From: a virus
Length of the DNA: 64,000 bases
IMG/VR virus record: IMGVR_UViG_3300023181_000271
Strand: one strand, 5' to 3'
Shown: in pieces, positions 1-64,000 of the stretch
How the letters are laid out: each line of letters begins with the position of its first letter
How positions within the stretch are numbered: the stretch's first letter is position 1
Notes under the pieces: model-generated
What the model was told of the DNA's origin: nothing
Seen by the model: only the letters and a program-made list of their open reading frames with translations
Database searches by the model: none
Made by a program: the position numbers and the translations under genes

Positions 1-220
1 TGCTGCTCTATTTCCGTTGAAATCCCTTTTCTAATTGGAAGTCGCAGCTTTAAGGATAATGTTGCATGTGCGGGCAACATTTTTTTAAAATTAATATTTC
101 ATTGGATTGGTTGACGAGTTAAGTTACAAAATTGAGTTTGAATACGTCATCTTACAATGATTATAATTAGCTGATTAACAATATAAATAAGGAATTTGCA
201 AAAAATATTCTTTAGGAAAA

Positions 221-832
221 TTGAGCAATCATAATTATATTTATAACATGATGAAAGCAAAACACTTACTGTATATATTTCTACTTGTGATGGGACCTGC
301 AGCTATGGCACAAACTACAACTCCGCTTCCTACTTCAGAGAGTATCATGAAAGCCGCCTATGCAAAAGCAGCTAAAGAACATAAAAATGTCTTGCTGATG
401 TTTCATGCCTCATGGTGCGGATGGTGTAAAAAAATGGATGCTTCGCTAAACGATCCGAGTGTCAAAAAAATGATAGATAACAATTACGTTATTGCGCATT
501 TGGATGTATTGGAACAACCTGCAAAAGCAGAACTTGAAAACTCGGGCAGCCTGGAAATGATGACTAAGTTTGGCGGAGATAAAGCTGGCTTACCCTATTG
601 GCTGATTTTAGACGCTAAAGGAAATATGCTAGCTAATTCATTGATGCCTAAAGATGGTGAAACCACGGTAACGGCTAAAGATAATGTGGGCTGCCCGGCA
701 TCAGAAAAAGAAGTCAGCTTTTTTGATTCTATATTGAAAAAGACATCCAAATTAAAAGAAGATGATATCAAGGTTATACATACACGCTTTTTGTTGAACC
801 AACCGGCTCCACAACCCGGAAAAACCAGTTAA
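221..832 (+). CDS. Secreted thioredoxin-like thiol-disulfide oxidoreductase (TlpA-like)
   Basis: Hydrophobic N-terminal signal peptide followed by Ala-X-Ala cleavage-like site; CXXC active-site motif WCGWCK typical of thioredoxin fold. Confidence 0.7.
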   Translation: MSNHNYIYNMMKAKHLLYIFLLVMGPAAMAQTTTPLPTSESIMKAAYAKAAKEHKNVLLMFHASWCGWCKKMDASLNDPSVKKMIDNNYVIAHLDVLEQPAKAELENSGSLEMMTKFGGDKAGLPYWLILDAKGNMLANSLMPKDGETTVTAKDNVGCPASEKEVSFFDSILKKTSKLKEDDIKVIHTRFLLNQPAPQPGKTS

Positions 833-969
833 TCAATGACGTTAGCATGTTCGCTGTTAAGAACTGATAAATATGACAAGGTTATCTCTTGAACAGCTCT
901 AATTCATCATAGCTTTTGACTATTTGCCATAGAAATAAATGATTGTGATTATCCGATCCAAAATCATAG

Positions 970-3297
<2,328 letters not shown>

Positions 3298-3320
3298 GGT
3301 CATCAGATATTAAAAGTTTA

Positions 3321-3349
3321 AGGCACCGTAGTTTCGGTGCCTTTTTTTA
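3321..3349 (+). terminator. Rho-independent terminator of katG
   Basis: Hairpin aggcaccg-tagtttc-ggtgcct followed by T7 run immediately after katG stop. Confidence 0.8.
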
Positions 3350-3505
3350 TAAGAATTTGTTAAATAGTACGTTATCACCTTCATAGGTTATACTGAAGAC
3401 AAATTCAACATCGTACGAAGGTTAGAACTGGAAGGAATTTGAGGATAGCTAAATTTATAGACAAAGATTTAGCCACATCTACCTAAAATTGGCTAAAAAT
3501 GGACC

Positions 3506-3817
3506 CTATAGTTTTAGGGAACTTGACCAGTCCGATAATCTTGTAGCCATTCCATGATGTTGTGCAATGGCTAACAAGTCAATGTCTTTTATTGCGTCTT
3601 GTTGTAAGAAACGGGCACCACGAATCCTTAATTCTCCTAACATATTTCTTTCTAGATCAGTCGTATCAACTGTCGGATCTAATCTCGATTTTGCAGGCAA
3701 AAGAGGTTTAAAACATGATTGACCACGGAAAAGGTCTATAGTACCTGGATCAGGCTTTCCAAGTGAAATTATTTTACTAAAAAAACTCTCCCATCCATTC
3801 CACCCAACTTTTTTCAT
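3506..3817 (-). pseudogene. FRG-domain protein, probably C-terminally truncated fragment
   Basis: Contains FRGQ signature and downstream SDW motif of FRG domain but ends after 103 aa, shorter than typical FRG proteins; lies in decayed accessory region. Confidence 0.35.
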
Positions 3818-3844
3818 TTTCGATCTATGGTGCTAAAACAAGAT

Positions 3845-4141
3845 TTACGAGGCTATCGCAAATGCTTTTATATTTCCAAATTCCTCTGATTTATCAATTA
3901 GCTCGTTCTCTATGTCATAATCGTTCTGCAAGCCCAGCCAGAACCTTGCAGAATTGCCAAAGAAGATACTTAAACGTAGAGCTGTATCCGCCGTTACTCT
4001 TCTATTTCCTTTAATAATTTCTGAAATACGAGTTTGAGGGATATTGGTTTCCTTCGCTAGACGATAAGCAGTAATATTTAAAGGGATCAGAAATTCCTCA
4101 CTTAGAATTTCACCCGGATGAGTGTTAGGTAGCTTTTCCAT
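3845..4141 (-). CDS. higA: HigA-type HTH antitoxin (addiction module antidote protein)
   Basis: Sequence HPGEILSEEFLIPLNITAYRLAKETNIPQTRISEIIKGNRRVTADTALRLSIFFGNSARFWLGLQNDYD is canonical HigA/XRE HTH; likely start at internal Met (MEKLPN). Confidence 0.8.
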   Translation of the reverse strand: MEKLPNTHPGEILSEEFLIPLNITAYRLAKETNIPQTRISEIIKGNRRVTADTALRLSIFFGNSARFWLGLQNDYDIENELIDKSEEFGNIKAFAIAS

Positions 4142-4151
4142 AATACATTTA

Positions 4152-4379
4152 TTAATGATAATCAATAATTTCTACTTCGCTCGCATTTCCGTCCGACCAT
4201 TTGAAAATTATACGCCATTGGTCATTTATGCGGATACTATAGTAATCCTTTAAATCACCTTTTATCCTCTCCAATTTATTAGATGGTGGAATGGTTAAAT
4301 CAGGAAGCATTAGTATGTACATTGTCAATACGTCCATTCTATTTTTACAATTCCTTTTAGGACTTGCCGTTTTCTGCAC
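4152..4379 (-). CDS. higB: HigB-type toxin (RelE/ParE superfamily plasmid-maintenance killer), possibly N-terminally divergent or truncated
   Basis: C-terminal 45 aa (LERIKGDLKDYYSIRINDQWRIIFKWSDGNASEVEIIDYH) match HigB killer protein; toxin-upstream/antitoxin-downstream order typical of higBA; N-terminal third does not match family. Confidence 0.65.
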   Translation of the reverse strand: MQKTASPKRNCKNRMDVLTMYILMLPDLTIPPSNKLERIKGDLKDYYSIRINDQWRIIFKWSDGNASEVEIIDYH

Positions 4380-4418
4380 ATGACACTGATTCTAATGTAT
4401 ATGTAAGAATTACATATC

Positions 4419-4486
4419 AATAAAAAGGCCTCTGAGACACTCTCAAAGGCCTGGGTGGAGCTGAGGAGGAGTTAAATGAACCCTTT
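4419..4486 (-). repeat. Degenerate second copy of ssrA 3' end plus flanking terminator (relic att site of an older integrated element)
   Basis: Minus-sense GGGTTCATTTAACTCCTCCTCAGCTCCACCCAGGCCTTTGAGAGTGTCTCAGAGGCCTTTTT aligns with attL-side AAAGGTTCGAACCCCTTCGGCTCCACACAGGCCTCTGAGATTATCTCGGAGGCTTTTTTTT. Confidence 0.5.
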
Positions 4487-4708
4487 TTACGACTTTTAAT
4501 GCTGGTAAGGGAGGTTAATGAAGAAAATATCATGGTAAAAGAGGCGGAAGAAGAAATTGAATATTGATTGGTTTTAAGAGGCAAGGGGGCTAACGCCGAA
4601 CTTTTTTTATAATCTGCACATAGCCATTCATTTCTTTAATCATAGATAGACTTTGTAATGAACATATATTTTAGGTATTTTTGATGTATACCTTATCAAA
4701 TTGCATTT

Positions 4709-4948
4709 ATGCACACAGTAGATCTTATTTCCAGAAGGATAAATACGCTCATTAGACTTGGTGAGAGGAAAGATGGAGTTTTTTTAACTGATCTTAAGAA
4801 GGAGTACCGCCCAGATCTTCAAAATTTTATTGTAGGCGAAACTTTAGGCTTGCGAGACGGAAAAGTAGTTATAGGCAAAAACACTTATAAAAGATGGTTA
4901 CAAAAGATCAAAACTAATGGTTTTGATTATGATGTAAAGTTTATTTAA
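4709..4948 (+). CDS. Hypothetical protein immediately upstream of fic (stop-start adjacent)
   Basis: 79-aa ORF ending TAA directly followed by ATG of Fic gene; no recognisable motif. Confidence 0.3.
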   Translation: MHTVDLISRRINTLIRLGERKDGVFLTDLKKEYRPDLQNFIVGETLGLRDGKVVIGKNTYKRWLQKIKTNGFDYDVKFI

Positions 4949-5749
4949 ATGGCAATTGAAGATCAATTTAAAAAAATAAACGCCCTTCAAAAACAAATCC
5001 TTAAGCTGGAACCAAATCTAATGAAATGGGACCCGGATTACCTGGAAAAAGTAAAAGTTGATTTTACTTATGCATCAAATAACCTTGAAGGTAATAAGAT
5101 ATCACACGGACAGACCATACAAATATTAAAGGATTTCGTTAGCCCAAAGGATACTTCAATTTCTGATTATCTCGATATCCTCAATCATAAAAAGGTTCTT
5201 GATTTGGTTTTTGAAAACTATAAATCAGAACGTATTACTGAAAGTAACATCAAGAAACTCCACAAAGAGTTGATGAAAAATCCTGCGCAATGGGCAGATG
5301 ATACATATTGCGATCCAGGCAAATATAAGATTTTTGAAAACCGTACATACAGATCTAATGGTAAAGAACATCTATATGCAGAGCCAGAGAAAGTCCAACC
5401 GGCTATGGAATTACTAATTAGGGAGACAAATGAAGCTTTAGACGTTAATTCTACCAATATTGAATTTCACCCATTATCTATAGCTACTCGTTTTCACTTC
5501 ATATTTCTTAATCATATACACCCATTTGGTGACGGAAATGGCAGAATAGCACGTATTTTTATGAATCTTATTTTATTACAGAAAGGGCTTCCCCCTATTT
5601 TCATAAAAGAAGTTGACAAAAAAGATTATCTGGATTGTTTTACAAAGGAAGAAGAACACCCCGGAGTAATGCTTGAATTTATGACAGCACGATTGATTGA
5701 AAGTCTAAAATCAAAGAAAAAGCATCTTCTTGCAAGTTTGAATAAATAA
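4949..5749 (+). CDS. Fic/Doc family protein (AMPylation-type Fic domain)
   Basis: Canonical Fic motif HPFGDGNGRIARIFMN (HxFx(D/E)GNGRxxR) in a 266-aa protein. Confidence 0.9.
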   Translation: MAIEDQFKKINALQKQILKLEPNLMKWDPDYLEKVKVDFTYASNNLEGNKISHGQTIQILKDFVSPKDTSISDYLDILNHKKVLDLVFENYKSERITESNIKKLHKELMKNPAQWADDTYCDPGKYKIFENRTYRSNGKEHLYAEPEKVQPAMELLIRETNEALDVNSTNIEFHPLSIATRFHFIFLNHIHPFGDGNGRIARIFMNLILLQKGLPPIFIKEVDKKDYLDCFTKEEEHPGVMLEFMTARLIESLKSKKKHLLASLNK

Positions 5750-5929
5750 GCTTTACTATATTTATTAACGGTGAGAATGTGAATCTGTATACTAAAATCG
5801 AGTAAGCGCCAAATAATTATCATGTATAGGAAAATGCCATTTTGTATACACGACGAAGATGTCATATAAAGAAGATGGCACTTTCCTATATATGAGATAT
5901 GAAACAGCACCACAGAGGCAACGCCATTA

Positions 5930-6160
5930 ATGAAAAAAGCCTTAAAAACAATTTTAGGTATAATCGTTTTTTCTAGCTTATTTGGAATATCATATGCGTT
6001 TGGAACTAAAGACATTTCACCTATATTAATAGACTATCTTTTTTTCGGAGGTGGAGTTTTATGTTTTGCTTCCATCATTACATTAGGCATACTGGTAATG
6101 GTAGACGATAATTATCCATCGCACTTGCTTGGAGATCTTGACAACTTCACAAACACCTGA
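5930..6160 (+). CDS. Small hypothetical membrane protein
   Basis: 76 aa with two predicted TM helices; no homology evident. Confidence 0.3.
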   Translation: MKKALKTILGIIVFSSLFGISYAFGTKDISPILIDYLFFGGGVLCFASIITLGILVMVDDNYPSHLLGDLDNFTNT

Positions 6161-6223
6161 TCTATATCGTAATGTATATTCCAAATAAGCACAGATGGGT
6201 ATAGAATGAGATTATAAAACAGC

Positions 6224-6254
6224 AAAAAAAAGCCTCCGAGATAATCTCAGAGGC
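6224..6254 (-). terminator. Original host ssrA terminator displaced to the left prophage junction
   Basis: Minus-sense hairpin GCCTCTGAGATTATCTCGGAGGC followed by T8 immediately after the displaced ssrA 3' core. Confidence 0.5.
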
Positions 6255-6259
6255 CTGTG

Positions 6260-6288
6260 TGGAGCCGAAGGGGTTCGAACCTTTGTCT
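6260..6288. repeat. attL: displaced copy of ssrA 3'-terminal core (tggagccgaaggggttcgaacc + tttgtct)
   Basis: 22-bp exact and 29-bp near-exact direct repeat with 63875-63903; corresponds to T-arm and acceptor 3' strand of tmRNA. Confidence 0.8.
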
Positions 6289-6466
6289 ACCACCTTCAAC
6301 GGTGTTTGATGACGGTTTAAGTGGTCAAAAATAGGGTTTGGTTTGGTCATTTGTCAGTGATTTGGTCAGCTAATATTGGTAAAATAAATGATCAAATCAA
6401 ATCCGATTAAAGCAACAAACCCCTGGCTTTCACCAAGGGTTTTTATCATAATTGAAAACATTACTA

Positions 6467-7261
6467 CTAGAATCCTACCAGCTTATAAGTTAATGTTCCA
6501 CCTGGTCCCCATTGTTTAAACTTATCATAGTACTGGTAATTAGCTGAAGCATTAAAACGTCCCAGTTGTATTTTTACACCCGGGCCAGCAGCCACACCGG
6601 TAAACTGATTGTAGGTTGATACAGTTTGTATTTCTGCATGAAAAGGCAATACTTTTTTATCAAATCCAATATAATTTACATGATCAACAGTGAAGTACCT
6701 GCTATCTGATGTGACTGACATTAACTCTCTATTTTTCCAAGGCGTGAACCATTTTGATTTATTACCTTTTGCGATCGTAATACCGAATCGCCCCATGAAA
6801 TCAGCTGTGGCTACCGGAGATAATGCATTAGGAGGAGTAAACTTAAGATCCAGTCCATTGCCGTTATAAGTGTAGAAAAGATTTTTCAATGAATCTCGTT
6901 CGGCAATAAGTTGTAATTTCTCTGCTTTATACTGAGCAGCAATGACAGTAACTTCTTTTAGTTGCTTGGTTCTGATATCAAGTGCGAGAGCTGCAGTATC
7001 AACTATATCTGGAATGTCTGTTTTATCTACATTTTCTACAGGGGTATGATTGCCCGTAATATCCAAAATCACACTTTCAACACCGTTTGCTTTTACGGCC
7101 CTGGCTATTTCTTTTGCTTCGGTTAGGATCTTTTTTTCCACCTTTTGATTCTTTTCCTGAAGTGTGGATGCAACCTGGTGTTCTTTGAACCATCCCACTG
7201 CCATACAAATCAAGCCAATAGCGAGAGCAGCTATGATTAGGTAATACTTTAAGTTTTTCAT
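6467..7261 (-). CDS. Lysis-cassette membrane protein (N-terminal TM, coiled coil, beta-rich C-terminus); spanin-like candidate
   Basis: Last gene of the lysis operon, start overlaps stop of upstream gene; N-terminal hydrophobic helix and periplasmic coiled coil. Confidence 0.35.
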   Translation of the reverse strand: MKNLKYYLIIAALAIGLICMAVGWFKEHQVASTLQEKNQKVEKKILTEAKEIARAVKANGVESVILDITGNHTPVENVDKTDIPDIVDTAALALDIRTKQLKEVTVIAAQYKAEKLQLIAERDSLKNLFYTYNGNGLDLKFTPPNALSPVATADFMGRFGITIAKGNKSKWFTPWKNRELMSVTSDSRYFTVDHVNYIGFDKKVLPFHAEIQTVSTYNQFTGVAAGPGVKIQLGRFNASANYQYYDKFKQWGPGGTLTYKLVGF

Positions 7262-7262
7262 A

Positions 7263-7559
7263 CTATTGTTCTTTAACTATGTCTTTAGATTTATTAAGCT
7301 TTTTAGTGGTGATACTGTCTTTTTTCTCAGCTTCGACGGCCTGATTTAAAATAATACCGTTCTTGATCAGTAGCGAGGTATTGAGTATATCGTTCTTACT
7401 CCGCTCTGCCTCATACCTCTTTTCGCATTCCTCACAATCACTTTTCTTCAGTACTGTGTATAGCAGGAGAACTACCACCGCGAACAGTGAGACCACTGTT
7501 ACACCCCATGGATACTTCTGCATTTTTTCGGGTGTGGGTATTTTTATTTTCTCAATCAT
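7263..7559 (-). CDS. Putative holin or i-spanin-like protein (single TM + coiled coil)
   Basis: 98 aa, one TM helix (VTVVSLFAVVVLLLYTVL) followed by charged coiled-coil segment; immediately downstream of endolysin with overlapping stop/start. Confidence 0.35.
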   Translation of the reverse strand: MIEKIKIPTPEKMQKYPWGVTVVSLFAVVVLLLYTVLKKSDCEECEKRYEAERSKNDILNTSLLIKNGIILNQAVEAEKKDSITTKKLNKSKDIVKEQ

Positions 7560-8116
7560 TACGCTGCATATTTAAGTTCTGCTTTTGCGAGACTGATATT
7601 GTACGGTTCGCGGCCGTATTTAATTGCAAGTTCTTTGTACCCGCCACCATTGTAATAAGTAGCGACAAGGTGCCAGTTACGTTCCTTAATTGCTTTCCAA
7701 AGTTTAGGATCTGTTTGTATGAATTTTACGATCCCTTTCACCTGTTGGTATTCGGATGCTTTAAAAGCATCAACCATTGCGTCTACAGTTTTAAATCCTA
7801 ATCGCGCATGATGAAAACCCATTATTTGTCCTAAGCCCCAGCTGGTAGAAAGCATTGCAGCAGTTGCATTTAACTTGAAGGCATTAGAGAATGCTTTATA
7901 TTCCTTATCCTGGTTATCTACCTTATTGATTGACCACAAACCTGAAGGTGCGAATGGTGCTTTTTTCTTAAACCAAGCTGGTTCAAATTGAATGACGATC
8001 CTTCCATTAATAAATCCCTTGCCTCCTGACTCAACGCTGATAAAAGCCATTAATGTGGCATAATTTATATCTATTGATTCGGCTAAGCCTTCGATTTCTT
8101 CGCGTGTTAAATTCAT
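7559..8116 (-). CDS. Endolysin, N-acetylmuramidase (DUF3380/PF11860-like) family
   Basis: ISVESGGKGF catalytic-Glu region and overall similarity to phage N-acetylmuramidase endolysins; likely start at internal ATG (MNLTREEIEGL) rather than the GTG at 8143. Confidence 0.65.
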   Translation of the reverse strand: MNLTREEIEGLAESIDINYATLMAFISVESGGKGFINGRIVIQFEPAWFKKKAPFAPSGLWSINKVDNQDKEYKAFSNAFKLNATAAMLSTSWGLGQIMGFHHARLGFKTVDAMVDAFKASEYQQVKGIVKFIQTDPKLWKAIKERNWHLVATYYNGGGYKELAIKYGREPYNISLAKAELKYAA

Positions 8117-8143
8117 AATACAACTGATTATTAGATGTATCAC

Positions 8144-8239
8144 AAATTTACCCCCACGATAAAGGCGGACTGGTTTTAAGGTTTTACCATTGGCTATTGG
8201 TAACTATAAAGTAGGTAACAAGTTACTATTGCTGAGCAC
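8144..8239 (-). promoter_or_regulatory. Copy A of ~95-bp conserved upstream element (ends in GTGGGGGTAAATTT just before start codon)
   Basis: Near-identical blocks shared with 14424-14526; contains TTACCA-N8-TGGTAA palindrome. Confidence 0.5.
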
Positions 8240-8489
8240 TTTGAATAAGATCAACTTTACCGTACAAATTAGATCAGCACGGAAAACCGTCAAATAGAAT
8301 AAATTATTAATAATAACTTACAAAAACTATTATGTTTACAGCTTTAGCAGAAATATTAAAAGGCGAGTCCGTAATACAGAACACACCTTTTAATGGGGAT
8401 TTTCAAGCAGTTATAATGGGTGATCAAATCAGCGTCACATTCGATCTGGAGTCAGATATGTATCTGTTTATCCGATTAACGAAATAGTC

Positions 8490-11162
8490 CTACCAATGAT
8501 CATTAGGCCCCTGCCCAATATACCTTCCATTGATGTATTTTCGGGTTTGTGGACCAGACGAACTAATCAATTCGTAACCAGTAAGTCCCGGATTTTCCCT
8601 GAAATAAATCTCTCCTTTTACCATTATTACGTCGCCAGATGTAACATTTAGTGCTACATTCTGATTAGCACCTTCCGCTGCTAATTCCAAGGCAATATTA
8701 ACAGTATCGTCAAGGCCGGGTACAGTACCTTTTTTGGGTCTTTTATTCTTCAGGTACCCAATTTGGCTGATTGCTCCACCACTGCTGCCCGGAATCAGGT
8801 CTGTCCCAAATGAAAATTCGTTATACTTATCGCCGGTATATCTTGATGACCCCCTAATGATGGCGAAGTTATTACCTTCTGGAAGCGCAGGAATGGTGGT
8901 ACCATCACTTAAAATTGCTCCCCTGGATAGTTTCCATCCAGATGTCTGTCCATCGGCTGTATTCCCAGATTCTGTACCGATTGTAATGTCCCCGGATATA
9001 TTGGCTTTACTCATATAAACGCTGCCATCATCCAGTACTCTGAATGGTAAATCAGCATCTCCTAATTGTCCACCAGCTCCAAAGCGAATTGATTGATCAC
9101 CGGCATCAGTAACGCCACTTATGAAGGCATTCCCTAACCCTGCTGAACCTACATTCAGTAAGCCTTCAGTATAAGAACCATCAAGCATCTGTACTTTGCC
9201 TTTGAACGTACCCTCATCAAGGTTTATCTCTAATTCATTACCAACAATAATTCCCCCCTCAATTGTTCGTCCATAAATGCTTACTGATCCATACACAGAT
9301 TTTAAGTTCCTGTAATTATCAATCACACTATTTGCTATCCCTATCCAGAAATGGTAAAATGTAGGATCCTGATCAACTTTAATTTGAGCATCCGAAACCA
9401 AGATGCTGCCATCTGCAGTTGTACGGTTACACTTCGCATAGATATAATAAACTTTAGCAGGATCCAGTCCAGAAACAGTTGCTCCTGGAACATTCCAGGT
9501 TACAGGAGCCGGAGCAATAGTAGTATGAACTAATTTTCCAGCAGACCAGTTTATCTTATTTACATCCGCTTGATAGTTACTTATAAAGTTCAATCCGACT
9601 AGTACCAGTTGCTGACTTGTATCCCCTGTCTGAATCATCAATGCACGTAAGGTTACTGGTGAAATAGCTTCGGTAAATATCTGCTCAGTTCCCGGATCAA
9701 AGTATTTATTTAACAGCTCCTGAGAAGTTTTCCAAAGCATACGGGAACGCTGGATATTTGTAATTTGGGCAATATTTAAAGCCTTGGTTACCTTCTCGGC
9801 TTCATATGTTACCCTTGCATAACTTGATCCCAATGCCAAATCTGAAATTCGCAGTACTGGATATAGGAATGGCTCGTGTAAATCGCGCTCAAAAGAGTTT
9901 ACCCTGATATTCTTATCAATAACGATATCAGAGTCCTTGACACCTACATAGTTCCCTAGATCAAGCGTGATGTTATTCCGCTTAAAGTAAAACTTATCAG
10001 GCGGCACCTCATAAGCCACCCTTGGTGGTGAGAATTCAGCAAAGTATTCGTTTCCCTTGGTAAGTAAGAACTGCTCCCTCTCAGAAACATAAGAGGGAGG
10101 CATTACCAAGTCATAGAAAAAGTAAGTATCACCGATTTCAGGCTTCATTAAAGCACTTGGCAATTCCAATGCCTTTTCTACTTCATTTTTAATGATTGTA
10201 ATAGTTCGAGTAGCGTGATTGTATCCTCCTTTAGGAATTTCAAACCAATAACCAGCCAGGTTCCCTGTTAAGAAAGAAACCTTAGGTCTTAAAGTTGGCA
10301 ATTCCTGTGTATTGATATCAAAGTCAATTCCCATATCAGAAAAAACAAAGGGAGTGGTCACGCTGGAGACCATACCAATACGTTCAGGCTTAATGTCGGG
10401 AAAGTTGATTACAGCTTCTATTTCATCCGGGCCATACTTTGGCCCTTGAATATAAGGAGTACCTTCTGGAAGCATCAAATTTGGCTGTCTGTTCCTATAA
10501 TTTACTGGTAGGTTCTGATCAGATCCTGTAACATAAAGTCTGCTGAATGCTGCCTTTGAGTCAACATTTGTACGGATTAATCCTCCTCTTAATCCTTTAT
10601 CATATCCGTACTCGAATTTATGACCGGTGACTACACCACGCTTATTAAAATGGATAGTTTTACCAACTACCCACCATTCCGTTTCAAAATCTTTAGCAGT
10701 ATTATCAATAACGGTTAAAATAGATTCTCCATCAAAAGAAATTAGCTTAGGAACCGAATCAATACATTCTCCCCTACTCCATCCGGACTGTGTACGGTTA
10801 GCGTTGGCCACAATCAAATCCAGCATCATACTTGCATTAGCCATGACCTCTGTTTTGATCACTGTAAGCGCATTGATGCTATCATAGAACATCATGATGG
10901 GTTTAGCCAATCTATAGTATTCAGCTTGAAACGTCATTCTGTAGCTGAATGACATACTACTGTTTTTAGTTGGCTCATCCATTTGGTTCAGATAGTAAGT
11001 CTGGCCATAAACAAACATCGTATCACCAATCTGGAATTGATAAGCAGCAGGAGAATTAAAGGTGATAGGAACAATGTCCTTAACCATTATTTCTTTCTCC
11101 TGCTGACCCTTCGGCCAAACTGTAGCAATTATAGCATCGCCTCTTTTAATGTTGTATAACAT
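8490..11162 (-). CDS. Large tail/baseplate structural protein (890 aa)
   Basis: Position at distal end of tail module after fibre gene; size and beta-rich composition typical of siphovirus tail tip/host-specificity proteins. Confidence 0.55.
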   Translation of the reverse strand: MLYNIKRGDAIIATVWPKGQQEKEIMVKDIVPITFNSPAAYQFQIGDTMFVYGQTYYLNQMDEPTKNSSMSFSYRMTFQAEYYRLAKPIMMFYDSINALTVIKTEVMANASMMLDLIVANANRTQSGWSRGECIDSVPKLISFDGESILTVIDNTAKDFETEWWVVGKTIHFNKRGVVTGHKFEYGYDKGLRGGLIRTNVDSKAAFSRLYVTGSDQNLPVNYRNRQPNLMLPEGTPYIQGPKYGPDEIEAVINFPDIKPERIGMVSSVTTPFVFSDMGIDFDINTQELPTLRPKVSFLTGNLAGYWFEIPKGGYNHATRTITIIKNEVEKALELPSALMKPEIGDTYFFYDLVMPPSYVSEREQFLLTKGNEYFAEFSPPRVAYEVPPDKFYFKRNNITLDLGNYVGVKDSDIVIDKNIRVNSFERDLHEPFLYPVLRISDLALGSSYARVTYEAEKVTKALNIAQITNIQRSRMLWKTSQELLNKYFDPGTEQIFTEAISPVTLRALMIQTGDTSQQLVLVGLNFISNYQADVNKINWSAGKLVHTTIAPAPVTWNVPGATVSGLDPAKVYYIYAKCNRTTADGSILVSDAQIKVDQDPTFYHFWIGIANSVIDNYRNLKSVYGSVSIYGRTIEGGIIVGNELEINLDEGTFKGKVQMLDGSYTEGLLNVGSAGLGNAFISGVTDAGDQSIRFGAGGQLGDADLPFRVLDDGSVYMSKANISGDITIGTESGNTADGQTSGWKLSRGAILSDGTTIPALPEGNNFAIIRGSSRYTGDKYNEFSFGTDLIPGSSGGAISQIGYLKNKRPKKGTVPGLDDTVNIALELAAEGANQNVALNVTSGDVIMVKGEIYFRENPGLTGYELISSSGPQTRKYINGRYIGQGPNDHW

Positions 11163-11180
11163 ATTTTAGATCGTCTATAA

Positions 11181-13856
11181 TTAAAGTCCAAACCTGTGCA
11201 TTATATTTAAGTCGTATTTAAACCGCCTAACCATTTCCGAATTACCTGCTTGATTCGGGTGTGTTCCATCATTGAATAATATGGCGTTTAATCGGGGGGC
11301 GGGGTGCGTGCTATCTATTGTAGGGAAATTTTGCAAAGCCGTACACAAATCAAACTTTGCGCCTTGCTTACCAAACGTATCTATCCTCGAATTTACAGCG
11401 ATATGTAAATCATTAGTTACGCAAGTAACATGATTAAGTATCAATTCAATACCATTGGTTGCACAGAAATCTACGATTGATTGGTACTGTGCAACAGTAC
11501 CAATACCATTTATACCTATTTTAACAGAAAGTATTCTAGGTTTAATGTATGCTATCTCATTAGTAAGCGCGGTAATACAGCCTGCTACAGTCTGCCCGGC
11601 CATAGACACATTGCACGCATCATTGTTATAGTAGTCCATTAACTGAACAGCCCAATTTTTATAACATCTACCATTATCTTCAGTAATACTATCACCTGTA
11701 AAAGCGATATACGGTCTGAAAGGCCCATAAATTGAACATTGACCTACCGAAATAGATGTGCCTGACACCAACTCCATGCAATAGAAGGGCCTATGATTTC
11801 CTGCGCCTAAATCATAGTTTAAACCATTTAGATAATCAAACCGAACTTCTACCATAGCTAAAGACCTCGGATCTATTAGCCTGACAATGGTTAATGTAGC
11901 TCTTCGTTCTAACTCAACCCAATATTCTAACCCGGGAGTTATTGCGAAAGTTATAGCGGTAGTGCCAATAATCGTAGTGGTAGCACGCCTGTTGAGATTG
12001 ATTATAAGATTAGGGATATCTATTACACAGCTTGTGTCATATACAAAATTGGCATTAACAGTACCTACCTTAAGTATGCTATCTGCTTGTGGAAATATTG
12101 ATTGCCTGAACAATCTCCGATCAGAGGTATACTGTCTATTTAATATAAGTTTCGAGCCAGCTGTGGTACTTGTCGCAAGCCCGTTAGATAGTACCCAAGC
12201 ATTAAGAGTCCACTCAGTTGTTGGTTGTGAAAAGTTATATTCATAAAACTTAGTCGACCTGCCTAAATTTTTTGCAATTGATGTTAAAGTATCACTGGAC
12301 TTTTTTGCAATATCTTTTACGCCTACCCAATCTTTACTAACCATATTAACAAAGGCTCCTTTTAGCGTGCTAGTACTTGAAAATACATCACCTGCAGTAT
12401 TATAGTAGCAGTTAAACTGAGTTTGCAAACTGGAATCACTAGTATAGGCAATAGCCACACCTTTAAAAGCAAGATATTGCCCTTGATTTACAACTATAGG
12501 CCGCTCCAGAGTCTGAGTAACAATGTTTCCTGAATATGACCTAATTGATGGACTTACGTCAACAAGAGAAACAACAGTAACCACACCAGCTACTATCTCA
12601 CAAATTTTAACTTGTGTAATTTCATCAATAATTGGACTGGTGGATTGAAAAATAAATTGATAAATACTTTTTGGTTTGTCGATCGGGACGCCATTCATAA
12701 TAAATGAAGCATATCCTGAATAGACTGCATATGTACCACTCAGCCAATCAAATGGTATGATTGGCGTCAGGCTTTCCTTATAACCGGCATATAAGTCCTT
12801 TTGCATCAAAGTTAGATCGTCAATCTTACTGCTACTTACGTATGTAGCTGTAAAAAATAGCTTAAAAGTTTGAGTAGTAGTTATGGATGGACTATCACCT
12901 ATAGCTAGAATAGAATTACCTAATGCAAATGCCGTATATCCAGTTACAGGCTGCTCGTACAACGATATTGTTGGAGAAAAGCCGATATATACATCAGAAG
13001 TATACACTTTATTGATCGTATAAGTATTATCACCTACAACAGTAGAGATCGGTATCTTGTCCAATAATGTAAATGAGTTGCCTACTTTGGAAAATAATTG
13101 TATGAATCCATTGGATGCGGTGCCCGCTTTTAAATATATGTACTTAGTTCTTTTATTGGCTGGTATAAATATATTTGCATCCACCCAATTTTGACCAGTA
13201 ACAGCTGTAGTTGCTGTGCCGCTAGTTGTAATGGTCTGAACCACATCAAGGCCATCCAGTACTGGTTTAAATAATTCTGAAGGAACATACTTAGACAGGT
13301 CGCTAACATTAGCCTTACTGAGTAAATCATCAACCCATACAGCAGATGTTCCTGGCACATCTGTAGATAATGCTGCTCCGCTTGAAATCCAGTATTTGCC
13401 TAAATAAGCTACGGCCATACCTAGACTATACGCTTGAGCAACCCATGATGGTATACGCGAAACTCCGGCTGTACCTGCTGCGCCTCGAATATCAACAGCG
13501 TTGGCAATAACTGTAGAAAAACCAGTTGCAGTAACATAGCTATTGATATTCTCAGTGGGCTTTGTTCCGGCTCCACCTGTATAATCAACTAATTTCTGAA
13601 CAATCCTGGTTCCATCTACAACATTAGCAAATACAGGCTGCCATCCTTTATCTCCCGGAAGTCCCCGTTCAGAATAAACCTGCCAGTAGGCAGTATTCGT
13701 GGGGAGCGTACCGGCAGGTACAGATCCAGATGTCGAAACAAGATATGACGCACCTAAATAACTAACAAAATCAAGATATTCATAATTTGCAGTAGCTGCA
13801 TTCCATGTTCCCCGTGGAGTATTACCTACCTTCCCTAAATTTACTGTTGTTGCCAT
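11181..13856 (-). CDS. Tail fibre/receptor-binding protein with C-terminal SGNH (GDSL) esterase domain
   Basis: 891 aa; C-terminal blocks FTGDSITEDNG (block I GDS), GINGIG (block III) and DGTHPN (block V DxxH) of SGNH hydrolases; Gly/Thr/Ser-rich fibre-like N-terminal region. Confidence 0.65.
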   Translation of the reverse strand: MATTVNLGKVGNTPRGTWNAATANYEYLDFVSYLGASYLVSTSGSVPAGTLPTNTAYWQVYSERGLPGDKGWQPVFANVVDGTRIVQKLVDYTGGAGTKPTENINSYVTATGFSTVIANAVDIRGAAGTAGVSRIPSWVAQAYSLGMAVAYLGKYWISSGAALSTDVPGTSAVWVDDLLSKANVSDLSKYVPSELFKPVLDGLDVVQTITTSGTATTAVTGQNWVDANIFIPANKRTKYIYLKAGTASNGFIQLFSKVGNSFTLLDKIPISTVVGDNTYTINKVYTSDVYIGFSPTISLYEQPVTGYTAFALGNSILAIGDSPSITTTQTFKLFFTATYVSSSKIDDLTLMQKDLYAGYKESLTPIIPFDWLSGTYAVYSGYASFIMNGVPIDKPKSIYQFIFQSTSPIIDEITQVKICEIVAGVVTVVSLVDVSPSIRSYSGNIVTQTLERPIVVNQGQYLAFKGVAIAYTSDSSLQTQFNCYYNTAGDVFSSTSTLKGAFVNMVSKDWVGVKDIAKKSSDTLTSIAKNLGRSTKFYEYNFSQPTTEWTLNAWVLSNGLATSTTAGSKLILNRQYTSDRRLFRQSIFPQADSILKVGTVNANFVYDTSCVIDIPNLIINLNRRATTTIIGTTAITFAITPGLEYWVELERRATLTIVRLIDPRSLAMVEVRFDYLNGLNYDLGAGNHRPFYCMELVSGTSISVGQCSIYGPFRPYIAFTGDSITEDNGRCYKNWAVQLMDYYNNDACNVSMAGQTVAGCITALTNEIAYIKPRILSVKIGINGIGTVAQYQSIVDFCATNGIELILNHVTCVTNDLHIAVNSRIDTFGKQGAKFDLCTALQNFPTIDSTHPAPRLNAILFNDGTHPNQAGNSEMVRRFKYDLNIMHRFGL

Positions 13857-13857
13857 G

Positions 13858-14418
13858 TTATTGTTTCGTTAAAATGAGTTGTTTTCTGCTATTCAAAGCA
13901 AAAGTGTATGTTGATTTGTCGTCCTTGGTTACCAGCAAGTCCATATTTGCGTCTACATTAAAGAAGAATTCACCATCAGTTTTATAGGGGACTGGCTGTA
14001 ATATTTCATCAAATGTGAATTGAACCTCTACTGCTATTTTACTTGTAAGATTGGTAATACGGTGCCAGCTGATCCCATCAGGCTGTAATCTGGCATTCAT
14101 CTTCACTCCAAGATGTACAGCCTCTAAAGTCACATAAGGCTGATATAGGAATCCTGGTAAAGCGATTTTTGTCGAATTATAAATGCTGATATTATCGCAG
14201 TATACGATCCCTTTAATAGTTGGTGTTCGCGGCTTTTGAATTACTGGTGCTAATAAATCATATTCCAGTATACCCTCAGCCCATTGATATTTATCTGGCT
14301 CTAACGTTCCAGCTGGTTTCTCAAAACTGTCGGCCGTTGTTAAATCCCGAGTAGGCAGAATGTTGAGTGCCTGAAAAAGGTTGTAACCATTAATATTGTA
14401 TTGCGCTGTGATCGCCAT
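13858..14418 (-). CDS. Hypothetical tail-module protein
   Basis: 186-aa ORF between beta-helix gene and fibre gene, preceded by conserved 95-bp element. Confidence 0.4.
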   Translation of the reverse strand: MAITAQYNINGYNLFQALNILPTRDLTTADSFEKPAGTLEPDKYQWAEGILEYDLLAPVIQKPRTPTIKGIVYCDNISIYNSTKIALPGFLYQPYVTLEAVHLGVKMNARLQPDGISWHRITNLTSKIAVEVQFTFDEILQPVPYKTDGEFFFNVDANMDLLVTKDDKSTYTFALNSRKQLILTKQ

Positions 14419-14423
14419 AAAAC

Positions 14424-14526
14424 AAATTTACCCCCACTATGAACAGAGGCCGGATTTATGGTTTTACCAATAGCCAATGGTAACGAACAAGCACGCGTAA
14501 CAAGACAAGGCTTTCTTATTGAGCAC
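14424..14526 (-). promoter_or_regulatory. Copy B of ~95-bp conserved upstream element
   Basis: Shares aaatttacccccac...ggttttacca-N8-tggtaac...gtaacaag...tattgNtgagcac blocks with 8144-8239; central 20-bp palindrome inverted relative to copy A. Confidence 0.5.
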
Positions 14527-15853
14527 CTACACCTACGAATTTTGATTTGAAGGTTGTAAGATCGGTAACCGCCTCCTGCCAAGTGTTTAAGTATAGATTA
14601 CCAGAATCCTTTACAATATTACCCCCATTTGAATTGGTCATATTTCCGATCGCATTAGCGGGCCTGTACATATCAAATCCAAAGTTGTTGTAATATGAAA
14701 TTTTACCGCCCGTATTATAAGTATCCAGCATCACCCCTTCCCAGTCTTTAGATATAGTAAGGTGCCCAGCTGTATTATTATATACATAAGCATCGGTATA
14801 ATTAATAACTCCTTTATGTGAGGTTAAGAAATCTACTATATGCTGTGGTGCCTGTAATTCAAATGCGCTATACTTCCAGCTGTTATAAACGATATTATTA
14901 TAAATCTTAATGTCCTTCACCGTGCTGCCAAAAGATACGCCCCAAGCCCTAATTGCATTTCCCTGATGGTTAGTGATCTTATTATCATGAAATGAGCCAT
15001 TGCCGGTAATCATGAAAATACCATTATGAATGCCATTAGGTGCCGACTTATCGTAGACATTATTGATATTGTTCACTACGTTACCTGCAATCTCATATCC
15101 ATCCAAAGCGGATGCGTACATGACTGTGCCAATAGTCGGGCAGTCTACAAATTTGTTATTCAAGATTTTTATCCCTGACATATAGGTGGTAATTCCACCA
15201 TCGCTGTAACCTCCTCCTAGCCCGATACCTTGTCCTACATTGGTGAAGGAGCAATTTTCTATACGCCAATCTTTTGAATTGGTTTTATCTGTACCATCCC
15301 AGATCCCTGCATATTCATAGGTGATCACATTGCTTTTAATATTCTTAAAAGTCAAATCATGCAGGTAAATTCCTGTACAGAAACCCCTAATATTGACAGC
15401 ACGATACGATTGATCAGCCATTGTTAATCCATACAACTCAAAGTTATTTGCATTATTAATATCGAATGAACTGTAGTCTGAATTAATTGTAACCCCTGTA
15501 GCATCAATCACAACATTGGTGGCACTGGTAAAACCTATGCTCCAATAATTGCCCGGTTTAATTTTGAACTTCTTATTTGCAAGTACACCTAAATCAAGCC
15601 TTCCGGAGCCGGTACCTACCAGGATCCAAGTAGGATGAGACAATAGGTAATCTTTGTAGGCTTTGGTCACGACAGACTTCGCCACACTTCCAGTGATCGT
15701 TAGTACGGTTCCATCGGAATACTTTACCGTATTGGTAACGACTGATGCGCTCGTATAAGAAATAGTTTTCCCATCAATAGGGAAAGATCCTGTTTGTGCT
15801 GATGCAAACATAGTGTAGCTGATCAGCAATAGCGTTAATAGTTTTCTCATCAT
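14516..15853 (-). CDS. Sec-signal right-handed beta-helix (pectate-lyase-like) protein; candidate depolymerase or secreted moron
   Basis: N-terminal signal peptide MMRKLLTLLLISYTMFASAQ; multiple PbH1-like repeats (NCSFTN, ILNNKFVDC, IAGNVVNN, FHDNKITN, IYNNIVYNS). Confidence 0.6.
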   Translation of the reverse strand: MMRKLLTLLLISYTMFASAQTGSFPIDGKTISYTSASVVTNTVKYSDGTVLTITGSVAKSVVTKAYKDYLLSHPTWILVGTGSGRLDLGVLANKKFKIKPGNYWSIGFTSATNVVIDATGVTINSDYSSFDINNANNFELYGLTMADQSYRAVNIRGFCTGIYLHDLTFKNIKSNVITYEYAGIWDGTDKTNSKDWRIENCSFTNVGQGIGLGGGYSDGGITTYMSGIKILNNKFVDCPTIGTVMYASALDGYEIAGNVVNNINNVYDKSAPNGIHNGIFMITGNGSFHDNKITNHQGNAIRAWGVSFGSTVKDIKIYNNIVYNSWKYSAFELQAPQHIVDFLTSHKGVINYTDAYVYNNTAGHLTISKDWEGVMLDTYNTGGKISYYNNFGFDMYRPANAIGNMTNSNGGNIVKDSGNLYLNTWQEAVTDLTTFKSKFVGVGAQ

Positions 15854-15866
15854 ATTATTTGTTAAA

Positions 15867-18800
15867 TTATCTTCCTACTCCCTGTTGCGCTTTCAATTGA
15901 TCATCCATCTTTCTGTTCATGGATACCAGTGAATTTTCAATGCTTTCTAATCGATTTGTGTTATCGGCTGTCCTGAGCGTATTAGCTGCAATCTTCTGAC
16001 TTTCCAAAAGGTTTAATGAACTCATATTCAATATTTGAATCGCAGTCAAACCCATCGGTTTAAGGATGTTATTTGTTTCCAATTGCGTTAACCTGAAACC
16101 TGCAAAATGCCCCGCTAATACATCTGCTTGTGTGGCTGTAATTGCTTGAATTCCGCTTTTAATTGTTCCTGATGAATCATCAGAACCTAATAAATTTGAC
16201 CCAGTAATCTTTTTAAACTCTTCAAATTTCTTTAAAGCATCGCCAGTAAGGGAGGTGAACAATCCATTTAAGGTGGCAATCTCATCAGCAGTTAATTCAT
16301 CGCCACTCTGCGCGGCCTTATCAAATTCACTATAAAACTTCTCCATAGCACCAGCAAGCACTTTATTCTTAAATATGCTTAGCGCCGCGTCATCCATTGT
16401 CTGTTTAAAGAAATCTGCCAGATCCTGAGCAGACGTTTTACCAGAAGCAAACATCTCAGCGAGTGTATTCGTTAGATTGTCGGAAGTAGTACCCGTGAAT
16501 AGTTCCGATGTTTCTTTAGCCAAATCAGCAATAGCCTGTTCAGCATCGTATCCTTTCTGCTCTAATTCCTTCAACCGCTCAACTAAGGCCTTAGCATCAC
16601 CTTCCAGTTTACCTTGTGCAAGTAGATTGCTTAACTCCTGAAAGCTTTTACCCTGGAGACTTCCATAGGTCTTGTCTACTTTTGCTTTACGGAACCAGGT
16701 ACCATGCGTATAAGTCTCATTAGCGATGAACGACTGGCTTTGCAACTTCGCCATGATCTCTGCAGCTTCCTTCGTATATGCTTCGTTCTGCGACTTTCGT
16801 AATGCCAACTCATCCCTGATACCTTGCAGTGCAACCTTATTATTCCTGACCGTTTGAAGTTGCCTTTCCTTCAACATATCCTGATATTCACGTTCGCCAG
16901 CAATTGCATTGATATAGAAATCTTCAACCTCTTTACGAGCAGCAGCGTTCATCTCTTTTACTTTTTTTCCAATAGACAAGAGCCCTGTTACAGCAGTTAC
17001 TGCTTTAGTTACTCCACCAACGATATCTCCACTTGCAAAAGAAGAAAAAGAACCTGCAGCATCTGATCCAACCTTAACTAGTTTGCCAATCGTATCTAAT
17101 AAGTATCCCGCCTGTGTATCGTTACCACCTAATGATGTCGATAACTCATCGAAACTACTTGATAAGGCACCAAGGTCTTTAGATACTCCAGCAGCAAACT
17201 CAGAAGATGTTCCTTTTAAATAACTAAAGTTTTCAGCAATCTTATCACCCCAAGAAGCAGCACCATCACCATTTTTATCGATCTCCTTAATCTTAATACC
17301 GATAGCCGCTAACCTGGTAATGATTGCTTTGTAATCATCTTCGCTTAAAATGATTTCATTACCATCTTCGTCCTTTACATGAAGCTGATCACTTACCCTC
17401 TTAAATTCATCCTTTAAGTTTTGAAGATTACCTTTATCAATTCCAATTTTAAAAGATAATTTAAGTGCATCTAGGCTTTTCTGAACTTTGATAACTTGTT
17501 CTGCTGGTAAGGTGCCGGATCCTAGAACACCCTCTAATGCCCTGATCTGTTGAACCAATTGTTCTCTTGTCAGAATTAAAGCTTCTTCTGCCGCCCTTTT
17601 ATACACAGCAGACTTCTGCAGCATAGCTGACGACAATTGGTCAATTTCATCCTGGTATGCCTTAGTACGTACAGCACGATTACTAGCATTAGCATCACCA
17701 GTCATTTTTTCAAAATCAGCATTAAACTTCTCAGTCGCTGTAGTTTTAGCCTGTTGATAAGTAGCATTGGTAAGCAAAAGAGCGTTATAATTATCCCTTT
17801 CTTTTTTCTGCTCTTCTTTGATACGATTTGCAACAATAATTAAACGCTCCTGCTCCGGACCAGATAGAAGCTTTCCATTTATAGAATTAGATACCCCCTT
17901 ATAGATTAGCTTTGAGTACTCATCTTTCAGTGTATCCAGATAGTTTTTAGTACTTCCTAATTCAGTAGCAAACCTTTTCTTAGCAGCAGTTTCACCAATT
18001 TCTTTTTTTGCCTGTTCGAAGTCAGTATATAATACTTTTTGTTTATCCAGTTCAATAGTTAACTTGGCAGTATTCTGTCTATAAGTTACTGCCGCAAGTT
18101 CTTTCTTCTCACCTTCAGCCAAGCCGCCTGCATCTACACTTAATCCCTTTGCTTTATTTTTAACATCCTTATTAAATGCAGCCGCTTCAGCTCGCATCTT
18201 AATATACTTATCCTTTACGGACTCAATTTCCTGTTGATCAGCGGACAATTGTCTATCTGTACCGGCCTTTATAAGTTCAGCAATCTTTGTTTGTAAATCA
18301 TTTCTCGCTTTTAAGGCTGAAGCATATTGATTCTTTTCTGTAATGCCAGAGTTGTCAATACCACCATTGGCAAGTTTTAACTCTTTTCGTAAGTCTTTTA
18401 ATTTCTTAAGATTCGACTGATATTGTGCAGTGGTGTATCCCAGTTTCTTATTTGCATCTACAAGCGCTTTGATATCTGCCTTAATATCATCAGTAGTTCT
18501 ACCTTCTCCTCCAGCGCCATCGAAAGTCTCCTGAACAGCACCATAGAGACCAGTATAAGATTTTCTAAGTTTATCAACAATGGATTGTTGCTGCAATAAA
18601 GGAGCCTGCAGATTTTTGAACCTGTCAACAAAAGGTTTAATTGCAGCTTCAGAATTCTTAGGATTTTTAGCGTATTCTTTAGCATAATTGGATTGCTCAT
18701 ACAACCGATTCAACTTGCTTTGCTGAATATCAATCGCCTTTTTTAAAGAAGGTTCATCAATATTAGTATCAACAATCAACTTTGATTTGATCGTAGCAAT

Positions 18801-21002
18801 ACCTTCGATCTTATCCCGGTTAGCAAGAATTGTAGATTGTCTTTCTTCAGCTTTGATAGCTGCAATAGCATCTGCATTTCTTTTTGCAGCAGCAGTTGGT
18901 CCAGATAATATATCACCAAAACCACCACCAAAACCTTTAGCTAGCGTGCCAAATCTACTAATTATCGTATCCAGGTTCTTGATCAGTATTGTTGCAGCGT
19001 CGATGCCTCCTTTGAAAAACTGGCCAATGCTACTGTCAGGATTAGTAGTTACATTGGTAATGGAATTACCTAATTTATCCCATGATGCAGCAAGGTTGTT
19101 GTTTTTCTCTTCAAAGTTTTCTGATAAAATAGTATGCTCCTCATAAAGGTCATTACCTGTTTTAACTTTCTTACTTAAGCTTTCTTGATTTAACGCCAAA
19201 GCTGTTATTGCATTGGTTGCAGCACCAACTTTAAAACCTAATGTACCCAGTCTATCGTTAAACTCAGTCGTAGTTGGATTGCCAGCTTTCAATCCTTTGA
19301 AGAATAAGTCCAGTGCCTGTTTAGAGTCTGTATTTACAAGTTTGGTGAACTTTTCTAACGTTAAAGTTGAATCAGCAAGCTGAGCAATCGCAAAGTACTT
19401 TTCTCTCTTTCCGGATAAGGAAGATATCAACCTACTAGTTGATGATGCTGCAATCTGAGCACTTACCCCTGCCTCTGACAAGACTGCACCATAAGCCAGC
19501 ATAGTCGGCAATGATAACTTTGCTACCCGAGCTGCACCAGCAGTTCTTAAAGTGAAATCTTGAAGGAACTGAACGTTAATTGGTCCAGTGTGGGATATAC
19601 CAAGAATAGCAGATCCTACCTTTTTAAGTGACTCTTCTAAACTAATATTCTCCTTTGAAGTCAGCTTATAGATTGAAATGATTTTTCCTAATGATCGGGC
19701 GACCGTCTCAGCACCACCTGGGAACTCCCTTTTTAAGACAACTGCTAATTGGTCAATAGTCTCGATATAACCTACAAGATCTTTCTTTGCAACCGCAAGC
19801 TGCCCCCCAACAAAACCAGTGTCTAACAGACCAGATAAATTGGTTCTTGTATCAACATCCTTAAGTGTAGTAACTAATACTCCTACCTCTTCCGTTGACT
19901 CCCTTGCGGTCCTTTTTATATCGGAAATACTATCAGACAATTCTAAGTTAGCATGGAATACACTTTTTATTGCTGCCACTGCTGCGTACAAAGTCAAGTA
20001 TGAGGCCACCATGCCAACAATCTGAGAACCTAAACCTGATAAAAATCCACCGGTCTTTTGGATAGCGTTTCCAAACTCATCAAAACCTTTTTTTCCAGCA
20101 CTATTTAACCTTTGTAATTCCTCCTGAGTCTGACCAATCTTTCTGTTTAGCGCAACGATGTTCTCAGCACCCTTAGCAGTATTTGGCTGTGCACGTACAG
20201 CATCAGAATAAATCTTTAGCCTATTAGTAAGCGTCTCCTGATAGCCGATCGTCTTTTTGATCGCATTCCCTACCTCATCAAAACCGGCTTTTCCGGCATT
20301 TTTTGTTTTGACAATTGCTGCAGCTGTTTCCTCTAGTTTACGATTGTACTTAGCGATAAGTTCAGGATTGGTCATTGATGCTGCACCATTCTTATAAATT
20401 TTTTGCAGCTCAATCAATCTATTTAAAGTTCCAACAGGACGTTCAATGGAAACTTTCATTGCATTACCCAACTCGTCAAAACCATCTTTACCAATATTTT
20501 TGGTTCTGGTAATCTGAATAGCAACATCAGCAAGCTTTTGATTGTATTTAGCAATTGCATCAGTATTAGCCATCCCAACTAATCCAGCTTTGTAGATGTT
20601 TTGTAATTCTATTAGCCTGGCAAGTGTACCAACTGGTCTTTCGTAAGACGTTTTAATCGCATTACCAAGGTCATCAAAACCTATTTTACCAATATTGGTA
20701 AGCCTCTTTATTTCAGCTTCAAACTCTTGAATCTTTTGATTGTATTTTTCAATACCAGCAACAGACATAGCGGAATCTGCAGAGGCTTTAAACTCAGCCA
20801 ATTTTGCTTTAAGCCTTTCAAGAATTCCATTATTAGCATCTGCAATTTTCTTAGCAAATCCTTCCACCTTTTCACCCTGAGCTGTGGCATTGCTTGCCAG
20901 CCCATTCACCTTGGTGTTCATGGTATTTATCGTCGCATTGAAGCTCTTATCGTTTATCGTTGCATCAAAATGTAATCCACCGCCTGTTGTTGAAGTGCTC
21001 AT
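15867..21002 (-). CDS. Tail tape measure protein
   Basis: 1711 aa, coiled-coil rich, internal ~44-aa tandem repeats, TM-like segment, located between chaperone and distal tail genes. Confidence 0.9.
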   Translation of the reverse strand: MSTSTTGGGLHFDATINDKSFNATINTMNTKVNGLASNATAQGEKVEGFAKKIADANNGILERLKAKLAEFKASADSAMSVAGIEKYNQKIQEFEAEIKRLTNIGKIGFDDLGNAIKTSYERPVGTLARLIELQNIYKAGLVGMANTDAIAKYNQKLADVAIQITRTKNIGKDGFDELGNAMKVSIERPVGTLNRLIELQKIYKNGAASMTNPELIAKYNRKLEETAAAIVKTKNAGKAGFDEVGNAIKKTIGYQETLTNRLKIYSDAVRAQPNTAKGAENIVALNRKIGQTQEELQRLNSAGKKGFDEFGNAIQKTGGFLSGLGSQIVGMVASYLTLYAAVAAIKSVFHANLELSDSISDIKRTARESTEEVGVLVTTLKDVDTRTNLSGLLDTGFVGGQLAVAKKDLVGYIETIDQLAVVLKREFPGGAETVARSLGKIISIYKLTSKENISLEESLKKVGSAILGISHTGPINVQFLQDFTLRTAGAARVAKLSLPTMLAYGAVLSEAGVSAQIAASSTSRLISSLSGKREKYFAIAQLADSTLTLEKFTKLVNTDSKQALDLFFKGLKAGNPTTTEFNDRLGTLGFKVGAATNAITALALNQESLSKKVKTGNDLYEEHTILSENFEEKNNNLAASWDKLGNSITNVTTNPDSSIGQFFKGGIDAATILIKNLDTIISRFGTLAKGFGGGFGDILSGPTAAAKRNADAIAAIKAEERQSTILANRDKIEGIATIKSKLIVDTNIDEPSLKKAIDIQQSKLNRLYEQSNYAKEYAKNPKNSEAAIKPFVDRFKNLQAPLLQQQSIVDKLRKSYTGLYGAVQETFDGAGGEGRTTDDIKADIKALVDANKKLGYTTAQYQSNLKKLKDLRKELKLANGGIDNSGITEKNQYASALKARNDLQTKIAELIKAGTDRQLSADQQEIESVKDKYIKMRAEAAAFNKDVKNKAKGLSVDAGGLAEGEKKELAAVTYRQNTAKLTIELDKQKVLYTDFEQAKKEIGETAAKKRFATELGSTKNYLDTLKDEYSKLIYKGVSNSINGKLLSGPEQERLIIVANRIKEEQKKERDNYNALLLTNATYQQAKTTATEKFNADFEKMTGDANASNRAVRTKAYQDEIDQLSSAMLQKSAVYKRAAEEALILTREQLVQQIRALEGVLGSGTLPAEQVIKVQKSLDALKLSFKIGIDKGNLQNLKDEFKRVSDQLHVKDEDGNEIILSEDDYKAIITRLAAIGIKIKEIDKNGDGAASWGDKIAENFSYLKGTSSEFAAGVSKDLGALSSSFDELSTSLGGNDTQAGYLLDTIGKLVKVGSDAAGSFSSFASGDIVGGVTKAVTAVTGLLSIGKKVKEMNAAARKEVEDFYINAIAGEREYQDMLKERQLQTVRNNKVALQGIRDELALRKSQNEAYTKEAAEIMAKLQSQSFIANETYTHGTWFRKAKVDKTYGSLQGKSFQELSNLLAQGKLEGDAKALVERLKELEQKGYDAEQAIADLAKETSELFTGTTSDNLTNTLAEMFASGKTSAQDLADFFKQTMDDAALSIFKNKVLAGAMEKFYSEFDKAAQSGDELTADEIATLNGLFTSLTGDALKKFEEFKKITGSNLLGSDDSSGTIKSGIQAITATQADVLAGHFAGFRLTQLETNNILKPMGLTAIQILNMSSLNLLESQKIAANTLRTADNTNRLESIENSLVSMNRKMDDQLKAQQGVGR

Positions 21003-21005
21003 AGT

Positions 21006-21290
21006 TTATAGCCCTAAATCTTTTCGTAATTCTGCTGCCTCGTCTTCAGGAGAAATGAAGACTTCATCATCTGGTTTATTCTTGCTTTTGGTTTCAGTAT
21101 CAGGGATAGTTGCTAGCTCCATCATAAGATTCATCCAACTCATATCCCATAGTACTTCAGCTCTTGTACTGCCTGGAAAGAACTTTCTGTAAGCATTAAT
21201 TAAACTCCAAGGGCTATTATCCCCCTCATCATTGCTCGGCCTCTCTATTCCTGTTCCATCGCAGGTGTCGCAACCTTTTCCGGCACACTC
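21006..21290 (-). CDS. Predicted -1 frameshift extension (T part) of tail assembly chaperone G/GT
   Basis: Open -1 frame overlapping 3' end of the 170-aa gene and running to 3 nt before the TMP start; candidate slip site GGAAAAG near 21273-21281; encodes CPECAGKGCDTCDG zinc-knuckle-like motif. Confidence 0.45.
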   Translation of the reverse strand, partial: ECAGKGCDTCDGTGIERPSNDEGDNSPWSLINAYRKFFPGSTRAEVLWDMSWMNLMMELATIPDTETKSKNKPDDEVFISPEDEAAELRKDLGL

Positions 21291-21757
21291 AGGACATTCG
21301 ATCCTTTTATTAAGAGAGTAGAGTTCATAAAACCCGGTATACCGGCCATGCTTAGTGAAGCATTTAATAACCTGTAAAACTGTGCATCAGGTAGCCATCT
21401 TAAATATTCTATTAGAGCCTTTGACGGTTCTTTTTTGTTATTCTGAATACAGAGTGCAACTACGTATAAATAATCATCTGTATGCTCTTTTATAGCCTTC
21501 CAGCATTTATTTACATCTATTTTGCCATCAGTAAATATGTCCTGTGTTATTTTTAAGGCAATGGATGAAACCCTGTATCTGTTACCTACTAAAATTGGGC
21601 TGATTTCAAAAACTTTTACTTGTTTCATCAATCCAATTTTCATCAGTAGCTTTTCAAATACATTGGTTGGCTTGATAATTATAGTTACAGTTTCAGATTT
21701 ATCAGTGACAGCTTCACCGACCTTTATTAATGCTTCTAATTGTTCAATATCTGTCAT
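21245..21757 (-). CDS. Tail assembly chaperone (gpG-like)
   Basis: 170-aa acidic protein between major tail protein and tape measure gene, with overlapping -1 frame ORF. Confidence 0.6.
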   Translation of the reverse strand: MTDIEQLEALIKVGEAVTDKSETVTIIIKPTNVFEKLLMKIGLMKQVKVFEISPILVGNRYRVSSIALKITQDIFTDGKIDVNKCWKAIKEHTDDYLYVVALCIQNNKKEPSKALIEYLRWLPDAQFYRLLNASLSMAGIPGFMNSTLLIKGSNVLSVPEKVATPAMEQE

Positions 21758-21760
21758 ATG

Positions 21761-21787
21761 AAAAGTAAAAGCCCCCGGGTTGGGGGC
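21761..21787 (-). terminator. Intrinsic terminator after major tail protein gene
   Basis: Minus-sense hairpin GCCCCCAACCCGGGGGC followed by TTTTACTTTT. Confidence 0.55.
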
Positions 21788-21795
21788 TGTAAAAA

Positions 21796-22299
21796 TTATA
21801 CTCCGAAATCGATCGACATTGCTGGTGTAGCTGCCTTATCTGGTGTTAATACTTTACCTGTCCAGTCAATTTGACCAAACTTAGTTTTATCAAAACCGAA
21901 GTTGGCGGTACCAATAAGCTTCATTTTAACGAAACTGAATTTTATACCAGTTTTAGTTTCTGAAACTACTGATTGGTTAACAGTTACTGATGCACCACCT
22001 ACAGGGGGCGACCATACACCGTTAACAACAGTACCACCAAAGAACTTCTGCATAGTTAAAGCAGTAACTTTATAAGTGCTGGCTGTTAAAGTCCAAACTC
22101 GGCCTTTAGTTTCAATCTCATCAAGAATCTCATCTGACTCTTCTGTTTCGATTTCTGTTGTTTCGGGCACAGAGGATACTAATGATGCAGTTCCCTTTAC
22201 GGTCTCACCAAGAATCTCTGTTAAAACGGTGCCCATACCTCCGTCAAGAGCAGGATCACCCATTGTAATAGCTTTTAAGCCATATACTTTCTTTGCCAT
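21796..22299 (-). CDS. Major tail protein
   Basis: 167 aa, position upstream of chaperone/TMP, followed by partial terminator as usual for abundant structural proteins. Confidence 0.65.
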   Translation of the reverse strand: MAKKVYGLKAITMGDPALDGGMGTVLTEILGETVKGTASLVSSVPETTEIETEESDEILDEIETKGRVWTLTASTYKVTALTMQKFFGGTVVNGVWSPPVGGASVTVNQSVVSETKTGIKFSFVKMKLIGTANFGFDKTKFGQIDWTGKVLTPDKAATPAMSIDFGV

Positions 22300-22310
22300 A
22301 ATTATTTAAT

Positions 22311-22751
22311 TTAAATTGACGAGTAAAACTCTATTCTAAAATTGATGTAGTGCATGTTGTTCACATCATCCATCACCGTGTCTTGTTGGTATTTAAAGCA
22401 GTATTGTCCAGCTTCATCCCATATCTCTCCATCTTCATCTGCCCCATCAGCAAAGGCTTGATTACCTAGTTTAGCCAGCACTAATAACCTGGCTGTATCA
22501 GGTTGTGATCGATCTGGATTGTTATCTGGTAGTTTCAGATTTGGCACATAAATATTTACATTGAGCACTGCCTCGTCCACATCACCTTTAACCAGTGGTA
22601 AACCATTTATAACTACATCTTCAAGTTCTGAGTTAAGAGGTTTTTGATACTTGCACAGCTTACCATTGGGTTTTTTTAAACTATTTACCAATACACTGTT
22701 CTCTATGTGCTGAAATAGAACATTTACCACCTCAATTGATGTAAATCCCAT
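22311..22751 (-). CDS. Tail completion / tail terminator-like protein
   Basis: Position in head-tail joining block; size 146 aa. Confidence 0.4.
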   Translation of the reverse strand: MGFTSIEVVNVLFQHIENSVLVNSLKKPNGKLCKYQKPLNSELEDVVINGLPLVKGDVDEAVLNVNIYVPNLKLPDNNPDRSQPDTARLLVLAKLGNQAFADGADEDGEIWDEAGQYCFKYQQDTVMDDVNNMHYINFRIEFYSSI

Positions 22752-22753
22752 GG

Positions 22754-23206
22754 TTACCTAAGTGAATTTTTAATCTTTTCCATTGCTGTGATCAACTGCT
22801 CTTTTGCCAATATCGAACTAGCTGTTAGTACATCCTTACCCTTGCTTTCAACTGATGCCGCGTAATCCATTCCAGCTACCACAATCAACACATATCCAAT
22901 CGACAATCCTGATGCTAACTCATTCGCCAACTGCTTGCCGGTAGACATACCTTTTTGCTTTTCGGTACCCCTTTCTGAAAGTTGATAGTTCTCATACTGC
23001 TTTTTACCATTTTTCAAAACAATGTAGCCTATCGAACTTCTCAGATTGCCTGTTTGATCCAAGTAGGTATTATTGCTCCTTGCATTGTTGACGAATGTTT
23101 CACCGATATATTTAAGCCTCGAAATAATAACCTGGTCAATCCTATCCGTTTTAACCTTGATCATCTTTTTCACATCATCAGGCGAAAATTTAGGTTTGAT
23201 TCCCAT
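22754..23206 (-). CDS. Head-tail joining protein (neck protein)
   Basis: 150-aa ORF in connector block. Confidence 0.4.
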   Translation of the reverse strand: MGIKPKFSPDDVKKMIKVKTDRIDQVIISRLKYIGETFVNNARSNNTYLDQTGNLRSSIGYIVLKNGKKQYENYQLSERGTEKQKGMSTGKQLANELASGLSIGYVLIVVAGMDYAASVESKGKDVLTASSILAKEQLITAMEKIKNSLR

Positions 23207-23541
23207 TAGGCTTGTATCGATAAATTCATCTGTCCACGTTTGAATCGTTTTATAATACCTGAAGCAATCAGATCTCCATCTTTATCATAACCTTTAAAGT
23301 CAATCCTTTCAGGAACATCCTTCTGATCCAGGGGAGCAAACACATCCCAAGCATACTCTAAATTTTCACCATCATTAGACGGAATCAACTTACCTTCAGA
23401 ATTTGGCTCAAACCGGCATTTAATTCCGATCGTAACATTTGATCCAGGAATGATCACCGTATCCCCGTTTTCATCAGTACCGGTAGAGCCACCAATCACA
23501 TCGAACTTCAATATGTCCGGATACTGGATTACCATAACCAA
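23206..23541 (-). CDS. Head closure protein
   Basis: 111-aa ORF in connector block, overlapping start/stop with neighbours. Confidence 0.4.
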   Translation of the reverse strand: MVMVIQYPDILKFDVIGGSTGTDENGDTVIIPGSNVTIGIKCRFEPNSEGKLIPSNDGENLEYAWDVFAPLDQKDVPERIDFKGYDKDGDLIASGIIKRFKRGQMNLSIQA

Positions 23542-23861
23542 CTCCCATCTTCAATGGTACCTTCCACTTTATCAGAATCAATATCTGGCATACCCCAACG
23601 ATTCAAGTAAATTAGCCTGGTAATTCTTAGTGAAGCTTTATCATTTAAAGTCAGGGAATAACCACCTTCAGTCACGTTACCGGAAGTACAGGCTACAAGT
23701 ATTAATTCTGCTGCTGCTAATTCAACATCTTTTCTTAATTCTTTGGTATACGGAGCTTCTCCGTCCAAATCTGAATTAATCAGAAAAGTAGTATAACTTT
23801 CCTCACTAAGAGGAAAGTTAATTAAGCTTTTCAGCGTCTTTAATATGGATTGATCCGGCAT
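23529..23861 (-). CDS. Head-tail adaptor (DNA-packaging gp6-like) protein
   Basis: 110-aa ORF immediately downstream of major capsid gene. Confidence 0.4.
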   Translation of the reverse strand: MPDQSILKTLKSLINFPLSEESYTTFLINSDLDGEAPYTKELRKDVELAAAELILVACTSGNVTEGGYSLTLNDKASLRITRLIYLNRWGMPDIDSDKVEGTIEDGSWLW

Positions 23862-23869
23862 GACTATTC

Positions 23870-24955
23870 TTAGAATGAACCTTTACGGTTTGTATTCAGA
23901 ATGAACGACTGATCAATAGTATCCCATGATGGGAACGCATTGAATTCGTAAGCAGTTGTTTCAACAACAGGATCCACTTTACTGAATTTCTTAACCAAAC
24001 TACCATTGTATTCAGCATAGGTAACTTGCTTTTGAGGACGTTCTTTCTCAACCATTGGTGCAACGTGAAGTTTACCAATTGGGCCATCTGGTGTAAATAC
24101 AATGTTATCCACGTTCCATGGGTTACTGTATTTCACTTTACCATCCATTTCCACACCAATCGATGCATTGAACGCTCTGATAGTTGGGAACTCGTTAGCT
24201 GAAAGATAGGCGTTTACCTTTGATAAATTTAAATCAAGGTTATCAGTTGTACCTTTTGAAAGCATACCAAATTTAGCAAGAACCTCATTCGATTCCAGTA
24301 ACTGGTAGACTTTTGAAGGGTGCATTCTGATCACACCACCGGTTACACCTAAATCTGCTAAAGGCATGAAGATGTTTGTCTTCAAATCTTTCAATGGCGT
24401 TGCACCAGCAGGATTAGACCATACCTCGCCAACTGTACCGCTCTTGTGTGAATCTGGCATACCAAAGTTCACATCATATTGCGTAACCATACCAACATTA
24501 TCCTCGTTGGTGAATTTTAAATAACCACCGGATGATAAAAGTTTAGCTAACCACAAATCAATAGTTTTGTGTGGAGCGGTTGAGCAGAACGAAATATCGT
24601 CATATACTAAATCCAGCAAACGATTCATATCAGGATCAATCTGTTTGGTTAGAGTGATATACTTCATTAACAGATCTTCATCCATAGTACGCTTTCCACG
24701 GATTGATGGAATCTTACCAGACTCTTCACGCAATACGTCACGGGCATGCTCCGGAGCAGATACGTTAAAAGCGGTAACGTAACCTGCTACGCCAGCTTTA
24801 CGATCGCCAATAACAGATTTCCACTCTAAGCTATCCACTGGCTTTTTAGTAAGCAGTGATGGCCAGTAAATGGCAGCATACTTAGCCTGGGTGTCATTGA
24901 TGTAAGTTTGCAGGTTCTTTTTTTCTGCAAGCTCTTTTATAATTGTTCCTTCCAT
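23870..24955 (-). CDS. Major capsid protein (HK97-like)
   Basis: 361 aa; position after scaffold/decoration genes; composition and length typical. Confidence 0.75.
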   Translation of the reverse strand: MEGTIIKELAEKKNLQTYINDTQAKYAAIYWPSLLTKKPVDSLEWKSVIGDRKAGVAGYVTAFNVSAPEHARDVLREESGKIPSIRGKRTMDEDLLMKYITLTKQIDPDMNRLLDLVYDDISFCSTAPHKTIDLWLAKLLSSGGYLKFTNEDNVGMVTQYDVNFGMPDSHKSGTVGEVWSNPAGATPLKDLKTNIFMPLADLGVTGGVIRMHPSKVYQLLESNEVLAKFGMLSKGTTDNLDLNLSKVNAYLSANEFPTIRAFNASIGVEMDGKVKYSNPWNVDNIVFTPDGPIGKLHVAPMVEKERPQKQVTYAEYNGSLVKKFSKVDPVVETTAYEFNAFPSWDTIDQSFILNTNRKGSF

Positions 24956-24961
24956 TGTCTA

Positions 24962-25564
24962 TTAGCGTTGTTCAGAAAAAATGATTAAACCTTTCAGGGC
25001 ATCTTTCACCGCCTGAGGTGCTGCCCATGGCAGACGTCTGTTGTACACAATACCTTGACGAACTACAGGAGCATCTTCGTTTTCACTGATATACCTGTGA
25101 TTTCTAAGCATACCGTTTACTGCTACTTTTAAAGCTCCAGCATTAGCACCACTAGCAGCAGAATGAAACAATACATCACCTACAGCCATAGCACCTAATG
25201 TGGTACCAACTGTAACGATATCGTAATCTGCATTACTCGTGTCTAATGTTCCAGCATAAGAGGCACCTCCAACAGTTTTGGCAAATACATCACCTGACAC
25301 AAATAGATGGGCCTGATCTTTATTTAGCTTAGCAATCTTATAAGTAGTTGCACCAGCAGCAGCTACCTCAACGATAACAGCTGTTTTTAATATGGTGACT
25401 AACCTGGTATTCTCGTCGAAATTGACAAAGGCTCCCGCCCTGATAATCGAATCTTCAACCAAGCCCACATTACTTAAAGTTCCACCACCTTTATAATCGG
25501 AGTGGACTTCAATAAATACTGGAGGGGACATGGTGTCTTGCTTCTTTTTGTTTTTTAATCCCAT
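24962..25564 (-). CDS. Capsid decoration / head-associated protein
   Basis: 200 aa Ala/Gly/Val-rich protein between scaffold and capsid genes. Confidence 0.4.
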   Translation of the reverse strand: MGLKNKKKQDTMSPPVFIEVHSDYKGGGTLSNVGLVEDSIIRAGAFVNFDENTRLVTILKTAVIVEVAAAGATTYKIAKLNKDQAHLFVSGDVFAKTVGGASYAGTLDTSNADYDIVTVGTTLGAMAVGDVLFHSAASGANAGALKVAVNGMLRNHRYISENEDAPVVRQGIVYNRRLPWAAPQAVKDALKGLIIFSEQR

Positions 25565-25565
25565 A

Positions 25566-26270
25566 TTAAATTTCTTGAATGTTGATACCTGAGTCTTTCG
25601 GTGCTACAGTCTCACCGTACTTTTTACTCGCTTCAGCAAATGCGCTCTCGGTTACCAGGCTACCTTTTAAGACAGTACCGTTTCCGATCGCTTCATTTAC
25701 TACCAGTTGTTTGGTTGCAGTCCACTTGGTATCAAGCTTAGTTATCGCTTCTTCTTCATTGAAGTTTTCACCGATATGAACATCGTCTACCCAATCTTCA
25801 GGAATGCCTTTTGCTTTCGCAGCAACCTTTAATTTGGATCGTGTTTCATTAAGCTGGATTTGTTGGTTTGAAGCAGCAAAAGGGGCCATGGCCGCAGTTA
25901 CCGCATCTGCAATCATTTTTGAAATGTCTGCTGGTTGACCGGATTTCTTTTTAGGAGCAGGATCTGCATCGTCATCATCATCATCGTCGTCATCTGCAGT
26001 TTTCTTTTTCTTAACTAGATCAAACTCTTTTTCAAGGTTTGTTCTTACAGATCGTGCATTCCTACTTGTTTCCTTTTGGATCAGTTCAACCACATCGTCA
26101 AAGGAGATAATGGAAGTATCGAGGTCATCAATGGTGCTGTCGATTTCTTCTTCCTTAGTGACTTTCGCCTCAATCTTATCGAGTAACAGGTCAATCCCTT
26201 TTTGACTTAATTTTTTAAGCGAACCGGCTTTTGTTAATTGCAGTTTCGCTAAGATTTCTTTTCTGAACAT
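25566..26270 (-). CDS. Scaffolding protein with poly-Asp tract
   Basis: 234 aa helical charged protein upstream of capsid gene; D10 stretch ADDDDDDDDDAD. Confidence 0.6.
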   Translation of the reverse strand: MFRKEILAKLQLTKAGSLKKLSQKGIDLLLDKIEAKVTKEEEIDSTIDDLDTSIISFDDVVELIQKETSRNARSVRTNLEKEFDLVKKKKTADDDDDDDDDADPAPKKKSGQPADISKMIADAVTAAMAPFAASNQQIQLNETRSKLKVAAKAKGIPEDWVDDVHIGENFNEEEAITKLDTKWTATKQLVVNEAIGNGTVLKGSLVTESAFAEASKKYGETVAPKDSGINIQEI

Positions 26271-26354
26271 AGCAGTTTTTAAGCTTTTTGAGAATAAGCC
26301 TAAAATTACCTAGGATATAAACGCACCTTGATTTTTACAAATCACCATTGACCA

Positions 26355-26762
26355 ATGGTAATACTTTGCTATATTAAAAGAAAATTAAACGAACTCATGG
26401 GATTACAAGAAAAGTACACAAGCTACATAAGAGGAACAGAACAGGTAGAAGACCTAAACAAAAAAATCGACTATGCAGAGAAGCAAGTGATAGCACATAA
26501 AACATATGCTAAAAATGACAGTTGGGTACTAGCTGATGTTGTTGACAGTCTAATTAATAAGCAGAATGAAATAAAAACACTGACCGATAAAAGAGATAGT
26601 CTTGTGAATAGTAATAAGACTCTTGAAACTGAAATTTATGACATATTCTCGCACATCGATAATAAACCAGTAATGATGCAGATCAGTGGTGCGAACATAC
26701 TTGTGTCAGTCGTTTTTGATGGTGATGGAAATAGAATGTTTTCATCCACTCATCATGGTTAA
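26355..26762 (+). CDS. Antisense-oriented hypothetical coiled-coil protein (moron candidate) inside head module
   Basis: Only plus-strand ORF within 20 kb of minus-strand structural genes; fills a 488-bp gap; convergent overlapping stop with head-morphogenesis gene; probable start at MGLQEKY (26397). Confidence 0.45.
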   Translation: MVILCYIKRKLNELMGLQEKYTSYIRGTEQVEDLNKKIDYAEKQVIAHKTYAKNDSWVLADVVDSLINKQNEIKTLTDKRDSLVNSNKTLETEIYDIFSHIDNKPVMMQISGANILVSVVFDGDGNRMFSSTHHG

Positions 26763-27826
26763 ATTTTAACATCATTAGCAGTTACCCAGTCCGGCTTTCG
26801 TTTCCAGTTATCCATTTTACCAGCATTGTCATTTACATAGTTAGTGAAGTTTTCTGGAACAGTATTAATCACATCTTTAAATTTGAAGTCTTTTGCAGTT
26901 CCATTGAAGATAGCAGTTTCATAACGATCATATTCTTCAGGACTGGGTAACTTAGCTATACAGTAACAAAGGCAGTTTACGTGCCATTTTAACCACAGGA
27001 ACCATTTAGGATATACACCTTGTAAAGAATCGCAAATATCAACTTTAGGGTGATTATTAGAAAGGTTTACCTGGTAACCTAATACAAATGGTAAAGACTT
27101 ATACCTGACCATATCTGCTTGACGGTAACTATCATTAGTAACGTTTCTGGTAATTCTCATAAAGTTTTTAAAAGGAGATCGGTAGACACCTTGACCAGGA
27201 GCACCCAATTCAGTATAATACTTTTGAGCTGCTTTTGATAATCTTAGCTTAGATTTTCCTTTTGCAGTAATATATCTTACTCGTCTAAATAATGGCTCAG
27301 GGTTTTGCATGTATGAAACTTGATCTCGGGCCATATCATTTGCTGATTTACCTTCACTTAATCCAGCAAACAGGTTTTGTTCGATCTGTCCCTGAAGCTG
27401 ACTAGTATATTTAAGTACACGATCTGATAATCCTAAACCAGCACTCTTTTGAGTGATAAACTCTTCTAATGCAGCAGTATTAGGATTATATATCATTTTA
27501 TTAACGGTATCACTTATCTTTGGTGATCCATAATGCTGATGAATTACAGCGCCATTCTTTTCAGTAGATAATTCCCATTGTCCTTTCACCCCATTTATCA
27601 AAGTGATATTGACTTCTTTACTAAAAGCAAGTAAGATATTATCTACTTTTTTATTGAATTCTGGAAAATCATTAATACTAAACGTATTGCCTTTAGGCTT
27701 TAAATTAGTAGCCTCCCTATATATTCTCGCTATCACCTTACGGTATAACACTTCAATCTGTTTTTGATATTTCTGAATATCCGCCAAGTGCATTGCCTCA
27801 TACTTTTTATTAATATCGTCCGACAT
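26759..27826 (-). CDS. Head morphogenesis / minor capsid protein (SPP1 gp7-like)
   Basis: Position directly after portal gene; ~355 aa; start likely MSDDINKK at 27826 because upstream Met codons overlap the portal terminator. Confidence 0.55.
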   Translation of the reverse strand: MSDDINKKYEAMHLADIQKYQKQIEVLYRKVIARIYREATNLKPKGNTFSINDFPEFNKKVDNILLAFSKEVNITLINGVKGQWELSTEKNGAVIHQHYGSPKISDTVNKMIYNPNTAALEEFITQKSAGLGLSDRVLKYTSQLQGQIEQNLFAGLSEGKSANDMARDQVSYMQNPEPLFRRVRYITAKGKSKLRLSKAAQKYYTELGAPGQGVYRSPFKNFMRITRNVTNDSYRQADMVRYKSLPFVLGYQVNLSNNHPKVDICDSLQGVYPKWFLWLKWHVNCLCYCIAKLPSPEEYDRYETAIFNGTAKDFKFKDVINTVPENFTNYVNDNAGKMDNWKRKPDWVTANDVKI

Positions 27827-27841
27827 AATATATATTTTAAA

Positions 27842-27874
27842 CAAAAAAAGCTAACGGGAACCACTCCGTTAGCT
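27842..27874 (-). terminator. Intrinsic terminator after portal gene
   Basis: Perfect 9-bp stem AGCTAACGG/CCGTTAGCT with 8-nt loop followed by T7 in minus sense. Confidence 0.6.
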
Positions 27875-27962
27875 AACCAAACCTAAACCAAACTATTACT
27901 ATGAAAATTATCTATTTCAAATATACAAACATTATGTTCTAATTGTTCCAAATTAGAACATA

Positions 27963-29390
27963 TTATTCAACAATTGTACTTAATTCCTCATTTTTAAGCA
28001 GTATATTTTCCTTATCCCCATCCTTAACCAAAGGATTCAGCTCTACAGCTGTTTGGCGGCTCATGATAGCTTTACCACCTACAGCCAAACTTAATGAATT
28101 TAAGTAATCTGCTGTGTTGTCAGGAAGTGGATTACCAAACTCCATGCTTACCTCCAAATTAGCTATTTCTGCAGCCATAGCACTTGAATTATCAATAACC
28201 TTAGTAATGAATGCTTTCAAGATATTATTTTCACGATCGTGAAGTTCTTCATAAGTACCATGTTGGCTCATTGCCTTTAATAGTGGGCCAAAGTATTTCA
28301 TTTCTAAAGCTTTCCCGGAGTCCTGTCCCAATGATGCTCCCTCCTGAGAATGCAGATCAACTGTATCAGTAAAATACAGGATAGCACGCTCCAGATCTTC
28401 CTGCTCGTTTTTCACCATGTCGATACTCATCTGTGGCACAAGGTAGGAGGCTTTAGCACCAGCCTGGAGAACTACAACCTTTCCAACTTCGTTGGCGTTA
28501 GGTAAGCTGATCGGTTTACCACCTTCTAGTACCAGGATAGGATCACCGGTGCGATCAATATTATCCGCCCGGGTGGATGATGAGTATTCTCGACGAACAA
28601 TTATTTTCTGAACCAGTGCCCATTCTGGATCTTCCTGCATTGCCCAAACCATAGGTATCTTTCCTATAATATTTGTTTCTGGAAGTACATTCCATGATCC
28701 ACCGTCACGATTGCAGTTATAAATAACATCAGCAGTGTAAACATCAAAATGCTGAATTTTTTTATTTCCAACTGCCACGCTATATTCCCGGCCTACAGCT
28801 TTTAATACACCGTAATTATCAAAGCTTACATGGATTGTGTCTCCCAGTGATTTTGCAAGTAGAATACACTTGACACTATTTGGAATACTTAAATCAGTTT
28901 TATCAGCATTAGAATCACGATACGGTACAAATAATTTAACACATTCTGTTTCCGATTTCATGATCTCTGCGCACTTTTGATCCTTAGCATTCATACGCAT
29001 ATCTTTTCGTAAATCAGTCAGTGCCTTGAACGCCTTATCTGTGCCGGTACTTTCCTGTTTTAGCTTTACGGGTTTGCCATAAATAAAGGCAACAGCAGAT
29101 TGAACGATCTTACGTTGATACGGTAATGGCAGATTCCAGCTGGTCACAATTTTGCCCTTTACTAAATCCTTATCCGGACGTTTCATAATCTCGTGATCAT
29201 CAATATTCCATTGTGATAAAGCAAGCGCTACCTTATCTTGTCGATTAGTAAACTTGCCTTTTGCTTTTTCAATTGACCCTTCGGTAAGCAGCGTTACCAG
29301 GTCTTTGTCTTCTTCTGCCATTCCTAATAGGGATTTAATTTTACCGATTACACTCATTACCGTAAAGTCTTTAAATAATGATCCATACAC
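27963..29390 (-). CDS. Portal protein
   Basis: 475 aa, immediately downstream of terminase large subunit; size and order typical. Confidence 0.75.
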   Translation of the reverse strand: MYGSLFKDFTVMSVIGKIKSLLGMAEEDKDLVTLLTEGSIEKAKGKFTNRQDKVALALSQWNIDDHEIMKRPDKDLVKGKIVTSWNLPLPYQRKIVQSAVAFIYGKPVKLKQESTGTDKAFKALTDLRKDMRMNAKDQKCAEIMKSETECVKLFVPYRDSNADKTDLSIPNSVKCILLAKSLGDTIHVSFDNYGVLKAVGREYSVAVGNKKIQHFDVYTADVIYNCNRDGGSWNVLPETNIIGKIPMVWAMQEDPEWALVQKIIVRREYSSSTRADNIDRTGDPILVLEGGKPISLPNANEVGKVVVLQAGAKASYLVPQMSIDMVKNEQEDLERAILYFTDTVDLHSQEGASLGQDSGKALEMKYFGPLLKAMSQHGTYEELHDRENNILKAFITKVIDNSSAMAAEIANLEVSMEFGNPLPDNTADYLNSLSLAVGGKAIMSRQTAVELNPLVKDGDKENILLKNEELSTIVE

Positions 29391-29680
29391 CTTTTGCCCT
29401 TGTCAGTGATATCACTATCAAAAGTCAAGTTGTTGCGTTCTTGATAGGTCTTCATGATTTCACTGGAAACGATATTATATTCCAGGTTCTTTTTAACAAC
29501 AAAATACATTTGGTATTTTTCATCCATCAAATCCGCAAGCTCCTGATCCCACGGTATATTTTTCCTTTTGCAGATGATCTTATCTAAAACCTGTGTGCTG
29601 CAGATATAATCAATCTGTTCAGGAAGGATCTTACCAAAATCCATTGCTTTTAAGTTGGGTTTAATTCTAAATCCTCTCAT
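29357..29680 (-). CDS. Hypothetical protein between terminase and portal
   Basis: 107-aa ORF overlapping portal start. Confidence 0.3.
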   Translation of the reverse strand: MRGFRIKPNLKAMDFGKILPEQIDYICSTQVLDKIICKRKNIPWDQELADLMDEKYQMYFVVKKNLEYNIVSSEIMKTYQERNNLTFDSDITDKGKRCMDHYLKTLR

Positions 29681-29688
29681 ATTGTTAT

Positions 29689-31236
29689 TTAATAAAATCC
29701 TAAATCTGCTTTTGATACACCTTCCATTTCCACTACATATCCTTCACCAAAGTCTTCAGTTATACCTGTTAAACAGTCTTCAGCATCATCATGTGCATTG
29801 CCACCTGCAGCCTTATAATTCTTTAGTGACTTATAGAACTTCGGCCATAATGTTTCCCAGCCGACTGGAAAGTGAATCATATTCATAACATCAGCTGACT
29901 TCGTGTAGATCCTGACATCTTTGTTATCTCCCTGGTGAAACCATTCAATCTTCGTTTTCGTATTACCTATCAACCGTAATTCACGTTCCACATTACGAGC
30001 AAAGCCCCGGCCCCCATTATTACTTTCAAATAGTCCCCGTTGCACTTCTTCCCGGGCCAGCTGCTGGGCAACCTTTATTTCAGTTACCTCCATCTTCTCC
30101 TGAGTGTAAATCACATCAGTCACAAATATGCCAGTGTCGAGTTCATCGTAAGCTATTGAACACAAGTAATCCTCTCCTGTATCAGCGGTATCTACATGAG
30201 CTTTTTTCATCCGTTTAGTTGTGAACGGAAGGAAACCTGGAGTATAGGTTTTAAACAGCCCATAAAGATATCCTTCTTTCGGTTTAGGATCCATCATGTA
30301 TTGGCGACCAAATATGATAGGGAAATCAACCTCCATCTTTTTTAATTCAGCCAGCTCATGCTTAAATGGCCACAATGCATATTCATTCCCCTCAGTATCT
30401 GTTTTGATAACCGGGATGCTTAGAACATACCATTTGTTCTTATCAGCTTTAGCCTCTTCCAGATCGTAGGTATATTCTTCCTGGCTCATGATAAATCCAC
30501 ATAGATCATTCTCATGCAACCGCTGCATAATGATGATAATAGGAGTATTTCTGCTGTTTACCCTATTCCGGATCGTACTATTGAAACGCTGATTAATTCT
30601 TTCCCGCCTGGTATCAGAATCCGCATCATCTGGTTTGATAGGGTCATCTATGATCAATGCGCCATTAAATCCTGATTTGATATTCAGATCCGCAAGCATT
30701 CCATCCAGTTCAGCTAAGAACTCTTCTTCGTCTTTCTTTTCCTCATCATCAACCTTACCGGCACCGAAACCAGTAACCTGTCCACCGGCCGCTCTTGCAT
30801 ATACTCCACCACCATCAGTAGTGTACCACTTCTTCTTAGCATCAGAATCTTGTTTGATCTGAACATGCGGAAACATTTGCTGGTAGGCTTCTGATTCCAC
30901 CATATCCCGGATAGCCTCCGAATTATCGAGGGCTAAATCATCTGAATAAGAAAGATGGATAAAAGATGCAGATGAGTTTAATGCAAGGGCATGGGCTACA
31001 AAATTCTTTACTGCCAGCTCAGTCTTACCATAACGCGGTGCAATGTTGATCATCACTTTGGTCAGCTCACAGCGCAATACGCATTCCAGTACATTACAGA
31101 TCTGCTGGTGATGATCACCGATTACAAATTTTCTATTTTGGGATTTTTTAAATAGGTACCTAGTCTGAAATAGCAGACTGGTCTTACTCTTAAGAGTAGC
31201 CGTTTTTACCTTCTTTATTTCTTCCCTGGTCAACAT
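29689..31236 (-). CDS. Terminase large subunit
   Basis: 515 aa; Walker A NIAPRYGKTE near N-terminus, acidic ATPase/nuclease architecture. Confidence 0.9.
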   Translation of the reverse strand: MLTREEIKKVKTATLKSKTSLLFQTRYLFKKSQNRKFVIGDHHQQICNVLECVLRCELTKVMINIAPRYGKTELAVKNFVAHALALNSSASFIHLSYSDDLALDNSEAIRDMVESEAYQQMFPHVQIKQDSDAKKKWYTTDGGGVYARAAGGQVTGFGAGKVDDEEKKDEEEFLAELDGMLADLNIKSGFNGALIIDDPIKPDDADSDTRRERINQRFNSTIRNRVNSRNTPIIIIMQRLHENDLCGFIMSQEEYTYDLEEAKADKNKWYVLSIPVIKTDTEGNEYALWPFKHELAELKKMEVDFPIIFGRQYMMDPKPKEGYLYGLFKTYTPGFLPFTTKRMKKAHVDTADTGEDYLCSIAYDELDTGIFVTDVIYTQEKMEVTEIKVAQQLAREEVQRGLFESNNGGRGFARNVERELRLIGNTKTKIEWFHQGDNKDVRIYTKSADVMNMIHFPVGWETLWPKFYKSLKNYKAAGGNAHDDAEDCLTGITEDFGEGYVVEMEGVSKADLGFY

Positions 31237-31238
31237 AA

Positions 31239-31739
31239 TTAAAACTCTTCCTCTAAAGCTTTTGCATACTGCCTCACCTCTTCATCGGTTAGTGGCACAT
31301 TGTAGTTGATGTTATTCATCTTACCATCCACCTTAAGTGAATTACCCCATCCTTCGGCTTTACCTTGTCTGTCCAGGTAGAACTGAATACTTGAATCACT
31401 TCCTTGATCGATGCGGAGCATCAGCTTATCCACTACATGATCCAATACACCAAGCTTTATATTTTTAAATGCCTCTTCAAAATCAGGATCATCATTAACG
31501 TAATTGTGAAAAGTCTTTCTAGTAATGTTCACCATGGCACATGCATTAGTGATGTGGCCACGACATAGTTTGACCGCATGCAGAATGATACGCTTCTTCA
31601 TTTCGAAGCCTTTAGTATTGATATCAGCCTTGCATCCCTTCATGAAAGCGGCTTTCTTATCTGCCATGGATTTCTCCATCTTTTTGATGACACCCTTAGT
31701 TGCGCTCTCAGTACATGGTTTTGCTTTAGATTTTGCCAT
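31239..31739 (-). CDS. Terminase small subunit
   Basis: 166 aa basic N-terminus with HTH-like segment, immediately upstream of large subunit. Confidence 0.6.
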   Translation of the reverse strand: MAKSKAKPCTESATKGVIKKMEKSMADKKAAFMKGCKADINTKGFEMKKRIILHAVKLCRGHITNACAMVNITRKTFHNYVNDDPDFEEAFKNIKLGVLDHVVDKLMLRIDQGSDSSIQFYLDRQGKAEGWGNSLKVDGKMNNINYNVPLTDEEVRQYAKALEEEF

Positions 31740-31831
31740 TGTCTTTTACCTATTAACCCCGGGACTTATGCCCGGGGTGTCTTCACTGTTTTGCCGGCCA
31801 TTAAATCCGGTATTTATATTAATCAAGTATG

Positions 31832-31902
31832 CATGAGTGAAAGGATTCGAACCTATATCAATAGTTTTGGAGACCACTATTCTACCTTTGAACTACACTC
31901 AC
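31832..31902 (-). tRNA. Phage-encoded tRNA-Trp (anticodon CCA)
   Basis: Manual fold: acceptor GUGAGUG/CACUCAU, D-stem GUUC/GAAU, anticodon stem with loop CUCCAAA, T-arm AUAGG-TTCGAAT-CCUUU. Confidence 0.65.
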
Positions 31903-31905
31903 GTT

Positions 31906-32163
31906 TTAAACATTATTTAAACCAACGCACCCGCCACATAAAATAAGGGGTTTCTTTTCTTCGAAGATGTTAACTGAAATTATCTTCTTGTTGGTTCCAC
32001 GAGAGAAATAAGCTTTATCATTACTATTTGAATATTCTGAACCTTCTTCCTTCACTTCAATTGTAACCCATGGCCCATATTCACCTTCAGACATCTTAGC
32101 CCCCATAATCTCAGCCTTAAGTGCTACTAAAAACTGATCAACCTTTTGTTCTGTATCCAGCAT
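31906..32163 (-). CDS. Small hypothetical protein between the two tRNAs
   Basis: ORF trimmed to internal Met (MLDTEQ) so as not to overlap tRNA-Gln. Confidence 0.3.
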   Translation of the reverse strand: MLDTEQKVDQFLVALKAEIMGAKMSEGEYGPWVTIEVKEEGSEYSNSNDKAYFSRGTNKKIISVNIFEEKKPLILCGGCVGLNNV

Positions 32164-32177
32164 ATAATATATATTTG

Positions 32178-32251
32178 TTGACCTGGAAGGACTCGAACCC
32201 TCAATCTTCTGAACCAAAATCAGACGTGCAAACCAATTACACCGCAGATCA
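32178..32251 (-). tRNA. Phage-encoded tRNA-Gln (anticodon UUG) with U1-A72 pair
   Basis: Manual fold: acceptor UGAUCUG/CAGGUCA (U1:A72 as in bacterial tRNA-Gln), anticodon stem UCUGA/UCAGA with loop UUUUGGU, T-arm GAGGG-TTCGAGT-CCUUC. Confidence 0.65.
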
Positions 32252-32257
32252 ATTTTA

Positions 32258-32464
32258 CTACGCTTTTTCGTGAAACTTCAATACCTCATCAACTGCATTC
32301 TGCAGGTCTGTAACTACATCTTCTGAATGTCCACCACCGATTGTGATGATCACCCTTGGATGAGTTGTCATGATATCCACTGATACCTCGCCATTTGCGA
32401 AGGCCTGACTTGTTTTTTCCCGGTCCAGTGGGAACTTAGTTTTTAGCTTTGCCATATTATTCAA
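32258..32464 (-). CDS. Hypothetical protein
   Basis: Co-oriented ORF in early/late transition region. Confidence 0.3.
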   Translation of the reverse strand: MNNMAKLKTKFPLDREKTSQAFANGEVSVDIMTTHPRVIITIGGGHSEDVVTDLQNAVDEVLKFHEKA

Positions 32465-32984
32465 AAAATTTGTGTTCGGTTTTGATCAGCTCGTAAAGCC
32501 GGTAAGTCTCAGACTTAAATTCTTTATAAGCACGGAAAGCAACGATGACACATGATATCCTTTTCTTTAAAATATCACGGGAACAATTCAGTTCCGCAGC
32601 CATTCTGCTTAAGATGAATCTTTTCAATCTGATATTGCTGATGCTTAAAACCTTCTCAGGCTGATAAAGTAGCATAATCACGGAAACCAGAAGATCTCTA
32701 TTCTCTGATATCGATCTGTTTCCTCCTTTATTAATCCATACTTCGCTATTAATCCCCTTAATGGCTTTGAAAGAACGTACAACTAAAGGAATTAAAGACA
32801 CATCTTCCAGGGATGCCGGTAACTCTTCATCCAGCCTTTTACGGATACATAAATCCACTTCCGGATACTCTCTGCGTAGGATATTTGTGATTAAAGCTGA
32901 ACTGTATTCCCTCATATGAAGTAAAGATAAAAACAAATGTTCTAATTGTTCTAATTCAGAACATAAATAAGTGAATTTTTTCAC
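32457..32984 (-). CDS. Hypothetical protein (preceded by ATGTTCT motif)
   Basis: 175-aa ORF; conserved operator-like motif 20-45 bp upstream. Confidence 0.35.
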   Translation of the reverse strand: MKKFTYLCSELEQLEHLFLSLLHMREYSSALITNILRREYPEVDLCIRKRLDEELPASLEDVSLIPLVVRSFKAIKGINSEVWINKGGNRSISENRDLLVSVIMLLYQPEKVLSISNIRLKRFILSRMAAELNCSRDILKKRISCVIVAFRAYKEFKSETYRLYELIKTEHKFFE

Positions 32985-33060
32985 TTATCATATGGAAAGA
33001 ATTAAAAAGCCCCCTACAAATCAATGCAGAGGGCAGGGTACTATGAGGTGTGTGGTGTTT

Positions 33061-33426
33061 CTAATTTACCATGTTTAAAGAAAGTGAATAATCGTAAATC
33101 GTATCTATGATATACTTCTCAATGATAAGGATCATTCTGTCTACTTCTACTTTGCTTGATTTTGCAATAAGCTCTTTGGTCTTATCCTTGGTGTGATCTT
33201 TAAATAATTCGATAAGCCGCAAAGTTACGTGAGCCGCGCCTTTCAACCGGATCAATTCTTTGATTGTGCTGTGTGGGGTGAACATCCAGCATAAACAATG
33301 CTCCCTGTAAACAGATATTAGGATATCGTTTTCTTGAAGGTGTTTAGGAGCTAAAAAGACTTGAACGCCCTTAGATTCAAGTTCTGGCTTTTCTAATTTT
33401 TCAGTGATGATTTTATAACTCTTCAT
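33061..33426 (-). CDS. Hypothetical protein
   Basis: 121-aa ORF divergent from plus-strand HTH gene. Confidence 0.35.
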   Translation of the reverse strand: MKSYKIITEKLEKPELESKGVQVFLAPKHLQENDILISVYREHCLCWMFTPHSTIKELIRLKGAAHVTLRLIELFKDHTKDKTKELIAKSSKVEVDRMILIIEKYIIDTIYDYSLSLNMVN

Positions 33427-33530
33427 ATGTTTTTCGGGTTTGGTGGATTAAAGCTAAAAAAAAGATTTAAAAAAAGCCCTATATCTAGGGTTTATTTGTG
33501 AATAATATTTATCTTCTTTAGTGGTCGATA

Positions 33531-33773
33531 ATGACCGACAAATCCCAGATATCACAGATAGATGCTGCAACCCTTAAGACGGTTGGTTTAAACATACGTA
33601 AGTACAGGAAACTAAAAGGATTAACTCAAAATGAATTAGCCGATCTCGCAATGATATCTAGAAGTCAAGGTCAGGCATATGAATATGGGACTATTAATCA
33701 AAGTGTAATCAGCTTAAGAAAAATTGCGAGTACTTTAGGGATCAGTATGTCCAAGCTTTTCGATGAGCTTTAA
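33531..33773 (+). CDS. XRE-family HTH transcriptional regulator (Cro/C1-type)
   Basis: LKGLTQNELADLAMISRSQGQAYEYG helix-turn-helix; plus-strand inside minus-strand early region. Confidence 0.7.
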   Translation: MTDKSQISQIDAATLKTVGLNIRKYRKLKGLTQNELADLAMISRSQGQAYEYGTINQSVISLRKIASTLGISMSKLFDEL

Positions 33774-33974
33774 CTACTTCATAGCCTCTATAATCTTTTC
33801 CTCAACAAATTCGACCTCTCCCTGAGTAAAATTCGTGATGTTAGTGAACTTCCCTTTTGTATCGAAATAGCCACAGAAAAGACCATTTAAAATAATTTGG
33901 TGCAAATTCTTTTGATCGTTAACTGTACGAACCAATATATTTTTCCCGTTTATTTCTAAGTGTAAGCCATCCAT
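33774..33974 (-). CDS. Hypothetical small protein
   Basis: 66-aa ORF convergent with HTH gene. Confidence 0.3.
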   Translation of the reverse strand: MDGLHLEINGKNILVRTVNDQKNLHQIILNGLFCGYFDTKGKFTNITNFTQGEVEFVEEKIIEAMK

Positions 33975-34004
33975 AGATCAAAATTACTAATTAAATTAGT
34001 ATAA

Positions 34005-34244
34005 TTGCAAATGGAACAATTCAATATTACTTTAGCCGGAGATGTGGAAGTTACGATTAAGCCCAGGAGAATTGTAAAGGATGTGCTGGTGTTTGATGTG
34101 TACATTGAAGATAAAATCCACGGAACAGTTTACCCTGATCACGGATTTGATGATGAACCTCCACTGGTATGGAGATCGCACGATAACTTTGATCCGTACC
34201 TTGTTGGTCTGATCGGCAAAATGATTGAAGAACATGATGCATAA
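34005..34244 (+). CDS. Hypothetical small protein
   Basis: 79-aa plus-strand ORF followed by hairpin gccctgcattgctgcaaggc. Confidence 0.35.
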   Translation: MQMEQFNITLAGDVEVTIKPRRIVKDVLVFDVYIEDKIHGTVYPDHGFDDEPPLVWRSHDNFDPYLVGLIGKMIEEHDA

Positions 34245-34415
34245 AAAAGCCCTGCATTGCTGCAAGGCTTAAAACATGTGTCGCTATCCCTGCTACTGGA
34301 CGTAGATAGCCAAATCCATAAAGCTCCGTGTCCTACACCACACATCCCCCTGTTCATTCAGGTGTTTTTATCTTACAACTATTGAAGGTTTTTAAATCCA
34401 ACAATAGCCAATATT

Positions 34416-34769
34416 TTATTCACAGACAACTATTTCAGATACCCTTACACCATTTCTACGGATGTATGCACCAACACCTTCCTGAAAACAAGTATCGTAT
34501 CCAGCCGCTGTAACTTTCTTTTTTGATATCCTGCCAACTATAATACCATCGGCTTTCGCTTGGTTAATAACAGCCTTTGCCTGCACATCAATTGATTTAT
34601 AAAATCGATCCAACTTTTCTTTAGCCTCAGCATGGATTGATTCTATTATTTTATCTGAAAGTTCTTTATCAGCTTTTAATGGCTCTTGAAGCATATCTGT
34701 CAATGACTGTTGGTCTTTTTCAGATAGATTCATTTTACTGCCTAATGTTGGTATTTGTCCATAACTCAT
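34416..34769 (-). CDS. Hypothetical protein
   Basis: ORF in co-oriented early-gene array. Confidence 0.35.
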   Translation of the reverse strand: MSYGQIPTLGSKMNLSEKDQQSLTDMLQEPLKADKELSDKIIESIHAEAKEKLDRFYKSIDVQAKAVINQAKADGIIVGRISKKKVTAAGYDTCFQEGVGAYIRRNGVRVSEIVVCE

Positions 34770-34788
34770 ACTGCAGGTTCTTTAATGG

Positions 34789-35124
34789 TTAATTATTTTT
34801 ATGAGGTATAAAGAAGATCCCTGGTTTATCAGTAAGATATTCAATAGCCTGTTTTACTTGATCGTACTTTATATCTCCGTTCGATAATGCATTAGCAATA
34901 TCAGTGGTGGTAACTTTTTGTACTTCACTCAAAGCCATATACATTGGAATGCCTACACTGAGTAGTTGAGCTATGTCTATCTTATGTGCCGATCCTTTCA
35001 ACTTAATAGCTTGATAAGCGTTCAATACCATATCTGTCTCTTTATCAGTTGTGGGTATTGCCTTGCAAATCATACTTAACATATCAATTTCAGTCTGAGT
35101 GATTTCATTTGGTTGCATACTCAA
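34789..35124 (-). CDS. Hypothetical protein
   Basis: ORF in co-oriented early-gene array. Confidence 0.35.
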   Translation of the reverse strand: MSMQPNEITQTEIDMLSMICKAIPTTDKETDMVLNAYQAIKLKGSAHKIDIAQLLSVGIPMYMALSEVQKVTTTDIANALSNGDIKYDQVKQAIEYLTDKPGIFFIPHKNN

Positions 35125-35141
35125 ATATATTGTTTTTGGTT

Positions 35142-35522
35142 TTAAAATGGAAGATCATCTTCTTCTCCAGGTGGATTGGTTAACAGGTGATCAGGATTAT
35201 TATCTTTATCATACCAGCATAGGAAATTAGCAAACCAGTTTATTACTGATGTTGTATCTGTTAAGTCCTGTGTATAATATTCTTGAAAGTAATGAAGAGA
35301 CAGGTCACTAGGATTATGCTCATCGATGAACCGGACCAGAATACCTACCTGCATTTCAAAAGGGATATCAATAAGATACACTTTTCCAAATAGATCAGTC
35401 CATCCTATCGCGTCTGTATATTTATCAAACCAATCAGTAAATACTTTCATGGCCACAGGATATTTTGCTCTTATATCTTCATCAAAGAAGTTCTGTTTGT
35501 TTAGGTTAGTCTTTGCTTCCAT
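35142..35522 (-). CDS. Hypothetical protein
   Basis: ORF in co-oriented early-gene array. Confidence 0.35.
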   Translation of the reverse strand: MEAKTNLNKQNFFDEDIRAKYPVAMKVFTDWFDKYTDAIGWTDLFGKVYLIDIPFEMQVGILVRFIDEHNPSDLSLHYFQEYYTQDLTDTTSVINWFANFLCWYDKDNNPDHLLTNPPGEEDDLPF

Positions 35523-35524
35523 GG

Positions 35525-35707
35525 TTACGGTTTTAGTAGATCAAGTGTGAAAGGTTCTATTTGTGATGATAATTTTAAGCCTTCATCAATGCTCGCAATG
35601 AGTCTTAGTGCCATCTGCTTGTTGTCTATTGATGTGAGAACCTGATGAGCATTACCATTGTCCATTTCGACGCAAATAAGTATTTTGCTGATGTTTTCGA
35701 TTTCCAT
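35525..35707 (-). CDS. Hypothetical small protein
   Basis: 60-aa ORF tightly packed between neighbours. Confidence 0.25.
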   Translation of the reverse strand: MEIENISKILICVEMDNGNAHQVLTSIDNKQMALRLIASIDEGLKLSSQIEPFTLDLLKP

Positions 35708-35709
35708 GA

Positions 35710-36252
35710 TTATTTCTTTTGGTCTAAATTTAATCCAGTATCAACCCAGCTTCCATCTTGTATTAATCTAAATGTTTTTACTACCGCGAAGTTGGTTAAC
35801 CTGAAATATTCTACCTTCATGCCGTAGTCACCAGCATTTAGCTTTTTAATCACCGCCTGTTCAATCTTATCAGGATTTAATTCGTGCATGTCGTGTTTAT
35901 AAACAAACTCTGCAATTTCACTCATTGCCATATTAGCCAATGTCAATTCAGGATGGAATAAAGATTTATAAAGCTTTTCCATATCATTGATAGAATAACC
36001 CAAAGCACTATTTAGGGTAACGGTTGATAAGTCCTTTGATGTTAATGTTTGAACTGGCATAGCTACCACCCTTAGTCTATTTGACTGGATAAAAACACTA
36101 TCGAGATATGGTATCCTAAAATACATGCCGCCAGTCAACAATTTAATATTTTTACCTCTTCTTACTCTTATTCCTTGTTCCCATGGTTGAACTATGATCC
36201 ATATCTTAATGGCATTTAATAGGTACTCTAAGAAGTCCTTTACTTGATTCAT
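35710..36252 (-). CDS. Hypothetical protein
   Basis: 180-aa ORF in early array. Confidence 0.35.
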   Translation of the reverse strand: MNQVKDFLEYLLNAIKIWIIVQPWEQGIRVRRGKNIKLLTGGMYFRIPYLDSVFIQSNRLRVVAMPVQTLTSKDLSTVTLNSALGYSINDMEKLYKSLFHPELTLANMAMSEIAEFVYKHDMHELNPDKIEQAVIKKLNAGDYGMKVEYFRLTNFAVVKTFRLIQDGSWVDTGLNLDQKK

Positions 36253-36779
36253 ATTCTTTGATTGATTACTGATTTAATTAAATTGATTGTTTCGAGGGTG
36301 CACAGATCAGTTGGCGTTCGCCTGATGATCACCCATCCCTGAGCAATAGCCAGGTTATTCTTATCCATATCACGCTGGATGCCGGTACCTGATGAATGGC
36401 CGCTCTTCCCTGCCATGTGAATGCCGCCCTCCTGTTCAATAGCAATTTTTAATTGTACCGAATTCGGGTTAATTGGAATCGCATAGTCAAACCTGTACAG
36501 CCGTTCAGTACTAAAGAAGAATTCCGGCCATACATCCAGTTGCAGTTCCATCTGCACCAGCCTCATGAAAGGTTCAATTGCAGCGGCTTTATTCTTAATA
36601 TTCCGATCGTCATCTATCCAGCCGGTTTTATTGACGTACTTCGCTCGAGTCTTTTTCTTTGGCTTATCCAATCCCCGGGCCGCTGCTACTGCAGGCGGTA
36701 AAAGCTGATCACCAATGAGCACGTAACCGCGATCAAGACAATCTTTGTAAACGGCTTTTAGGATGGATGCTGATTTCAT
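36249..36779 (-). CDS. DUF559/Vsr-like endonuclease-fold protein
   Basis: Motif pattern LKIAIEQEGGIH ... QRDMDKNNLAIAQGWVIIR resembles DUF559 (hxVExDG..H ... D..R...L...GW.V.R). Confidence 0.4.
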   Translation of the reverse strand: MKSASILKAVYKDCLDRGYVLIGDQLLPPAVAAARGLDKPKKKTRAKYVNKTGWIDDDRNIKNKAAAIEPFMRLVQMELQLDVWPEFFFSTERLYRFDYAIPINPNSVQLKIAIEQEGGIHMAGKSGHSSGTGIQRDMDKNNLAIAQGWVIIRRTPTDLCTLETINLIKSVINQRI

Positions 36780-37414
36780 TTAGCGATAGGATGATTACGT
36801 TCAATGTTCCTATCCTTCATTTCCCAATTATAATCCAAAAGATAATTATGAGAATTACCGACCAAATTATATTTATCCGGACTGAATGATAATTTAAAGA
36901 ATGTCCTCATAGTCGGCTTAGCGATGTAGGCAACCTTATGGATATTGAACTGATCAAGCCTTAATAATTCGCATTCCTGATACTGGTAATCAAGATCAGG
37001 AATAGCCTGAGCAGACATTTCTTCGATACTGATCTTATGATCCTGTGTAAGTTCAAAGGGACTGTGGTTAAATATTGTACCATTATTATTTGACCAGATG
37101 TAATTTATATCATCAGTCATAAACCCATCTGAATGCCAGCCATCGCGATTGAAAGAACATCCTTCAGCCTGGTACAAATGCTTAACGGTTAAATAAACAT
37201 TTGAGGCATCAAGATTATCGTTACCGAAATTATACGCAAAGTTCCAAATACATTTCTCAATCAGTTCTGAAAATGGATTTAGCCTATCTTCCCAAATAGC
37301 CTCCATTTGACCGGCTAATTTGATAGGCAGATACTGATAGAACATCATCTCTTTGCAATCCACCTCAAAAGTCCCTAATGAGGTAGGTAATTCACCGTAT
37401 CTTACTTTCTCCAT
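36776..37414 (-). CDS. Hypothetical protein with HxD motif (possible Fe/2OG-oxygenase-like; speculative)
   Basis: DGWHSDGF segment; no other family signature recognised. Confidence 0.3.
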   Translation of the reverse strand: MEKVRYGELPTSLGTFEVDCKEMMFYQYLPIKLAGQMEAIWEDRLNPFSELIEKCIWNFAYNFGNDNLDASNVYLTVKHLYQAEGCSFNRDGWHSDGFMTDDINYIWSNNNGTIFNHSPFELTQDHKISIEEMSAQAIPDLDYQYQECELLRLDQFNIHKVAYIAKPTMRTFFKLSFSPDKYNLVGNSHNYLLDYNWEMKDRNIERNHPIAK

Positions 37415-37839
37415 GGCTGTCTGTTGTTATAATTCTGTTTACGCTTCTTACCGCCCTGCTTTGCTGCTTTTTCATACCATGGACGGTCATCATGGTGGTT
37501 GATTATTATTGGAGAAGAAAACTCTTGTGCAGCTTTATTAAATGCCAATGCTGCTTTCTCAAATTCATGAGCCAGATTCCTTACAGGTGCACGCATAGCT
37601 TCAATCATTGCAAGGATATCATCTAAAGGCCTCCCAGCTTTCTCGCAGATATCTGTCAATCTTTCAGGTGTGATGATCACCACATCGGTGCTTAGATTTT
37701 GACACGCCAATTCAATTCTGCTAGGCATATGAGCAGCACCGATAATTATTACTTGGTCCTCCTTAGCAAATAGCTTTGAATAATGTTCCTTTACATTCCG
37801 GATCCGCTCTTCCATTTGTTCAGTTGTTAGTTCGTTCAT
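37402..37839 (-). CDS. Hypothetical protein
   Basis: Likely start MNELTTEQ; lysine-rich C-terminus. Confidence 0.35.
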   Translation of the reverse strand: MNELTTEQMEERIRNVKEHYSKLFAKEDQVIIIGAAHMPSRIELACQNLSTDVVIITPERLTDICEKAGRPLDDILAMIEAMRAPVRNLAHEFEKAALAFNKAAQEFSSPIIINHHDDRPWYEKAAKQGGKKRKQNYNNRQPWRK

Positions 37840-37841
37840 GG

Positions 37842-38363
37842 CTAATACGGTAAGTAAAGACAACCAGCACATTCAATATCACCTTCACAAAAACAAGATT
37901 TAGGTAATTCTTTATTACACGTTGGGCAATGTCTCGTATACTCCCACAAGCTAAGTGCCCCTTTTACATTCTCGATCGGCTTGTCGTACAGTACCGGATT
38001 TTCCAGCACCCAGTTCCAGATGTATTTCTGGCCTTTGCGAAGGATATGAATGCCAGTATCCGGACATTTATCGAATGCCATTTGTTCAGCCCAAATTGAT
38101 TCATGGTTCAATACACAGTCAACTATATCCACTTCACCGATGATGGCAGAAAATACATGATCATCGAAATTATCCCTGAATATAGTTGGGGTGTTATGCA
38201 GTACGGTAGTTTGCTTATCAGTAAACTGGTAGATCGCAGCCTTAGCTGATGCATGAATAAATATCCTGCCTCGGAATTTAGTCCTCCAGGTGCGGTTCTC
38301 AATATCTTTGATACCATGAGCGATCAGTGTCGCCCATGGCTGCTTTATACTTAGTGCTTTCAT
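37842..38363 (-). CDS. ASCH-domain protein with C-terminal Cys-rich zinc-binding tail
   Basis: N-terminus MKALSIKQPWATLIAHGIKDIENR is the ASCH signature; CPTCNK...CFCEGDIECAGC cluster at C-terminus. Confidence 0.7.
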   Translation of the reverse strand: MKALSIKQPWATLIAHGIKDIENRTWRTKFRGRIFIHASAKAAIYQFTDKQTTVLHNTPTIFRDNFDDHVFSAIIGEVDIVDCVLNHESIWAEQMAFDKCPDTGIHILRKGQKYIWNWVLENPVLYDKPIENVKGALSLWEYTRHCPTCNKELPKSCFCEGDIECAGCLYLPY

Positions 38364-38704
38364 TACTGCTGATCTAAAGGATTATAAACACTGATATTCA
38401 TCGGGTGGAATTGCTCACGAGGACCGAAGCCTATAACTTGTGGTAATCCAGATACCTCATCAAGCCCACCATATACGGGCTTAAGGAATAAGCACTGATT
38501 ATAGTAAAGCCTTCCGGTTCTCTTAAACTCCTCCATTTCTTCAAGGCTGAACTCAAAGCACACCGTTGCCGGGCACATTGGATCATTGGTGTTTAAGTTG
38601 ATGAATAGCGTATTGTATTCATCTTGGTTCTCAGCCAGTGGCGTGTTGAACTGTTCGGTTCTGATTGATTTCATATTAGTATAAAGGATTAGGTATGTGA
38701 ACAA
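38363..38704 (-). CDS. Hypothetical protein
   Basis: ORF in early array. Confidence 0.35.
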   Translation of the reverse strand: MFTYLILYTNMKSIRTEQFNTPLAENQDEYNTLFINLNTNDPMCPATVCFEFSLEEMEEFKRTGRLYYNQCLFLKPVYGGLDEVSGLPQVIGFGPREQFHPMNISVYNPLDQQ

Positions 38705-39077
38705 TTGGCCGCCAGTGGGTAGCGCCTCCGATTGAGATATCTGCAGAATGGTATTCTACTCTCGACCTACGATCAATAAACATAAACAGGTACTCCCCGG
38801 GACAGAAAGGCATATCTTGAGGAGACTCAATCTTAGTCCAACCGTTGTTACGGTCAACACCTTCCAATGATTCTAAAGAGATCATAAAACCTTTATGGTT
38901 AAACCCTAGTCCCTTGATCAGGCCGTGATCATAAGCAGTACCGTAACCAGTTAAGCTGTATTTCAATTCTGGTTCTTTGAGTTGCAGGATTCCGCTTTCA
39001 TTGACCATATCCTTGATTTGATCCCAATCAAAGCCAGCTACGGCCCACGATTTTTTTATAAACTCTTGCTTATTCAT
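38676..39077 (-). CDS. Hypothetical protein
   Basis: ORF in early array. Confidence 0.35.
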   Translation of the reverse strand: MNKQEFIKKSWAVAGFDWDQIKDMVNESGILQLKEPELKYSLTGYGTAYDHGLIKGLGFNHKGFMISLESLEGVDRNNGWTKIESPQDMPFCPGEYLFMFIDRRSRVEYHSADISIGGATHWRPIVHIPNPLY

Positions 39078-39301
39078 GTGATTCGGTTTTTAGGTTTAGT
39101 AATATTCCGTTGATTAGATAGAGGGCAGCAGCTGCAACGTTCAGCCAGAAGCATACCCATAGTATTTGGTCTAAAGTCTGGTTCATGCTTACCTGATTAA
39201 ATATGCGATACATATTGGTGAGAAGAGGATTATTGTACCTATAATGATCAGTGTGACCTTGCGCTTTGATACATTGCGACCTGAGCCTATGTTTCCGATG
39301 T

Positions 39302-39658
39302 TCATAGTTTGCTGATTAAAATAGAGCGTTCCCAAATCTGATACTCGTCAGCTTTACGGCCTTCAGCAATCGAGTGTATTGCATAAGCAATATTAATTTC
39401 CTTCGACACGCCAACCTGATCAAGTATACCTGTAACCAAACCTCCTTTGTACTTTCGGAGCTTATAATATGATGCGTCCAATAGACTTCCGGTTACGGCC
39501 CACCAGAAATCAATTCCAGCTTTCTTCATCTGCCTTTCTGATACATCAAAGTCATCGGGCACGGTAGCTAAACAATATTGAATACCGAATGATGTTACGG
39601 TTGTACTTACCTTTGAAGGCTTAAAGGCGCTTATGCCTGGTTGTGTTAAAATGATCAT
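39302..39658 (-). CDS. Hypothetical protein
   Basis: ORF in early array. Confidence 0.35.
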   Translation of the reverse strand: MIILTQPGISAFKPSKVSTTVTSFGIQYCLATVPDDFDVSERQMKKAGIDFWWAVTGSLLDASYYKLRKYKGGLVTGILDQVGVSKEINIAYAIHSIAEGRKADEYQIWERSILISKL

Positions 39659-39664
39659 AATATT

Positions 39665-39862
39665 TTAGTGTTTTAAGGTTTCTAAGGTTATTTCTGAATG
39701 ATCAATGAAAGACTCCACTGACTTGGCTAATGCAGCCTTCTTCTGTTCCAGTACATTGATGTACATAAATCCGCTAACTAGCATACAGAGAGTCAGCAGG
39801 CCAAGCATAAGCATGGTCATCTTTTTAATTGGTTTCATACGAGAAATGATTAATTTTTGCAC
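39665..39862 (-). CDS. Small membrane protein
   Basis: 65 aa with one TM helix (MLMLGLLTLCMLVSGFMYI). Confidence 0.35.
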   Translation of the reverse strand: MQKLIISRMKPIKKMTMLMLGLLTLCMLVSGFMYINVLEQKKAALAKSVESFIDHSEITLETLKH

Positions 39863-39910
39863 CAGAAAACCCCGCTTATCTCTAAGCAGGGCGATTGTAA
39901 GTAATTTTGT

Positions 39911-40267
39911 TTAATAATTATTCCCAGGAAATGATGCGCCTGGAGGAAATGTAGTTTGTCCTGGTGCTGTACGGTGAAGCACCATTTGTGTGAGTCCTCC
40001 TGAAATTTGTTCATACGTAAAATATTCGTACGGGTGGCATACAGCGTAATATCCACAATAACAAATACCTGTATTGTGAGGGAATGTACCCGGCCCTTCA
40101 CCAGGAGGATTCTGAGGATCAACTACGGATACAGCATGATCGGCATGTGTTAAGTCTTTCTTCAATTCAATTTTAGATTTTGAATCGGGCGTAACATTTG
40201 ATTCTTTCTTGCAGCCTACACCTAGTGTAACTGCAAATACCATTAAGGCGATAATAAGATTTTTCAT
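39911..40267 (-). CDS. Small Cys-rich lipoprotein
   Basis: Signal peptide with lipobox-like LGVGC; CYCGYYAVC motif. Confidence 0.45.
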   Translation of the reverse strand: MKNLIIALMVFAVTLGVGCKKESNVTPDSKSKIELKKDLTHADHAVSVVDPQNPPGEGPGTFPHNTGICYCGYYAVCHPYEYFTYEQISGGLTQMVLHRTAPGQTTFPPGASFPGNNY

Positions 40268-40332
40268 TTGCCACGAAAGCCCCGCTGATCTGAACCAGCA
40301 GGGCTAGATTTAACGCATCCACGCGGTCGGTC

Positions 40333-40542
40333 TTACAATTTTTTATCAAGATACATCTTCAATATAATCACCATAGCTTCCGTTAAAGGGTAGCCATCCA
40401 CGATCAGTATATCGTTCTCCCAGCCAATTACAGTATCACCTTTCTCGGAATCATCATTTGGTTCACCGATGTAGATATCACCATCTACAATCACAAAAGC
40501 AGTCTCTTCAGACTTTACAGATAAAATCTCATTCATTTCCAT
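40333..40542 (-). CDS. Hypothetical small protein
   Basis: 69-aa ORF preceded by ATGTTCT motif. Confidence 0.3.
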   Translation of the reverse strand: MEMNEILSVKSEETAFVIVDGDIYIGEPNDDSEKGDTVIGWENDILIVDGYPLTEAMVIILKMYLDKKL

Positions 40543-40722
40543 TATCGAAGTTTTTAAATAGAAAAAGGCTTATCCCCAGTTTGCGCTTCGACTCGCTCCC
40601 CAGAGATAAACCTCTTTTAAATGTCTTTAAACAGTCCTAAGTCGAAGTATGAACTGATTGATAAACAAATGTAATAAAAAATGTTCTATATGTTCTATTT
40701 TAGAACATTTTATTTAAAAAAA

Positions 40723-41388
40723 TTAGTGCATCCGGCTGATTACAGCATTTAAATTCTTCTCCTGATCAGGGGTTAATCTGTTATGTCTTTTGAAAAGATA
40801 AAGCAGATGGGCCAGTTCACTGTTACGGTGATAGTATTTACCCAGCAGGATATTGTCAAAGTTCCTTTTGTTTTTGTGCAGGAATGGAGCAGGTTTAACA
40901 ATCGTTCCCTGGTACAAACTTCTGGTATAGATCAGGCCGGCATAAGATGGCACCTCTTCTGGTTTAATCAATCCTTCAGGACATGCATAAAAGAATTTGT
41001 TTGGCAGCTTTTCAAATGGTTTTACAAAGTTAATATAGCTGGACTCCGAATGCTTTTCATACTTCTTTGTTTCGGGATTATACCTTGATTCACTTGAAAT
41101 ACCAAATCTGGTACACGGTAAGCAAACAGCAATCTCATTTCTCCTCGTGAATATCTTGTGCTTATCGGTTTTATGTGTAAAGTCTTTCTTAAAGTCCTGC
41201 CTGCTCACCTTCACCTCTACCTCCACACTGTAGCCGCTTTTGCTGATAGCAAAGAAGTCGCTTTCCCAGTCGAATATGAAAGTATTGAACAGCGGGTAAT
41301 CGTAATTACCGAAGAGGACCTTTACAGCCTCGTGTACTTCGCGTGTTGTCATGTTTGGTATCGGTTTCGATGTTGTGAATAGGTCCAT
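40723..41388 (-). CDS. PD-(D/E)xK-like nuclease candidate (VRR-NUC-like)
   Basis: Segment DWESDFFAISKSGYSVEVEVKVSRQD fits D-x(n)-E-x-K nuclease core. Confidence 0.35.
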   Translation of the reverse strand: MDLFTTSKPIPNMTTREVHEAVKVLFGNYDYPLFNTFIFDWESDFFAISKSGYSVEVEVKVSRQDFKKDFTHKTDKHKIFTRRNEIAVCLPCTRFGISSESRYNPETKKYEKHSESSYINFVKPFEKLPNKFFYACPEGLIKPEEVPSYAGLIYTRSLYQGTIVKPAPFLHKNKRNFDNILLGKYYHRNSELAHLLYLFKRHNRLTPDQEKNLNAVISRMH

Positions 41389-41417
41389 AGTGGTAGTTAT
41401 GTAAATTTACATAGGTT

Positions 41418-41801
41418 TTAAATCCACACTTGGAGCATGGTAGTTACTCTTAGATGTGGGTAATCATGATTGTAGTGATTCCATCCTAAACCTGCGAATG
41501 GGAGGTAAACTATTCCATCATAGTAAACAGCAGCATACCATCCAGATTCCTTCTTAGTTCGATCGTGTGATCTCATAATGCAGGGATATTCAGTGTTCTT
41601 ATCAAACTTCTTAAACCTGCTGCAATTAAATCCCAGGTTAGCGATCGTTTCTCTAATTTCTTTTGCCTTCCATCTTGCATTGGTACTACCACCACGAGCT
41701 GCAATGATCTCAGCAAGCTCATGCCCTGTAAGCATACCGATAAGCGATGCAATGAAATGATCATCACCGAAGTCCACCAGATCTATTTCGTACTTTTCCA
41801 T
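41418..41801 (-). CDS. Hypothetical protein
   Basis: 127-aa ORF. Confidence 0.35.
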   Translation of the reverse strand: MEKYEIDLVDFGDDHFIASLIGMLTGHELAEIIAARGGSTNARWKAKEIRETIANLGFNCSRFKKFDKNTEYPCIMRSHDRTKKESGWYAAVYYDGIVYLPFAGLGWNHYNHDYPHLRVTTMLQVWI

Positions 41802-42008
41802 TTAGTGATACCAGTTATGGTGACACCTTAAACAATATGCTTGACCGCCACCAATACCATGATTTGAAACCAGTATAGGGATTGTACAGTTACACCAAGT
41901 TCCGCAATCATCAGTTGTAGGCTTAAGATAACCGTACAGAGGTGATTTACTTTGTTTCTGTTTATCTGTTTGCGCTGCCATAATTACAATTTTTGAAGGA
42001 TTATCCAA
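41802..42008 (-). CDS. Small Cys/His-rich zinc-finger protein
   Basis: CGTWCNC ... CLRCHH motifs. Confidence 0.35.
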   Translation of the reverse strand: MDNPSKIVIMAAQTDKQKQSKSPLYGYLKPTTDDCGTWCNCTIPILVSNHGIGGGQAYCLRCHHNWYH

Positions 42009-42526
42009 GTGCCGGTTTGTGATTCTGCAGTTATGTAAGCTTCTTTAGAAAGGTCGGCAATCCTATTTCCTGCTACAGTTTTACTATTCATAACTGCTTC
42101 AAATGGGTTTATACCGTAACACTCATTGACCTGCATCAATGATGCAAATGATTCTTTAGCAGAATCGCAATAACGCAAATGGTATTTTGGTTTTTCAGTC
42201 ATGTAGTCAATAAATAGCCCTGCTTTTTTAATCTCAACGATTTCCGCACATTGCTTTTCGGTAAGACCCTTTGATTTTCCTAATATCTTAAACTCACCAT
42301 CTGGCAATTTAATGGCTGGTAATGTGATATGTTCAGGTAGCTTACTTACCCTCGCTAAAGCTTTCTCTAACCTATCAGGTGGAAACATCTCATCTTCTCC
42401 AATATCAGTGGCAGGGTTGTCAGCTTTAACAACCAAGTATCCCATGTTTGCAAATGCGCTTACATAACGATCGGGCATAAGCACCGCCAGCCCTTCAAAC
42501 TTTTCTGTTTTGATTTCTTTGATCAT
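41984..42526 (-). CDS. Hypothetical protein
   Basis: 180-aa ORF. Confidence 0.35.
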   Translation of the reverse strand: MIKEIKTEKFEGLAVLMPDRYVSAFANMGYLVVKADNPATDIGEDEMFPPDRLEKALARVSKLPEHITLPAIKLPDGEFKILGKSKGLTEKQCAEIVEIKKAGLFIDYMTEKPKYHLRYCDSAKESFASLMQVNECYGINPFEAVMNSKTVAGNRIADLSKEAYITAESQTGTWIILQKL

Positions 42527-42783
42527 AGTTTCCGTTTTCTATTAAGCCAGGCATCAAACTTGGCATCATCAATTTTATTGTCATGTGTTGCAATCACATA
42601 CTCATCGGTTACAACCTTTGCAAAATGCTTTTGCAGGCTCGATAGCAGATCGAATATCTCGACGCTGGAGAAGTCGTTTGAACCTACCACATCCATTTTA
42701 TTGTCTGATTCAGGCGTTAAGGTGATGGTGCACTTTCTAACTTTCCTTTTGCCGAATACGGCCATGCCTTTAATCTTTGCCAT
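42523..42783 (-). CDS. Hypothetical protein
   Basis: 86-aa ORF. Confidence 0.3.
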   Translation of the reverse strand: MAKIKGMAVFGKRKVRKCTITLTPESDNKMDVVGSNDFSSVEIFDLLSSLQKHFAKVVTDEYVIATHDNKIDDAKFDAWLNRKRKL

Positions 42784-42955
42784 TACTGATTTTATTTTAG
42801 ACTGATCCTAAACATTGGCTTTTTTTCACTTCCACACCATAGACGATGCTTTCTACCTTCCTCCCTAGTGAAGACGATACCGAAAGTAATATTCGGGTTA
42901 TTAGTTTTAATGAACTCCAAAAGGTCGTTGTAGTTTTTAGTCATGTAATCCATAA

Positions 42956-43792
42956 TTATTCCCCGGTTAATTGTTTACGATACCATTCGCCTGTGATCGC
43001 TCTGTATAGTAATGATAAATCTTCAACAGAGGTTACCGATGTTAATTTGTCTTGTCCGTTTGATTTTACTAAGTAATGTTTAGCTTCTTTATATGGTCTT
43101 GAAAGATATAAGCCTGACATTTTTGGATGAAAATAGCTATTTCCTACTTCTTCAAAACCCTGAGAAATTAAAATATCGTGATCTAAACTAACCACCTTAA
43201 CCGTACTGGCGGGGGCTTCGTAATGAGGGCAATTTGTCTGTTGATTGATTTGCCTATTTAATTCATCACTTAGCAGTGTAATGCCTTGTAAAACTTCGCT
43301 GTATGGAATGTTTGATGTATGGCAGGTAAAAGATAGTTTGCCGTCTATTACTTCAAATTCACCGCTTAGGTTCTTTGTATCAGTACTGGCAGTGGATGAT
43401 TTGAATTGCGCCTCTTCTTCGTCAAATGTTTGGTTTATACTTTTAACAGCCCAGCTGTAACGCTCGTTATCCCTGTAATGATTAGAGGACTTATCGTAGT
43501 ATTCTGCATCAACTTTATCTAAAGCTATTTGCCTTGCTGTCTTCACTTGCTTACCGGCACTTGAAAGGGATGATCTTCTACCAGCGTACATTTCTGTTGC
43601 CTCCTGAAAGTTCTGGCACTGGTGAATAGATTGCGGTTTAGATCCGACAGGGATTGTTAAATCTCCCATCCATTCAATATGAGAATCATTCTCACGTGTT
43701 CCGGTCTGAACCTGCTCATCCAACTCACTTGCTAAAAAGGTGCAATTAGTTACATTGTTATGTAGGATTGATTTGTTGGCTATTACTTTCAT
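42956..43792 (-). CDS. Hypothetical protein
   Basis: 278-aa ORF. Confidence 0.4.
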   Translation of the reverse strand: MKVIANKSILHNNVTNCTFLASELDEQVQTGTRENDSHIEWMGDLTIPVGSKPQSIHQCQNFQEATEMYAGRRSSLSSAGKQVKTARQIALDKVDAEYYDKSSNHYRDNERYSWAVKSINQTFDEEEAQFKSSTASTDTKNLSGEFEVIDGKLSFTCHTSNIPYSEVLQGITLLSDELNRQINQQTNCPHYEAPASTVKVVSLDHDILISQGFEEVGNSYFHPKMSGLYLSRPYKEAKHYLVKSNGQDKLTSVTSVEDLSLLYRAITGEWYRKQLTGE

Positions 43793-44070
43793 GATTCTGG
43801 GTTTATAGTCCGTTCCTCACCACAGTGGGAGCATCTGAACCGGTTAACAAAATGCTCTCTAGGAGCGCCTATAATTTGTTTGAAATCATGCTCGCCACCA
43901 TTAGCACAAGGCAGAATATACTCCATTGTGCACCTGATGTATGAAACTGTAAAACCAAATACCTTTTCACATTCCTCACATTCTGTTTCAAATTGTTCAT
44001 CCTGTTCATGACAATCATCTGGAATGTCATTTAATTTTTCACAATACGGACACGTTAGTTTATCGCTCAT
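43789..44070 (-). CDS. Zinc-ribbon protein
   Basis: CPYC ... CEECEK ... CSHC paired-Cys motifs. Confidence 0.4.
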   Translation of the reverse strand: MSDKLTCPYCEKLNDIPDDCHEQDEQFETECEECEKVFGFTVSYIRCTMEYILPCANGGEHDFKQIIGAPREHFVNRFRCSHCGEERTINPES

Positions 44071-44344
44071 TACGCACCTCCTTTACTTCAAAGCTTCGAT
44101 TTGCCGCCAGTTCAGCATCACGAACCACCACTAACCCTAATCCGTACTCTTTAATCACCTCACGGGCTTTATTTTGCGCTTCCTCCAAATTGTACACACT
44201 GCGTACTTCTATCTTTCCAGTCATTACTTTGAACTTCGACGGCTGGTACTTCTCAATGAAGATTTGAAGATCGCTCTTCTTTAAGTTTTTTAATGCTCTT
44301 GGAACTATCGCCAAGCTGTCATTTATTGCTAACATTTTACTCAT
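44060..44344 (-). CDS. Hypothetical protein
   Basis: 94-aa ORF. Confidence 0.3.
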   Translation of the reverse strand: MSKMLAINDSLAIVPRALKNLKKSDLQIFIEKYQPSKFKVMTGKIEVRSVYNLEEAQNKAREVIKEYGLGLVVVRDAELAANRSFEVKEVRNER

Positions 44345-44403
44345 AACTATCTGTTTTCTTTATGATTGTGTAATTGGTGAATTTTATTAATTGAAAGTTT
44401 TCA

Positions 44404-45156
44404 TTATTTAAATGGAATGTTTTCACTTTCCAAAGAGAATATTTGCTCAAAGTATTTATTGAGTGCTATCTTCTTCGATCGTGGAATAACCTTTTCATTT
44501 GAGGCCATAAGGGCTTCTATCTGGATATTGAAGCGTCTTGCCTCTTCTACGGATAAAGGATTTTGTAAGCGTTTGTATTCTTCTGCCCGGGCCAGCTCTA
44601 CCATTTCAAACTTCTCTTTCGGTGTGAATGGGATGAGTCCTTCGCTATCGAGAAAAGCGTACACAATGTTTCCTAAATCGTCATAAAAACCTTTGATTTT
44701 GTATTTTTCATACGCTTTCTGTGCAAATTCAATACGATTCTCCCGGGTTAATTCTTTGGATGGTTCAGGTAATGCTGCAACTGGTAATGTCTTTCCCAGG
44801 TTAGCACGGTAATCGCTGACAAGGTATCCGATGATAAACTTTTCAAAGGTGACAACACTAACTCCAAAGAATTCACCATACTCACCTCTGATACCTTTGG
44901 AAAAGCAGTTACTAATTTCGCCTACCCTCAGCTGCTTGTAATCTTTCCGGATGCTGTTGCTTATTTCGCTTACCAGGATAGTCATAGTCTGCTGATCTGG
45001 AACGGCCCAGCCTAAATGGGTAATGGATTTCATGACCTGTGCAAGAACTTCATTGTGGACAGTTTTGTAATCTTCCAGAAAAGCTGGTTGATTTTGAAGA
45101 ACGTGCTGCACTTCTGAACTTTTATTAGTGGTTGTGATTTGGGTTTTGTTTTCCAT
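44404..45156 (-). CDS. Hypothetical protein (replication-module associated)
   Basis: 250-aa ORF immediately downstream of replication initiator. Confidence 0.35.
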   Translation of the reverse strand: MENKTQITTTNKSSEVQHVLQNQPAFLEDYKTVHNEVLAQVMKSITHLGWAVPDQQTMTILVSEISNSIRKDYKQLRVGEISNCFSKGIRGEYGEFFGVSVVTFEKFIIGYLVSDYRANLGKTLPVAALPEPSKELTRENRIEFAQKAYEKYKIKGFYDDLGNIVYAFLDSEGLIPFTPKEKFEMVELARAEEYKRLQNPLSVEEARRFNIQIEALMASNEKVIPRSKKIALNKYFEQIFSLESENIPFK

Positions 45157-45157
45157 A

Positions 45158-45961
45158 TTAAAGTTTTAATCTTTCATACATATCGAGCGCGGCCTGCACT
45201 CCTTTTTTTGGTTTTTCCTCAGTTGATTTTTTGACAGCCACTTCAATTGATCGGTTGATCCATCCTGAGGCAGCAGATTTCCAATTGGCCATTTTATTTT
45301 TTCCAACCATCCAGTTTTTTGAGCAATAAAAATCAATGAACTTTTTAGCTTGGAAGTTGCAGTCGTGATCAGACCATTTTGTTTCATTTACTTTCTCTGA
45401 AAAGAAGTTGGAAACATCAATGTGTGTGGGAGGGGAAAATGTAGTTTTCCCACTTATAGTTTTCTCTGTTTTAGGTTTAGGTGTTTTGTTGTTTTGTTGT
45501 TTAGGAATATTCCCTGTGCTTTCCTCATGCATTCCCTGTGCTGTACCAAGTGCGTTCCCTGTGCTTTCTGCATGCTGTACCAAATTTTGGTATAGCACAT
45601 TTATCTGAAAAAAGGCAGATTGATACTGATTTGGTCCTTTTTCATAAATAACATACCCTCCATCAACAAGCTCTTTAATGGCTGAATAGTAAGTGTTCTT
45701 TGTTATGCCAGTCATGCTTAAGACCTGACCAAATGCAACTCTAAATCGATCTTTCCACCCACACCTATTATTGATCTGCAGTAGCGACAAATACACTATA
45801 GAGGACGATGGTTTTAAGTCCATGTCCAACTCACACTTCTGCCAAAAAGCATTAATCTGCTTTATATAATCCATACTGCCTATTGAAGTAATACTATCCC
45901 TGCGCACCATTAAGGTTGTCAGCTTGTTTTCTGGTACCGGATGGGTACAAAGAAGGTGCAC
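45158..45961 (-). CDS. Putative replication initiator / DnaD-like replisome organiser with internal iterons
   Basis: N-terminal winged-helix-like region, conserved C-terminal W-rich region; three 12-bp direct repeats ATTCCCTGTGCT inside the coding sequence (lambda O-like arrangement). Confidence 0.45.
   Translation of the reverse strand: MHLLCTHPVPENKLTTLMVRRDSITSIGSMDYIKQINAFWQKCELDMDLKPSSSIVYLSLLQINNRCGWKDRFRVAFGQVLSMTGITKNTYYSAIKELVDGGYVIYEKGPNQYQSAFFQINVLYQNLVQHAESTGNALGTAQGMHEESTGNIPKQQNNKTPKPKTEKTISGKTTFSPPTHIDVSNFFSEKVNETKWSDHDCNFQAKKFIDFYCSKNWMVGKNKMANWKSAASGWINRSIEVAVKKSTEEKPKKGVQAALDMYERLKL
45509..45566. repeat. Iteron-like direct repeats (3 x (A/G)TTCCCTGTGCT, ~22-24 bp spacing) = candidate origin of replication
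   Basis: Copies at 45509-45520, 45531-45542, 45555-45566, preceded by (GTTTT)n simple repeat 45481-45505. Confidence 0.5.
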
Positions 45962-46059
45962 AGGGATAGTATTGAATGTCTTACGGCTGACAACCGGGAC
46001 CGCAATTTAATTAATTATTTCGGAATTGTTCTACTTGTTCTAATTTAGAACATTATGTA

Positions 46060-46440
46060 TCAAAAAAAAGGAGCATCAGCGTTTATTTTAGACTGCATTA
46101 CGATCACACATTTATTACCAGTTAGATAAGGAAGGAATAAGTTCACCCATCTATAAACGCTTACAGCAGATACCCCGATGGTTAGACCAATCTTCTGAAA
46201 AGAATACCCTTGGCGGTATAATTCATATGCATAAGCCTTGGTACGCAATTCATATCTGTTATTGGTAGAGGACTTCTGGTGATCAGGATGTGATTTATAT
46301 TTCATTTTTAAACGTTGTGTTTCAATGCCTCGCCAATTCCTATTCAGTTTCAATCCGATTGCTTTATCAGACATTGATCCTGAATGCTGCCTTATAAATT
46401 CTAATTCCTCTTCTGTATATCTACTGTACTTAGTTCCCAT
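46060..46440 (-). CDS. HTH-domain protein
   Basis: Two HTH-like segments (KAIGLKLNRNWRGIETQR; KIGLTIGVSAVSVYRWV). Confidence 0.4.
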   Translation of the reverse strand: MGTKYSRYTEEELEFIRQHSGSMSDKAIGLKLNRNWRGIETQRLKMKYKSHPDHQKSSTNNRYELRTKAYAYELYRQGYSFQKIGLTIGVSAVSVYRWVNLFLPYLTGNKCVIVMQSKINADAPFF

Positions 46441-46620
46441 CTTAAAATAACTTTAACTGTTCTGGTTTAACTTTTGGTGGCTGGTAATTGTCTCGCTCCC
46501 ATCTTTTTTTTAATTCTTCGGCCGGCAGGATCTTGCTAACCTGGTATTCTCTCTGGTGGATCAACTCTTGAATGTATTCGTAATCAAGTAATCCGGATGC
46601 CCACTTTTCAAAGGCGTTCA

Positions 46621-47568
46621 TTAGTATTTAGACATTACACAATGTCCGTGACTCATTTTATACTCAATAAGTTCCTCGTCAGTCATGTGACCAAATTCAG
46701 CAATAGCCTCCTGAAGTATTTCAGGTAGAAGCTTTTCACCTTTAACCCCTAAATTTTTACCGACCCTATGGCTCCACTTAGCAATTTTATTAGCTTCATA
46801 ACGAACCCAATCATACCAATCAGCAGGATGAAATCTAAATAACCACAGTATTTCAATTTTACTTAGGTAAGGACAGAACTTGCAATTAGAAGGAAAGGGT
46901 AATTTAAAATTTGTATGGTTTAAAATATGATCGTGAACATTCCACCGCGCAATTCCTTCCAAAACAAGCGGGTAAATCTTTTCTACCGCTAACCTAAACC
47001 ATAATGGGACCGGGTTTTTATGCTTTTTAAAGGCATCTGTTTGGTTTGCTTTAAGTTCCTTTTTGGTAGCTTTTTTAATCCTCTGCTCCTCGCCTGCGGC
47101 TATACCAATGATCATTCTAATTCTACTATGGTCCTTAGCAAATTTCTTAATGAAATTCTTACCTTTTGGTTGAATGACTGAATTGTAACCGTAATATTTT
47201 TTAGCGATATAATGATCTATAAAATTATAGATAGGCTTAATTTTTAGATTATCTGTGCATGATCTCGGCCCCATTAATGACATTATCGAATCATTTTTAA
47301 TAAACTGTCCCTCTAAGGTCTGCCACGTTGCAGGATGATATTCGCCATTAGTTAAAAAATAAAACTCAATTCCATATTGGTGGCAGAGGGCTTTGATATA
47401 ATTCACGTGTTCATATGTGTGCTTATGTTCATTACCAGGGTCCGACTCTACTACAATGAAATGACCTTTAACATATTTTTCTCTAAACTCTTGATAAAGC
47501 ATTATACGATACAATATGTCAGTACTATCCTGTCCAGCTCCGAAAGATAAAACGGTTAATTGTTCCAT
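46621..47568 (-). CDS. PAPS-reductase-like PP-loop ATP pyrophosphatase family protein (DndC/CysH-like)
   Basis: N-terminal PP-loop variant LSFGAGQDST (cf. SGGKDS); 315 aa; several conserved Cys. Confidence 0.7.
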   Translation of the reverse strand: MEQLTVLSFGAGQDSTDILYRIMLYQEFREKYVKGHFIVVESDPGNEHKHTYEHVNYIKALCHQYGIEFYFLTNGEYHPATWQTLEGQFIKNDSIMSLMGPRSCTDNLKIKPIYNFIDHYIAKKYYGYNSVIQPKGKNFIKKFAKDHSRIRMIIGIAAGEEQRIKKATKKELKANQTDAFKKHKNPVPLWFRLAVEKIYPLVLEGIARWNVHDHILNHTNFKLPFPSNCKFCPYLSKIEILWLFRFHPADWYDWVRYEANKIAKWSHRVGKNLGVKGEKLLPEILQEAIAEFGHMTDEELIEYKMSHGHCVMSKY

Positions 47569-48305
47569 TATGTAGCCTCCATTTCTGCAACTTTTATAGG
47601 ACGAACCTGCATTGTGGTAAGATTCAGATAAAGTCCATGGTAATCAATCCTTCCATCAGTAATTAACTTCCAAAGTAAGTTGCATCCTAAATTTGCCAAA
47701 GTAGAATTAATAAATAAATCCTGCTTACCTAACGCTTCCGCGAGTGAACAGCTGGGCCCTTGATTCTTCTCTTTAATTTTTTTTAAATCAAAAAGTTGAG
47801 TAACACTTTTAAGTTCTTCAGAGAACAGTGTTCCAAGAACTACCTGGCCAGTCTTTTGAGAATTTCCAAAATCCAACCAGTAGAACCGCTTACCGTATTC
47901 GTAACCACCAGTATTTGTATATATGCCCTTTCCAATTTCAATTCTTGTTTTTGCAGTATCTACACAGGTGATGAGGATGTTTGCATGATTGAGTGTATCA
48001 AACTTAGCATTGATCGCCTCCCATTCAAAACCGAAAAACCTGTTTATTCTGGTAATAGATATGATTGCTTTATTCAATCCTAAATCACCTGGAGAATACA
48101 ACTGTCTGCCTACATTAGCCATACTTACGGTATCATGATCAAAGGCGCGAACATGAATACCGGGATGACCAAGTGCAACAAGTCCAGTGTGAATTCTGGC
48201 TAAAGCACTGAGTACCTGAGAACCTGTACCACCTACACCGACCAGATCTACCGTAATCTTATGTGTAGGATTTAAAAGATAATTATGTGTCTTATGATAT
48301 GCCAT
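47568..48305 (-). CDS. ThiF/MoeB/E1-like adenylyltransferase-family protein (PRTRC ThiF-like)
   Basis: Rossmann motif VDLVGVGGTGSQVL and overall ThiF-family architecture, 245 aa. Confidence 0.7.
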   Translation of the reverse strand: MAYHKTHNYLLNPTHKITVDLVGVGGTGSQVLSALARIHTGLVALGHPGIHVRAFDHDTVSMANVGRQLYSPGDLGLNKAIISITRINRFFGFEWEAINAKFDTLNHANILITCVDTAKTRIEIGKGIYTNTGGYEYGKRFYWLDFGNSQKTGQVVLGTLFSEELKSVTQLFDLKKIKEKNQGPSCSLAEALGKQDLFINSTLANLGCNLLWKLITDGRIDYHGLYLNLTTMQVRPIKVAEMEAT

Positions 48306-49012
48306 TATAAGATAGATTTAAGGGATATTTTTACCTGATGGGAAACCAGTTCATTGATACTGCTCCATTTAAGCGATGGATTTTGGATCATCCTCTTCCA
48401 TACTAGGTTACCGTTTGACTTGCAGAAATTACCACCGTGCATAGCTGAGAATTCTGATAGCCAGAACATGTCCTCCCAGTACTTCATGATGTTGCTGAAT
48501 GATAAAATATCAGGCTTCTTAACTTTCGCATTACCAAGGCACACTGATTCAGTGGTTACATTATAGTATGGCGCTCTGTATAATTGCGTATCTTCTGTCG
48601 GTCGCTTATTACTCTTTAATGCAAACACTTTTAATCCTGATTTTGTAGCAGAATAAACAGTTGCTGGTACGTAAGCAAGTCCAGAATCCATTTCTAATGA
48701 AGATGAGAAATGAATCGTCCTCTGCTCTTCTTTGCGGTACCAAACCAAACTGTACTCGCCTGACCCTTCCGATTCACCTTTCAATAAATTCTCCGGAATA
48801 TATCCACTTAACCTAACTTTACCAGCATTATTATCAAAAATTGAATTGGCAATTGCTTCAAGGGTTTTTACCTTCAGTGGCCTGCCCTCTAGCATCTGTC
48901 CATCTTTATTAATCGGATGGCTTTCTAAATAAAAATCATCATGTGATTTATAAGCGATCATAGCCATGAATGGCACGAAGCTTCCATTAAGCTGTTCTGA
49001 TACTTTATTCAT
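48305..49012 (-). CDS. Hypothetical protein (PRTRC protein B-like by size and position)
   Basis: 235 aa, translationally coupled to ThiF-like gene; contains HPIN motif. Confidence 0.35.
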   Translation of the reverse strand: MNKVSEQLNGSFVPFMAMIAYKSHDDFYLESHPINKDGQMLEGRPLKVKTLEAIANSIFDNNAGKVRLSGYIPENLLKGESEGSGEYSLVWYRKEEQRTIHFSSSLEMDSGLAYVPATVYSATKSGLKVFALKSNKRPTEDTQLYRAPYYNVTTESVCLGNAKVKKPDILSFSNIMKYWEDMFWLSEFSAMHGGNFCKSNGNLVWKRMIQNPSLKWSSINELVSHQVKISLKSIL

Positions 49013-50132
49013 TGTTGTAAATTTTACGCACTAAATCGCATGCATGTTCAAAGAATTTATCTATTTTAGGTAACCAAGTATCTCGTTTAAATACCGTAGT
49101 AGTTTCCTTGTTGACCATCAGCCATGCATAGGGAACATCTACTGACTCCTGAGCACCAGAATCTATCAGTTCTCCAAGTTCAATAGCAACACCATCAGAA
49201 TCATCCCACAGTATTGTAAACTGCTGCTCAAAATGAAGTCCCTCGCCATTGTATTCTGTTCCTTCATCGGGATTATAATAGTAGTTCACTATTGATTTTC
49301 GATCTGGATCAATACATAACTGGCAACCTTCGATCATCAAATCAATGATCAAGTGATCGGATTCCAAGCTTTTTATCTCTTCAATTAGTTCATCAGGTTC
49401 CCAGTCACATGATTGGTTGATACTATTTTCAAAGGCTGCAGCATCACCAGATTTGTAAACTTCTAAGCAATCTTCTATCCTTTTGATATTGTCAGTAAAC
49501 CACTCAGCATCTTCTGATCCTTCTGATTCGTCGGTAAGATTTAGAATTTGCTCTTCCAAAAAATCCTGCGCATACATAGCATCACCTTGATACCATAAAT
49601 CTACACCAGTTTTTTTAGAGAACATTTTCAGGAATGACATGAAGGTAATCAGCAGATCTTCGTTTGAATCTATATTTTTGATGATGGTCTTCACTTCAAA
49701 TATATGCCATTGCTCATCCCAATCACATGCTTTATAAATCACAAAGAAATAATCTCCTTTCTCAGTACGGTCAATTTGCCATTGGCAGTCCTGATCAACA
49801 AGAAGGGAAAACTCTTCTTTAATTCTATCGAACAGGCAGGAAGATCCTAAAGGCAACGTATGAATACTGTACTGGTAAGGCTTACTATTTACTATCTGAT
49901 AGTAATTACTTAGTGCATCGAATAACTGCTGATGAAGAGTTTGATCCTTTAAGATAATATCAACTGCAGGTTTGCTTTGAAATATTACGGAATTAAATTG
50001 ACCCAGAATGCTGGGAGCAGCTTTCTTTCTTGCTGCTCCTCGTTTGCATAAAGGTTTTTGTTTCTTATTTCCATTTCGAATGCCAGGCCTAACTTCTTGT
50101 AAAACTGTGGCTCCTGTAATTTGCGCTTGCAT
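49005..50132 (-). CDS. Acidic hypothetical protein (PRTRC protein F-like by size and position)
   Basis: 375 aa highly acidic, basic N-terminal tail. Confidence 0.35.
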   Translation of the reverse strand: MQAQITGATVLQEVRPGIRNGNKKQKPLCKRGAARKKAAPSILGQFNSVIFQSKPAVDIILKDQTLHQQLFDALSNYYQIVNSKPYQYSIHTLPLGSSCLFDRIKEEFSLLVDQDCQWQIDRTEKGDYFFVIYKACDWDEQWHIFEVKTIIKNIDSNEDLLITFMSFLKMFSKKTGVDLWYQGDAMYAQDFLEEQILNLTDESEGSEDAEWFTDNIKRIEDCLEVYKSGDAAAFENSINQSCDWEPDELIEEIKSLESDHLIIDLMIEGCQLCIDPDRKSIVNYYYNPDEGTEYNGEGLHFEQQFTILWDDSDGVAIELGELIDSGAQESVDVPYAWLMVNKETTTVFKRDTWLPKIDKFFEHACDLVRKIYNNE

Positions 50133-50138
50133 GGCCGT

Positions 50139-50360
50139 TTAACCTTTGGTTCCGACTGTTGTTTTGAACTCATAAACTGCTTCATCATCTTTCAGAAATG
50201 GACCACTGACCGTTGCTGTAGTCAGCTCCGGATAATTGTTTGAATAGAAAACCATCACTTCGTCTGGACTAAAAGCATTATTTGGATCTTCCAAAATCTG
50301 ATCTTTACCGTTTAATTTTGCTTTGAAGGTTCTTACTACACCTTGAATATTTAATGCCAT
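50139..50360 (-). CDS. Small ubiquitin-sized protein ending in Gly (PRTRC protein C-like / possible beta-grasp carrier)
   Basis: 73 aa; C-terminus ...TTVGTKG; located within E1-like cassette. Confidence 0.35.
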   Translation of the reverse strand: MALNIQGVVRTFKAKLNGKDQILEDPNNAFSPDEVMVFYSNNYPELTTATVSGPFLKDDEAVYEFKTTVGTKG

Positions 50361-50974
50361 TATGCTTCCTCCTCTTCGTTATAGTTATTTTCCTCAGTTA
50401 ATTCTCCTTCTGGTTGATCATCTTTAAAATCAGCCAGGTAATCAGTTGTATCCGCTTCCTCGGCCACTGCACTGAATATGCTTCCCTGAGATAATTTGGC
50501 GACCATTTCTTTGATCATCTTATCAACCGATTCTGGTTTATCAGAAAAGTCTTTAGCTTGCTTAAGTACTGCTACTGCTTCTTTAATCTTGTTATCCTTT
50601 TTAAAGGCATCAAATTTTGTCATCAATGCAGCGTATTTTTTAAGCTTAGCCTCTTTTTCCTTCTTATCCTGTTCAGCCTTCTTCTTTTCAACCTCATTCT
50701 CTTTTGCTAACTTAGAAGCGCCTGCTTCGAACGTAGCAATGTTTGACATGATACCAGTTGCTGTAGTTATTGGCTGATGGATAATTGAAAGAAATTCCTC
50801 ATCAAGTTCAGCAGGGGATCCAGTGATCAGAATAGGTTTGATATTGGCTATGGCGCCATCCTTGATTTCCGCTTTTGGCATGATCATCACTGTCAGCTGA
50901 TCACCTTTCTTTTTAATGTTTAATTGCAGTTCAGTGTCGTTAAGCATTTCGCTTATGGAATTGAAAAAATTCAT
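50360..50974 (-). CDS. Lys/Glu-rich low-complexity acidic protein (PRTRC protein E-like)
   Basis: 204 aa with KENEVEKKKAEQDKKEKEAKLKK tract and acidic C-terminus EENNYNEEEEA. Confidence 0.4.
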   Translation of the reverse strand: MNFFNSISEMLNDTELQLNIKKKGDQLTVMIMPKAEIKDGAIANIKPILITGSPAELDEEFLSIIHQPITTATGIMSNIATFEAGASKLAKENEVEKKKAEQDKKEKEAKLKKYAALMTKFDAFKKDNKIKEAVAVLKQAKDFSDKPESVDKMIKEMVAKLSQGSIFSAVAEEADTTDYLADFKDDQPEGELTEENNYNEEEEA

Positions 50975-50989
50975 AATCTTGGTTTGGTT

Positions 50990-52681
50990 TTATTTTGAAA
51001 AAAGGTTCATCACACTATCGACGAAGGTTTCTTCGGTTAAATCTTCACTGCCATTTACCGTATTGGCAATTTCACGTTTGTCGTTGATGAGCTGGTAGTT
51101 CCATTCATCAATGGTGTTTTTACCAAGGAAGTAAGTACACATGACATTGGAATGCTGACCGCCCCGATACAACCTATCCTCTGCCTGATCCATGATTGCT
51201 GCGTGCCAACCAAATTCAATAAAGCAAATCTGTGTAGCGACATTCTGCAGCCCATCTACACCGGTACCACCGGCTTTCAGGTTAAGGACAATTACATCGA
51301 TCTTCGGATCCTTTTGGAAGCGTTCAACTGCTGCCTGTTTAGCATTGCCATCATCAGCTCCAGTAACGCGTACCGACCTGGGAAACTCCTGCTGAACTTT
51401 AGCTACAACTTCTTTTAAGCTTGCGAACACTACAACCTTTTGCCCTTGCTCAATCAGATCCTGAATAAATGAAAAGGCATCTTTAAGCTTTCCCCGGGCA
51501 CTGATGTTCTTCAGAATACCAATCCTCACCATCACCTCACCTTTCATTGATTTTTTAACGGACTCTTCAGACTGCTTTTTGATGTTGATCATGTAACTTT
51601 CCAAGTCAGCCTGAGCATGCTGGTATTCTCTTCTATGCGTAGCATCCAGTTCGCAGCTTATTACTTGTCTGGATTTATCCGGTAGAAACTTTTTAATTTC
51701 AGGATCTGTTTTATTCCGACGAAGGAAGCAAATCAGGTTCAGCCTGTAGTTCAACTCTTTTAAATTGCTGGCCTCTTTAGGACCAGAGCAATAGCGTTTA
51801 ACAAAAGCAGCGTATCCCCCAAAATCCTTTAACCTGTCCATGATACCAAGCTGGGAAACTAAATCGATCGGCTTATTCACGACAACTGTACCGGTAAGTA
51901 GCAGTATAGTTTCTTTCCCGATACAAAGGCCTTTGGTTAATTTGGTAGAGATTGCCTTGATATTTTTTACCTTATGGCTTTCATCTACGATCACCGCCTT
52001 AAAGAAATCAAGGTATTTCTGTTTAAAATGGATATGCTCCAGGCGCAACTGTTTACCTTTTGGTACCTCATCAATATGATCAACGAAATACGTTTTCAGC
52101 GATTCATAGTTGACAATAAAGAATTGCGACATACCAACCCGGAAGAACTCCATGAACGTTCCCTTGATGCTTTTCTGAAATACAATCCCTTTACGATGGA
52201 TATTAGCGTTGATCTCTTTAACCCAGTTTAGTTTTACTGCATCCGGACAGATGATTAAGCAAGGATAGGAAGCCTCACCCATCTGGCTTAGACCTTCGAT
52301 TGCAATAATCGCTTCAGTTGTTTTACCTAAGCCCATATCATCACCGATGATCACTCTACGGTGTTTCAGGATATAAGCAACGGCACCTGGCTGCCATGGT
52401 CTCATTTCCCTTTTTGTTGGGATGCTGATTTCAAGTTCAGGCAAAGCTGGTATTACAAATACCTGTTCAGGTTCAACAGCTGCACTATTGTGAAAATCAA
52501 GATCGTATTTATCAGCGAATGATTTTACTGCGATGTGATGGGTTACCGGCACGGTCCAGAACTTATCAGTACGATCAAATTTTCTTTCTGGAAGAAGTTT
52601 AACGGCTTCTGCTATTTTAGGTCTGAAAGCAAATTCAATCTTGTAAACCTTTCCTACTTGCATTATGGTTCCTACGCTCAT
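50990..52681 (-). CDS. SNF2/RAD54-family helicase
   Basis: Motif I DDMGLGKT, motif II DESHKVKN, C-terminal helicase domain; 563 aa. Confidence 0.85.
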   Translation of the reverse strand: MSVGTIMQVGKVYKIEFAFRPKIAEAVKLLPERKFDRTDKFWTVPVTHHIAVKSFADKYDLDFHNSAAVEPEQVFVIPALPELEISIPTKREMRPWQPGAVAYILKHRRVIIGDDMGLGKTTEAIIAIEGLSQMGEASYPCLIICPDAVKLNWVKEINANIHRKGIVFQKSIKGTFMEFFRVGMSQFFIVNYESLKTYFVDHIDEVPKGKQLRLEHIHFKQKYLDFFKAVIVDESHKVKNIKAISTKLTKGLCIGKETILLLTGTVVVNKPIDLVSQLGIMDRLKDFGGYAAFVKRYCSGPKEASNLKELNYRLNLICFLRRNKTDPEIKKFLPDKSRQVISCELDATHRREYQHAQADLESYMINIKKQSEESVKKSMKGEVMVRIGILKNISARGKLKDAFSFIQDLIEQGQKVVVFASLKEVVAKVQQEFPRSVRVTGADDGNAKQAAVERFQKDPKIDVIVLNLKAGGTGVDGLQNVATQICFIEFGWHAAIMDQAEDRLYRGGQHSNVMCTYFLGKNTIDEWNYQLINDKREIANTVNGSEDLTEETFVDSVMNLFSK

Positions 52682-52914
52682 TGTTTGTATACTCCTTTCC
52701 TGTGCAACTGCGCATGCAGTCTGGTGACGTGACCTTTCAGCCCTCTGATTTGGTTATCTTTATATTTGATTTCTTCATCCTTGCGTTTGGATGAATCTTT
52801 CCAGTATCGAACATCAGCCTGTAAAGCTTTTCGTTCTTTCCCTGTTAGTTCTGGTTCAGGATCTGGTGGCACGACAATTAGATGTGATGGCCATGGGCGT
52901 TTATGATCCTCCAT
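52678..52914 (-). CDS. Hypothetical protein
   Basis: 78-aa basic ORF. Confidence 0.3.
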   Translation of the reverse strand: MEDHKRPWPSHLIVVPPDPEPELTGKERKALQADVRYWKDSSKRKDEEIKYKDNQIRGLKGHVTRLHAQLHRKGVYKQ

Positions 52915-53338
52915 TTTCCACCTCCTTCAGTAATTCAGGGTTTTCGTAGATGTTGCCCATCCTTTCAAAACTTTTAGAATAATGTTCAAAATTCCAATCA
53001 GGAGTATCAGATGGATGACCGCCCCCAACATGCTTTAATTCCCATCCGAAACCATTGTGTTCAATAACATAGATGGGAAACCAATAACTCTCTTTTGTAC
53101 TTATAGAGTTATTGTGATACATAATAATATCGCCCTCTGCTAGCTCATTACCTTCAATATCATCAAGCCCTACATATTGAAGGACTAATAAATCTTCCAT
53201 GTCATCACCATGCCAGCAGTTAGTTCCAGGATCCACACCATCTAATGTATTTTCTGTTACGAAATCAGTACCTAATCCATATACATCAATCATACGTTTC
53301 TGTACGGAATGCCATGCTCTAAATTTAAATCTATGCAT
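52901..53338 (-). CDS. YopX-family protein
   Basis: N-terminal FKFRAW and C-terminal GNIYENPELL hallmarks of YopX. Confidence 0.75.
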   Translation of the reverse strand: MHRFKFRAWHSVQKRMIDVYGLGTDFVTENTLDGVDPGTNCWHGDDMEDLLVLQYVGLDDIEGNELAEGDIIMYHNNSISTKESYWFPIYVIEHNGFGWELKHVGGGHPSDTPDWNFEHYSKSFERMGNIYENPELLKEVENGGS

Positions 53339-53549
53339 TCGTCACCCCCTTATCTTCATGACCCGGGCAACCAGTGATAGGATCGAATCCCTCGCAACCT
53401 TCACTGCCAATTAATAATTCACCTTGTTCTTGTCGACCTTCAAGCTCGTGTCTAATGTCAGGAGCAAATCCACCGAATAAGTCTTGCAGCTGAGAATCAG
53501 ACATTGAAAGCGCACGGTCAATGCGCATGTGAATACAATGTCTACTCAT
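53331..53549 (-). CDS. Hypothetical protein
   Basis: 72-aa ORF. Confidence 0.3.
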   Translation of the reverse strand: MSRHCIHMRIDRALSMSDSQLQDLFGGFAPDIRHELEGRQEQGELLIGSEGCEGFDPITGCPGHEDKGVTNA

Positions 53550-53902
53550 GGTTGGTACTCCTTTCTGATTTGCTCATGATCATCGTCGGTTAAGAAATCA
53601 ATAATCACTGGTGTGCTGTAGTAACATTTTTTAGTTTCTGGCAGATTCTTTAAAAAGCGAAGAGCAGTGGCTGCAGTATGGATCGCTTCGGTTCTTATTT
53701 CATCAAAGGTGCCGGTACCTTCATCCAGCAGGTTACCCGCCCTAACCAGTTCACCTGATTCTTCTGCGACAAAAGCAATTTGCTTAACATGGCAGTCTGG
53801 CCATACTGGATGCTTCTTTTCAGCGCGTTCCACTTCCATCATGATTTCCATGATCAGTGTCGCTGTCTCTATATTTTCTGTAGTTATTGAAAGTGTAGTC
53901 AT
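53546..53902 (-). CDS. MazG-like nucleotide pyrophosphohydrolase candidate
   Basis: EKKHPVWPD ... VAEESGELVRA ... EAIHTAATALRF resembles MazG/dNTP-PPase EExGE motif. Confidence 0.45.
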   Translation of the reverse strand: MTTLSITTENIETATLIMEIMMEVERAEKKHPVWPDCHVKQIAFVAEESGELVRAGNLLDEGTGTFDEIRTEAIHTAATALRFLKNLPETKKCYYSTPVIIDFLTDDDHEQIRKEYQP

Positions 53903-53965
53903 TGGTTAAAAGTTAAAACATGTTCTGTTTGTTCTAAAACAGAACATGTTAGTTAAAAAAAAGAG

Positions 53966-54622
53966 TTATTCTAAGTCTGATGCAGCATCATCAAAGTCCA
54001 TGGCGTACTGCGAGTCTGGTGCATATTTACCATTGTAATAAGCAAGTACTTCCTGAGCACAGTGTTTAACGACACGATACAACTCATCACCGAATTCGTA
54101 GGCATCCTGATCACCGAAAAACTCCGCTGGCTGTGATAATGGCAACATTCCTTTACCACGTGTGTATCTGTGACCTGTTAGTGTTACTCCGGTTTCAGCA
54201 TCATTGATAGCAAAGCCGGTTACCTTAAATCGGTTTAATGGATTGTCACGATCTTCTCCTTCATAGTTTTCAAAGGCAGATGGCTCAATAAAGTTCCCAT
54301 GCATATCATAGGCTTCTTTTTGCATGCAGGCAATTATCAAGTGGCATCTTAATAAATCAAAGGCGTAATAAAGATCAGGGTGAGGTAAGAACGGGATAGG
54401 CTCCTTACCAGTGTTTTCAAACTCCCTTAATTCAACCACACCATTTGCATTGGCAAAATCCCTGGTCACAACTTTAATGTACTCAACGTTAACCCCGCCT
54501 TTACCTAAACTGGCTTTAGTGATCTTAATCTTTGTGCCGGCCTTTAGTTCATGCGACTCTTCAGCTGCAGCTTTCTTTTCTTCCAGTTCGTCCTGGGTAA
54601 TTGATTTTGTTGATACTCTCAT
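53966..54622 (-). CDS. Hypothetical protein
   Basis: 218-aa ORF. Confidence 0.35.
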   Translation of the reverse strand: MRVSTKSITQDELEEKKAAAEESHELKAGTKIKITKASLGKGGVNVEYIKVVTRDFANANGVVELREFENTGKEPIPFLPHPDLYYAFDLLRCHLIIACMQKEAYDMHGNFIEPSAFENYEGEDRDNPLNRFKVTGFAINDAETGVTLTGHRYTRGKGMLPLSQPAEFFGDQDAYEFGDELYRVVKHCAQEVLAYYNGKYAPDSQYAMDFDDAASDLE

Positions 54623-54634
54623 ATATTGATTTAA

Positions 54635-55156
54635 TTAATTGTCGAAAAAAAACACGATTCTGATATCCATATCACCCACATTACATTGCAGTAGCTTCAT
54701 GTTCTCTACCAGACTGATCAGGTTTCCGTTATTATCAAACCACTCTCTGTAAACGTAATCTGGTGCATTAGTTGATTGGGACCATGAGGTAGGTAATTCA
54801 CCGGCATCAAGCTTCTCTGCCTGATCTTTTGATATCATGCCGCTGTACTTCACTTTGGCATCCGGCAAGTAATCCAGTATTTCCTGTAAGGTTAAATAGC
54901 TGTGACTATGGCCATAGGAACCTTTATCCTCAACTGCATCAAGATATTGTTTACTTGCATCAGCAGGGATTCCTTTTGCTTGATTTATTGGAATGTTATT
55001 ATCGTAATTTCTAACGTCAGCCAGTATTGCAAATAGTGTGTAGCACCGATCAACTCCTAAATCACTATTCAAATTCACCCATGAACCGTTTATTTTCCGT
55101 TCTGTGAACAGATGTATATCGCAGCCCATATTAAAATTCTGGTTCTTTAGGTTCAA
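54635..55156 (-). CDS. Hypothetical protein
   Basis: 173-aa ORF. Confidence 0.35.
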   Translation of the reverse strand: MNLKNQNFNMGCDIHLFTERKINGSWVNLNSDLGVDRCYTLFAILADVRNYDNNIPINQAKGIPADASKQYLDAVEDKGSYGHSHSYLTLQEILDYLPDAKVKYSGMISKDQAEKLDAGELPTSWSQSTNAPDYVYREWFDNNGNLISLVENMKLLQCNVGDMDIRIVFFFDN

Positions 55157-55541
55157 TATATTCTACAGTGGCACCCTCCGACATTTGAAAGATTACACCC
55201 GCTTCTGATTTTGCAGGAAAGTCTTTAATGTCGCCGGTGATGACCAGTTCAGGTATCCAGTTGACTAAAGTCTTTTCTTGCTTCTCACTTGGAAAGTGCT
55301 TAACGACTTTTGAGCTGATGAACTTTCCAATACTTTCAGCGATCGGAACAAACGATAATGTATCGTAGTCCACTTCTGAATACATGTAGCCAGAACCATT
55401 TTTAAACTGGACATAGATCTTATGCTCCAGCATACTTGTGCCGACAAAGGCAACATTACTGGAAGGTTTTTCGATGATCTCAAATCCATCGAGGATAGGA
55501 TCAACAGCGTACGTGCCGCTGGAAAGAGTGATTGTTTTCAT
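55131..55541 (-). CDS. Hypothetical protein
   Basis: 136-aa ORF. Confidence 0.35.
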   Translation of the reverse strand: MKTITLSSGTYAVDPILDGFEIIEKPSSNVAFVGTSMLEHKIYVQFKNGSGYMYSEVDYDTLSFVPIAESIGKFISSKVVKHFPSEKQEKTLVNWIPELVITGDIKDFPAKSEAGVIFQMSEGATVEYIEPKEPEF

Positions 55542-55753
55542 TTGGTTTTAATTAAGAATCGATTAGCTTTTTCAGTTAAGGATATTTCGCCTTTTTCATT
55601 GGTTGTATAATAACCCAGATCCTCTAATGAGCATAGTTCATCAGCGAGTTTACGGTATGAACCGTTGAAGTATTTTAATAAAGGTTTGACAGGCGAACTA
55701 TCTCGAATGCATTTCAACATGTTTATTTTACTCTTCACATGACGTTTTTTCAT
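55538..55753 (-). CDS. Hypothetical protein
   Basis: 71-aa ORF. Confidence 0.3.
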   Translation of the reverse strand: MKKRHVKSKINMLKCIRDSSPVKPLLKYFNGSYRKLADELCSLEDLGYYTTNEKGEISLTEKANRFLIKTK

Positions 55754-55754
55754 C

Positions 55755-55943
55755 TTAAAATAATTTTGTTTGGTTAATAATTCTGTCTGGACCGAGGATT
55801 GATTCAGTAGCCTCGTCTACCATCTTTTCCAGCTTAACTGAAACTGTTAAGGCCACTTGTGCCTTGGTTCGGAAGTACTCATTTTGAGTAATCCTCATGC
55901 GCTCAATAAGCGCAGCGTATTCTTTAATATCCATATTCAACAA
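55755..55943 (-). CDS. Hypothetical protein
   Basis: 62-aa ORF. Confidence 0.25.
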   Translation of the reverse strand: MLNMDIKEYAALIERMRITQNEYFRTKAQVALTVSVKLEKMVDEATESILGPDRIINQTKLF

Positions 55944-56184
55944 ATCTCAGGATCGCCATTTTATACCCAACAGAGAACATTAAATCACCGTTCATTTTTA
56001 AGCAATCTTCACGGTACATTTTATCAATGTCTTCATCGGATATTACTGATTGCTTATGAGAATTGTGCCCAGCCATAAAAGCGAACTTTATGATAAATAG
56101 TTCGTGATCAGAAAATTGCCCTAACGCCTGTTTTTGCTTCATTACGCAATAATCTTCGGCTAATTCTTCTATTGATTTTTCCAT
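55924..56184 (-). CDS. Hypothetical protein
   Basis: 86-aa ORF. Confidence 0.3.
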   Translation of the reverse strand: MEKSIEELAEDYCVMKQKQALGQFSDHELFIIKFAFMAGHNSHKQSVISDEDIDKMYREDCLKMNGDLMFSVGYKMAILRFVEYGY

Positions 56185-56876
56185 TATGCTGAAATTTTAA
56201 GTCCATCAAAAAGCATCCAGTACTTGAATGCTAAATCTTCATATTGAGCCTTACCATGCTCATACAGTTTCCTGCTCATGTCGGTCAGCGGTGCATTCCG
56301 ATCAATTGCGATCTTGAATATCTTCTGGTTCTTTTTGCTGATTCCGATCAGCATGTCTTTGTTTGTTCCTTCAATATCCATGTACCATGCCCGGGAGCGG
56401 AAGTATCCGAAATGCTCACAAGCTGCCTCAAACTGGCTTTGTGTTTCGGCTGCGGTTGACTTGATATCACCACCCATCTTCCAGGCTCTTACCAGTAAAT
56501 CCCATTTGCAACGGGTACCAGCTGATAACGTGAAATCAAAACCGTTGTAGTTCATCAGCCAGTTATACCTGGTAGATATCGCTTGGAAGTCTGCAGCATC
56601 ACTGATCATCTTTGCAAAAGGATCTTTGTAGTAAGCGCGCTTCATTGCTTTAGCCAGTTCAAAGTCTTCTGCAGTGTACCGGTACGATTGATATTTAACA
56701 GTGAGATTAAACAGATCAACTTTATCAGGCTCGGTGATCAGGTTATCCAGCAGCGTTCCAAATGCATAAGCGTATTCCTTATCGCCAAATTGAGGCTTAG
56801 GATGCAGCAATTCTTGCAGGGCAGAAAGGTCGGAGTTAGATACCTCCGGCCTTCCAAAGTATGGATCATGTGCCAT
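56184..56876 (-). CDS. Hypothetical protein, candidate nuclease partner of RecT
   Basis: 230 aa; position downstream of RecT module. Confidence 0.3.
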   Translation of the reverse strand: MAHDPYFGRPEVSNSDLSALQELLHPKPQFGDKEYAYAFGTLLDNLITEPDKVDLFNLTVKYQSYRYTAEDFELAKAMKRAYYKDPFAKMISDAADFQAISTRYNWLMNYNGFDFTLSAGTRCKWDLLVRAWKMGGDIKSTAAETQSQFEAACEHFGYFRSRAWYMDIEGTNKDMLIGISKKNQKIFKIAIDRNAPLTDMSRKLYEHGKAQYEDLAFKYWMLFDGLKISA

Positions 56877-57033
56877 TACAGAGGTTTGTTTTCAGATATG
56901 AAATCAACAACTTGTTGTATAGAGCAACAGTAATCTTTACCCAAAGTGTCAATCATCTTTTTAAGATAATTAAGTGTGATATTTTGGGGCAGATTAACCT
57001 GTACTGATTTGTACCTTATCTTCTTTGCCATGA

Positions 57034-58257
57034 CTATGCTACTTTAGAGGTTACCGCCTTAACTTCTTCAACATACTCGATGAAAGGATTGTCGATCTTC
57101 TCACCGGATTTATTATTTTGCTTTTCAGCAAAGGCTCTCATCTGGATCAAAGTTTTTTTACCAAAGTCTTCTACTGACAGGCCCTTACCTTCCTTTTCAA
57201 AGTAAAAGATGAATATAGCCCCCCATCCATCGGTGGTCAGGACATTGATCTTTTCTGCAACTTTGGTTTTACCTGCAGTCTCTTTAACCTCAGCAATTGC
57301 AGCAGTGGTATCAAATAAGGTACTGGCAGTTTCAAGAGCAACAGTATTTTGCACAGTAGCTTTATCCTTTGCCTCCTGTTCATCTTTCTCACGTTTCAAT
57401 CGAAGTTCATCAGCGATCTTGCGATCTTCCGCAACCTTTTCAAGACGTGCCTTTTCTTTTGCACCAGCTTTAGCAATCTCTTGCAGTTCCAGAATACGAG
57501 AAGGAATCAACTCTAAAGTATTTGATTTCTCAACCTCCATATTCTCTCTGAACATGGCAGCTAACTCATCATATAATGCTTCACGCTCATCAGTGATAAT
57601 TTTATCTACCTCAACCTGATCGATGTATGTAGCGAAAACAGTAGGTTCTAATTTTCTGAATGCATCAATAGGATAAACAATAGGACGATCTTTAATATAC
57701 TGCTCAATTTCTGCCCTGTTTTCCAACGTTAATGCATTGTACTTTTTGCTTACTGATCCTTTGAAGTCAGCCAGTTTGGTATTGAAAATCTCACGGATAC
57801 TACTTTGAATATCAGCTTTGATAGAGATTTTTTCTTTAGCAATATTTTGCTGCTTAAGAATTTCCTGTTCTTTTTTTCTTTGCTCATTAGCTTTGAATGT
57901 AGCCCATTTATCACGAGCAATTTGAACTTTTGCAGATACCGTATCTGCCTTTTTAGGATCCAGTTTGTTTTCCTGAGAAGTAAATAATCCCGCAAGCCTT
58001 GTCATCATCTGTGTAATCGGTGCTCTACGTTCATTTAATATTTTCACAGCACCTTTAGCTTTTAATTGCCAAGCGTTCAGATCTGAATCTATTGCATCGC
58101 TCATTCCTTCAGCCTCGATAGTGTCCAGAAGAGCCTGAGCACCTTTAACAGCTTTATCAGCTAAGGTTTCATTTGCAACCAGGATTAAACCTGCGTTTTC
58201 CATTGTGGTAGATATTTCCTCTACATTTATATTTGATATCGCTGTAGTAGTTGACAT
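57034..58257 (-). CDS. Coiled-coil protein of recombination module
   Basis: 407 aa, extended heptad/KE-rich regions, immediately downstream of RecT. Confidence 0.35.
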   Translation of the reverse strand: MSTTTAISNINVEEISTTMENAGLILVANETLADKAVKGAQALLDTIEAEGMSDAIDSDLNAWQLKAKGAVKILNERRAPITQMMTRLAGLFTSQENKLDPKKADTVSAKVQIARDKWATFKANEQRKKEQEILKQQNIAKEKISIKADIQSSIREIFNTKLADFKGSVSKKYNALTLENRAEIEQYIKDRPIVYPIDAFRKLEPTVFATYIDQVEVDKIITDEREALYDELAAMFRENMEVEKSNTLELIPSRILELQEIAKAGAKEKARLEKVAEDRKIADELRLKREKDEQEAKDKATVQNTVALETASTLFDTTAAIAEVKETAGKTKVAEKINVLTTDGWGAIFIFYFEKEGKGLSVEDFGKKTLIQMRAFAEKQNNKSGEKIDNPFIEYVEEVKAVTSKVA

Positions 58258-58346
58258 TGGTTCTTATTTTAAGATGGTTAAAGGCGGTGACTGCAACTGA
58301 CAAGGTTGTTTTTCTATGGTCACCGCCCGGTTATGAATTGGGTTAA

Positions 58347-59345
58347 TTAAAATTGTGGTTCGTCAGAGGTATCGATCGAGGCGAACGTTGTAGTTTCAAC
58401 AGGCTGACTGATTTGAGCTTCTTCTAATGCCTGGGTAAAATCATCTTTAGCTTGCGGTACCTCCTCGTGATCAACATCTTGGAACGATTGATTTCCAGTT
58501 TCATCAGGATCAAAACCATAATCAACTTCTGATGGCAGAATCTCTTCTTCCATAGCTGGTTCAAGCGTAGAAAACTTACCTGTCGGTACTTTTGGATAGC
58601 TTTTAAAAGCGTGTTTTAAAGTTTTAGCCTTCAGAAAACCAGTATCAATTTGTCCACCATTCGATACATAAAGAGCATTTGATTTATCGCTGGTGGCTGT
58701 GCCATAATTGTTTTTGTTGGAATAAGCACGAAGTCTTTCGACTTCTTTCATATCCAGATAAGGCATTTCAAAACTTCCATCGTGACGTTCAATACGAACA
58801 AAGCATGCTACGATCTTAGCACCGTCAGGACGAGGAAGTTTGGCATCATATTCTTTAGCGACTAATTTGCCTTTGTCGTTGATACCGATTTTGAAGTTAT
58901 CGCAATCATAAACTACGATCGGATTGTCAGCATATTTGATCTGACCAGAACGCATGCGCATTTTTACTTCGCCATAAGGAGAAATAGCAAGCTGTGCGCG
59001 TTTCTCATAAACTGGTTTACCTTCCACTTCACCCACTTTAAAGTTACGGGTAGTGATATAGCAGTCAGGTTTATTTCCCTGCTCTAAGCTTAACTGATTA
59101 ACATTAATATCTAAGAATACACCGTATAACGATAAAGGGCTACATTCCCGTAATACTGGTGTTTCAGATAATAATTTTTTGTAGTTGAATACCTGCAAGT
59201 GATATTCCTGTTCGCCTCGCTCATTACCATTAAACTGGTTGTGTAGGGTGATGAACTTATCTTTTACAAAATCTAATTCCACCAGTTCGATAGCTGGTGT
59301 GGCTTTTAAAGTCGCCATTACGTTTGTTACAACTGCTTTTGACAT
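58347..59345 (-). CDS. RecT-family single-strand annealing protein
   Basis: Conserved blocks (CSPLSLYGVFLDINV, SPYGEVKMRMRSGQI, VACFVRIERHDGSFEMPYLDMKEVERLRAYS) align with RecT core; acidic C-terminal tail. Confidence 0.65.
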   Translation of the reverse strand: MSKAVVTNVMATLKATPAIELVELDFVKDKFITLHNQFNGNERGEQEYHLQVFNYKKLLSETPVLRECSPLSLYGVFLDINVNQLSLEQGNKPDCYITTRNFKVGEVEGKPVYEKRAQLAISPYGEVKMRMRSGQIKYADNPIVVYDCDNFKIGINDKGKLVAKEYDAKLPRPDGAKIVACFVRIERHDGSFEMPYLDMKEVERLRAYSNKNNYGTATSDKSNALYVSNGGQIDTGFLKAKTLKHAFKSYPKVPTGKFSTLEPAMEEEILPSEVDYGFDPDETGNQSFQDVDHEEVPQAKDDFTQALEEAQISQPVETTTFASIDTSDEPQF

Positions 59346-59346
59346 G

Positions 59347-59538
59347 TTAATTTTTATTTATAGGTGCAAGGTGATACTTGATTAAATTGTTGGTGACCGG
59401 GATAATGGTCTGAATGTTAAAGGATCTATCCGGGAGGTGCAGTTGATTCCTAATTTCTAAGGCCCATCGGTTAAAGCCTTCTGTGGAGCGATCGTAATCA
59501 ATGGGAACAATCGTTCTATTAATATATAATCTTCCCAT
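59347..59538 (-). CDS. Hypothetical small protein
   Basis: 63-aa ORF. Confidence 0.3.
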   Translation of the reverse strand: MGRLYINRTIVPIDYDRSTEGFNRWALEIRNQLHLPDRSFNIQTIIPVTNNLIKYHLAPINKN

Positions 59539-59708
59539 TACGCTGCCCTCCTTTCTGTTTCATTACGTTCATCGAATACATCCTTGCATGATAGTTCGCA
59601 AAAGATGTGGCCGGCACTGTAGAATTTCTCGTGTGCAAATGGCTGTTTGCATTCAAAGCATACCTTATGTTTTGAAATCTGGTAGGTTGTGGTTACTTTT
59701 GACATTGG
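59538..59708 (-). CDS. Small C4 zinc-ribbon protein (not in ORF track, 56 aa)
   Basis: Manual translation MSKVTTTYQISKHKVCFECKQPFAHEKFYSAGHIFCELSCKD...; fills gap between annotated ORFs. Confidence 0.3.
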   Translation of the reverse strand, partial: PMSKVTTTYQISKHKVCFECKQPFAHEKFYSAGHIFCELSCKDVFDERNETERRAA

Positions 59709-60029
59709 TTCTTATTTTTAGTGGTTTATTTAGCTACTTTAAGTAAGGGAGCGTCTATTGACAGTAGGCGCTTCTTTTCCTTTACAATCTTTTCATTGTG
59801 AGCAGCGATAAACTCTAACCTCCAATTTCTCCAGAACTCCTCTGTAAAAACTGTGGACGATTGTTTATCTGTGACTACTCGCATTTATTCTTTACTTAGC
59901 GGTTTTACTGATTGGTGAACGTAGTCATCGGTAATGCCGACGATATCGTTAATGCGTTCAATTTTGGAAAGGAAGAAGTTTCTCATTTGAAGAAGCTCTT
60001 CTTCCAGCTCCTTAATTCTTTTTTGATCT

Positions 60030-60272
60030 TTAGTTTGCATCTGCTAGTGTTTTATCCTTGCTCCTACTTACTATTACCGCTGAATTATCAGCATTGAAGT
60101 TTACACTGTATTCCCTTAATGGGTGCCTATCCTTGATAGTGCTACTTACCATTGTTCGCAGATATTTTTCTCTTTCAGGGGGAAACGCTAACTCATATCC
60201 TTCTTTAATTCCTTCTACCAATTTGACCGCGGATACACCTGGTATTGGCTGTGCTAACTGTAGTATCTCCAT
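60030..60272 (-). CDS. Hypothetical early protein
   Basis: 80-aa ORF. Confidence 0.3.
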   Translation of the reverse strand: MEILQLAQPIPGVSAVKLVEGIKEGYELAFPPEREKYLRTMVSSTIKDRHPLREYSVNFNADNSAVIVSRSKDKTLADAN

Positions 60273-60277
60273 AAATT

Positions 60278-60541
60278 TTAATTAACTAATGACAATGCTT
60301 TTGCTGCATATTCAGACAACTCTGCCTTACATCTACAGCCTGTTTTTCTTCTGATATTGACAGAGGTATTTACCACCGTTCGGTAGCTGATATGTAGCAC
60401 CTCCGCTATAAGTTTGTCCGATAATGAAATCAGCGCCAAAACTTCTTTTTCTCTCCTGCTCAACCCTGGGTCGATGAGAATATCATACGGCTTTTCTACT
60501 AGGCCGATAATTAATGTTGATTTATTTTGTACAGTTATCAT
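60278..60541 (-). CDS. LuxR/GerE-type HTH regulator (first gene of leftward early operon; Cro-like role candidate)
   Basis: LSRREKEVLALISLSDKLIAEVLHISYRTVVNTSVNIRRK = LuxR C-terminal HTH; divergent from repressor. Confidence 0.6.
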   Translation of the reverse strand: MITVQNKSTLIIGLVEKPYDILIDPGLSRREKEVLALISLSDKLIAEVLHISYRTVVNTSVNIRRKTGCRCKAELSEYAAKALSLVN

Positions 60542-60714
60542 TTTGGTAGGTTGTTACTATATGTGAGTTCTGAATTAATAAGTACCTTTGTTATTGTTAG
60601 GTAACACAAATATACCTGTTTTAGATATATATCCAAATATATATTATAACCAAAACAGATATATTTTATAAATACCTGATTTACAGTATTATAATTTTTA
60701 ATTATATAACCATT
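60542..60714. promoter_or_regulatory. Divergent promoter/operator region of immunity switch
   Basis: AT-rich 173-bp region with repeated TAGGT(A/T)..AC half-sites and a 17-bp imperfect inverted repeat CTGTTTTAGATATATAT / ATATATTATAACCAAAACAG. Confidence 0.5.
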
Positions 60715-61479
60715 TTGGATATTAATAATTACATAGTTAAAGCATTCAAGGAGAGTAACATCAAGCAAAAAGACGTTATTAAGGATTTAGGTATTCCTCA
60801 ATCATATGCTTCTGCCTTAATGAATGGCAAGAGATCTATAGGTAAGGAAATGGCTGAGAAATTAAGTTCATTATATGGTTTTGATAAACTAGCATTATTG
60901 ACAAGTGAAATATCTACGGTGCCAGTAATCGAAGCTAAACCGATACGGTTAGCCGACCCCGAAGGATTAGAAGCGACAGGAGACAGATTTTATAGATTGC
61001 CAGATGACACAATTATTATGCAGACGCCCGTTATACCCTATAAAGCTTACGCCAGCTATTTAAGAGGACATAGTGATCCTGAATTTTACGAAGGGCTGGA
61101 AACATTACCGGTACCAGTTGATAAAAATCACAAAGGTGCATATTTGATATGGGAGATTGGCGGAGAAAGCATGGTTAATATAACCTCATTTGAAATGGCC
61201 AGAAAAAGCATTTGGCCGGGGCAAAAAGTTATAGGCAGGGAATTAAGAAGAGAGCACTGGAAATATAAACTACATATAAACACAACTGATTGCTGGATCA
61301 TAGTTCACCGTGAGAGAGGTATTGTGTTGAAGGAAATAACTGAACATAACATCGATACTGGAGAAATACTACTTCATTCATGGAATCCAGATAAGAAAGA
61401 ACATCCAGATTATGCTGTATTCCTAGACGAAGTTGATCAAATCTTCAATGTAGTGGACCCTTACGGGAAAATAAGATAA
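60715..61479 (+). CDS. cI-like prophage repressor (XRE HTH + S24 LexA-like peptidase domain), apparent TTG start
   Basis: N-terminal HTH IKQKDVIKDLGIPQSYASALMNGKRS; C-terminal GGESM Ser nucleophile motif and downstream Lys of S24 family. Confidence 0.8.
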   Translation: MDINNYIVKAFKESNIKQKDVIKDLGIPQSYASALMNGKRSIGKEMAEKLSSLYGFDKLALLTSEISTVPVIEAKPIRLADPEGLEATGDRFYRLPDDTIIMQTPVIPYKAYASYLRGHSDPEFYEGLETLPVPVDKNHKGAYLIWEIGGESMVNITSFEMARKSIWPGQKVIGRELRREHWKYKLHINTTDCWIIVHRERGIVLKEITEHNIDTGEILLHSWNPDKKEHPDYAVFLDEVDQIFNVVDPYGKIR

Positions 61480-61488
61480 TATATAATT

Positions 61489-62052
61489 ATGAAAATAAAA
61501 TTATTAACACTCTCCCTGGTTTTGATCTCATCATTGTCTTACGGGCAATTTTTTAAGATCACAACTGGTGGTTTTATTAATGAGGCTGACACAAGCAAGA
61601 ATTTTTATGTGATGGATCACACGAAGTTAACTAAGTCTGAATTATATAAAAAGTCTTTAATCTACTTCAACGGACTATTTGCTTCACCTAAAGATGTGAT
61701 CAGTACTGTCCAGGATGAAAGCATAACCCTGAACTTTGTTGAAAGGTATAAAATCGTGATGGGTTATTTATGGAATGTAAATATGAGTTATACATTCAAC
61801 TTTAAAGACGGTAAGGTAAAAGTATCGGCTCCTTACATTAATAAGATTTACAATGATGGGTTAGGCAATATATCGATCAATGTAAATGGCCGACCTGAGA
61901 ATTACCCTATTTACAAAAGAAACGGCAAAGGCGAAATTAGAGGCTCAGATGGATTAAAGACAAAAACTATACTAGAAGGTAAGGCGAATCAATTTGTACT
62001 ATCTTACATAAATGATCTTATTGGTGATCCAATTAAAAAAGATAGCTGGTAA
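61489..62052 (+). CDS. Secreted protein co-transcribed with repressor (lysogenic-conversion/moron candidate)
   Basis: Signal peptide MKIKLLTLSLVLISSLSYGQ; 187 aa. Confidence 0.5.
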   Translation: MKIKLLTLSLVLISSLSYGQFFKITTGGFINEADTSKNFYVMDHTKLTKSELYKKSLIYFNGLFASPKDVISTVQDESITLNFVERYKIVMGYLWNVNMSYTFNFKDGKVKVSAPYINKIYNDGLGNISINVNGRPENYPIYKRNGKGEIRGSDGLKTKTILEGKANQFVLSYINDLIGDPIKKDSW

Positions 62053-62234
62053 TGAAAGAAGAATCAGAATCTGACAGACTGCAGCGATTGAGTGATGAAG
62101 AATTTGCCCGTACCGGTGTATTCAATGCAAATTTCAAGATGGATATCACGATCACGGAAAATGATATGATCAAAGACCTGGTAAACAAAACAGCAGGTAA
62201 AAATATAAAGATTGATAAACCAAACAATAACTAA
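62052..62234 (+). CDS. Hypothetical small acidic protein
   Basis: 60-aa ORF. Confidence 0.25.
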   Translation: MKEESESDRLQRLSDEEFARTGVFNANFKMDITITENDMIKDLVNKTAGKNIKIDKPNNN

Positions 62235-62628
62235 ACTAATGGCAACGATAGATAAACAAATTAAAATGCAAATGGCTGCTCGGTTTAAACAATTTCGAGA
62301 GGAAGAAGGACTCAGTCAGGATGCTATTGCTGAAAAGACCAGTACACCCAGGAGTAATATATCTAAATATGATAACGGATCTTATAACCTACCAATTGAC
62401 TTCATTTTAGATTTGAAGAAATATTATAGGTTGAGCATTGATTGGCTGTTTACAGGCGAAGGATCACATAAAAGTGAAGTGGTTAAAAACAACACTTTGG
62501 TAACAGATATAAAGACGTTAAATGATAATAATATATATCTGCATGCTGAACTTAAATCATTGAAAAAGGAATTTTATAAGATGCATGCTGATTTTTACGA
62601 ACTTAAAAATACATTTAAGGCAGGTTAA
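62212..62628 (+). CDS. XRE-family HTH regulator (WLFTGEG type)
   Basis: LSQDAIAEKTSTPRSNISKYDNG ... IDWLFTGEG; probable start MATIDKQ (62239). Confidence 0.6.
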   Translation: MINQTITKLMATIDKQIKMQMAARFKQFREEEGLSQDAIAEKTSTPRSNISKYDNGSYNLPIDFILDLKKYYRLSIDWLFTGEGSHKSEVVKNNTLVTDIKTLNDNNIYLHAELKSLKKEFYKMHADFYELKNTFKAG

Positions 62629-62646
62629 AATCTCCTGCCTTTTTTA
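62617..62646. terminator. Bidirectional terminator between HTH gene and integrase
   Basis: Hairpin AAGGCAGG-ttaaaatctc-CTGCCTT followed by T6. Confidence 0.55.
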
Positions 62647-63863
62647 AACTCGGTTTCTTGAGTATTAATTCCCAGATCACGCATGTAGATCATAGTTGTA
62701 GCCAGATCCCGGTGCCGGAAGAGTTTCATAATTTTATGCAGATCTTCTCCATCCTCCCCTAAATGCACAGCCCTGGTATGCTTGTAACAATATATACCAT
62801 CACGATCTCCTAGATTTAAAGCTGTCTTGTAGGGTTTAAATAACCGCCTGAAGTAATCATCCCCTACTTTAGTTTCACCACCTAAGAACGCTCCATCCCG
62901 GTTCCTTGCAAAAACATAATCGTTTGAAGGCATCTGATCAATTTTCAATTCAAGTAGTAATTCCCTAAAATCTGGATAGATAGGTATGTATTCGGTTTTC
63001 CTATTCTTAGCGGTTCCACTGAGAACACGTAATGTGTTTTGCTTAAAGTTAATATCACCAGCTTTTACCCTGTTACCTTCCGATACATTTCGCAGGCCGG
63101 CATAATAGATGAAGCTGCAAAATGTATACAGCAATGTATCACCATTTTCCTGCATCATTTCTTTGAGTTGTTTAAACTCCCAATCATTTAATGCCTTGTT
63201 CCCAGGTCGGTCTACCCTTGCCCGGCTTAAGGTAAGGGTGGGTACTTTATCAATATAATCATCATAGTTATTGTAAAAATAATTGAAGAAGGTAGTGATA
63301 TCTGTCAGATAGTGATTATAGGTTTTTCCGGACCAGTTACGTTGCAGCTTATAGTAGGTCATGAAATCCAACACATGCGCTTTTTTTATATCTCGCAGCA
63401 ATACCTGATCATATTCATTCTTGATCAGCCAATTCTTAAAAAGGTTTAGTTCGAGTGAATACTTATGCATAGTGGTTTTCTTGACTGTGATTTCAGCCAG
63501 GTACTTATCTATGCAAATTGAAATTGTGCGCTGTTTGTTGAGTAAATTTTGAAGTGGCCGATATTCCTCAAAGGGTGACCATCCTTGTTTTAAAAGATCA
63601 GTAAGCTCATTTTTAAAACCCTTACCGTATTCTCTTCTTTCAGTTTTGGTTTTGAATTGATTGAATCCAAAATTATATCTAAATCTTTCGTATTTCCCAG
63701 TTAATGGATGTTGATATTTAATCCAAACGAACCAGTCTTTAGTAAGATCACCATTCTTTGGTTCATAAATAAAAGGGCCTTCCCACTTCGTTTTCAAATT
63801 CTCAGGTTTGTCAGTTTGGTCTGTTAATTGGTCAGCCGCAATATTAATGCGACTGACAATCAA
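62625..63863 (-). CDS. Tyrosine-type site-specific integrase (TTG start)
   Basis: C-terminal catalytic region with HTRAVHL ... FRHRDLATTMIYM (HxxR ... Y); adjacent to attR/ssrA. Confidence 0.9.
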   Translation of the reverse strand: MIVSRINIAADQLTDQTDKPENLKTKWEGPFIYEPKNGDLTKDWFVWIKYQHPLTGKYERFRYNFGFNQFKTKTERREYGKGFKNELTDLLKQGWSPFEEYRPLQNLLNKQRTISICIDKYLAEITVKKTTMHKYSLELNLFKNWLIKNEYDQVLLRDIKKAHVLDFMTYYKLQRNWSGKTYNHYLTDITTFFNYFYNNYDDYIDKVPTLTLSRARVDRPGNKALNDWEFKQLKEMMQENGDTLLYTFCSFIYYAGLRNVSEGNRVKAGDINFKQNTLRVLSGTAKNRKTEYIPIYPDFRELLLELKIDQMPSNDYVFARNRDGAFLGGETKVGDDYFRRLFKPYKTALNLGDRDGIYCYKHTRAVHLGEDGEDLHKIMKLFRHRDLATTMIYMRDLGINTQETEFKKGRRF

Positions 63864-63874
63864 CGTTTTAAGAG

Positions 63875-63903
63875 TGGAGCCGAAGGGGTTCGAACCCTTG
63901 TCC
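63875..63903. repeat. attR: ssrA 3'-terminal core reconstituted at prophage junction
   Basis: Direct repeat of 6260-6288. Confidence 0.8.
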
Positions 63904-64000
63904 AGTTGTGTGGCAAATTATGCCTTCTACATGCTTATTTTCCACTTTGTTTTCGGGATCAGACGGGCCGGAAACCTACCTTGCCTTTCTCCTTAGGTAC
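63875..64000 (-). ncRNA. ssrA: tmRNA (ssrA), 3' ~125 nt; gene continues beyond window
   Basis: Minus-sense ...UAAGCAUGUAGAAGGCAUAAUUUGCCACACAACUGGACAAGGGUUCGAACCCCUUCGGCUCCA: tRNA-like T-arm/acceptor, CGGCUCCA terminus and the conserved AAGCAUGUAG block as in E. coli tmRNA. Confidence 0.7.

What the first reader, a model, noticed from the sequence alone, without database searches (positions are those of the whole stretch)
14516..15853. Sec-signal-bearing beta-helix (pectate-lyase-like) protein encoded inside the tail gene block
The 445-aa protein has a classical cleavable signal peptide and at least five parallel beta-helix repeat motifs. It sits directly after the tape measure gene, where the distal tail protein is normally found. 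It is either a secreted polysaccharide depolymerase expressed from the prophage (a moron or lysogenic-conversion factor) or an unusual tail spike that keeps a signal-like N-terminus.
Basis: partly seen in the sequence, partly recalled or inferred. Interest (0 to 1): 0.55.

Follow-up and report, generated by a model that had tools for sequence, protein, structure and literature searches.

The report
Exported beta-helix glycanase inside phage tail operon
A prophage of a Pedobacter-like soil bacterium carries, between its tape-measure and distal-tail genes, an extra gene for a sugar-chain-cutting enzyme that keeps a working-looking export signal, so it is probably sent into the cell envelope rather than built into the virus particle.

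Summary

The family has no Pfam, PHROG or PDB sequence match. The three lipoprotein members whose context was looked up lie inside polysaccharide-biosynthesis clusters; two others are standalone secreted genes.

Of the 45 closest homologs, 33 carry a signal and 32 of those cleave before Gln (the Bacteroidetes Q-rule). Signal-less forms are nested at least four times in the tree. The gene's position varies: after the tape measure, before Tal, among connector genes, or in a lysis cassette.

Best reading (about 0.5): a host-derived, Sec-exported polysaccharide depolymerase, co-expressed with late genes, that acts on the host's own capsule or EPS from the periplasm. Virion tailspike and lysogenic-conversion readings are not excluded. 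New variant of a known kind; moderate interest.

The parts
14516..15853 (-). BH445: 445-aa signal-bearing right-handed beta-helix protein, a putative polysaccharide lyase or hydrolase.
15797..15853 (-). Sec/SPI signal peptide, residues 1-19 (MMRKLLTLLLISYTMFASA). Predicted cleavage is before Gln20, following the Bacteroidetes Q-rule.
   Evidence: Sequence. Conserved n-h-c plus [A/S/G]|Q in about 32 of 33 signal-bearing close homologs. Q-rule from PMC5837995. Cleavage itself is inferred, not shown.
15632..15796 (-). Small N-domain, residues ~20-74: beta-hairpins plus one helix. It is present in phage-context members, including the signal-less ones in chromosomal prophage remnants. It is absent from host lipoprotein and standalone forms. 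Function unknown.
   Evidence: AF2 strands E19-52 and helix H58-71, pLDDT 57-69. Alignment A2. A profile search of 1.84 billion representatives finds it clearly only on this beta-helix family (full-length members and fragments); the remaining hits are partial, multi-stretch matches in very long proteins that were not inspected.
14519..15631 (-). Beta-helix body, residues ~75-445, about 12 rungs. Invariant polar residues, in 444-aa numbering (add 1 for the 445-aa form): H275, N276, N290, Q296, N319, Y327, E331, Q333, D376, Y378. Near-invariant: R301, W303, K326.
   Evidence: Catalytic roles are not assigned.
15867..21002 (-). Tape measure protein (1711 aa), immediately upstream. Its stop lies 13 nt before the BH445 start.
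   Evidence: PF10145; phrog_25337, phrog_9959 and phrog_28. Junction sequence.
13858..14418 (-). p186: minimal distal tail protein (Dit), immediately downstream.
11181..13856 (-). p891: tail-fibre-like N-terminus with a C-terminal GDSL/SGNH carbohydrate-esterase-like domain.
   Evidence: Weak PF13472 and PF00657 hits, plus PHROG tail-fibre hits. The L009 ortholog hits PF13472 at 1.2e-15.
8490..11162 (-). p890: Tal-like distal tail / tip protein.
   Evidence: PF06605 below threshold; phrog_19846 at 2.7e-166. In L018 its homolog follows tape measure-Dit directly.
14422..14491 (-). 70-nt repeated element in the BH445-Dit spacer. A second copy lies at 8142-8211, upstream of the endolysin gene. It holds a palindrome and GTGGGGGTAAATTTG, which contains a TAnnTTTG -7 box. 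It may mark a transcription-unit boundary just after BH445.
   Evidence: repeat family D2. Function is inferred only.

Best explanation
BH445 is an accessory, host-derived polysaccharide-cleaving enzyme (right-handed beta-helix; lyase or hydrolase) inserted between the tape-measure and Dit genes. It is not a core tail part.

Proposed mechanism:
1. It is transcribed with the late head/tail operon.
2. Its N-terminal signal takes it through SecYEG.
3. Signal peptidase I cuts after Ala19 and exposes Gln20, which would then be cyclised as in other Bacteroidota exported proteins.
4. Having neither a lipobox Cys nor a type IX secretion (T9SS) C-terminal domain, it stays in the periplasm or envelope.
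5. There it cleaves the host's own capsule, EPS or O-polysaccharide chains at or near the export machinery. This is what its cellular paralogs in polysaccharide-biosynthesis loci, and the structurally closest enzyme RbmB, are thought to do.
6. The payoff would be a stripped cell surface at lysis: progeny are not trapped on receptor-bearing debris or matrix, and late superinfection is reduced.

Shown: fold, signal anatomy and conservation, accessory (indel) status, and the host-locus context of paralogs. Inferred: actual export, substrate, catalytic mechanism, timing and benefit.
For: 1. Signal. The n-h-c architecture, Ala at -3/-1 and Gln at +1 are present. The same pattern occurs in about 32 of 33 signal-bearing close homologs, against a 2.7% background Q frequency. 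The Q-rule marks genuine SPI substrates in Bacteroidota (PMC5837995). A host flanking gene (248-832) and prophage gene 61489-62052 show the same kind of site, Ala|Gln and Gly|Gln respectively.

2. No other route. There is no lipobox Cys and no T9SS CTD or any other NCBIfam/Pfam hit.

4. Cellular relatives. Lipoprotein paralogs P0091, P0080 and P0087 lie inside clusters of GT2/GT4/GT8 glycosyltransferases, and each cluster also has some of a Wzx-type flippase, an ABC exporter and O-acyltransferases. The SPI-type P0020 and P0028 are standalone host genes.

5. Accessory status. L101 and L102 have tape measure-Dit-fibre-Tal, with the tape-measure stop overlapping the Dit start and no BH homolog in the DNA fetched (about 9 kb on each side in L101; all of the 16-kb contig for L102). 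Tape-measure identity is 41-59% and Tal 46-65%. p186 is the Dit.

6. Variable position. The gene lies after the tape measure (window, L001, L009), before Tal (L012, L013, L026, L076), among head-tail connector genes (L007/L098), or inside a lysis cassette after an M15 endolysin (L018, L019).

7. Late co-expression. The gap after the tape-measure stop is 13 nt, no TAnnTTTG or sigma-70-like site lies upstream, and G+C equals that of the prophage.

8. Uniqueness. BH445 is the only signal-bearing protein in the structural module.
Against: - No experimental or SignalP evidence of export; cleavage is inferred.
- Signal-less orthologs occupy the same slot in L009 and equivalent slots in L012, L013 and L076. 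The protein therefore also works without export. Those forms could be virion-bound or released at lysis.
- A phage-specific N-domain, usually followed by a Pro-rich linker, is kept in signal-bearing forms. It looks like an attachment or targeting module whose role the export model does not explain.
- The gene always travels with tail-fibre, esterase and Tal genes, as receptor-binding proteins do.
- No keyword precedent for a Sec-exported phage depolymerase was found.
- Substrate and catalytic residues are unknown.
Confidence: 0.5

Rival explanations
1. Virion-associated tailspike or side-spike depolymerase. The N-domain docks the beta-helix onto the tail tip (Dit, Tal or fibre). The hydrophobic N-terminus is then either inefficient or ignored, or the protein is exported, matures in the periplasm and docks onto tails only after lysis mixes the compartments.
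For: - It lies in the tail-tip gene cluster next to Dit, an esterase-bearing fibre and Tal.
- Signal-less orthologs sit at the same place in L009, L012, L013 and L076.
- The N-domain plus linker occurs only in phage-context members.
Against: - The signal is conserved with the Q-rule, which implies selection for real export. Tailed-phage tails assemble in the cytoplasm (established knowledge).
- The tail module is complete without the gene in L101 and L102.
- The gene's position is not fixed and includes a lysis cassette.
- The N-domain is clearly found only on this beta-helix family and matches no PHROG, Pfam or known adaptor; other hits to its profile were partial matches in very long proteins that were not inspected.
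- Its size and its best structural matches are those of monomeric secreted enzymes.
- There is no homolog in 50,697 deposited phage genomes that would supply proteomic support.
Confidence: 0.22
2. Lysogenic-conversion or superinfection-exclusion factor. The gene is expressed from the repressed prophage. The exported enzyme trims or removes the receptor polysaccharide of the lysogen, or remodels its biofilm matrix.
For: - It is an exported enzyme in a temperate phage: integrase at 62625-63863 and att-like repeats.
- It is an accessory indel with variable position, like classical morons.
- In L018 and L019 it lies in the cargo-like end region.
- P. gingivalis prophages also carry Q-rule proteins proposed to modify the host surface (PMC10367356).
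Against: - There is no own promoter-like motif and no terminator upstream; only 13 nt separate it from the tape-measure stop.
- G+C is the same as its neighbours.
- In L001 its stop overlaps the Dit start, which suggests operon-embedded late expression.
Confidence: 0.18
3. Non-catalytic beta-helix binding protein: an adhesin or lectin in the manner of PfbA, with no depolymerase activity.
Against: - About 20 invariant polar residues are clustered in consecutive rungs (HNG, NHQGN-IR-W, KYSAFELQ, D-Y). They are conserved from phage to host lipoprotein members at 33-40% overall identity, which is typical of an active site.
- Host paralogs sit in polysaccharide biosynthesis loci.
Confidence: 0.05

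Closest known systems
RbmB of Vibrio cholerae (periplasmic VPS alpha-1,4-polysaccharide lyase; PDB 9ozd/9ozl)
   Same: - Single-domain right-handed beta-helix of similar size.
- N-terminal signal peptide and periplasmic localisation.
- Encoded within the exopolysaccharide/matrix gene cluster, as the cellular paralogs of BH445 are.
   Different: - Only 15% identity, and no sequence-level relationship: the profile search against PDB found nothing at E<=10.
- Equivalence of RbmB's catalytic Lys227 and Ca site could not be tested.
- RbmB is chromosomal, not phage-borne, and has no N-domain.
Periplasmic or envelope glycanases encoded in EPS operons (AlgL, PslG, PelA, BcsZ)
   Same: Same logic as the host lipoprotein paralogs: an exported enzyme encoded inside the biosynthesis cluster that acts on the cell's own polymer (the concept is cited in PMC12993940).
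   Different: Different folds and families, except for the beta-helix epimerase/lyase relatives. None of them is carried in a phage tail operon.
Phage tailspike / capsule depolymerases (P22, HK620, CBA120 TSPs, Klebsiella and Acinetobacter depolymerases)
   Different: - Tailspikes lack signal peptides.
- Tailspikes are trimeric, with recognised N-terminal adaptor domains and usually C-terminal domains.
- BH445 is short, has a Q-rule signal and matches no PHROG or Pfam tailspike family.
- BH445 is dispensable for the module.
PL6 polysaccharide lyases (chondroitinase B; alginate lyases of Pseudopedobacter)
   Different: No PF14592 or any other Pfam hit. Identity is 13-18%. The Ca2+/Lys/Arg catalytic set was not verified.
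Sec-exported and SAR endolysins (Lys44 of phage fOg44; P1 Lyz)
   Same: Precedent for a late phage lytic enzyme that is pre-positioned outside the cytoplasm by the host Sec system before lysis (PMC6116005).
   Different: Those act on peptidoglycan and lie in the lysis cassette. BH445 has a polysaccharide-lyase-like fold and lies in the tail operon. The window has its own PF11860 endolysin at 7559-8143.
Signal-bearing morons in tail regions (lambda lom/bor, Cor, T5 Llp) and Q-rule proteins of P. gingivalis prophages
   Same: Exported accessory proteins inserted among late or tail genes. The Q-rule has been noted in Bacteroidota prophage proteins of unknown function (PMC10367356). The lambda, Cor and T5 examples are from my own knowledge.
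   Different: Those are small outer-membrane proteins or lipoproteins, usually with their own promoter. BH445 is a 445-aa enzyme-like beta-helix with no detectable promoter.

Membership tests
Right-handed parallel beta-helix (pectin-lyase-like) fold superfamily | Stack of three-stranded rungs forming a right-handed beta-helix. | tested here: met
   [not shown]
Pectate lyase families proper (PL1, PL3, PL9) / Pfam pectate-lyase models | Significant match to the family sequence profile. | tested here: not met
   No Pfam hit for BH445 at E<=0.01. Among 40 members, only 6 hit PF12708 and 3 hit PF13229, at E of 1e-3 to 1e-4.
PL6 lyases / RbmB-like lyases | Sequence homology plus a catalytic Lys base and Ca2+/Arg neutraliser in the groove. 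| tested here: inconclusive
   [not shown]
Sec/SPI-cleaved exported protein of Bacteroidota (Q-rule) | Positively charged n-region, 10-15-residue hydrophobic h-region, small residues at -3/-1, Gln at +1. | tested here: met
   MMRK / LLTLLLISYTMF / ASA | Q. The same pattern holds in about 32 of 33 signal-bearing close homologs. Actual cleavage is not testable here.
Bacterial lipoprotein (SPII substrate) | Lipobox ending in Cys at +1. | tested here: not met
   There is no Cys in residues 1-40 of BH445. By contrast, 55 of the 120 listed homologs were scored as lipoproteins by a lipobox regex. That count includes a few close SPI-type members mis-scored because of a Cys in their h-region; most of the distant members are clear ...[AS]CKK lipoproteins.
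T9SS cargo | C-terminal sorting domain of about 70-100 aa (TIGR04183 / Por_Secre_tail). | tested here: not met
   No NCBIfam or Pfam hit at E<=1. The beta-helix runs to within about 25 residues of the C-terminus.
Phage tailspike (virion-bound trimeric depolymerase) | Recognised N-terminal particle-binding or adaptor domain. | tested here: not met
   No PHROG or Pfam match. The N-domain profile clearly finds only this family; the remaining hits are partial matches in very long proteins that were not inspected.
Phage tailspike (virion-bound trimeric depolymerase) | Homotrimer; presence in purified virions. | not testable with these tools
   No multimer prediction and no proteomics are available. 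There is no homolog in deposited cultured phages.
Distal tail protein (Dit) | Dit N-terminal belt fold, encoded right after the tape-measure gene. | tested here: not met
   [not shown]
Phage moron (accessory gene) | Present or absent between otherwise syntenic phages; position not fixed. | tested here: met
   Absent in L101 and L102, where tape measure and Dit abut. Four different positions are seen across loci.
Phage moron (accessory gene) | Own promoter and terminator; deviant base composition. | tested here: not met
   No promoter-like motif upstream. G+C is 0.39, the same as its neighbours. A repeat element with a hairpin follows the gene.

The most novel reading that the evidence does not exclude
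The phage strips its host's capsule or EPS from the inside. A host EPS-processing glycanase was captured with its export signal and is sent to the periplasm during late infection. Across the family one would then be seeing, caught in the act, the conversion of exported cellular glycanases into cytoplasmic phage depolymerases or tailspikes, through at least four independent signal losses.

An even bolder version: the exported, pyroGlu-capped enzyme docks onto finished tails through its N-domain only after lysis.
Probability: 0.25. Interest if true: 0.75.

Novelty: new variant of a known kind. Interest (0 to 1): 0.5.

Why it matters
Phage depolymerases are usually treated as virion tailspikes, or as free enzymes released at lysis. 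A depolymerase-like enzyme that the phage routes through the host Sec system would add a third mode: surface stripping from within, before lysis. That bears on progeny release from capsulated or biofilm hosts and on superinfection exclusion.

The family is unannotated (no Pfam, PHROG or PDB relative). It links phage genes to exported enzymes encoded in the host's own polysaccharide loci. That gives a concrete route by which phages acquire enzymes already matched to the host's glycan.

The family also offers a natural series of signal-bearing and signal-less orthologs in the same genomic slot. This makes the question 'does the signal matter, and for what?' directly testable.

Tried and rejected
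- Pfam, PHROGs and NCBIfam on BH445: no hits.
- Pfam on 40 family members: only marginal beta-helix hits.
- Profile search against PDB sequences: nothing even at E<=10.
- tblastn against 50,697 deposited phage genomes: no match, so no proteomic or annotated relative exists.
- N-domain profile against 1.84 billion representative proteins, run to test whether it is a shared virion adaptor: it is clearly found only on this family. The remaining hits are partial, multi-stretch matches in very long proteins; I took them for repeats without inspecting the sequences.
- Sigma-70 and terminator scan: counts at or below the shuffled expectation.
- Bacteroidetes -7 box TAnnTTTG: 27 observed against about 29 expected, and none upstream of BH445. 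One copy lies inside the signal-coding region and I judged it chance.
- Dual-start idea (Met15 giving a signal-less isoform): rejected, because the internal Met is not conserved in P0002-P0004 and others.
- False lipobox (LLISC in P0002 and similar): judged to be h-region Cys, since a canonical SA|Q site follows and the window protein has Tyr there.
- phmmer of p186, p890 and p891 against PDB: nothing significant. The fold search was needed to identify p186 as the Dit.
- The 13-mer GGGGGTAAATTTG was not found in any other locus.
- Literature keyword searches found no described Sec-exported phage depolymerase. This is absence in the held library only.
- Host genus was not determined directly. 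It is inferred from homolog taxonomy (Pedobacter, Parapedobacter, Mucilaginibacter, Niabella, Chitinophaga) and from Q-rule signals in flanking genes.

Full report
**1. What is there**

The finding's coordinates hold an ORF on the minus strand (14516-15853, 445 aa). Its N-terminus is MMRK-LLTLLLISYTMF-ASA|QTGS. That is a positively charged n-region, a 12-residue hydrophobic core, Ala at -3 and -1, and Gln at +1. This is the textbook signal-peptidase-I pattern and it obeys the Bacteroidetes Q-rule (PMC5837995).

An AlphaFold2 model built on 40 homologs is confident (mean pLDDT 90.6, pTM 0.83). It shows three parts:
- the signal helix;
- a small, less confident N-domain (residues ~19-73, pLDDT 57-69);
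- a right-handed parallel beta-helix of about 12 rungs running to the C-terminus.

**2. Genomic setting**

The window holds a prophage of about 57.6 kb, defined by these features:
- a 29-nt direct repeat at 6259-6287 and 63874-63902, with a tRNA T-arm-like sequence;
- an integrase at 62625-63863;
- an HTH regulator, RecT and terminase;
- host katG and a thioredoxin-like gene outside the repeat.

Late genes run on the minus strand in this order:
- tape measure (15867-21002; PF10145 and PHROG tape-measure families);
- BH445;
- p186;
- p891, with a tail-fibre-like N-terminus and a GDSL/SGNH esterase-like C-terminus;
- p890, which is Tal-like (PF06605 weak; phrog_19846 at 2.7e-166);
- holin-like and endolysin genes (PF11860).

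**3. It is an accessory insertion**

Two related phages, L101 and L102, carry homologs of the same tape measure (41-59% identity), Dit (45-51%) and Tal (46-65%). In both, the tape-measure stop overlaps the Dit start. Neither has a BH445 homolog in the DNA fetched: about 9 kb on each side in L101, and the whole 16-kb contig for L102.

Across other loci the beta-helix gene sits in four different places:
- after the tape measure (window, L001/L004, L009);
- just before the Tal-like gene, after a Dit-like gene and two other genes (L012, L013, L026, L076);
- among head-completion and connector genes (L005, L007/L098, L008);
- in Pedobacter prophages L018 and L019, inside the lysis cassette, after a Peptidase_M15_4 endolysin and a TM protein and before a lipoprotein with a C-terminal TM segment.

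Between the window and L001, the fibre is 96% identical and Tal 90%. BH445 is only 71% identical, Dit 69% and tape measure 43%. The region is therefore mosaic.

**4. The family and where it comes from**

BH445 has no Pfam, PHROG or NCBIfam match. A family profile finds no PDB sequence at E<=10. No deposited phage genome encodes a homolog.

The large protein collection holds 154 homologs. The genome scan finds about 80 loci, almost all in Sphingobacteriaceae (Pedobacter, Parapedobacter, Mucilaginibacter), with some in Niabella and Chitinophaga and a few in Cytophagales. Most chromosomal members are lipoproteins (...[AS]CKK...) with a Pro/Thr linker in place of the N-domain.

I looked up the context of three lipoprotein members. 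All lie inside polysaccharide-biosynthesis clusters of GT2, GT4 and GT8 glycosyltransferases. Each cluster also has some of:
- a Wzx-type flippase;
- an ABC exporter;
- MBOAT or Acyl_transf_3-SGNH O-acyltransferases.

This is the arrangement known for AlgL, PslG, PelA and RbmB: an exported enzyme that processes the cell's own polymer. RbmB, the best structural match, carries a signal peptide and was shown to be periplasmic (PMC12993940).

A second cellular subclade is about 50% identical to BH445 over the helix. It has an SPI signal and no N-domain. The two members whose context was looked up are standalone host genes.

**5. The signal peptide is real and ancestral**

Among the 45 closest homologs, 33 have a hydrophobic N-terminus. 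In 30 by script, plus 2 by eye, it ends in [A/S/G]|Q at positions 17-22. One is a lipoprotein. The background Q frequency is 2.7%. That conservation is hard to explain unless the peptides are used.

Twelve homologs lack a signal; one of those is probably a mis-called start. In a neighbour-joining tree of the helix core, signal-less forms are nested at least four separate times inside signal-bearing clades. Several still show a decayed ...AAQ-QTG... remnant.

Exported therefore appears to be the ancestral state, with repeated loss. The tree is a simple NJ tree without support values, so the count of losses is approximate.

Within the window's structural module, BH445 is the only protein with a signal. 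It has no lipobox Cys and no T9SS C-terminal domain. The predicted destination is the periplasm or envelope.

**6. Expression**

- No sigma-70-like site or terminator stands out; counts are at or below shuffled expectation.
- No Bacteroidetes TAnnTTTG box lies upstream of BH445.
- G+C (0.39) matches the prophage.

Directly downstream lies a 70-nt element (14422-14491) with a palindrome and the sequence GTGGGGGTAAATTTG. It recurs once, upstream of the endolysin gene at 8142-8211. This suggests that BH445 is the last gene of the head-tail-tape-measure transcription unit. I infer late, lytic co-expression. This is not shown.

**7. Interpretation**

The best-supported model (about 0.5) is a host-derived polysaccharide depolymerase that the phage makes late and exports through Sec. 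In the periplasm it would cut the host's own capsule, EPS or O-polysaccharide, as RbmB-like and AlgL-like enzymes do. That would clear receptor-bearing polymer before lysis.

What remains unexplained:
- the phage-specific N-domain (a profile search finds it clearly only on this family);
- functional-looking signal-less orthologs in the same slot (L009).

These two points keep a virion-spike role alive (about 0.2), possibly for the signal-less forms only.

A prophage-expressed conversion or exclusion role (about 0.18) would need a promoter that I could not find. A non-catalytic adhesin role is unlikely, given the block of invariant polar residues shared with host enzymes (H275, N276, Q296, R301, K326, Y327, E331, D376 in 444-aa numbering).

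**8. Comparison with what is known, and novelty**

It works like an RbmB/AlgL-type periplasmic EPS-processing enzyme. It resembles phage tailspikes in fold and neighbourhood only. It fails the membership tests that could be run for pectate lyase and PL6 families (sequence), tailspike families (adaptor domain, absence of signal), Dit, lipoprotein and T9SS cargo.

Known precedents for the parts are:
- Sec-exported and SAR endolysins (PMC6116005);
- Q-rule proteins of unknown function in P. gingivalis prophages (PMC10367356);
- signal-bearing morons in lambdoid tail regions (my own knowledge).

I found no description of a Sec-signal-bearing depolymerase-like enzyme embedded in a tail operon. I rate it a new variant of a known kind, in an unannotated protein family. 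Interest is moderate (0.5): the anatomy is clear and the hypothesis is testable, but export, substrate and benefit are all still inferred.

Noticed in passing
[not shown]
   Followed up: yes
window 8142-8211 and 14422-14491: A 70-nt repeat (76% identity) contains the palindrome TTACCAATAGCCAATGGTAA and an identical 15-mer, GTGGGGGTAAATTTG, which holds a Bacteroidetes -7 box. It lies just upstream of the endolysin gene and of the Dit gene. It is a candidate late promoter or regulatory element. The 13-mer core of that 15-mer is absent from all other fetched loci.
   Followed up: partly
window 27934, 32937, 40681, 46026, 53920 (29 nt each): Five copies of a palindromic element, ATGTTCTAA...TTAGAACAT, are spaced 5-8 kb apart through the prophage. 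The coordinates fall in gaps between ORFs. They could be operator, terminator or regulator-binding sites.
   Followed up: no
window 6259-6287 and 63874-63902: A 29-nt direct repeat (28/29 identical) with a tRNA T-arm-like GGTTCGAACC is the probable attL/attR. It implies a prophage of about 57.6 kb integrated at a tRNA-like 3' end. ARAGORN did not call a tRNA there.
   Followed up: partly
window 31831-31902 and 32177-32251 (-): The prophage carries tRNA-Trp(CCA) and tRNA-Gln(TTG) genes next to the terminase region.
   Followed up: no
window 39911-40267 (-) and 61489-62052 (+): There are two other exported prophage proteins. One is a 118-aa lipoprotein (…LGVGC|KKE). The other is a 187-aa protein with a weak DUF4251 hit and a Gly|Gln SPI-type site, next to the repressor and integrase. 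Both are better-placed candidates for lysogenic conversion or superinfection exclusion than BH445.
   Followed up: no
window 11181-13856 (-); L009 11839-13797; L013 7208-9694; L026 8910-9953: In four of the phage loci examined, the genes next to the beta-helix gene include proteins with carbohydrate-esterase-like domains (GDSL/SGNH, SASA, deacetylase-like), three of them on fibre-like proteins; apart from L009 (PF13472, E 1.2e-15) the hits are weak. Host paralog loci contain O-acyltransferases. Together this suggests an O-acetylated polysaccharide target.
   Followed up: partly
L010 11194-13296; L006 2353-3741: The genes immediately downstream of the beta-helix gene in two related viral contigs also start with an SPI signal that cleaves before Gln (MKHLKLL…AFG|Q and …AYG|Q). 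Signal-bearing proteins in tail modules may therefore be a wider habit of these Sphingobacteriia phages.
   Followed up: partly
L018 8829-11962; L019 equivalent: In Pedobacter prophages, the signal-less beta-helix gene sits between an M15 endolysin plus TM protein and a lipoprotein with a C-terminal TM segment (unimolecular-spanin-like). That places it inside the lysis cassette. L002, L016 and L017 look like remnants of this arrangement.
   Followed up: partly
L005 9382-9984; L006 359-991; L007 9385-9987; L008 9389-9973; L026 7585-8910 (C-terminus): A conserved protein of about 200 aa and unknown function lies directly upstream of the signal-bearing beta-helix gene in four viral contigs. The same sequence is fused to a larger protein in L026. 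It may be a travelling partner gene.
   Followed up: no
window 3506-5749: Just outside the att repeat lie a Fic/DOC-family gene (4949-5749) and, by eye from its N-terminal sequence only (no family search run), a HigA-like HTH gene (3845-4141). G+C is low there (0.33).
   Followed up: no

What the first reader, a model, noticed from the sequence alone, without database searches (positions are those of the whole stretch)
27934..27961. Recurring phage-specific operator-like motif ATGTTCT-N4-TGTTCTAA-N2-3-AGAACAT (copy 1 of 5)
An about 28-bp element made of two direct TGTTCT half-sites plus an inverted AGAACA half-site occurs five times in the prophage and nowhere in the flanking host DNA. The copies are at 27934-27961, 32937-32964, 40681-40708, 46026-46053 and 53919-53948. 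Each lies in an intergenic gap 15-90 bp upstream of a minus-strand gene start: head morphogenesis, the 175-aa gene, the 69-aa gene, the replication initiator and the MazG-like gene. This fits the binding site of a phage-encoded regulator (candidates: the XRE, LuxR-type or HTH proteins found here) or an unusual promoter class shared by early and late operons. It does not match the Bacteroidota sigma-A consensus TTTG/TAnnTTTG or a Cheo-type LexA box.
Basis: seen in the sequence. Interest (0 to 1): 0.75.

Follow-up and report, generated by a model that had tools for sequence, protein, structure and literature searches.

The report
Phage-specific promoter boxes, DnaA-like regulator
The repeated 28-bp motif is real: it sits just upstream of host-type promoter boxes at the head of each operon of a prophage. 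Every related phage has its own version, and the likeliest reader is a small phage protein that folds like the DNA-binding domain of DnaA.

Summary
In gene orientation the motif reads ATGTTCT-N5-AGAACA-N3-AGAACAT. It occurs six times, not five, all on the gene strand and all inside a 57.6-kb prophage integrated at the tmRNA gene. About 0.14 matches are expected by chance. The sixth copy lies inside a gene.

The motif therefore covers about -50 to -24 of sigma-A-type promoters, in place of the -33 element.

Eleven related Sphingobacteriaceae phages carry a motif at the same syntenic positions. Each has its own sequence but a similar inverted-plus-direct layout. In total I mapped 63 sites in 12 phages; 24 have a perfect -7 box, against a background of 0.8%. 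The intragenic copy is written into codons, and the amino acids change to fit each phage's motif.

Binding and the direction of regulation (activation preferred) are inferred, not shown.

The parts
53920..53947 (-). Motif copy 1 (ATGTTCTGTTTTAGAACAAACAGAACAT). It lies between the 218-aa gene and the MazG-like gene. The palindrome extends to 14 bp per arm (53917-53950).
53908..53915 (-). -7-box-like TAACTTTT, 4 nt after copy 1 and 5 nt before the ATG at 53902. A leaderless mRNA is inferred.
46026..46053 (-). Motif copy 2, upstream of the replication-initiator gene (45158..45961). It is followed by a conserved TAATTAAT / AAATTGCGGTCCCGGTTGTCAGCCG leader.
40681..40708 (-). Motif copy 3, after the 221-aa gene.
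40666..40673 (-). Perfect -7 box TACATTTG, 7 nt after copy 3. It would drive a conserved structured RNA or leader of about 110 nt that ends in a terminator.
32937..32964 (-). Motif copy 4, directly upstream of the 152-aa gene. An intrinsic terminator precedes it at 33009-33034.
32922..32929 (-). -7 box TATCTTTA, 7 nt after copy 4 and 6 nt before the ATG at 32915.
   Evidence: the same layout is seen in 9 relatives
32457..32915 (-). 152-aa protein with a DnaA-domain-IV-like DNA-binding fold. It is the candidate protein that binds the motif.
27934..27961 (-). Motif copy 5, starting 2 nt after the portal stop codon. This is the given finding. The outer palindrome is 11 bp per arm.
27918..27925 (-). 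Perfect -7 box TATATTTG, 8 nt after copy 5.
27849..27874 (-). Conserved hairpin plus U7 in the leader, between the copy-5 promoter and the head-morphogenesis gene.
22696..22723 (-). Motif copy 6, inside the 5' end of ORF 22311..22751 and written into codons N-V-L-F-Q-H-I-E-N-S. No -7 box follows it.
   Evidence: translated by hand from the sequences
60542..60714 (.). Divergent switch region between the cI-like XRE gene (60715..61479 +) and the first early gene (GerE-like, 60278..60541 -). It has its own repeats and no copy of the motif.

Best explanation
The 28-bp element is the phage's own promoter-upstream recognition module.

In gene orientation it parses as three 9-bp boxes with consensus ttAGAACAt: one inverted, a 1-nt gap, then two head-to-tail. 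It ends 4-8 nt before a host-type -7 box (TAnnTTTG). It therefore occupies about -50 to -24 and takes the place of the -33 element.

It heads five transcription units of a one-directional temperate siphovirus: the MazG/helicase block, the replication block, a block that begins with a small RNA, the block running from the 152-aa gene through terminase to portal, and the head/tail block. A sixth copy lies inside a tail-region gene.

Most likely it is bound by the phage's 152-aa DnaA-domain-IV-like protein, one monomer per box. This protein would recruit or stabilise host sigma-A RNA polymerase at promoters that lack a -33 element. That would be activation in the manner of pho boxes or T4 MotA boxes.

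Because the protein's own promoter carries the element, the circuit would be a positive-feedback switch. It would stay off in the lysogen and be turned on by read-through from the cI-controlled early operon.

Shown: the element, its statistics, its orientation, its fixed position relative to -7 boxes, its syntenic conservation with phage-specific sequence, and the fold of the 152-aa protein.

Inferred: that this protein is the binder, and that binding activates transcription.
For: Statistics and orientation. All 63 mapped sites in 12 phages lie on the gene strand.

Promoter link:
- 24 of 63 sites have a perfect TAnnTTTG within 30 nt downstream, against 0.8% at random positions.
- 43 of 63 have at most one mismatch, against 15%. 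Most boxes start 1-8 nt after the 28-nt core.
- The -7 box ends 4-7 nt before the ATG of the 152-aa gene in WIN and nine relatives.

Synteny with phage-specific sequence.

Intragenic copy: it co-varies with each phage's motif at the cost of amino-acid changes. Examples are WIN NVLFQHIENS, C NMLFEYTKNS, L027 NVLFSTIANG and H NMLFQHIEHS (sequences).

The 152-aa protein:
- It is present in all 12 phages and is the least conserved gene of its neighbourhood in 6 of the 9 phage pairs compared: 38-55% identity where its best-conserved neighbours reach 80-96%.
- The variation is concentrated in the second helix of a helix-turn-helix.
- The AlphaFold2 model has pLDDT 95.7 and pTM 0.87.
- Foldseek ranks the same structures first, with probability 0.98-0.99.
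- Many small phage proteins annotated 'DnaA C-terminal' share the fold, several from Bacteroidota phages.
- hhalign places the DnaA-C signature in register, though at low probability.

Boxes: the 18 WIN boxes give the consensus ttAGAACAt with a 9-bp period. By hand comparison, the boxes of phages A (TTATGCATA) and E (TTATACAAA) match TTATCCACA at 7 of 9 positions.

Natural variant: in the close relative L022 both the motif (GTGCT/AGCAC arms) and the recognition-helix region differ, while the flanking DNA is 83-85% identical.

Exclusions: the switch region lacks the motif and GerE is not conserved.
Against: - There is no binding or transcription data.
- Mantel tests relating motif similarity to protein similarity are not significant. 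Whole 152-aa protein: rho 0.15, p 0.26. Recognition helix alone: rho 0.26, p 0.11.
- Phages A and L025 share much of a motif, yet their 152-aa proteins are only 51% identical.
- The intragenic copies have no -7 box, which an activator-only model does not explain.
- Phage E sites rarely have a canonical -7 box.
- In several relatives the middle box resembles a -35/-33 element (TTGACAT). Those promoters might not need an activator.
- The WIN box matches the DnaA box at only 3 of 9 positions, and no Pfam Bac_DnaA_C hit was obtained.
- Other universal proteins of unknown function (218 aa, 407 aa, 176 aa) were not modelled.
Confidence: 0.42

Rival explanations
1. The element is a silencing operator. 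The 152-aa protein, or a lysogeny-module HTH such as the 138-aa XRE protein (62212..62628), binds it, occludes the -33 region of otherwise constitutive promoters and blocks read-through. This would keep the prophage quiet, as stoperators do in mycobacteriophage L5, CIR sites in phiC31 and SPBRE sites in SPbeta.
For: - The sites are multi-copy, co-oriented, close to upstream stop codons (1-17 nt at four sites), and one is intragenic without a -7 box.
- In some relatives the middle box looks like TTGACA or TTTG at the right distance from the -7 box. Those promoters could be active on their own.
- An autoregulated own promoter is typical of repressors.
Against: - There is no copy at the cI/early switch in WIN or in the four relatives where the switch was seen (B, C, F, H). 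Stoperator-type systems reuse the early-promoter operator.
- WIN promoters have no -33 TTTG.
- The 152-aa gene has no terminator-like site before the tRNAs and the terminase and portal genes that follow on the same strand. Expressing it in a lysogen would therefore express packaging genes.
- The 138-aa HTH has a homologue in only one relative.
Confidence: 0.2
2. The element works as a nucleic-acid hairpin. It would be a weak intrinsic terminator, an RNA processing or stability signal at the 3' end of each upstream operon, or an N-nut/boxB-like antitermination site on the transcript.
For: - The 63 sites fold at a mean of -5.25 kcal/mol, against -1.9 for shuffled versions.
- In WIN, copies 5 and 1 have perfect 11-bp and 14-bp arms in which the variable positions are complementary (AATT/AATT, GTTT/AAAC).
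- Copy 1 is flagged as terminator-like.
- The sites follow stop codons closely, and the tails are T-rich at some sites.
Against: - Within a phage the arm sequence itself is conserved, not just the pairing. Loops vary.
- Sense and antisense strands fold equally well (37 versus 24 sites, p = 0.23), so there is no G-U signature of an RNA.
- Stems are AT-rich and weak at many sites, with energies between 0 and -3 kcal/mol.
- The third box is not needed for a hairpin.
- A fixed distance to the -7 box and a copy inside a coding region are not expected of terminators.
Confidence: 0.1
3. No separate DNA-binding factor is involved. The 28 bp would be read directly by RNA polymerase holoenzyme, either host sigma-A or polymerase modified by a phage sigma-region-4-like or appropriator protein such as the GerE-type 87-aa early protein. 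The copies would be kept alike within a genome by recombination.
For: - The element spans the region normally contacted by sigma region 4 and the alpha C-terminal domains.
- In relatives D, H and F the middle box is TTGACA-like, 16-20 nt upstream of the -7 box.
- The GerE fold is related to sigma region 4, and its gene is the first early gene.
Against: - Host sigma-A cannot explain sequences that differ between phages of one host family.
- GerE has no homologue in the relatives with early-region data (A-H) that keep the architecture.
- Dyad symmetry and an intragenic copy without a -7 box are not promoter requirements.
Confidence: 0.12
4. The element is a non-transcriptional DNA site, such as a parS-like partition or condensation site, a replication site or a packaging site. 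The WIN arms TGTTCT/AGAACA recall the parS sequence TGTTNCACGTGAAACA.
For: - There is a superficial resemblance of the outer bases to parS (from my own knowledge).
- DnaA-type domains also act at replication origins.
- One copy lies inside a gene.
Against: - The spacing (N5 rather than N4) and the centre differ from parS.
- The relatives' versions (TATGC...GCATA, TTATAC...GTATAA) do not resemble parS.
- The strong, position-specific link to -7 boxes and to start codons is not expected.
Confidence: 0.04

Closest known systems
T4 middle promoters (MotA box at -30 plus host -10) and PhoB pho-box promoters
   Same: A host-type -10/-7 element is kept. The -35/-33 element is replaced by the binding site of a dedicated activator, which ends about 10 bp upstream of the -10. 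Pho boxes also use direct repeats.
   Different: Here there are three 9-bp boxes including an inverted one, and the sequence is specific to each phage. The candidate binder has a DnaA-domain-IV fold, not a MotA double-wing or a winged helix. No AsiA-like partner was identified, and activation is not shown.
Stoperators of mycobacteriophage L5, CIR sites of phiC31 and SPBRE of SPbeta
   Same: Many copies of one phage-specific site are scattered through a genome. They lie in short gaps near stop codons and occasionally inside genes. In L5 they share one orientation relative to transcription.
   Different: Those sites are bound by the immunity repressor and also occur at the early promoter. Here the switch region lacks the motif, and the sites sit at a fixed distance upstream of -7 boxes.
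Late-gene activators encoded just upstream of terS (RinA, ArpU, LtrC types)
   Same: A small phage-specific DNA-binding protein is encoded immediately upstream of the packaging genes.
   Different: No sequence relationship was found (no Pfam or PHROG hit). The fold is DnaA-IV-like. The target site lies upstream of the regulator's own gene and also at early operons, not only at the late operon.
DnaA domain IV and DnaA boxes (TTATNCACA), including DnaA acting as a transcription factor
   Different: The protein is stand-alone and lacks the AAA+ domain. The WIN box ttAGAACAt matches the DnaA box at 3 of 9 positions. The sites are at promoters throughout a phage genome, not at an origin.
Lambda Q and its binding element at pR'
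   Same: A phage-specific DNA element sits inside a late promoter. Two of the six WIN promoters are followed by conserved terminator hairpins in their leaders.
   Different: The Q binding element lies between -35 and -10 at a single promoter. Here the element is upstream, present at 6-10 promoters, and most of those have no leader terminator.

Membership tests
Bacteroidota sigma-A promoter (-33 TTTG / -7 TAnnTTTG) | -7 box TAnnTTTG about 7 nt upstream of the transcript start | tested here: met
   In WIN there are two perfect boxes and two with one mismatch, 4-8 nt after the motif. Across the family, 24 of 63 sites have a perfect box against a 0.8% background.
Bacteroidota sigma-A promoter (-33 TTTG / -7 TAnnTTTG) | -33 TTTG about 18-20 nt upstream of the -7 box | tested here: not met
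   In WIN the position is occupied by AGAACA boxes. TTTG/TTGACA occurs there at a subset of sites in relatives D, H and F.
Stoperator / CIR-type repressor sites | Many co-oriented copies of one phage-specific site | tested here: met
   There are six copies in WIN and 2-10 in the sampled parts of each relative, all on the gene strand.
Stoperator / CIR-type repressor sites | The same site serves as operator at the immunity-controlled early promoter | tested here: not met
   There is no copy in 60542-60714, which carries different repeats. No site was found near the switch in relatives B, C, F and H.
Stoperator / CIR-type repressor sites | Bound by the immunity repressor | not testable with these tools
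   Needs EMSA or ChIP.
DnaA C-terminal domain (domain IV) proteins - the 152-aa candidate binder | Domain IV fold (helix-turn-helix plus basic loop) | tested here: met
DnaA C-terminal domain (domain IV) proteins - the 152-aa candidate binder | Sequence membership (Pfam Bac_DnaA_C) | tested here: not met
   No Pfam hit for the protein or for 42 relatives. The PDB profile search found nothing significant. hhalign puts the signature in register, but at a probability of only 5.9%.
DnaA box | 9-mer TTATNCACA | tested here: not met
   The WIN box ttAGAACAt matches at 3 of 9 positions. Boxes of relatives A and E match at 7 of 9 (hand comparison of the consensus).
Bacteroidota non-canonical LexA (SOS) boxes | GGA-N5-TCC or CTAA-N5-TTAG palindrome (PMC8565304) | tested here: not met
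   The motif contains CTAA-N1-TTAG at most. The spacing is wrong (one search compared).
Intrinsic terminator | G+C-rich stem followed by a U tract | tested here: not met
   Only copy 1 passes the terminator scan. The stems are AT-rich, folding at -3.6 to -11 kcal/mol for the 28-nt cores, and there is no consistent U tract.
Known RNA families (Rfam 15) | Match at the gathering score | tested here: not met
   The window contains only two tRNAs and a tmRNA fragment.
parS | 16-bp palindrome TGTTNCACGTGAAACA | tested here: not met
   WIN has TGTTCT-N5-AGAACA with a variable centre. The relatives' motifs are unrelated.
RinA/ArpU-type late activators | Homology to the family | tested here: not met
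   No Pfam or PHROG hit. Only the gene position upstream of terS is shared.

The most novel reading that the evidence does not exclude
Stand-alone DnaA-domain-IV proteins, common but uncharacterised in Bacteroidota phages, could be a new class of phage master transcription factors. Each phage would carry a private 'promoter code' of three 9-bp boxes that stand in for the -33 element at every operon. The boxes would be read by a rapidly diversifying recognition helix and wired as a self-activating switch downstream of cI. This would be the Bacteroidota counterpart of sigma appropriation, or of phage-encoded sigma factors.
Probability: 0.3. Interest if true: 0.72.

Novelty: new variant of a known kind. 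Interest (0 to 1): 0.6.

Why it matters
Transcription control in temperate phages of Bacteroidota is almost unstudied. This locus offers a compact, testable regulon.

- **Defined parts.** There is one 28-bp element at fixed promoter geometry, 6-10 copies per genome, and a natural series of at least 12 phages with diverged versions.
- **A single candidate reader.** The candidate's fold (DnaA domain IV) has not been described as a phage-wide promoter factor in the papers I could search.
- **What follows if confirmed.** It would assign a function to the many small 'DnaA C-terminal' proteins annotated in phage genomes. It would also provide orthogonal promoter/regulator pairs for Bacteroidota genetics.
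- **Specificity.** It would show how specificity co-evolves between a DnaA-type helix-turn-helix and its 9-mer.

If it turns out to be a plain repressor operator, the finding is ordinary. It would still be useful for annotating these prophages.

Tried and rejected
- **Close annotated phages.** A megablast of 22 kb against INPHARED phages found nothing.
- **Exact-pattern scans.** IMG/VR returned only single hits, none of them on a WIN-like phage contig. GTDB genomes returned 54 single hits at chance level.
- **GerE/LuxR as binder.** Only three homologues exist, on contigs too short to reach a motif site. The protein is absent from the relatives. Rejected as the general factor.
- **cI-like repressor as binder.** The switch lacks the motif. 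The N-terminal domains differ in every phage, so covariation could not be used to exclude it.
- **Core proteins of 218 aa and 136 aa.** The 218-aa protein has an acidic C-terminal tail and looks SSB-like. The 136-aa protein looks KTSC-like. Neither has a DNA-binding signature. These are judgements by eye only.
- **Mantel tests.** Motif similarity was compared with protein similarity for 17 core proteins and for the helix-turn-helix segment. None was significant.
- **RNA-hairpin test.** Sense and antisense folding energies show no asymmetry.
- **Structure prediction.** The single-sequence AlphaFold model was unusable (pLDDT 46). The afdb50 library was unavailable.
- **More distant relatives.** Alignment A4 was too divergent for a locus search. 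The distant homologue L120 showed no clear motif.
- **Other motif classes.** Bacteroidota LexA motifs do not match, and parS does not match.

Full report
**1. The observation.**

All five reported copies exist. On the + strand the element is TGTTCT-N3-TGTTCT-N5-AGAACA. In the orientation of the genes, which are all on the minus strand between about 6.2 and 60.5 kb, it reads aTGTTCT-N5-AGAACA-N3-AGAACAt.

A scan allowing three mismatches finds the five copies plus a sixth at 22697-22722, which has one mismatch. About 0.14 matches are expected from shuffles. The plain hexamer TGTTCT is not enriched (49 observed against 42.8 expected). The signal therefore lies in the arrangement, not the hexamer.

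All copies lie inside a prophage. It is bounded by a 23-bp direct repeat at 6259-6281 and 63874-63896. The right repeat is the 3' end of a tmRNA gene, next to a tyrosine integrase.

The exact pattern occurs only as 54 scattered single hits in 596 Gb of reference genomes. In IMG/VR it occurs only as unrelated single hits. This version of the motif is private to this phage lineage.

**2. Context in the window.**

The prophage has a classical divergent switch at 60542-60714. An XRE/cI-like gene lies on the + strand and a GerE/LuxR-type 87-aa gene is the first early gene on the minus strand. The switch has its own set of repeats (for example ATACCTGTTTTAGATATA) and no copy of the motif.

Everything else is transcribed leftwards. 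In order, these genes are:
- the recombination genes RecT and a PDDEXK exonuclease;
- an SNF2-type helicase and a replication initiator;
- many small ORFs and two tRNAs;
- terminase, an SPP1-type portal, a head-morphogenesis gene and the tail genes.

The motif copies sit at the boundaries of these blocks. At four sites they lie 1-17 nt after the stop codon of the upstream gene.

These boxes are TATATTTG (27918-27925), TACATTTG (40666-40673), TATCTTTA (32922-32929) and TAACTTTT (53908-53915), lying 4-8 nt after the 28-nt core. With the last base of the box at -7, the motif covers about -50 to -24. That is the place of the -33 element, and WIN has no TTTG there.

At two sites the box ends 5-6 nt before the ATG, at 53902 and 32915. 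This implies leaderless mRNAs. A good intrinsic terminator precedes the site at 32937 (33009-33034).

**3. Relatives.**

Portal and helicase homologues place the phage in a large group of Sphingobacteriaceae prophages, from Pedobacter, Sphingobacterium, Mucilaginibacter and Parapedobacter. I assembled about 40 kb from each of eight IMG/VR phages. I also used three metagenomic contigs and a short close relative, L022.

An unsupervised all-against-all comparison of 24-mers shows the same thing in 10 of the 12 sequences compared. The largest or most coherent repeat family is a co-oriented element of about 28 bp with a similar layout but a phage-specific sequence. Seeded profile scans then located the element in all 12:
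- E: TTATAC-AAATA-GTATAA-TTT-GTATAA, at least 10 copies
- D: AATGTTAATTTAACATATTGCGCAT
- H: TATGTTA...AACATATTGAGTAT
- F and G: TATGCTT...ACAT...GCATAAT
- A and L025: TATGCATAAA.GTAA...GCAT
- C: TATGCTCTTTTATTATATTAGGAATAAT
- L023: TTATGTGAAAT...ATTTTACATAA
- L027: ATTTGTGC...TTGCGAACAAAT

The sites are syntenic across phages. They lie:
- after the 218-aa gene, before the MazG-like gene;
- after the helicase;
- before the replication initiator;
- after the 221-aa gene;
- before the 152-aa gene;
- right after the portal stop codon;
- inside the 5' end of the homologue of ORF 22311..22751.

Of 63 mapped sites, 24 are followed within 30 nt by a perfect TAnnTTTG (0.8% at random positions). A further 19 have one mismatch, giving 43 in all (15% background). 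Most boxes start 1-8 nt after the core.

The intragenic copy is especially informative. It is written into codons for a conserved N-terminal peptide, and the peptide changes to fit each phage's motif: WIN NVLFQHIENS, H NMLFQHIEHS, C NMLFEYTKNS, L027 NVLFSTIANG (sequences, translated by hand). That copy is therefore selected as a site, although it lacks a -7 box.

**4. DNA site or RNA hairpin?**

The elements are clearly more self-complementary than shuffled versions (-5.25 against -1.9 kcal/mol). In WIN two copies have perfect arms of 11 and 14 bp in which even the variable positions are complementary.

Several points argue against an RNA hairpin:
- Within a phage it is the arm sequence, not merely the pairing, that is conserved.
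- The loops vary.
- The sense and antisense strands fold equally well (p = 0.23).
- The stems are weak at many sites.

I therefore read the symmetry as that of a protein-binding site on duplex DNA. A secondary role as a weak terminator at some sites is not excluded.

**5. Who reads it?**

*GerE.* It has only three homologues among 5.8 billion proteins. It is absent from the relatives with early-region data (A-H) that keep the architecture.

*cI.* The cI-type repressors differ in every phage. However, the switch regions lack the motif, which argues against a stoperator-like use of the immunity repressor.

*The 152-aa protein.* Among proteins present in all phages, one stands out: the 152-aa product of 32457..32915, the first gene behind the site at 32937.
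- In 6 of the 9 phage pairs compared it is the least conserved gene of its neighbourhood, at 38-55% identity where its best-conserved neighbours reach 80-96%.
- Its variation is concentrated in the second helix of a helix-turn-helix-like segment (LSRMAAELNCSRDILKKRIS).
- It has no Pfam, PHROG or PDB sequence match.
- It belongs to a tiny family of 46 representatives among 1.84 billion proteins.

*Fit to the motif.* From established knowledge of DnaA, domain IV binds asymmetric 9-mers as a monomer. The 28-bp element parses exactly that way: an inverted 9-mer, 1 nt, then two head-to-tail 9-mers. The 18 WIN boxes give the consensus ttAGAACAt. By hand comparison, the boxes of relatives A (TTATGCATA) and E (TTATACAAA) match the DnaA box TTATCCACA at 7 of 9 positions.

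*A natural variant.* In the close relative L022 the flanking DNA is 83-85% identical. The central part of the 152-aa gene is replaced there, giving the recognition helix TLGALKMSIST. The upstream motif has changed both arms in a compensatory way (GTGCT/AGCAC).

*Evidence against.* Mantel tests are positive but not significant (rho 0.26, p 0.11 for the recognition helix). A and L025 share much of a motif with only 51% identical proteins.

**6. Mechanism.**

The geometry is a set of direct repeats that end about 10 bp upstream of a host-type -10/-7 element and replace the -35/-33 element. This is the geometry of activator-dependent promoters such as pho boxes and T4 MotA boxes.

Internal promoters of a prophage must be silent in the lysogen. 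Dependence on an activator that drives its own promoter gives a stable off state. The on state would be triggered by read-through from the cI-controlled early operon.

A repressor made from the 32937 promoter would be co-expressed with terminase and portal, because I found no terminator in between. I therefore prefer activation.

The repressor or roadblock reading remains a serious rival, for two reasons. The intragenic copies lack a -7 box. Some relatives have TTGACA-like middle boxes.

Bacteroidota SOS boxes (GGA-N5-TCC and CTAA-N5-TTAG; PMC8565304), parS and Rfam families do not match.

**7. Verdict.**

The finding is real, statistically strong and biologically coherent. It is a phage-private promoter-upstream code, conserved in architecture across a family of Sphingobacteriaceae prophages.

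The assignment of the DnaA-domain-IV-like protein as its reader is the best-supported inference. It rests on fold, position, universality, hypervariability and box geometry, not on a direct test. In kind, this is a new variant of known phage regulator/site systems.

Noticed in passing
window 6259-6281 and 63874-63896; 63872-64000 (-): A 23-bp direct repeat, GTGGAGCCGAAGGGGTTCGAACC, bounds the prophage (about 57.6 kb). The right copy is the 3' end of a tmRNA gene, so the phage integrated into ssrA next to its integrase (62625..63863).
   Followed up: yes
window ~40545-40665 (-): The promoter at motif copy 3 is followed by a conserved, structured RNA of about 110 nt that ends in a terminator. 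Its long-range helix is CTTCGACT/AGTCGAAG in WIN, A and C. The sequence is different but still complementary in phages D and H. A loop, GTTTAAAGACATT, is conserved. There is no Rfam match. It may be a phage sRNA or a regulated leader.
   Followed up: partly
window 27849-27917 (-): Between the copy-5 promoter and the head-morphogenesis gene lies a conserved UUUGGUUUAGGUUUGG stretch. It is followed by a 9-bp hairpin with a conserved loop (AGUGGUUC) and a U7 run. The stem covaries in six relatives. In phages D and E the same promoter position is followed by sequence that reads like the 5' end of a tRNA (GCGGGGT...). This is either an sRNA or a leader that needs read-through.
   Followed up: partly
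window 32915-32929 and 53902-53915 (-); relatives: The -7 box ends 4-7 nt before the ATG of the 152-aa gene in every phage examined, and 5 nt before the MazG-like ATG in WIN. These mRNAs are probably leaderless.
   Followed up: partly
window 60542-60714: The immunity switch has its own repeat set, unrelated to the motif. Examples are AAATATACCTGTTTTAGATATA / TATAACCAAAACAGATATATTT and ATACCTGTTTTA / ATACCTGATTTA. A single box-like 9-mer, TCAGAACTC in gene orientation, lies at about 60566-60574.
   Followed up: partly
window 31831-31902 and 32177-32251 (-): Two phage tRNA genes (Trp-CCA and Gln-TTG) lie between the 152-aa gene and the small terminase gene.
   Followed up: no
relatives of window 50990..52681; phage F locus L093: Several homologues of the SNF2-type helicase are 910-942 aa long and carry LAGLIDADG/intein-type Pfam hits. 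This points to intein insertions in some relatives.
   Followed up: no
loci L121-L240 (metagenome scan): The exact pattern also hits an unrelated family of repeats, AATGTTCTTCGTGTTCTTnnnAAGAACATTG, in many contigs from a few JGI samples. By eye it resembles a heat-shock element. It saturated the scan.
   Followed up: no
window 53966..54622 (-) and 55131..55541 (-): Two universal early proteins have no family hit that names a function. The 218-aa protein ends in an acidic tail (DFDDAASDLE) and looks SSB-like. The 136-aa protein carries an SSNVAFV...YVQFKNGSGYMYSEVD signature and looks KTSC-like. Both are judgements by eye only.
   Followed up: no

What the first reader, a model, noticed from the sequence alone, without database searches (positions are those of the whole stretch)
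46621..50974. Prophage-borne ThiF/E1-like + PP-loop (PAPS-reductase-like) + ubiquitin-sized protein cassette resembling a PRTRC system with ParB replaced
Six co-oriented, translationally coupled genes encode, in transcription order, a Lys/Glu-rich acidic protein (204 aa), a 73-aa protein ending in Gly, an acidic 375-aa protein, a 235-aa protein, a ThiF/MoeB-like E1-fold protein (GxGxxG) and a PP-loop PAPS-reductase-family protein. The sizes and order match my recollection of the PRTRC E-C-F-B-ThiF arrangement described for proteobacterial plasmids. Here, however, it sits in the early region of a Bacteroidota siphovirus prophage, and a PP-loop ATPase occupies the place normally taken by ParB. 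ParB/PAPS-reductase fusions are known in phages, which makes the swap plausible. An E1-like enzyme, a Gly-terminated small protein and a PP-loop ATPase together are also the minimal parts list of Ubl-thiocarboxylate-dependent nucleic-acid thiolation (TtuA/TtuB/TtuC-like). The cassette could therefore modify phage DNA or tRNA, or act as an anti-defence or partition module. I do not know of this architecture being described.
Basis: partly seen in the sequence, partly recalled or inferred. Interest (0 to 1): 0.85.

Follow-up and report, generated by a model that had tools for sequence, protein, structure and literature searches.

The report
Phage ubiquitin-like conjugation cassette (PRTRC)
Five of the six genes are an ordinary Bacteroidota member of the PRTRC ("6d") cassette, a widespread but never-tested ubiquitin-like tagging system of phages, plasmids and conjugative elements, and the sixth (PP-loop) gene is an unrelated neighbour.

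Summary
All six co-oriented, tightly packed genes are present at the stated coordinates.

**The five-gene core.** Five genes are a PRTRC cassette, which is operon type "6d" of Iyer, Burroughs and Aravind (2006). In order they are:
- PRTRC_E
- a 73-aa Prok_Ub ubiquitin-like protein ending in GTKG
- a fast-evolving acidic 375-aa protein at the PRTRC_F position
- a Prok-E2_D E2-like protein, with invariant Cys158
- the PRTRC ThiF-type E1

The cassette is not a new architecture. The same five-gene core, with no JAB gene and usually no ParB gene, occurs in at least 232 IMG/VR viral contigs and at least 589 species genomes, nearly all Bacteroidota. Examples include Bacteroides thetaiotaomicron BT2645-49. 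It usually sits inside replication modules.

**The PP-loop gene.** This gene belongs to the phage "PAPS reductase" family (phrog_424), with distant similarity to SspD and DndC. It does not replace ParB. Its family is absent from 160 surveyed PRTRC loci. Its closest homologues lie in elements without PRTRC, next to DNA methylases, ArdA or ParB. Only one closely related phage keeps the adjacency.

**Likely function.** The cassette most likely conjugates the ubiquitin-like protein to proteins through an E1-to-E2 relay during early lytic replication. A TtuA/B/C-like sulfur relay is unlikely. The target and the biological role are unknown.

**Verdict.** This is a new member of a known but uncharacterised kind.

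The parts
50360..50974 (-). PRTRC_E: conserved N-terminal domain, Lys/Glu-rich helical middle region, acidic tail (204 aa; 29 Lys, 0 Arg).
   Evidence: PF19556 E=3.6e-41 and TIGR03741 above cut-off. Present in 141 of 160 related loci. The family is Lys-rich and Arg-poor.
50139..50360 (-). PRTRC_C / Prok_Ub: ubiquitin-like protein of 73 aa, translated already ending in the conserved GTKG with a free C-terminal Gly.
   Evidence: PF14454 E=8.6e-25 and TIGR03738 above cut-off. In related loci 73 of 76 homologues end in Gly, and 66 of 76 end in GTKG.
49005..50132 (-). Protein at the PRTRC_F position: basic disordered N-terminus (residues 1-55) followed by an acidic, mainly alpha-helical globular body. 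It is the fastest-evolving member of the cassette. Proposed role: specificity factor or adaptor (inferred).
48305..49012 (-). PRTRC_B / Prok-E2_D: E2-like protein with invariant Cys158 and Asn151. The family-conserved His after the Cys is Ala190 here, with a His at position 192.
   Evidence: PF14460 E=2.6e-32. TIGR03737 E=2.5e-28, below its curated cut-off. Residue conservation from 81 sequences.
47568..48305 (-). PRTRC ThiF-family E1-like adenylating enzyme (245 aa). Invariant residues: GxGGxG, R37, D56/D58, R67-Q68, K79, D116, and Cys186 in a PSCS motif.
   Evidence: TIGR03736 244.6 bits against a cut-off of 144.8; PF00899. Conservation. Closest solved relatives are UBA5, Uba1, UBA6 and ThiF.
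46621..47568 (-). Adjacent but independent gene: PP-loop, PAPS-reductase-like enzyme of the phage/MGE family phrog_424. Conserved motifs: SFGxGQDS, CTDNLK, PSNCxxCP and C-terminal SHGHC.
   Evidence: phrog_424 E=4e-20. Weak PADLOC hits to SspD (9e-8), BrxP and DndC. 8 of 26 family members hit PF01507. Foldseek matches YcfA, CysH and TilS. The family is absent from 160 PRTRC loci.
46442..46621 (-). 59-aa ORF that travels with the PP-loop gene in the one close relative that keeps the adjacency. Function unknown.
   Evidence: 80% identical ORF directly after the PP-loop gene in L180. No family hit.
50990..52681 (-). Context: SNF2-family helicase directly upstream (15-nt gap), in the slot that a DnaN clamp gene occupies in many related phages.
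   Evidence: PF00176 E=1.3e-26. DnaN lies immediately upstream of E in about 30 of 80 viral loci and 11 of 80 genome loci.

Best explanation
Window 47568-50974 holds a five-gene PRTRC cassette, operon type 6d of Iyer et al. It is the form that is standard in Bacteroidota phages and conjugative elements: E, ubiquitin-like protein, hypervariable F-position protein, E2-like protein, ThiF-type E1. This form has no JAB peptidase and no ParB.

The cassette is transcribed as part of the prophage's early leftward operon. That operon runs from RecT and the SNF2 helicase through the cassette to the replication initiator.

Proposed mechanism (inferred from family knowledge, not shown here):
1. The homodimeric E1 adenylates the C-terminal Gly73 of the ubiquitin-like protein. 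The protein is made in mature form ending in GTKG, so no JAB processing is needed.
2. The ubiquitin-like protein passes as a thioester to the invariant E1 Cys186, then to the invariant E2 Cys158.
3. It is conjugated to lysines of one or more target proteins.
4. The fast-evolving F-position protein, and possibly the Lys-rich E protein, serve as specificity factor, scaffold or acceptor.

The cassette rides on phages, ICEs and plasmids, next to replication and establishment genes, and is expressed early. Its role is therefore most likely to favour replication or establishment of the element in the host, by modifying replisome or host factors or by counter-defence. It is less likely to be a defence system of the cell.

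The PP-loop gene (46621-47568) is a separate accessory gene. It is probably a DNA-modifying or anti-restriction enzyme of the DndC/SspD/IbrA-like branch, and it merely neighbours the cassette in this phage lineage.
For: **Identity.**
- HMM hits for E, C, B and ThiF.
- The same gene order as annotated PRTRC in Ralstonia phage Dina and on proteobacterial plasmids.

**Conservation.**
- The order E-Ub-F-E2-ThiF recurs in about 75 of 80 viral loci and about 70 of 80 genome loci.
- The E1 family is found in at least 232 viral contigs, at least 589 species genomes and 352 plasmids.

**Catalytic logic.**
- The E1 nucleotide-binding motifs and Cys186 are invariant.
- E2 Cys158 and Asn151 are invariant.
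- The Ubl ends in Gly in 73 of 76 homologues.
- The JAB HMM finds 0 of 160 Bacteroidota loci but all the proteobacterial loci annotated with PRTRC protein A.
- No JAB or ParB Pfam domain was found in 55 further ORFs of the window, chiefly the early region.
- The E1 profile is nearer to UBA5 and Uba1 than to ThiF.

**Context.**
- DnaN lies directly upstream of E in 41 loci. Helicases, VRR-NUC and DnaB lie nearby. Plasmids have DnaN and SSB nearby.
- No terminator-like site occurs inside the operon.

**F as the variable component.**
- Against the nearest relative, F is 28% identical. Ub is 74%, ThiF 67%, E2 56% and E 50%.

**Independence of the PP-loop gene.**
- The family is found in 0 of 160 PRTRC loci.
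- Homologues at 61-73% identity lie in elements without PRTRC.
- The ThiF relatives at 83% and 69% identity are followed by other genes.
Against: - No experiment exists for any PRTRC or 6d system (literature). Conjugation, thioester chemistry, targets and biological role are all inferred.
- The E2 of this particular phage has Ala where 96% of the family has His. A His sits two residues later, so this copy could be impaired.
- Bub systems show that related bacterial E1 and E2 proteins can use non-thioester chemistry (PMC11601596).
- Homology of the 375-aa protein to canonical PRTRC_F is only suggestive.
- One close relative (L180, ThiF 74% identical) does keep ThiF, PP-loop and the 59-aa ORF together. 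A lineage-specific functional link cannot be fully excluded.
- All characterised sister families (6b CBASS, 6c Bil, 6e Bub) are host defence systems, not element-benefit systems.
Confidence: 0.7

Rival explanations
1. All six genes form one functional unit in which the E1 converts the Gly-terminated Ubl to a thiocarboxylate. The PP-loop enzyme then uses it to thiolate phage DNA or tRNA, in a TtuC/TtuB/TtuA-like sulfur relay, and the PP-loop enzyme takes the place of ParB.
For: - The PP-loop gene overlaps the ThiF stop codon by 1 nt.
- The PP-loop family has invariant Cys104, Cys229 and Cys232, nearly invariant Cys310, and invariant His residues in a C-terminal HGHC motif. This is compatible with a metal or Fe-S site.
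- Its best structural matches include the thiolating PP-loop enzyme YcfA, and it has weak hits to the phosphorothioation enzymes SspD and DndC.
- One close relative keeps the adjacency.
Against: - The cassette contains an E2-like protein with an invariant Cys, which sulfur relays lack.
- The PP-loop family is absent from 160 PRTRC loci.
- It occurs alone in other prophages and ICEs, next to methylases, ArdA and ParB.
- The closest ThiF relative (83%) and the closest PP-loop relative (73%) are not adjacent to the other partner.
- In L180 a reverse-strand ORF separates the two genes.
- ParB lies upstream of E, not after ThiF, in canonical cassettes.
- No cysteine desulfurase or rhodanese was found nearby.
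Confidence: 0.04
2. The cassette is a prophage-encoded anti-phage defence system. It would conjugate its Ubl to proteins of superinfecting phages, as Bil does, or prime an effector, as type II CBASS does.
For: - Sister operon families 6b (CBASS), 6c (Bil) and 6e (Bub) are defence systems (PMC11601596, PMC10557695).
- Prophages often carry defence genes.
- The E1 has weak hits to the PADLOC Cap2-like E1-E2 models.
Against: - The cassette lies inside the early replication operon, not at a lysogeny or moron locus. It has no internal terminator-like site and no CapW, CapH or CapP regulator.
- No PADLOC model matches E, Ubl, F or E2.
- It has no JAB and no effector gene.
- The constant partners in other elements are replication genes such as DnaN, helicases and SSB.
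Confidence: 0.12
3. The cassette is a partition or maintenance (addiction-like) module. The name "ParB-related, ThiF-related cassette" and some genome papers assume this.
For: - Proteobacterial plasmids place a dedicated ParB directly upstream.
- The literature calls it a putative partitioning cassette (PMC13366799).
- Iyer et al. speculated on opposing JAB and E1/E2 activities as an addiction principle (PMC1779556).
Against: - Here and in 144 of 160 Bacteroidota loci no PRTRC-type ParB was found within 9 kb. JAB is absent in all 160.
- An integrating prophage with an integrase needs no partition system.
- No centromere-like repeats were looked for or reported.
Confidence: 0.08

Closest known systems
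PRTRC system (TIGR03734-TIGR03742), which is operon type 6d of Iyer, Burroughs and Aravind 2006 (PMC1779556). Examples: Burkholderia plasmid NZ_CP014311, Ralstonia phage Dina.
   Same: The Ubl (Prok_Ub), E2 (Prok-E2_D), dedicated ThiF-type E1 and PRTRC_E families are the same. The order E-C-F-B-...-ThiF is the same. Both reside on mobile elements next to replication genes.
   Different: This cassette has no PRTRC_A (DUF2016 plus JAB) and no ParB. The F-position protein is not recognised by TIGR03742 or PF14456. Where canonical cassettes have a long Ubl (129 aa in Dina) they also have JAB; here the Ubl ends exactly at Gly.
JAB-less five-gene PRTRC of Bacteroidota conjugative transposons and phages. 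Examples: B. thetaiotaomicron BT2645-BT2649; Tunicatimonas plasmid NZ_CP120684; IMG/VR contigs.
   Same: The five families, order and sizes are identical. The F-position family is shared: hhalign gives 96% probability to the Tunicatimonas protein, and the family is found in 146 of 160 loci (PMC10434189).
   Different: The flanks differ. This phage has an SNF2 helicase upstream, where many others have DnaN, and a PP-loop gene downstream. Its E2 has Ala at the position of the conserved His.
Bil (types I and II), type II CBASS Cap2/Cap3, and Bub. These are the experimentally characterised bacterial ubiquitination-like systems (6c, 6b, 6e).
   Same: All share the E1 plus E2 (plus Ubl) logic and a C-terminal Gly acceptor. 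PRTRC probably performs protein conjugation in the same way.
   Different: The E1, E2 and Ubl families are different. Those systems have multidomain or fused E1 proteins, JAB or serine peptidases, and defence-island context with regulators. They are host defence systems, whereas this cassette is element-borne and early-expressed. No PADLOC models match the PRTRC E, Ubl, F or E2 proteins (PMC11601596, PMC10557695).
Phage/MGE PAPS-reductase-like PP-loop enzymes (phrog_424; DndC, SspD, BrxP, IbrA branch). This comparison concerns the sixth gene only.
   Same: It has the PP-loop fold and an SxGxxDS-type motif. It sits in MGE early or anti-restriction regions, often beside ParB-like proteins or DNA methylases.
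   Different: It is a divergent subfamily that misses Pfam PF01507 for this protein. Its substrate and chemistry are unknown. It has no Dnd or Ssp partner genes.

Membership tests
PRTRC system (TIGRFAM/NCBIfam definition) | PRTRC ThiF-family E1 (TIGR03736) above the curated cut-off | tested here: met
   244.6 bits against a cut-off of 144.75, E=9e-73, full length.
PRTRC system (TIGRFAM/NCBIfam definition) | PRTRC_C ubiquitin-like protein (TIGR03738 / PF14454) | tested here: met
   66.6 bits against a cut-off of 45.95. PF14454 E=8.6e-25 over positions 2-64 of 64. The C-terminal Gly is conserved in 73 of 76 homologues.
PRTRC system (TIGRFAM/NCBIfam definition) | PRTRC_E (TIGR03741 / PF19556) | tested here: met
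   70.8 bits against a cut-off of 37.95. PF19556 gives 141 bits.
PRTRC system (TIGRFAM/NCBIfam definition) | PRTRC_B E2-like protein (TIGR03737 / PF14460) | tested here: inconclusive
   PF14460 gives 112 bits against a gathering score of 25, which is met. TIGR03737 gives 99 bits, below its equivalog cut-off of 131.45. Cys158 is invariant.
PRTRC system (TIGRFAM/NCBIfam definition) | PRTRC_F alpha-helical protein (TIGR03742 / PF14456) | tested here: inconclusive
   No HMM hit for the protein or for 33 family members. The position, size and mainly helical model agree. hhalign against four canonical F proteins gives P=4e-4 and probability 35%; controls give P of 0.14 or more.
PRTRC system (TIGRFAM/NCBIfam definition) | PRTRC_A (DUF2016 plus Prok-JAB peptidase) | tested here: not met
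   Absent from the cassette. No Prok-JAB or DUF2016 domain was found in 55 further ORFs of the window, chiefly the early region. The JAB HMM finds 0 of 160 Bacteroidota loci.
PRTRC system (TIGRFAM/NCBIfam definition) | Dedicated ParB-family protein adjacent (TIGR03734) | tested here: not met
   No ParB_N or ParBc domain was found in the window ORFs scanned. The upstream gene is an SNF2 helicase. A PRTRC-ParB-like gene lies within 9 kb in only 16 of 160 Bacteroidota loci.
Operon type 6d (Iyer et al. 2006) | E2-like protein with a conserved Cys and an absolutely conserved His C-terminal to it | tested here: inconclusive
   Cys158 is present. The consensus His (96% of 81 sequences) is Ala190 here, with a His at position 192. 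The nearest relative has the His.
TtuA/TtuB/TtuC-type Ubl-thiocarboxylate thiolation | The PP-loop thiolase is conserved together with the Ubl and E1, and no E2 is needed | tested here: not met
   The PP-loop family is in 0 of 160 PRTRC loci. It occurs alone elsewhere. An E2 is present in the cassette.
Known anti-phage ubiquitination-like systems (CBASS II, Bil, Bub, 6A-MBL) | Match to the system's E1, E2, Ubl or peptidase models, and defence-type context | tested here: not met
   Only weak E1 Rossmann-region hits were found (PADLOC E1-E2 E of 1e-4 or more; NF058523 at 6e-4). Nothing matched the Ubl, E2, E or F proteins.
PAPS reductase / PP-loop ATPase superfamily (sixth gene) | PP-loop fold with an N-terminal SGGxDS-type motif, and a match to PF01507 or phrog_424 | tested here: met
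   phrog_424 E=4e-20. Foldseek probability 1.00 to YcfA and CysH. Motif SFGAGQDS is present. The protein itself misses PF01507, but 8 of 26 relatives hit it.

The most novel reading that the evidence does not exclude
Phages and conjugative elements use this JAB-less Ubl, E1 and E2 module offensively on the replication machinery. Specifically, they would tag a sliding clamp or another replisome or host factor, as a bacterial counterpart of PCNA ubiquitination or SUMOylation. The hypervariable F protein would choose the target.

The lead is that an element-encoded DnaN clamp gene abuts PRTRC_E, at 0-20 nt, in about 41 of 160 related loci. DnaN or SSB also lie beside the cassette on proteobacterial plasmids.
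Probability: 0.1. Interest if true: 0.85.

Novelty: new member of a known kind. Interest (0 to 1): 0.42.

Why it matters
PRTRC (6d) is the last of the five bioinformatically defined bacterial E1/E2/Ubl operon families with no experimental work in the literature searched here. The other four turned out to be, or to sit within, immune systems.

This survey shows three things about the Bacteroidota form:
- It is a compact five-gene unit.
- It needs no maturation protease.
- It is very common in phage replication modules and in ICEs of gut and soil Bacteroidota.

If it conjugates proteins for the benefit of the element, it would be the first ubiquitin-like system used by bacterial viruses and plasmids rather than against them.

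The conserved ...GTK-G tail has a practical use. Trypsin would leave a single-Gly remnant (+57 Da) on modified lysines, so targets could be found directly by proteomics.

The specific finding as written, a new PRTRC variant with a PP-loop gene in place of ParB acting as a thiolation machine, does not hold.

Tried and rejected
- **PP-loop as part of the cassette.** Rejected after HMM surveys of 80 viral and 80 genome loci found it in 0 of 160 and after eight neighbourhood look-ups. Only L180 keeps the adjacency.
- **Other PAPS reductases near PRTRC.** A different PAPS-reductase subfamily (SFSGGKDS motif, about 380 aa) lies 1-3 kb downstream of ThiF in 3 viral loci. An unrelated one lies 5 kb downstream on an Alteromonas plasmid. 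I judged this to be co-residence in early or establishment regions, not coupling.
- **Word-indexed protein search with the 375-aa protein.** It found only the protein itself.
- **Comparing the gene after ThiF in phage Dina (gp01) with the PP-loop protein.** No similarity.
- **Sequence search of the PDB.** Nothing for the PP-loop profile, the E2 or the Ubl.
- **DNA-level search of the cassette against cultured phages.** Only one short match.
- **A single-protein scan of viral contigs.** It found nothing until an alignment was used.
- **Literature searches for functional work on PRTRC or 6d.** Nothing found. One search on "6D ..." phrases was wasted on unrelated papers.
- **The sigma-70 promoter scan.** It is at chance level and unsuited to Bacteroidota.

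Full report
**Observation.** The six ORFs exist exactly as described, all on the minus strand:
- 50974-50360, 204 aa
- 50360-50139, 73 aa, ending GTKG
- 50132-49005, 375 aa
- 49012-48305, 235 aa
- 48305-47568, 245 aa
- 47568-46621, 315 aa

Neighbouring genes overlap by 1 or 8 nt, or are separated by 6 nt. The upstream SNF2 helicase ends 15 nt before the first gene. No minus-strand terminator-like site lies between 53917 and 44000. The genes are therefore read as part of one long early transcript.

The surrounding region is a prophage. It has RecT (58350-59345), a DnaD/O-like replication initiator (45161-45961), a large terminase, an SPP1-type portal, a muramidase and an integrase (62628-63863). 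Host katG lies at the left end. The same sequence was assembled independently in three metagenome contigs.

**Identity of the five upstream genes.** HMM searches give unambiguous assignments:
- PRTRC_E: PF19556 E=3.6e-41; TIGR03741 above cut-off
- Prok_Ub / PRTRC_C: PF14454 E=8.6e-25; TIGR03738 above cut-off
- Prok-E2_D / PRTRC_B: PF14460 E=2.6e-32; TIGR03737 hit below its equivalog cut-off
- PRTRC ThiF: TIGR03736 244.6 bits against a cut-off of 144.8

The order matches annotated cassettes. Ralstonia phage Dina has E-C-F-B-A-ThiF. A Burkholderia plasmid has ParB-E-C-F-B-A-ThiF. PRTRC corresponds to operon type 6d of Iyer, Burroughs and Aravind (PMC1779556). That type comprises a Ubl, a JAB, an E1, an E2 and a rapidly diverging alpha-helical protein.

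**What is missing.** There is no PRTRC_A (DUF2016 plus JAB) and no ParB. Neither is in the cassette, and neither was found in 55 further ORFs of the window, chiefly the early region, at Pfam E<=1e-3. This is not a peculiarity of this phage.

I used an alignment of E1 homologues to scan two collections. The IMG/VR scan found 232 viral contigs. The species-genome scan found at least 589 matching stretches in the species-genome collection, the top 80 almost all Bacteroidota.

Locally built HMMs on 80 viral plus 80 genome loci gave these counts:

| Family | Loci of 160 |
|---|---|
| E | 141 |
| Ubl | 144 |
| F-position family | 146 |
| E2 | 155 |
| E1 | 160 |
| JAB | 0 |
| PRTRC-type ParB within 9 kb | 16 |

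The genes are always in the order E-Ub-F-E2-ThiF. The JAB HMM did recover every proteobacterial locus annotated with PRTRC protein A.

The same JAB-less five-gene unit is annotated in B. thetaiotaomicron (BT2645-49, PMC10434189). It is also on a Tunicatimonas plasmid. JAB-less versions with ParB occur on Pseudomonas megaplasmids and an Alteromonas plasmid. One E1 cluster is already named "PRTRC system ThiF family protein [Caudoviricetes sp.]" in nr. The architecture is therefore known to databases, although hardly discussed in the literature. Papers that mention it call its function unknown, or guess at partitioning.

**Why no JAB is needed.** In 73 of 76 homologues the Ubl ORF ends exactly at Gly, and 66 of 76 end in GTKG. 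Both proteobacterial phages in the set carry a 129-aa Ubl with a C-terminal extension, and both also carry JAB. The Bacteroidota Ubl is thus translated ready for activation. The lack of a deconjugating enzyme suggests that the modification is not reversed by the cassette itself. That last point is inference.

**Catalytic residues.**
- The E1 family keeps the GxGGxG loop, R37, D56/D58, N64, R67-Q68, K79 and D116. It also keeps an invariant Cys186 in a PSCS motif.
- The E1 profile's nearest solved relatives are UBA5, Uba1 and UBA6, ahead of ThiF.
- The E2 family keeps Cys158 and Asn151 seven residues upstream. This recalls the HPN...C arrangement of classical E2s (the comparison is from general knowledge).
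- One caveat applies to this copy. The His that follows the Cys in 96% of the family is Ala190 here, with a His at 192. The nearest relative has the consensus His.

**The F-position protein.**
- No library model matches it or 33 of its relatives. A word-indexed search found only the protein itself.
- An exhaustive HMMER search found 154 representatives, all standalone proteins of 180-415 aa, most about 350-415 aa.
- It diverges far faster than its neighbours. Against the nearest relative it is 28% identical, while Ub is 74%, ThiF 67%, E2 56% and E 50%.
- An AF2 model is confident (pLDDT 87.6, pTM 0.79). It shows a disordered basic N-terminus (residues 1-55, pI 11.6) and an acidic, mainly helical body.
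- Profile-profile comparison with four canonical PRTRC_F proteins gives P=4e-4 over 231 collinear columns. Seven unrelated controls give 0.14-0.84. An earlier, shallower alignment gave nothing.
- I treat it as the positional, and probably distant, homologue of PRTRC_F. This is not proven.

**The PP-loop gene.** The 315-aa protein is a genuine PP-loop enzyme. The evidence:
- phrog_424, "PAPS reductase", E=4e-20
- 8 of 26 relatives hit PF01507
- an AF2 model with pLDDT 86.7 matches YcfA, CysH, TilS and GMP synthase
- weak PADLOC hits to SspD, BrxP and DndC

The family has invariant Cys104, Cys229 and Cys232, nearly invariant Cys310, and a C-terminal SHGHC motif.

It is not part of PRTRC.
- Its family is absent from all 160 surveyed loci.
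- Homologues at 61-73% identity lie in elements without PRTRC. One lies next to a DNA methylase. Others lie next to PcfJ/PcfK, a primase-helicase, ArdA and a 608-aa ParB_N protein in a Pedobacter ICE, methyltransferases, or a VRR-NUC gene.
- The E1 relatives at 83% and 69% identity are followed by other genes.
- One relative from the same metagenome (L180, E1 74% identical) does keep ThiF, then a reverse-strand 92-aa ORF, then a PP-loop gene at 54% identity, then the 59-aa ORF at 80% identity. This is synteny within one phage lineage, with a mosaic break between the two genes.
- In canonical cassettes ParB sits upstream of E, not after ThiF. The "replacement" idea also fails on position.

**Context and likely role.**
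- In the related phage loci the cassette sits among replication genes. A DnaN clamp gene ends 0-20 nt before PRTRC_E in about 30 viral and 11 genome loci. SF2 helicases, VRR-NUC and DnaB are frequent neighbours.
- A second context is ICE-like, with topoisomerase III in 42 loci.
- Plasmids show DnaN or SSB nearby.
- In this window an SNF2 helicase occupies the upstream slot and a replication initiator follows downstream.
- None of E, the Ubl, F or the E2 matches any PADLOC defence model, and no defence regulators are present.

I therefore favour an element-benefit function during early replication or establishment, carried out by E1-to-E2 conjugation of the Ubl to proteins. F, and perhaps the Lys-rich and Arg-poor E protein, would serve as specificity factor or acceptor. 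Every mechanistic step is inferred from family knowledge. No PRTRC or 6d system has been studied experimentally in the searched literature. Bub systems show that such relatives can use unexpected chemistry (PMC11601596).

**Verdict.**
- It is wrong where it claimed novelty: the PP-loop gene replacing ParB, the thiolation relay, and the undescribed architecture.
- What remains interesting is generic to the family rather than specific to this window. PRTRC is an abundant, compact, experimentally untouched ubiquitin-like system of phages and ICEs.

Noticed in passing
window 48305-49012 (E2, residues 187-192): The His conserved in 96% of Prok-E2_D/PRTRC_B homologues (consensus EFSHxxG) is Ala here (EFSAMHG), with a His two residues later. 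The nearest relative (L087) has the consensus His. This copy may be weakened, or may use the shifted His.
   Followed up: partly
related loci, e.g. L007, L008, L020, L077, L100, L106 (gene directly upstream of PRTRC_E): An element-encoded DNA polymerase III beta-clamp (DnaN) gene ends 0-20 nt before PRTRC_E in about 30 of 80 viral and 11 of 80 genome loci. DnaN also lies near PRTRC on a P. aeruginosa megaplasmid (L090) and a Xanthomonas plasmid (L092). The window has no DnaN; an SNF2 helicase sits there instead.
   Followed up: partly
window 50360-50974 (PRTRC_E): The protein has 29 Lys and no Arg. Across 146 homologues the family has the highest Lys share of the cassette (median 11.6% K; K/(K+R)=0.82). 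In some loci E is expanded to 320-710 aa. It could be an acceptor or scaffold; this was not tested.
   Followed up: partly
[not shown]
   Followed up: partly
window 46621-47568 (PP-loop protein) and homologues in alignment A2: The family has invariant Cys104, Cys229 and Cys232 (PSNCxxCP), nearly invariant Cys310, and a C-terminal SHGHC motif. This suggests a metal or Fe-S site.
   Followed up: no
L177 (Pedobacter ICE), L178 (Puia), L005 (Sphingobacterium prophage), L086: Homologues of the PP-loop gene sit beside ArdA and a 608-aa ParB_N protein, or beside DNA methyltransferases, or beside PcfJ/PcfK. This pattern is typical of anti-restriction or establishment regions of mobile elements.
   Followed up: partly
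L065, L081, L085 (viral loci) and L093 (Alteromonas plasmid pAMED10_300): A different, canonical PAPS-reductase-like gene (SFSGGKDS motif, about 337-388 aa) lies 1-5 kb downstream of the PRTRC E1 in these four loci. It is unrelated at sequence level to the window's PP-loop protein.
   Followed up: partly
window 31831-31902 and 32177-32251: Two tRNA genes (Trp-CCA and Gln-TTG) lie on the minus strand inside the prophage. They sit just before the small and large terminase genes in the direction of transcription.
   Followed up: no
window 50990-52681: The SNF2 helicase directly upstream of the cassette gives partial matches to defence-system helicase models (ZorD, DpdE, DrmD). All are far below the NCBIfam curated cut-offs for those families, so it is probably just a phage SNF2 replication or recombination helicase.
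   Followed up: no
L119, L135 ('Clostridium sp.' MAG), L120 ('Lachnospiraceae' MAG), L146 ('Proteobacteria' MAG): Bacteroidota-type PRTRC E1 genes (about 50% identical to the window's) sit on contigs binned to Firmicutes or Proteobacteria MAGs. This is probably mis-binning of mobile-element contigs rather than true host range.
   Followed up: no
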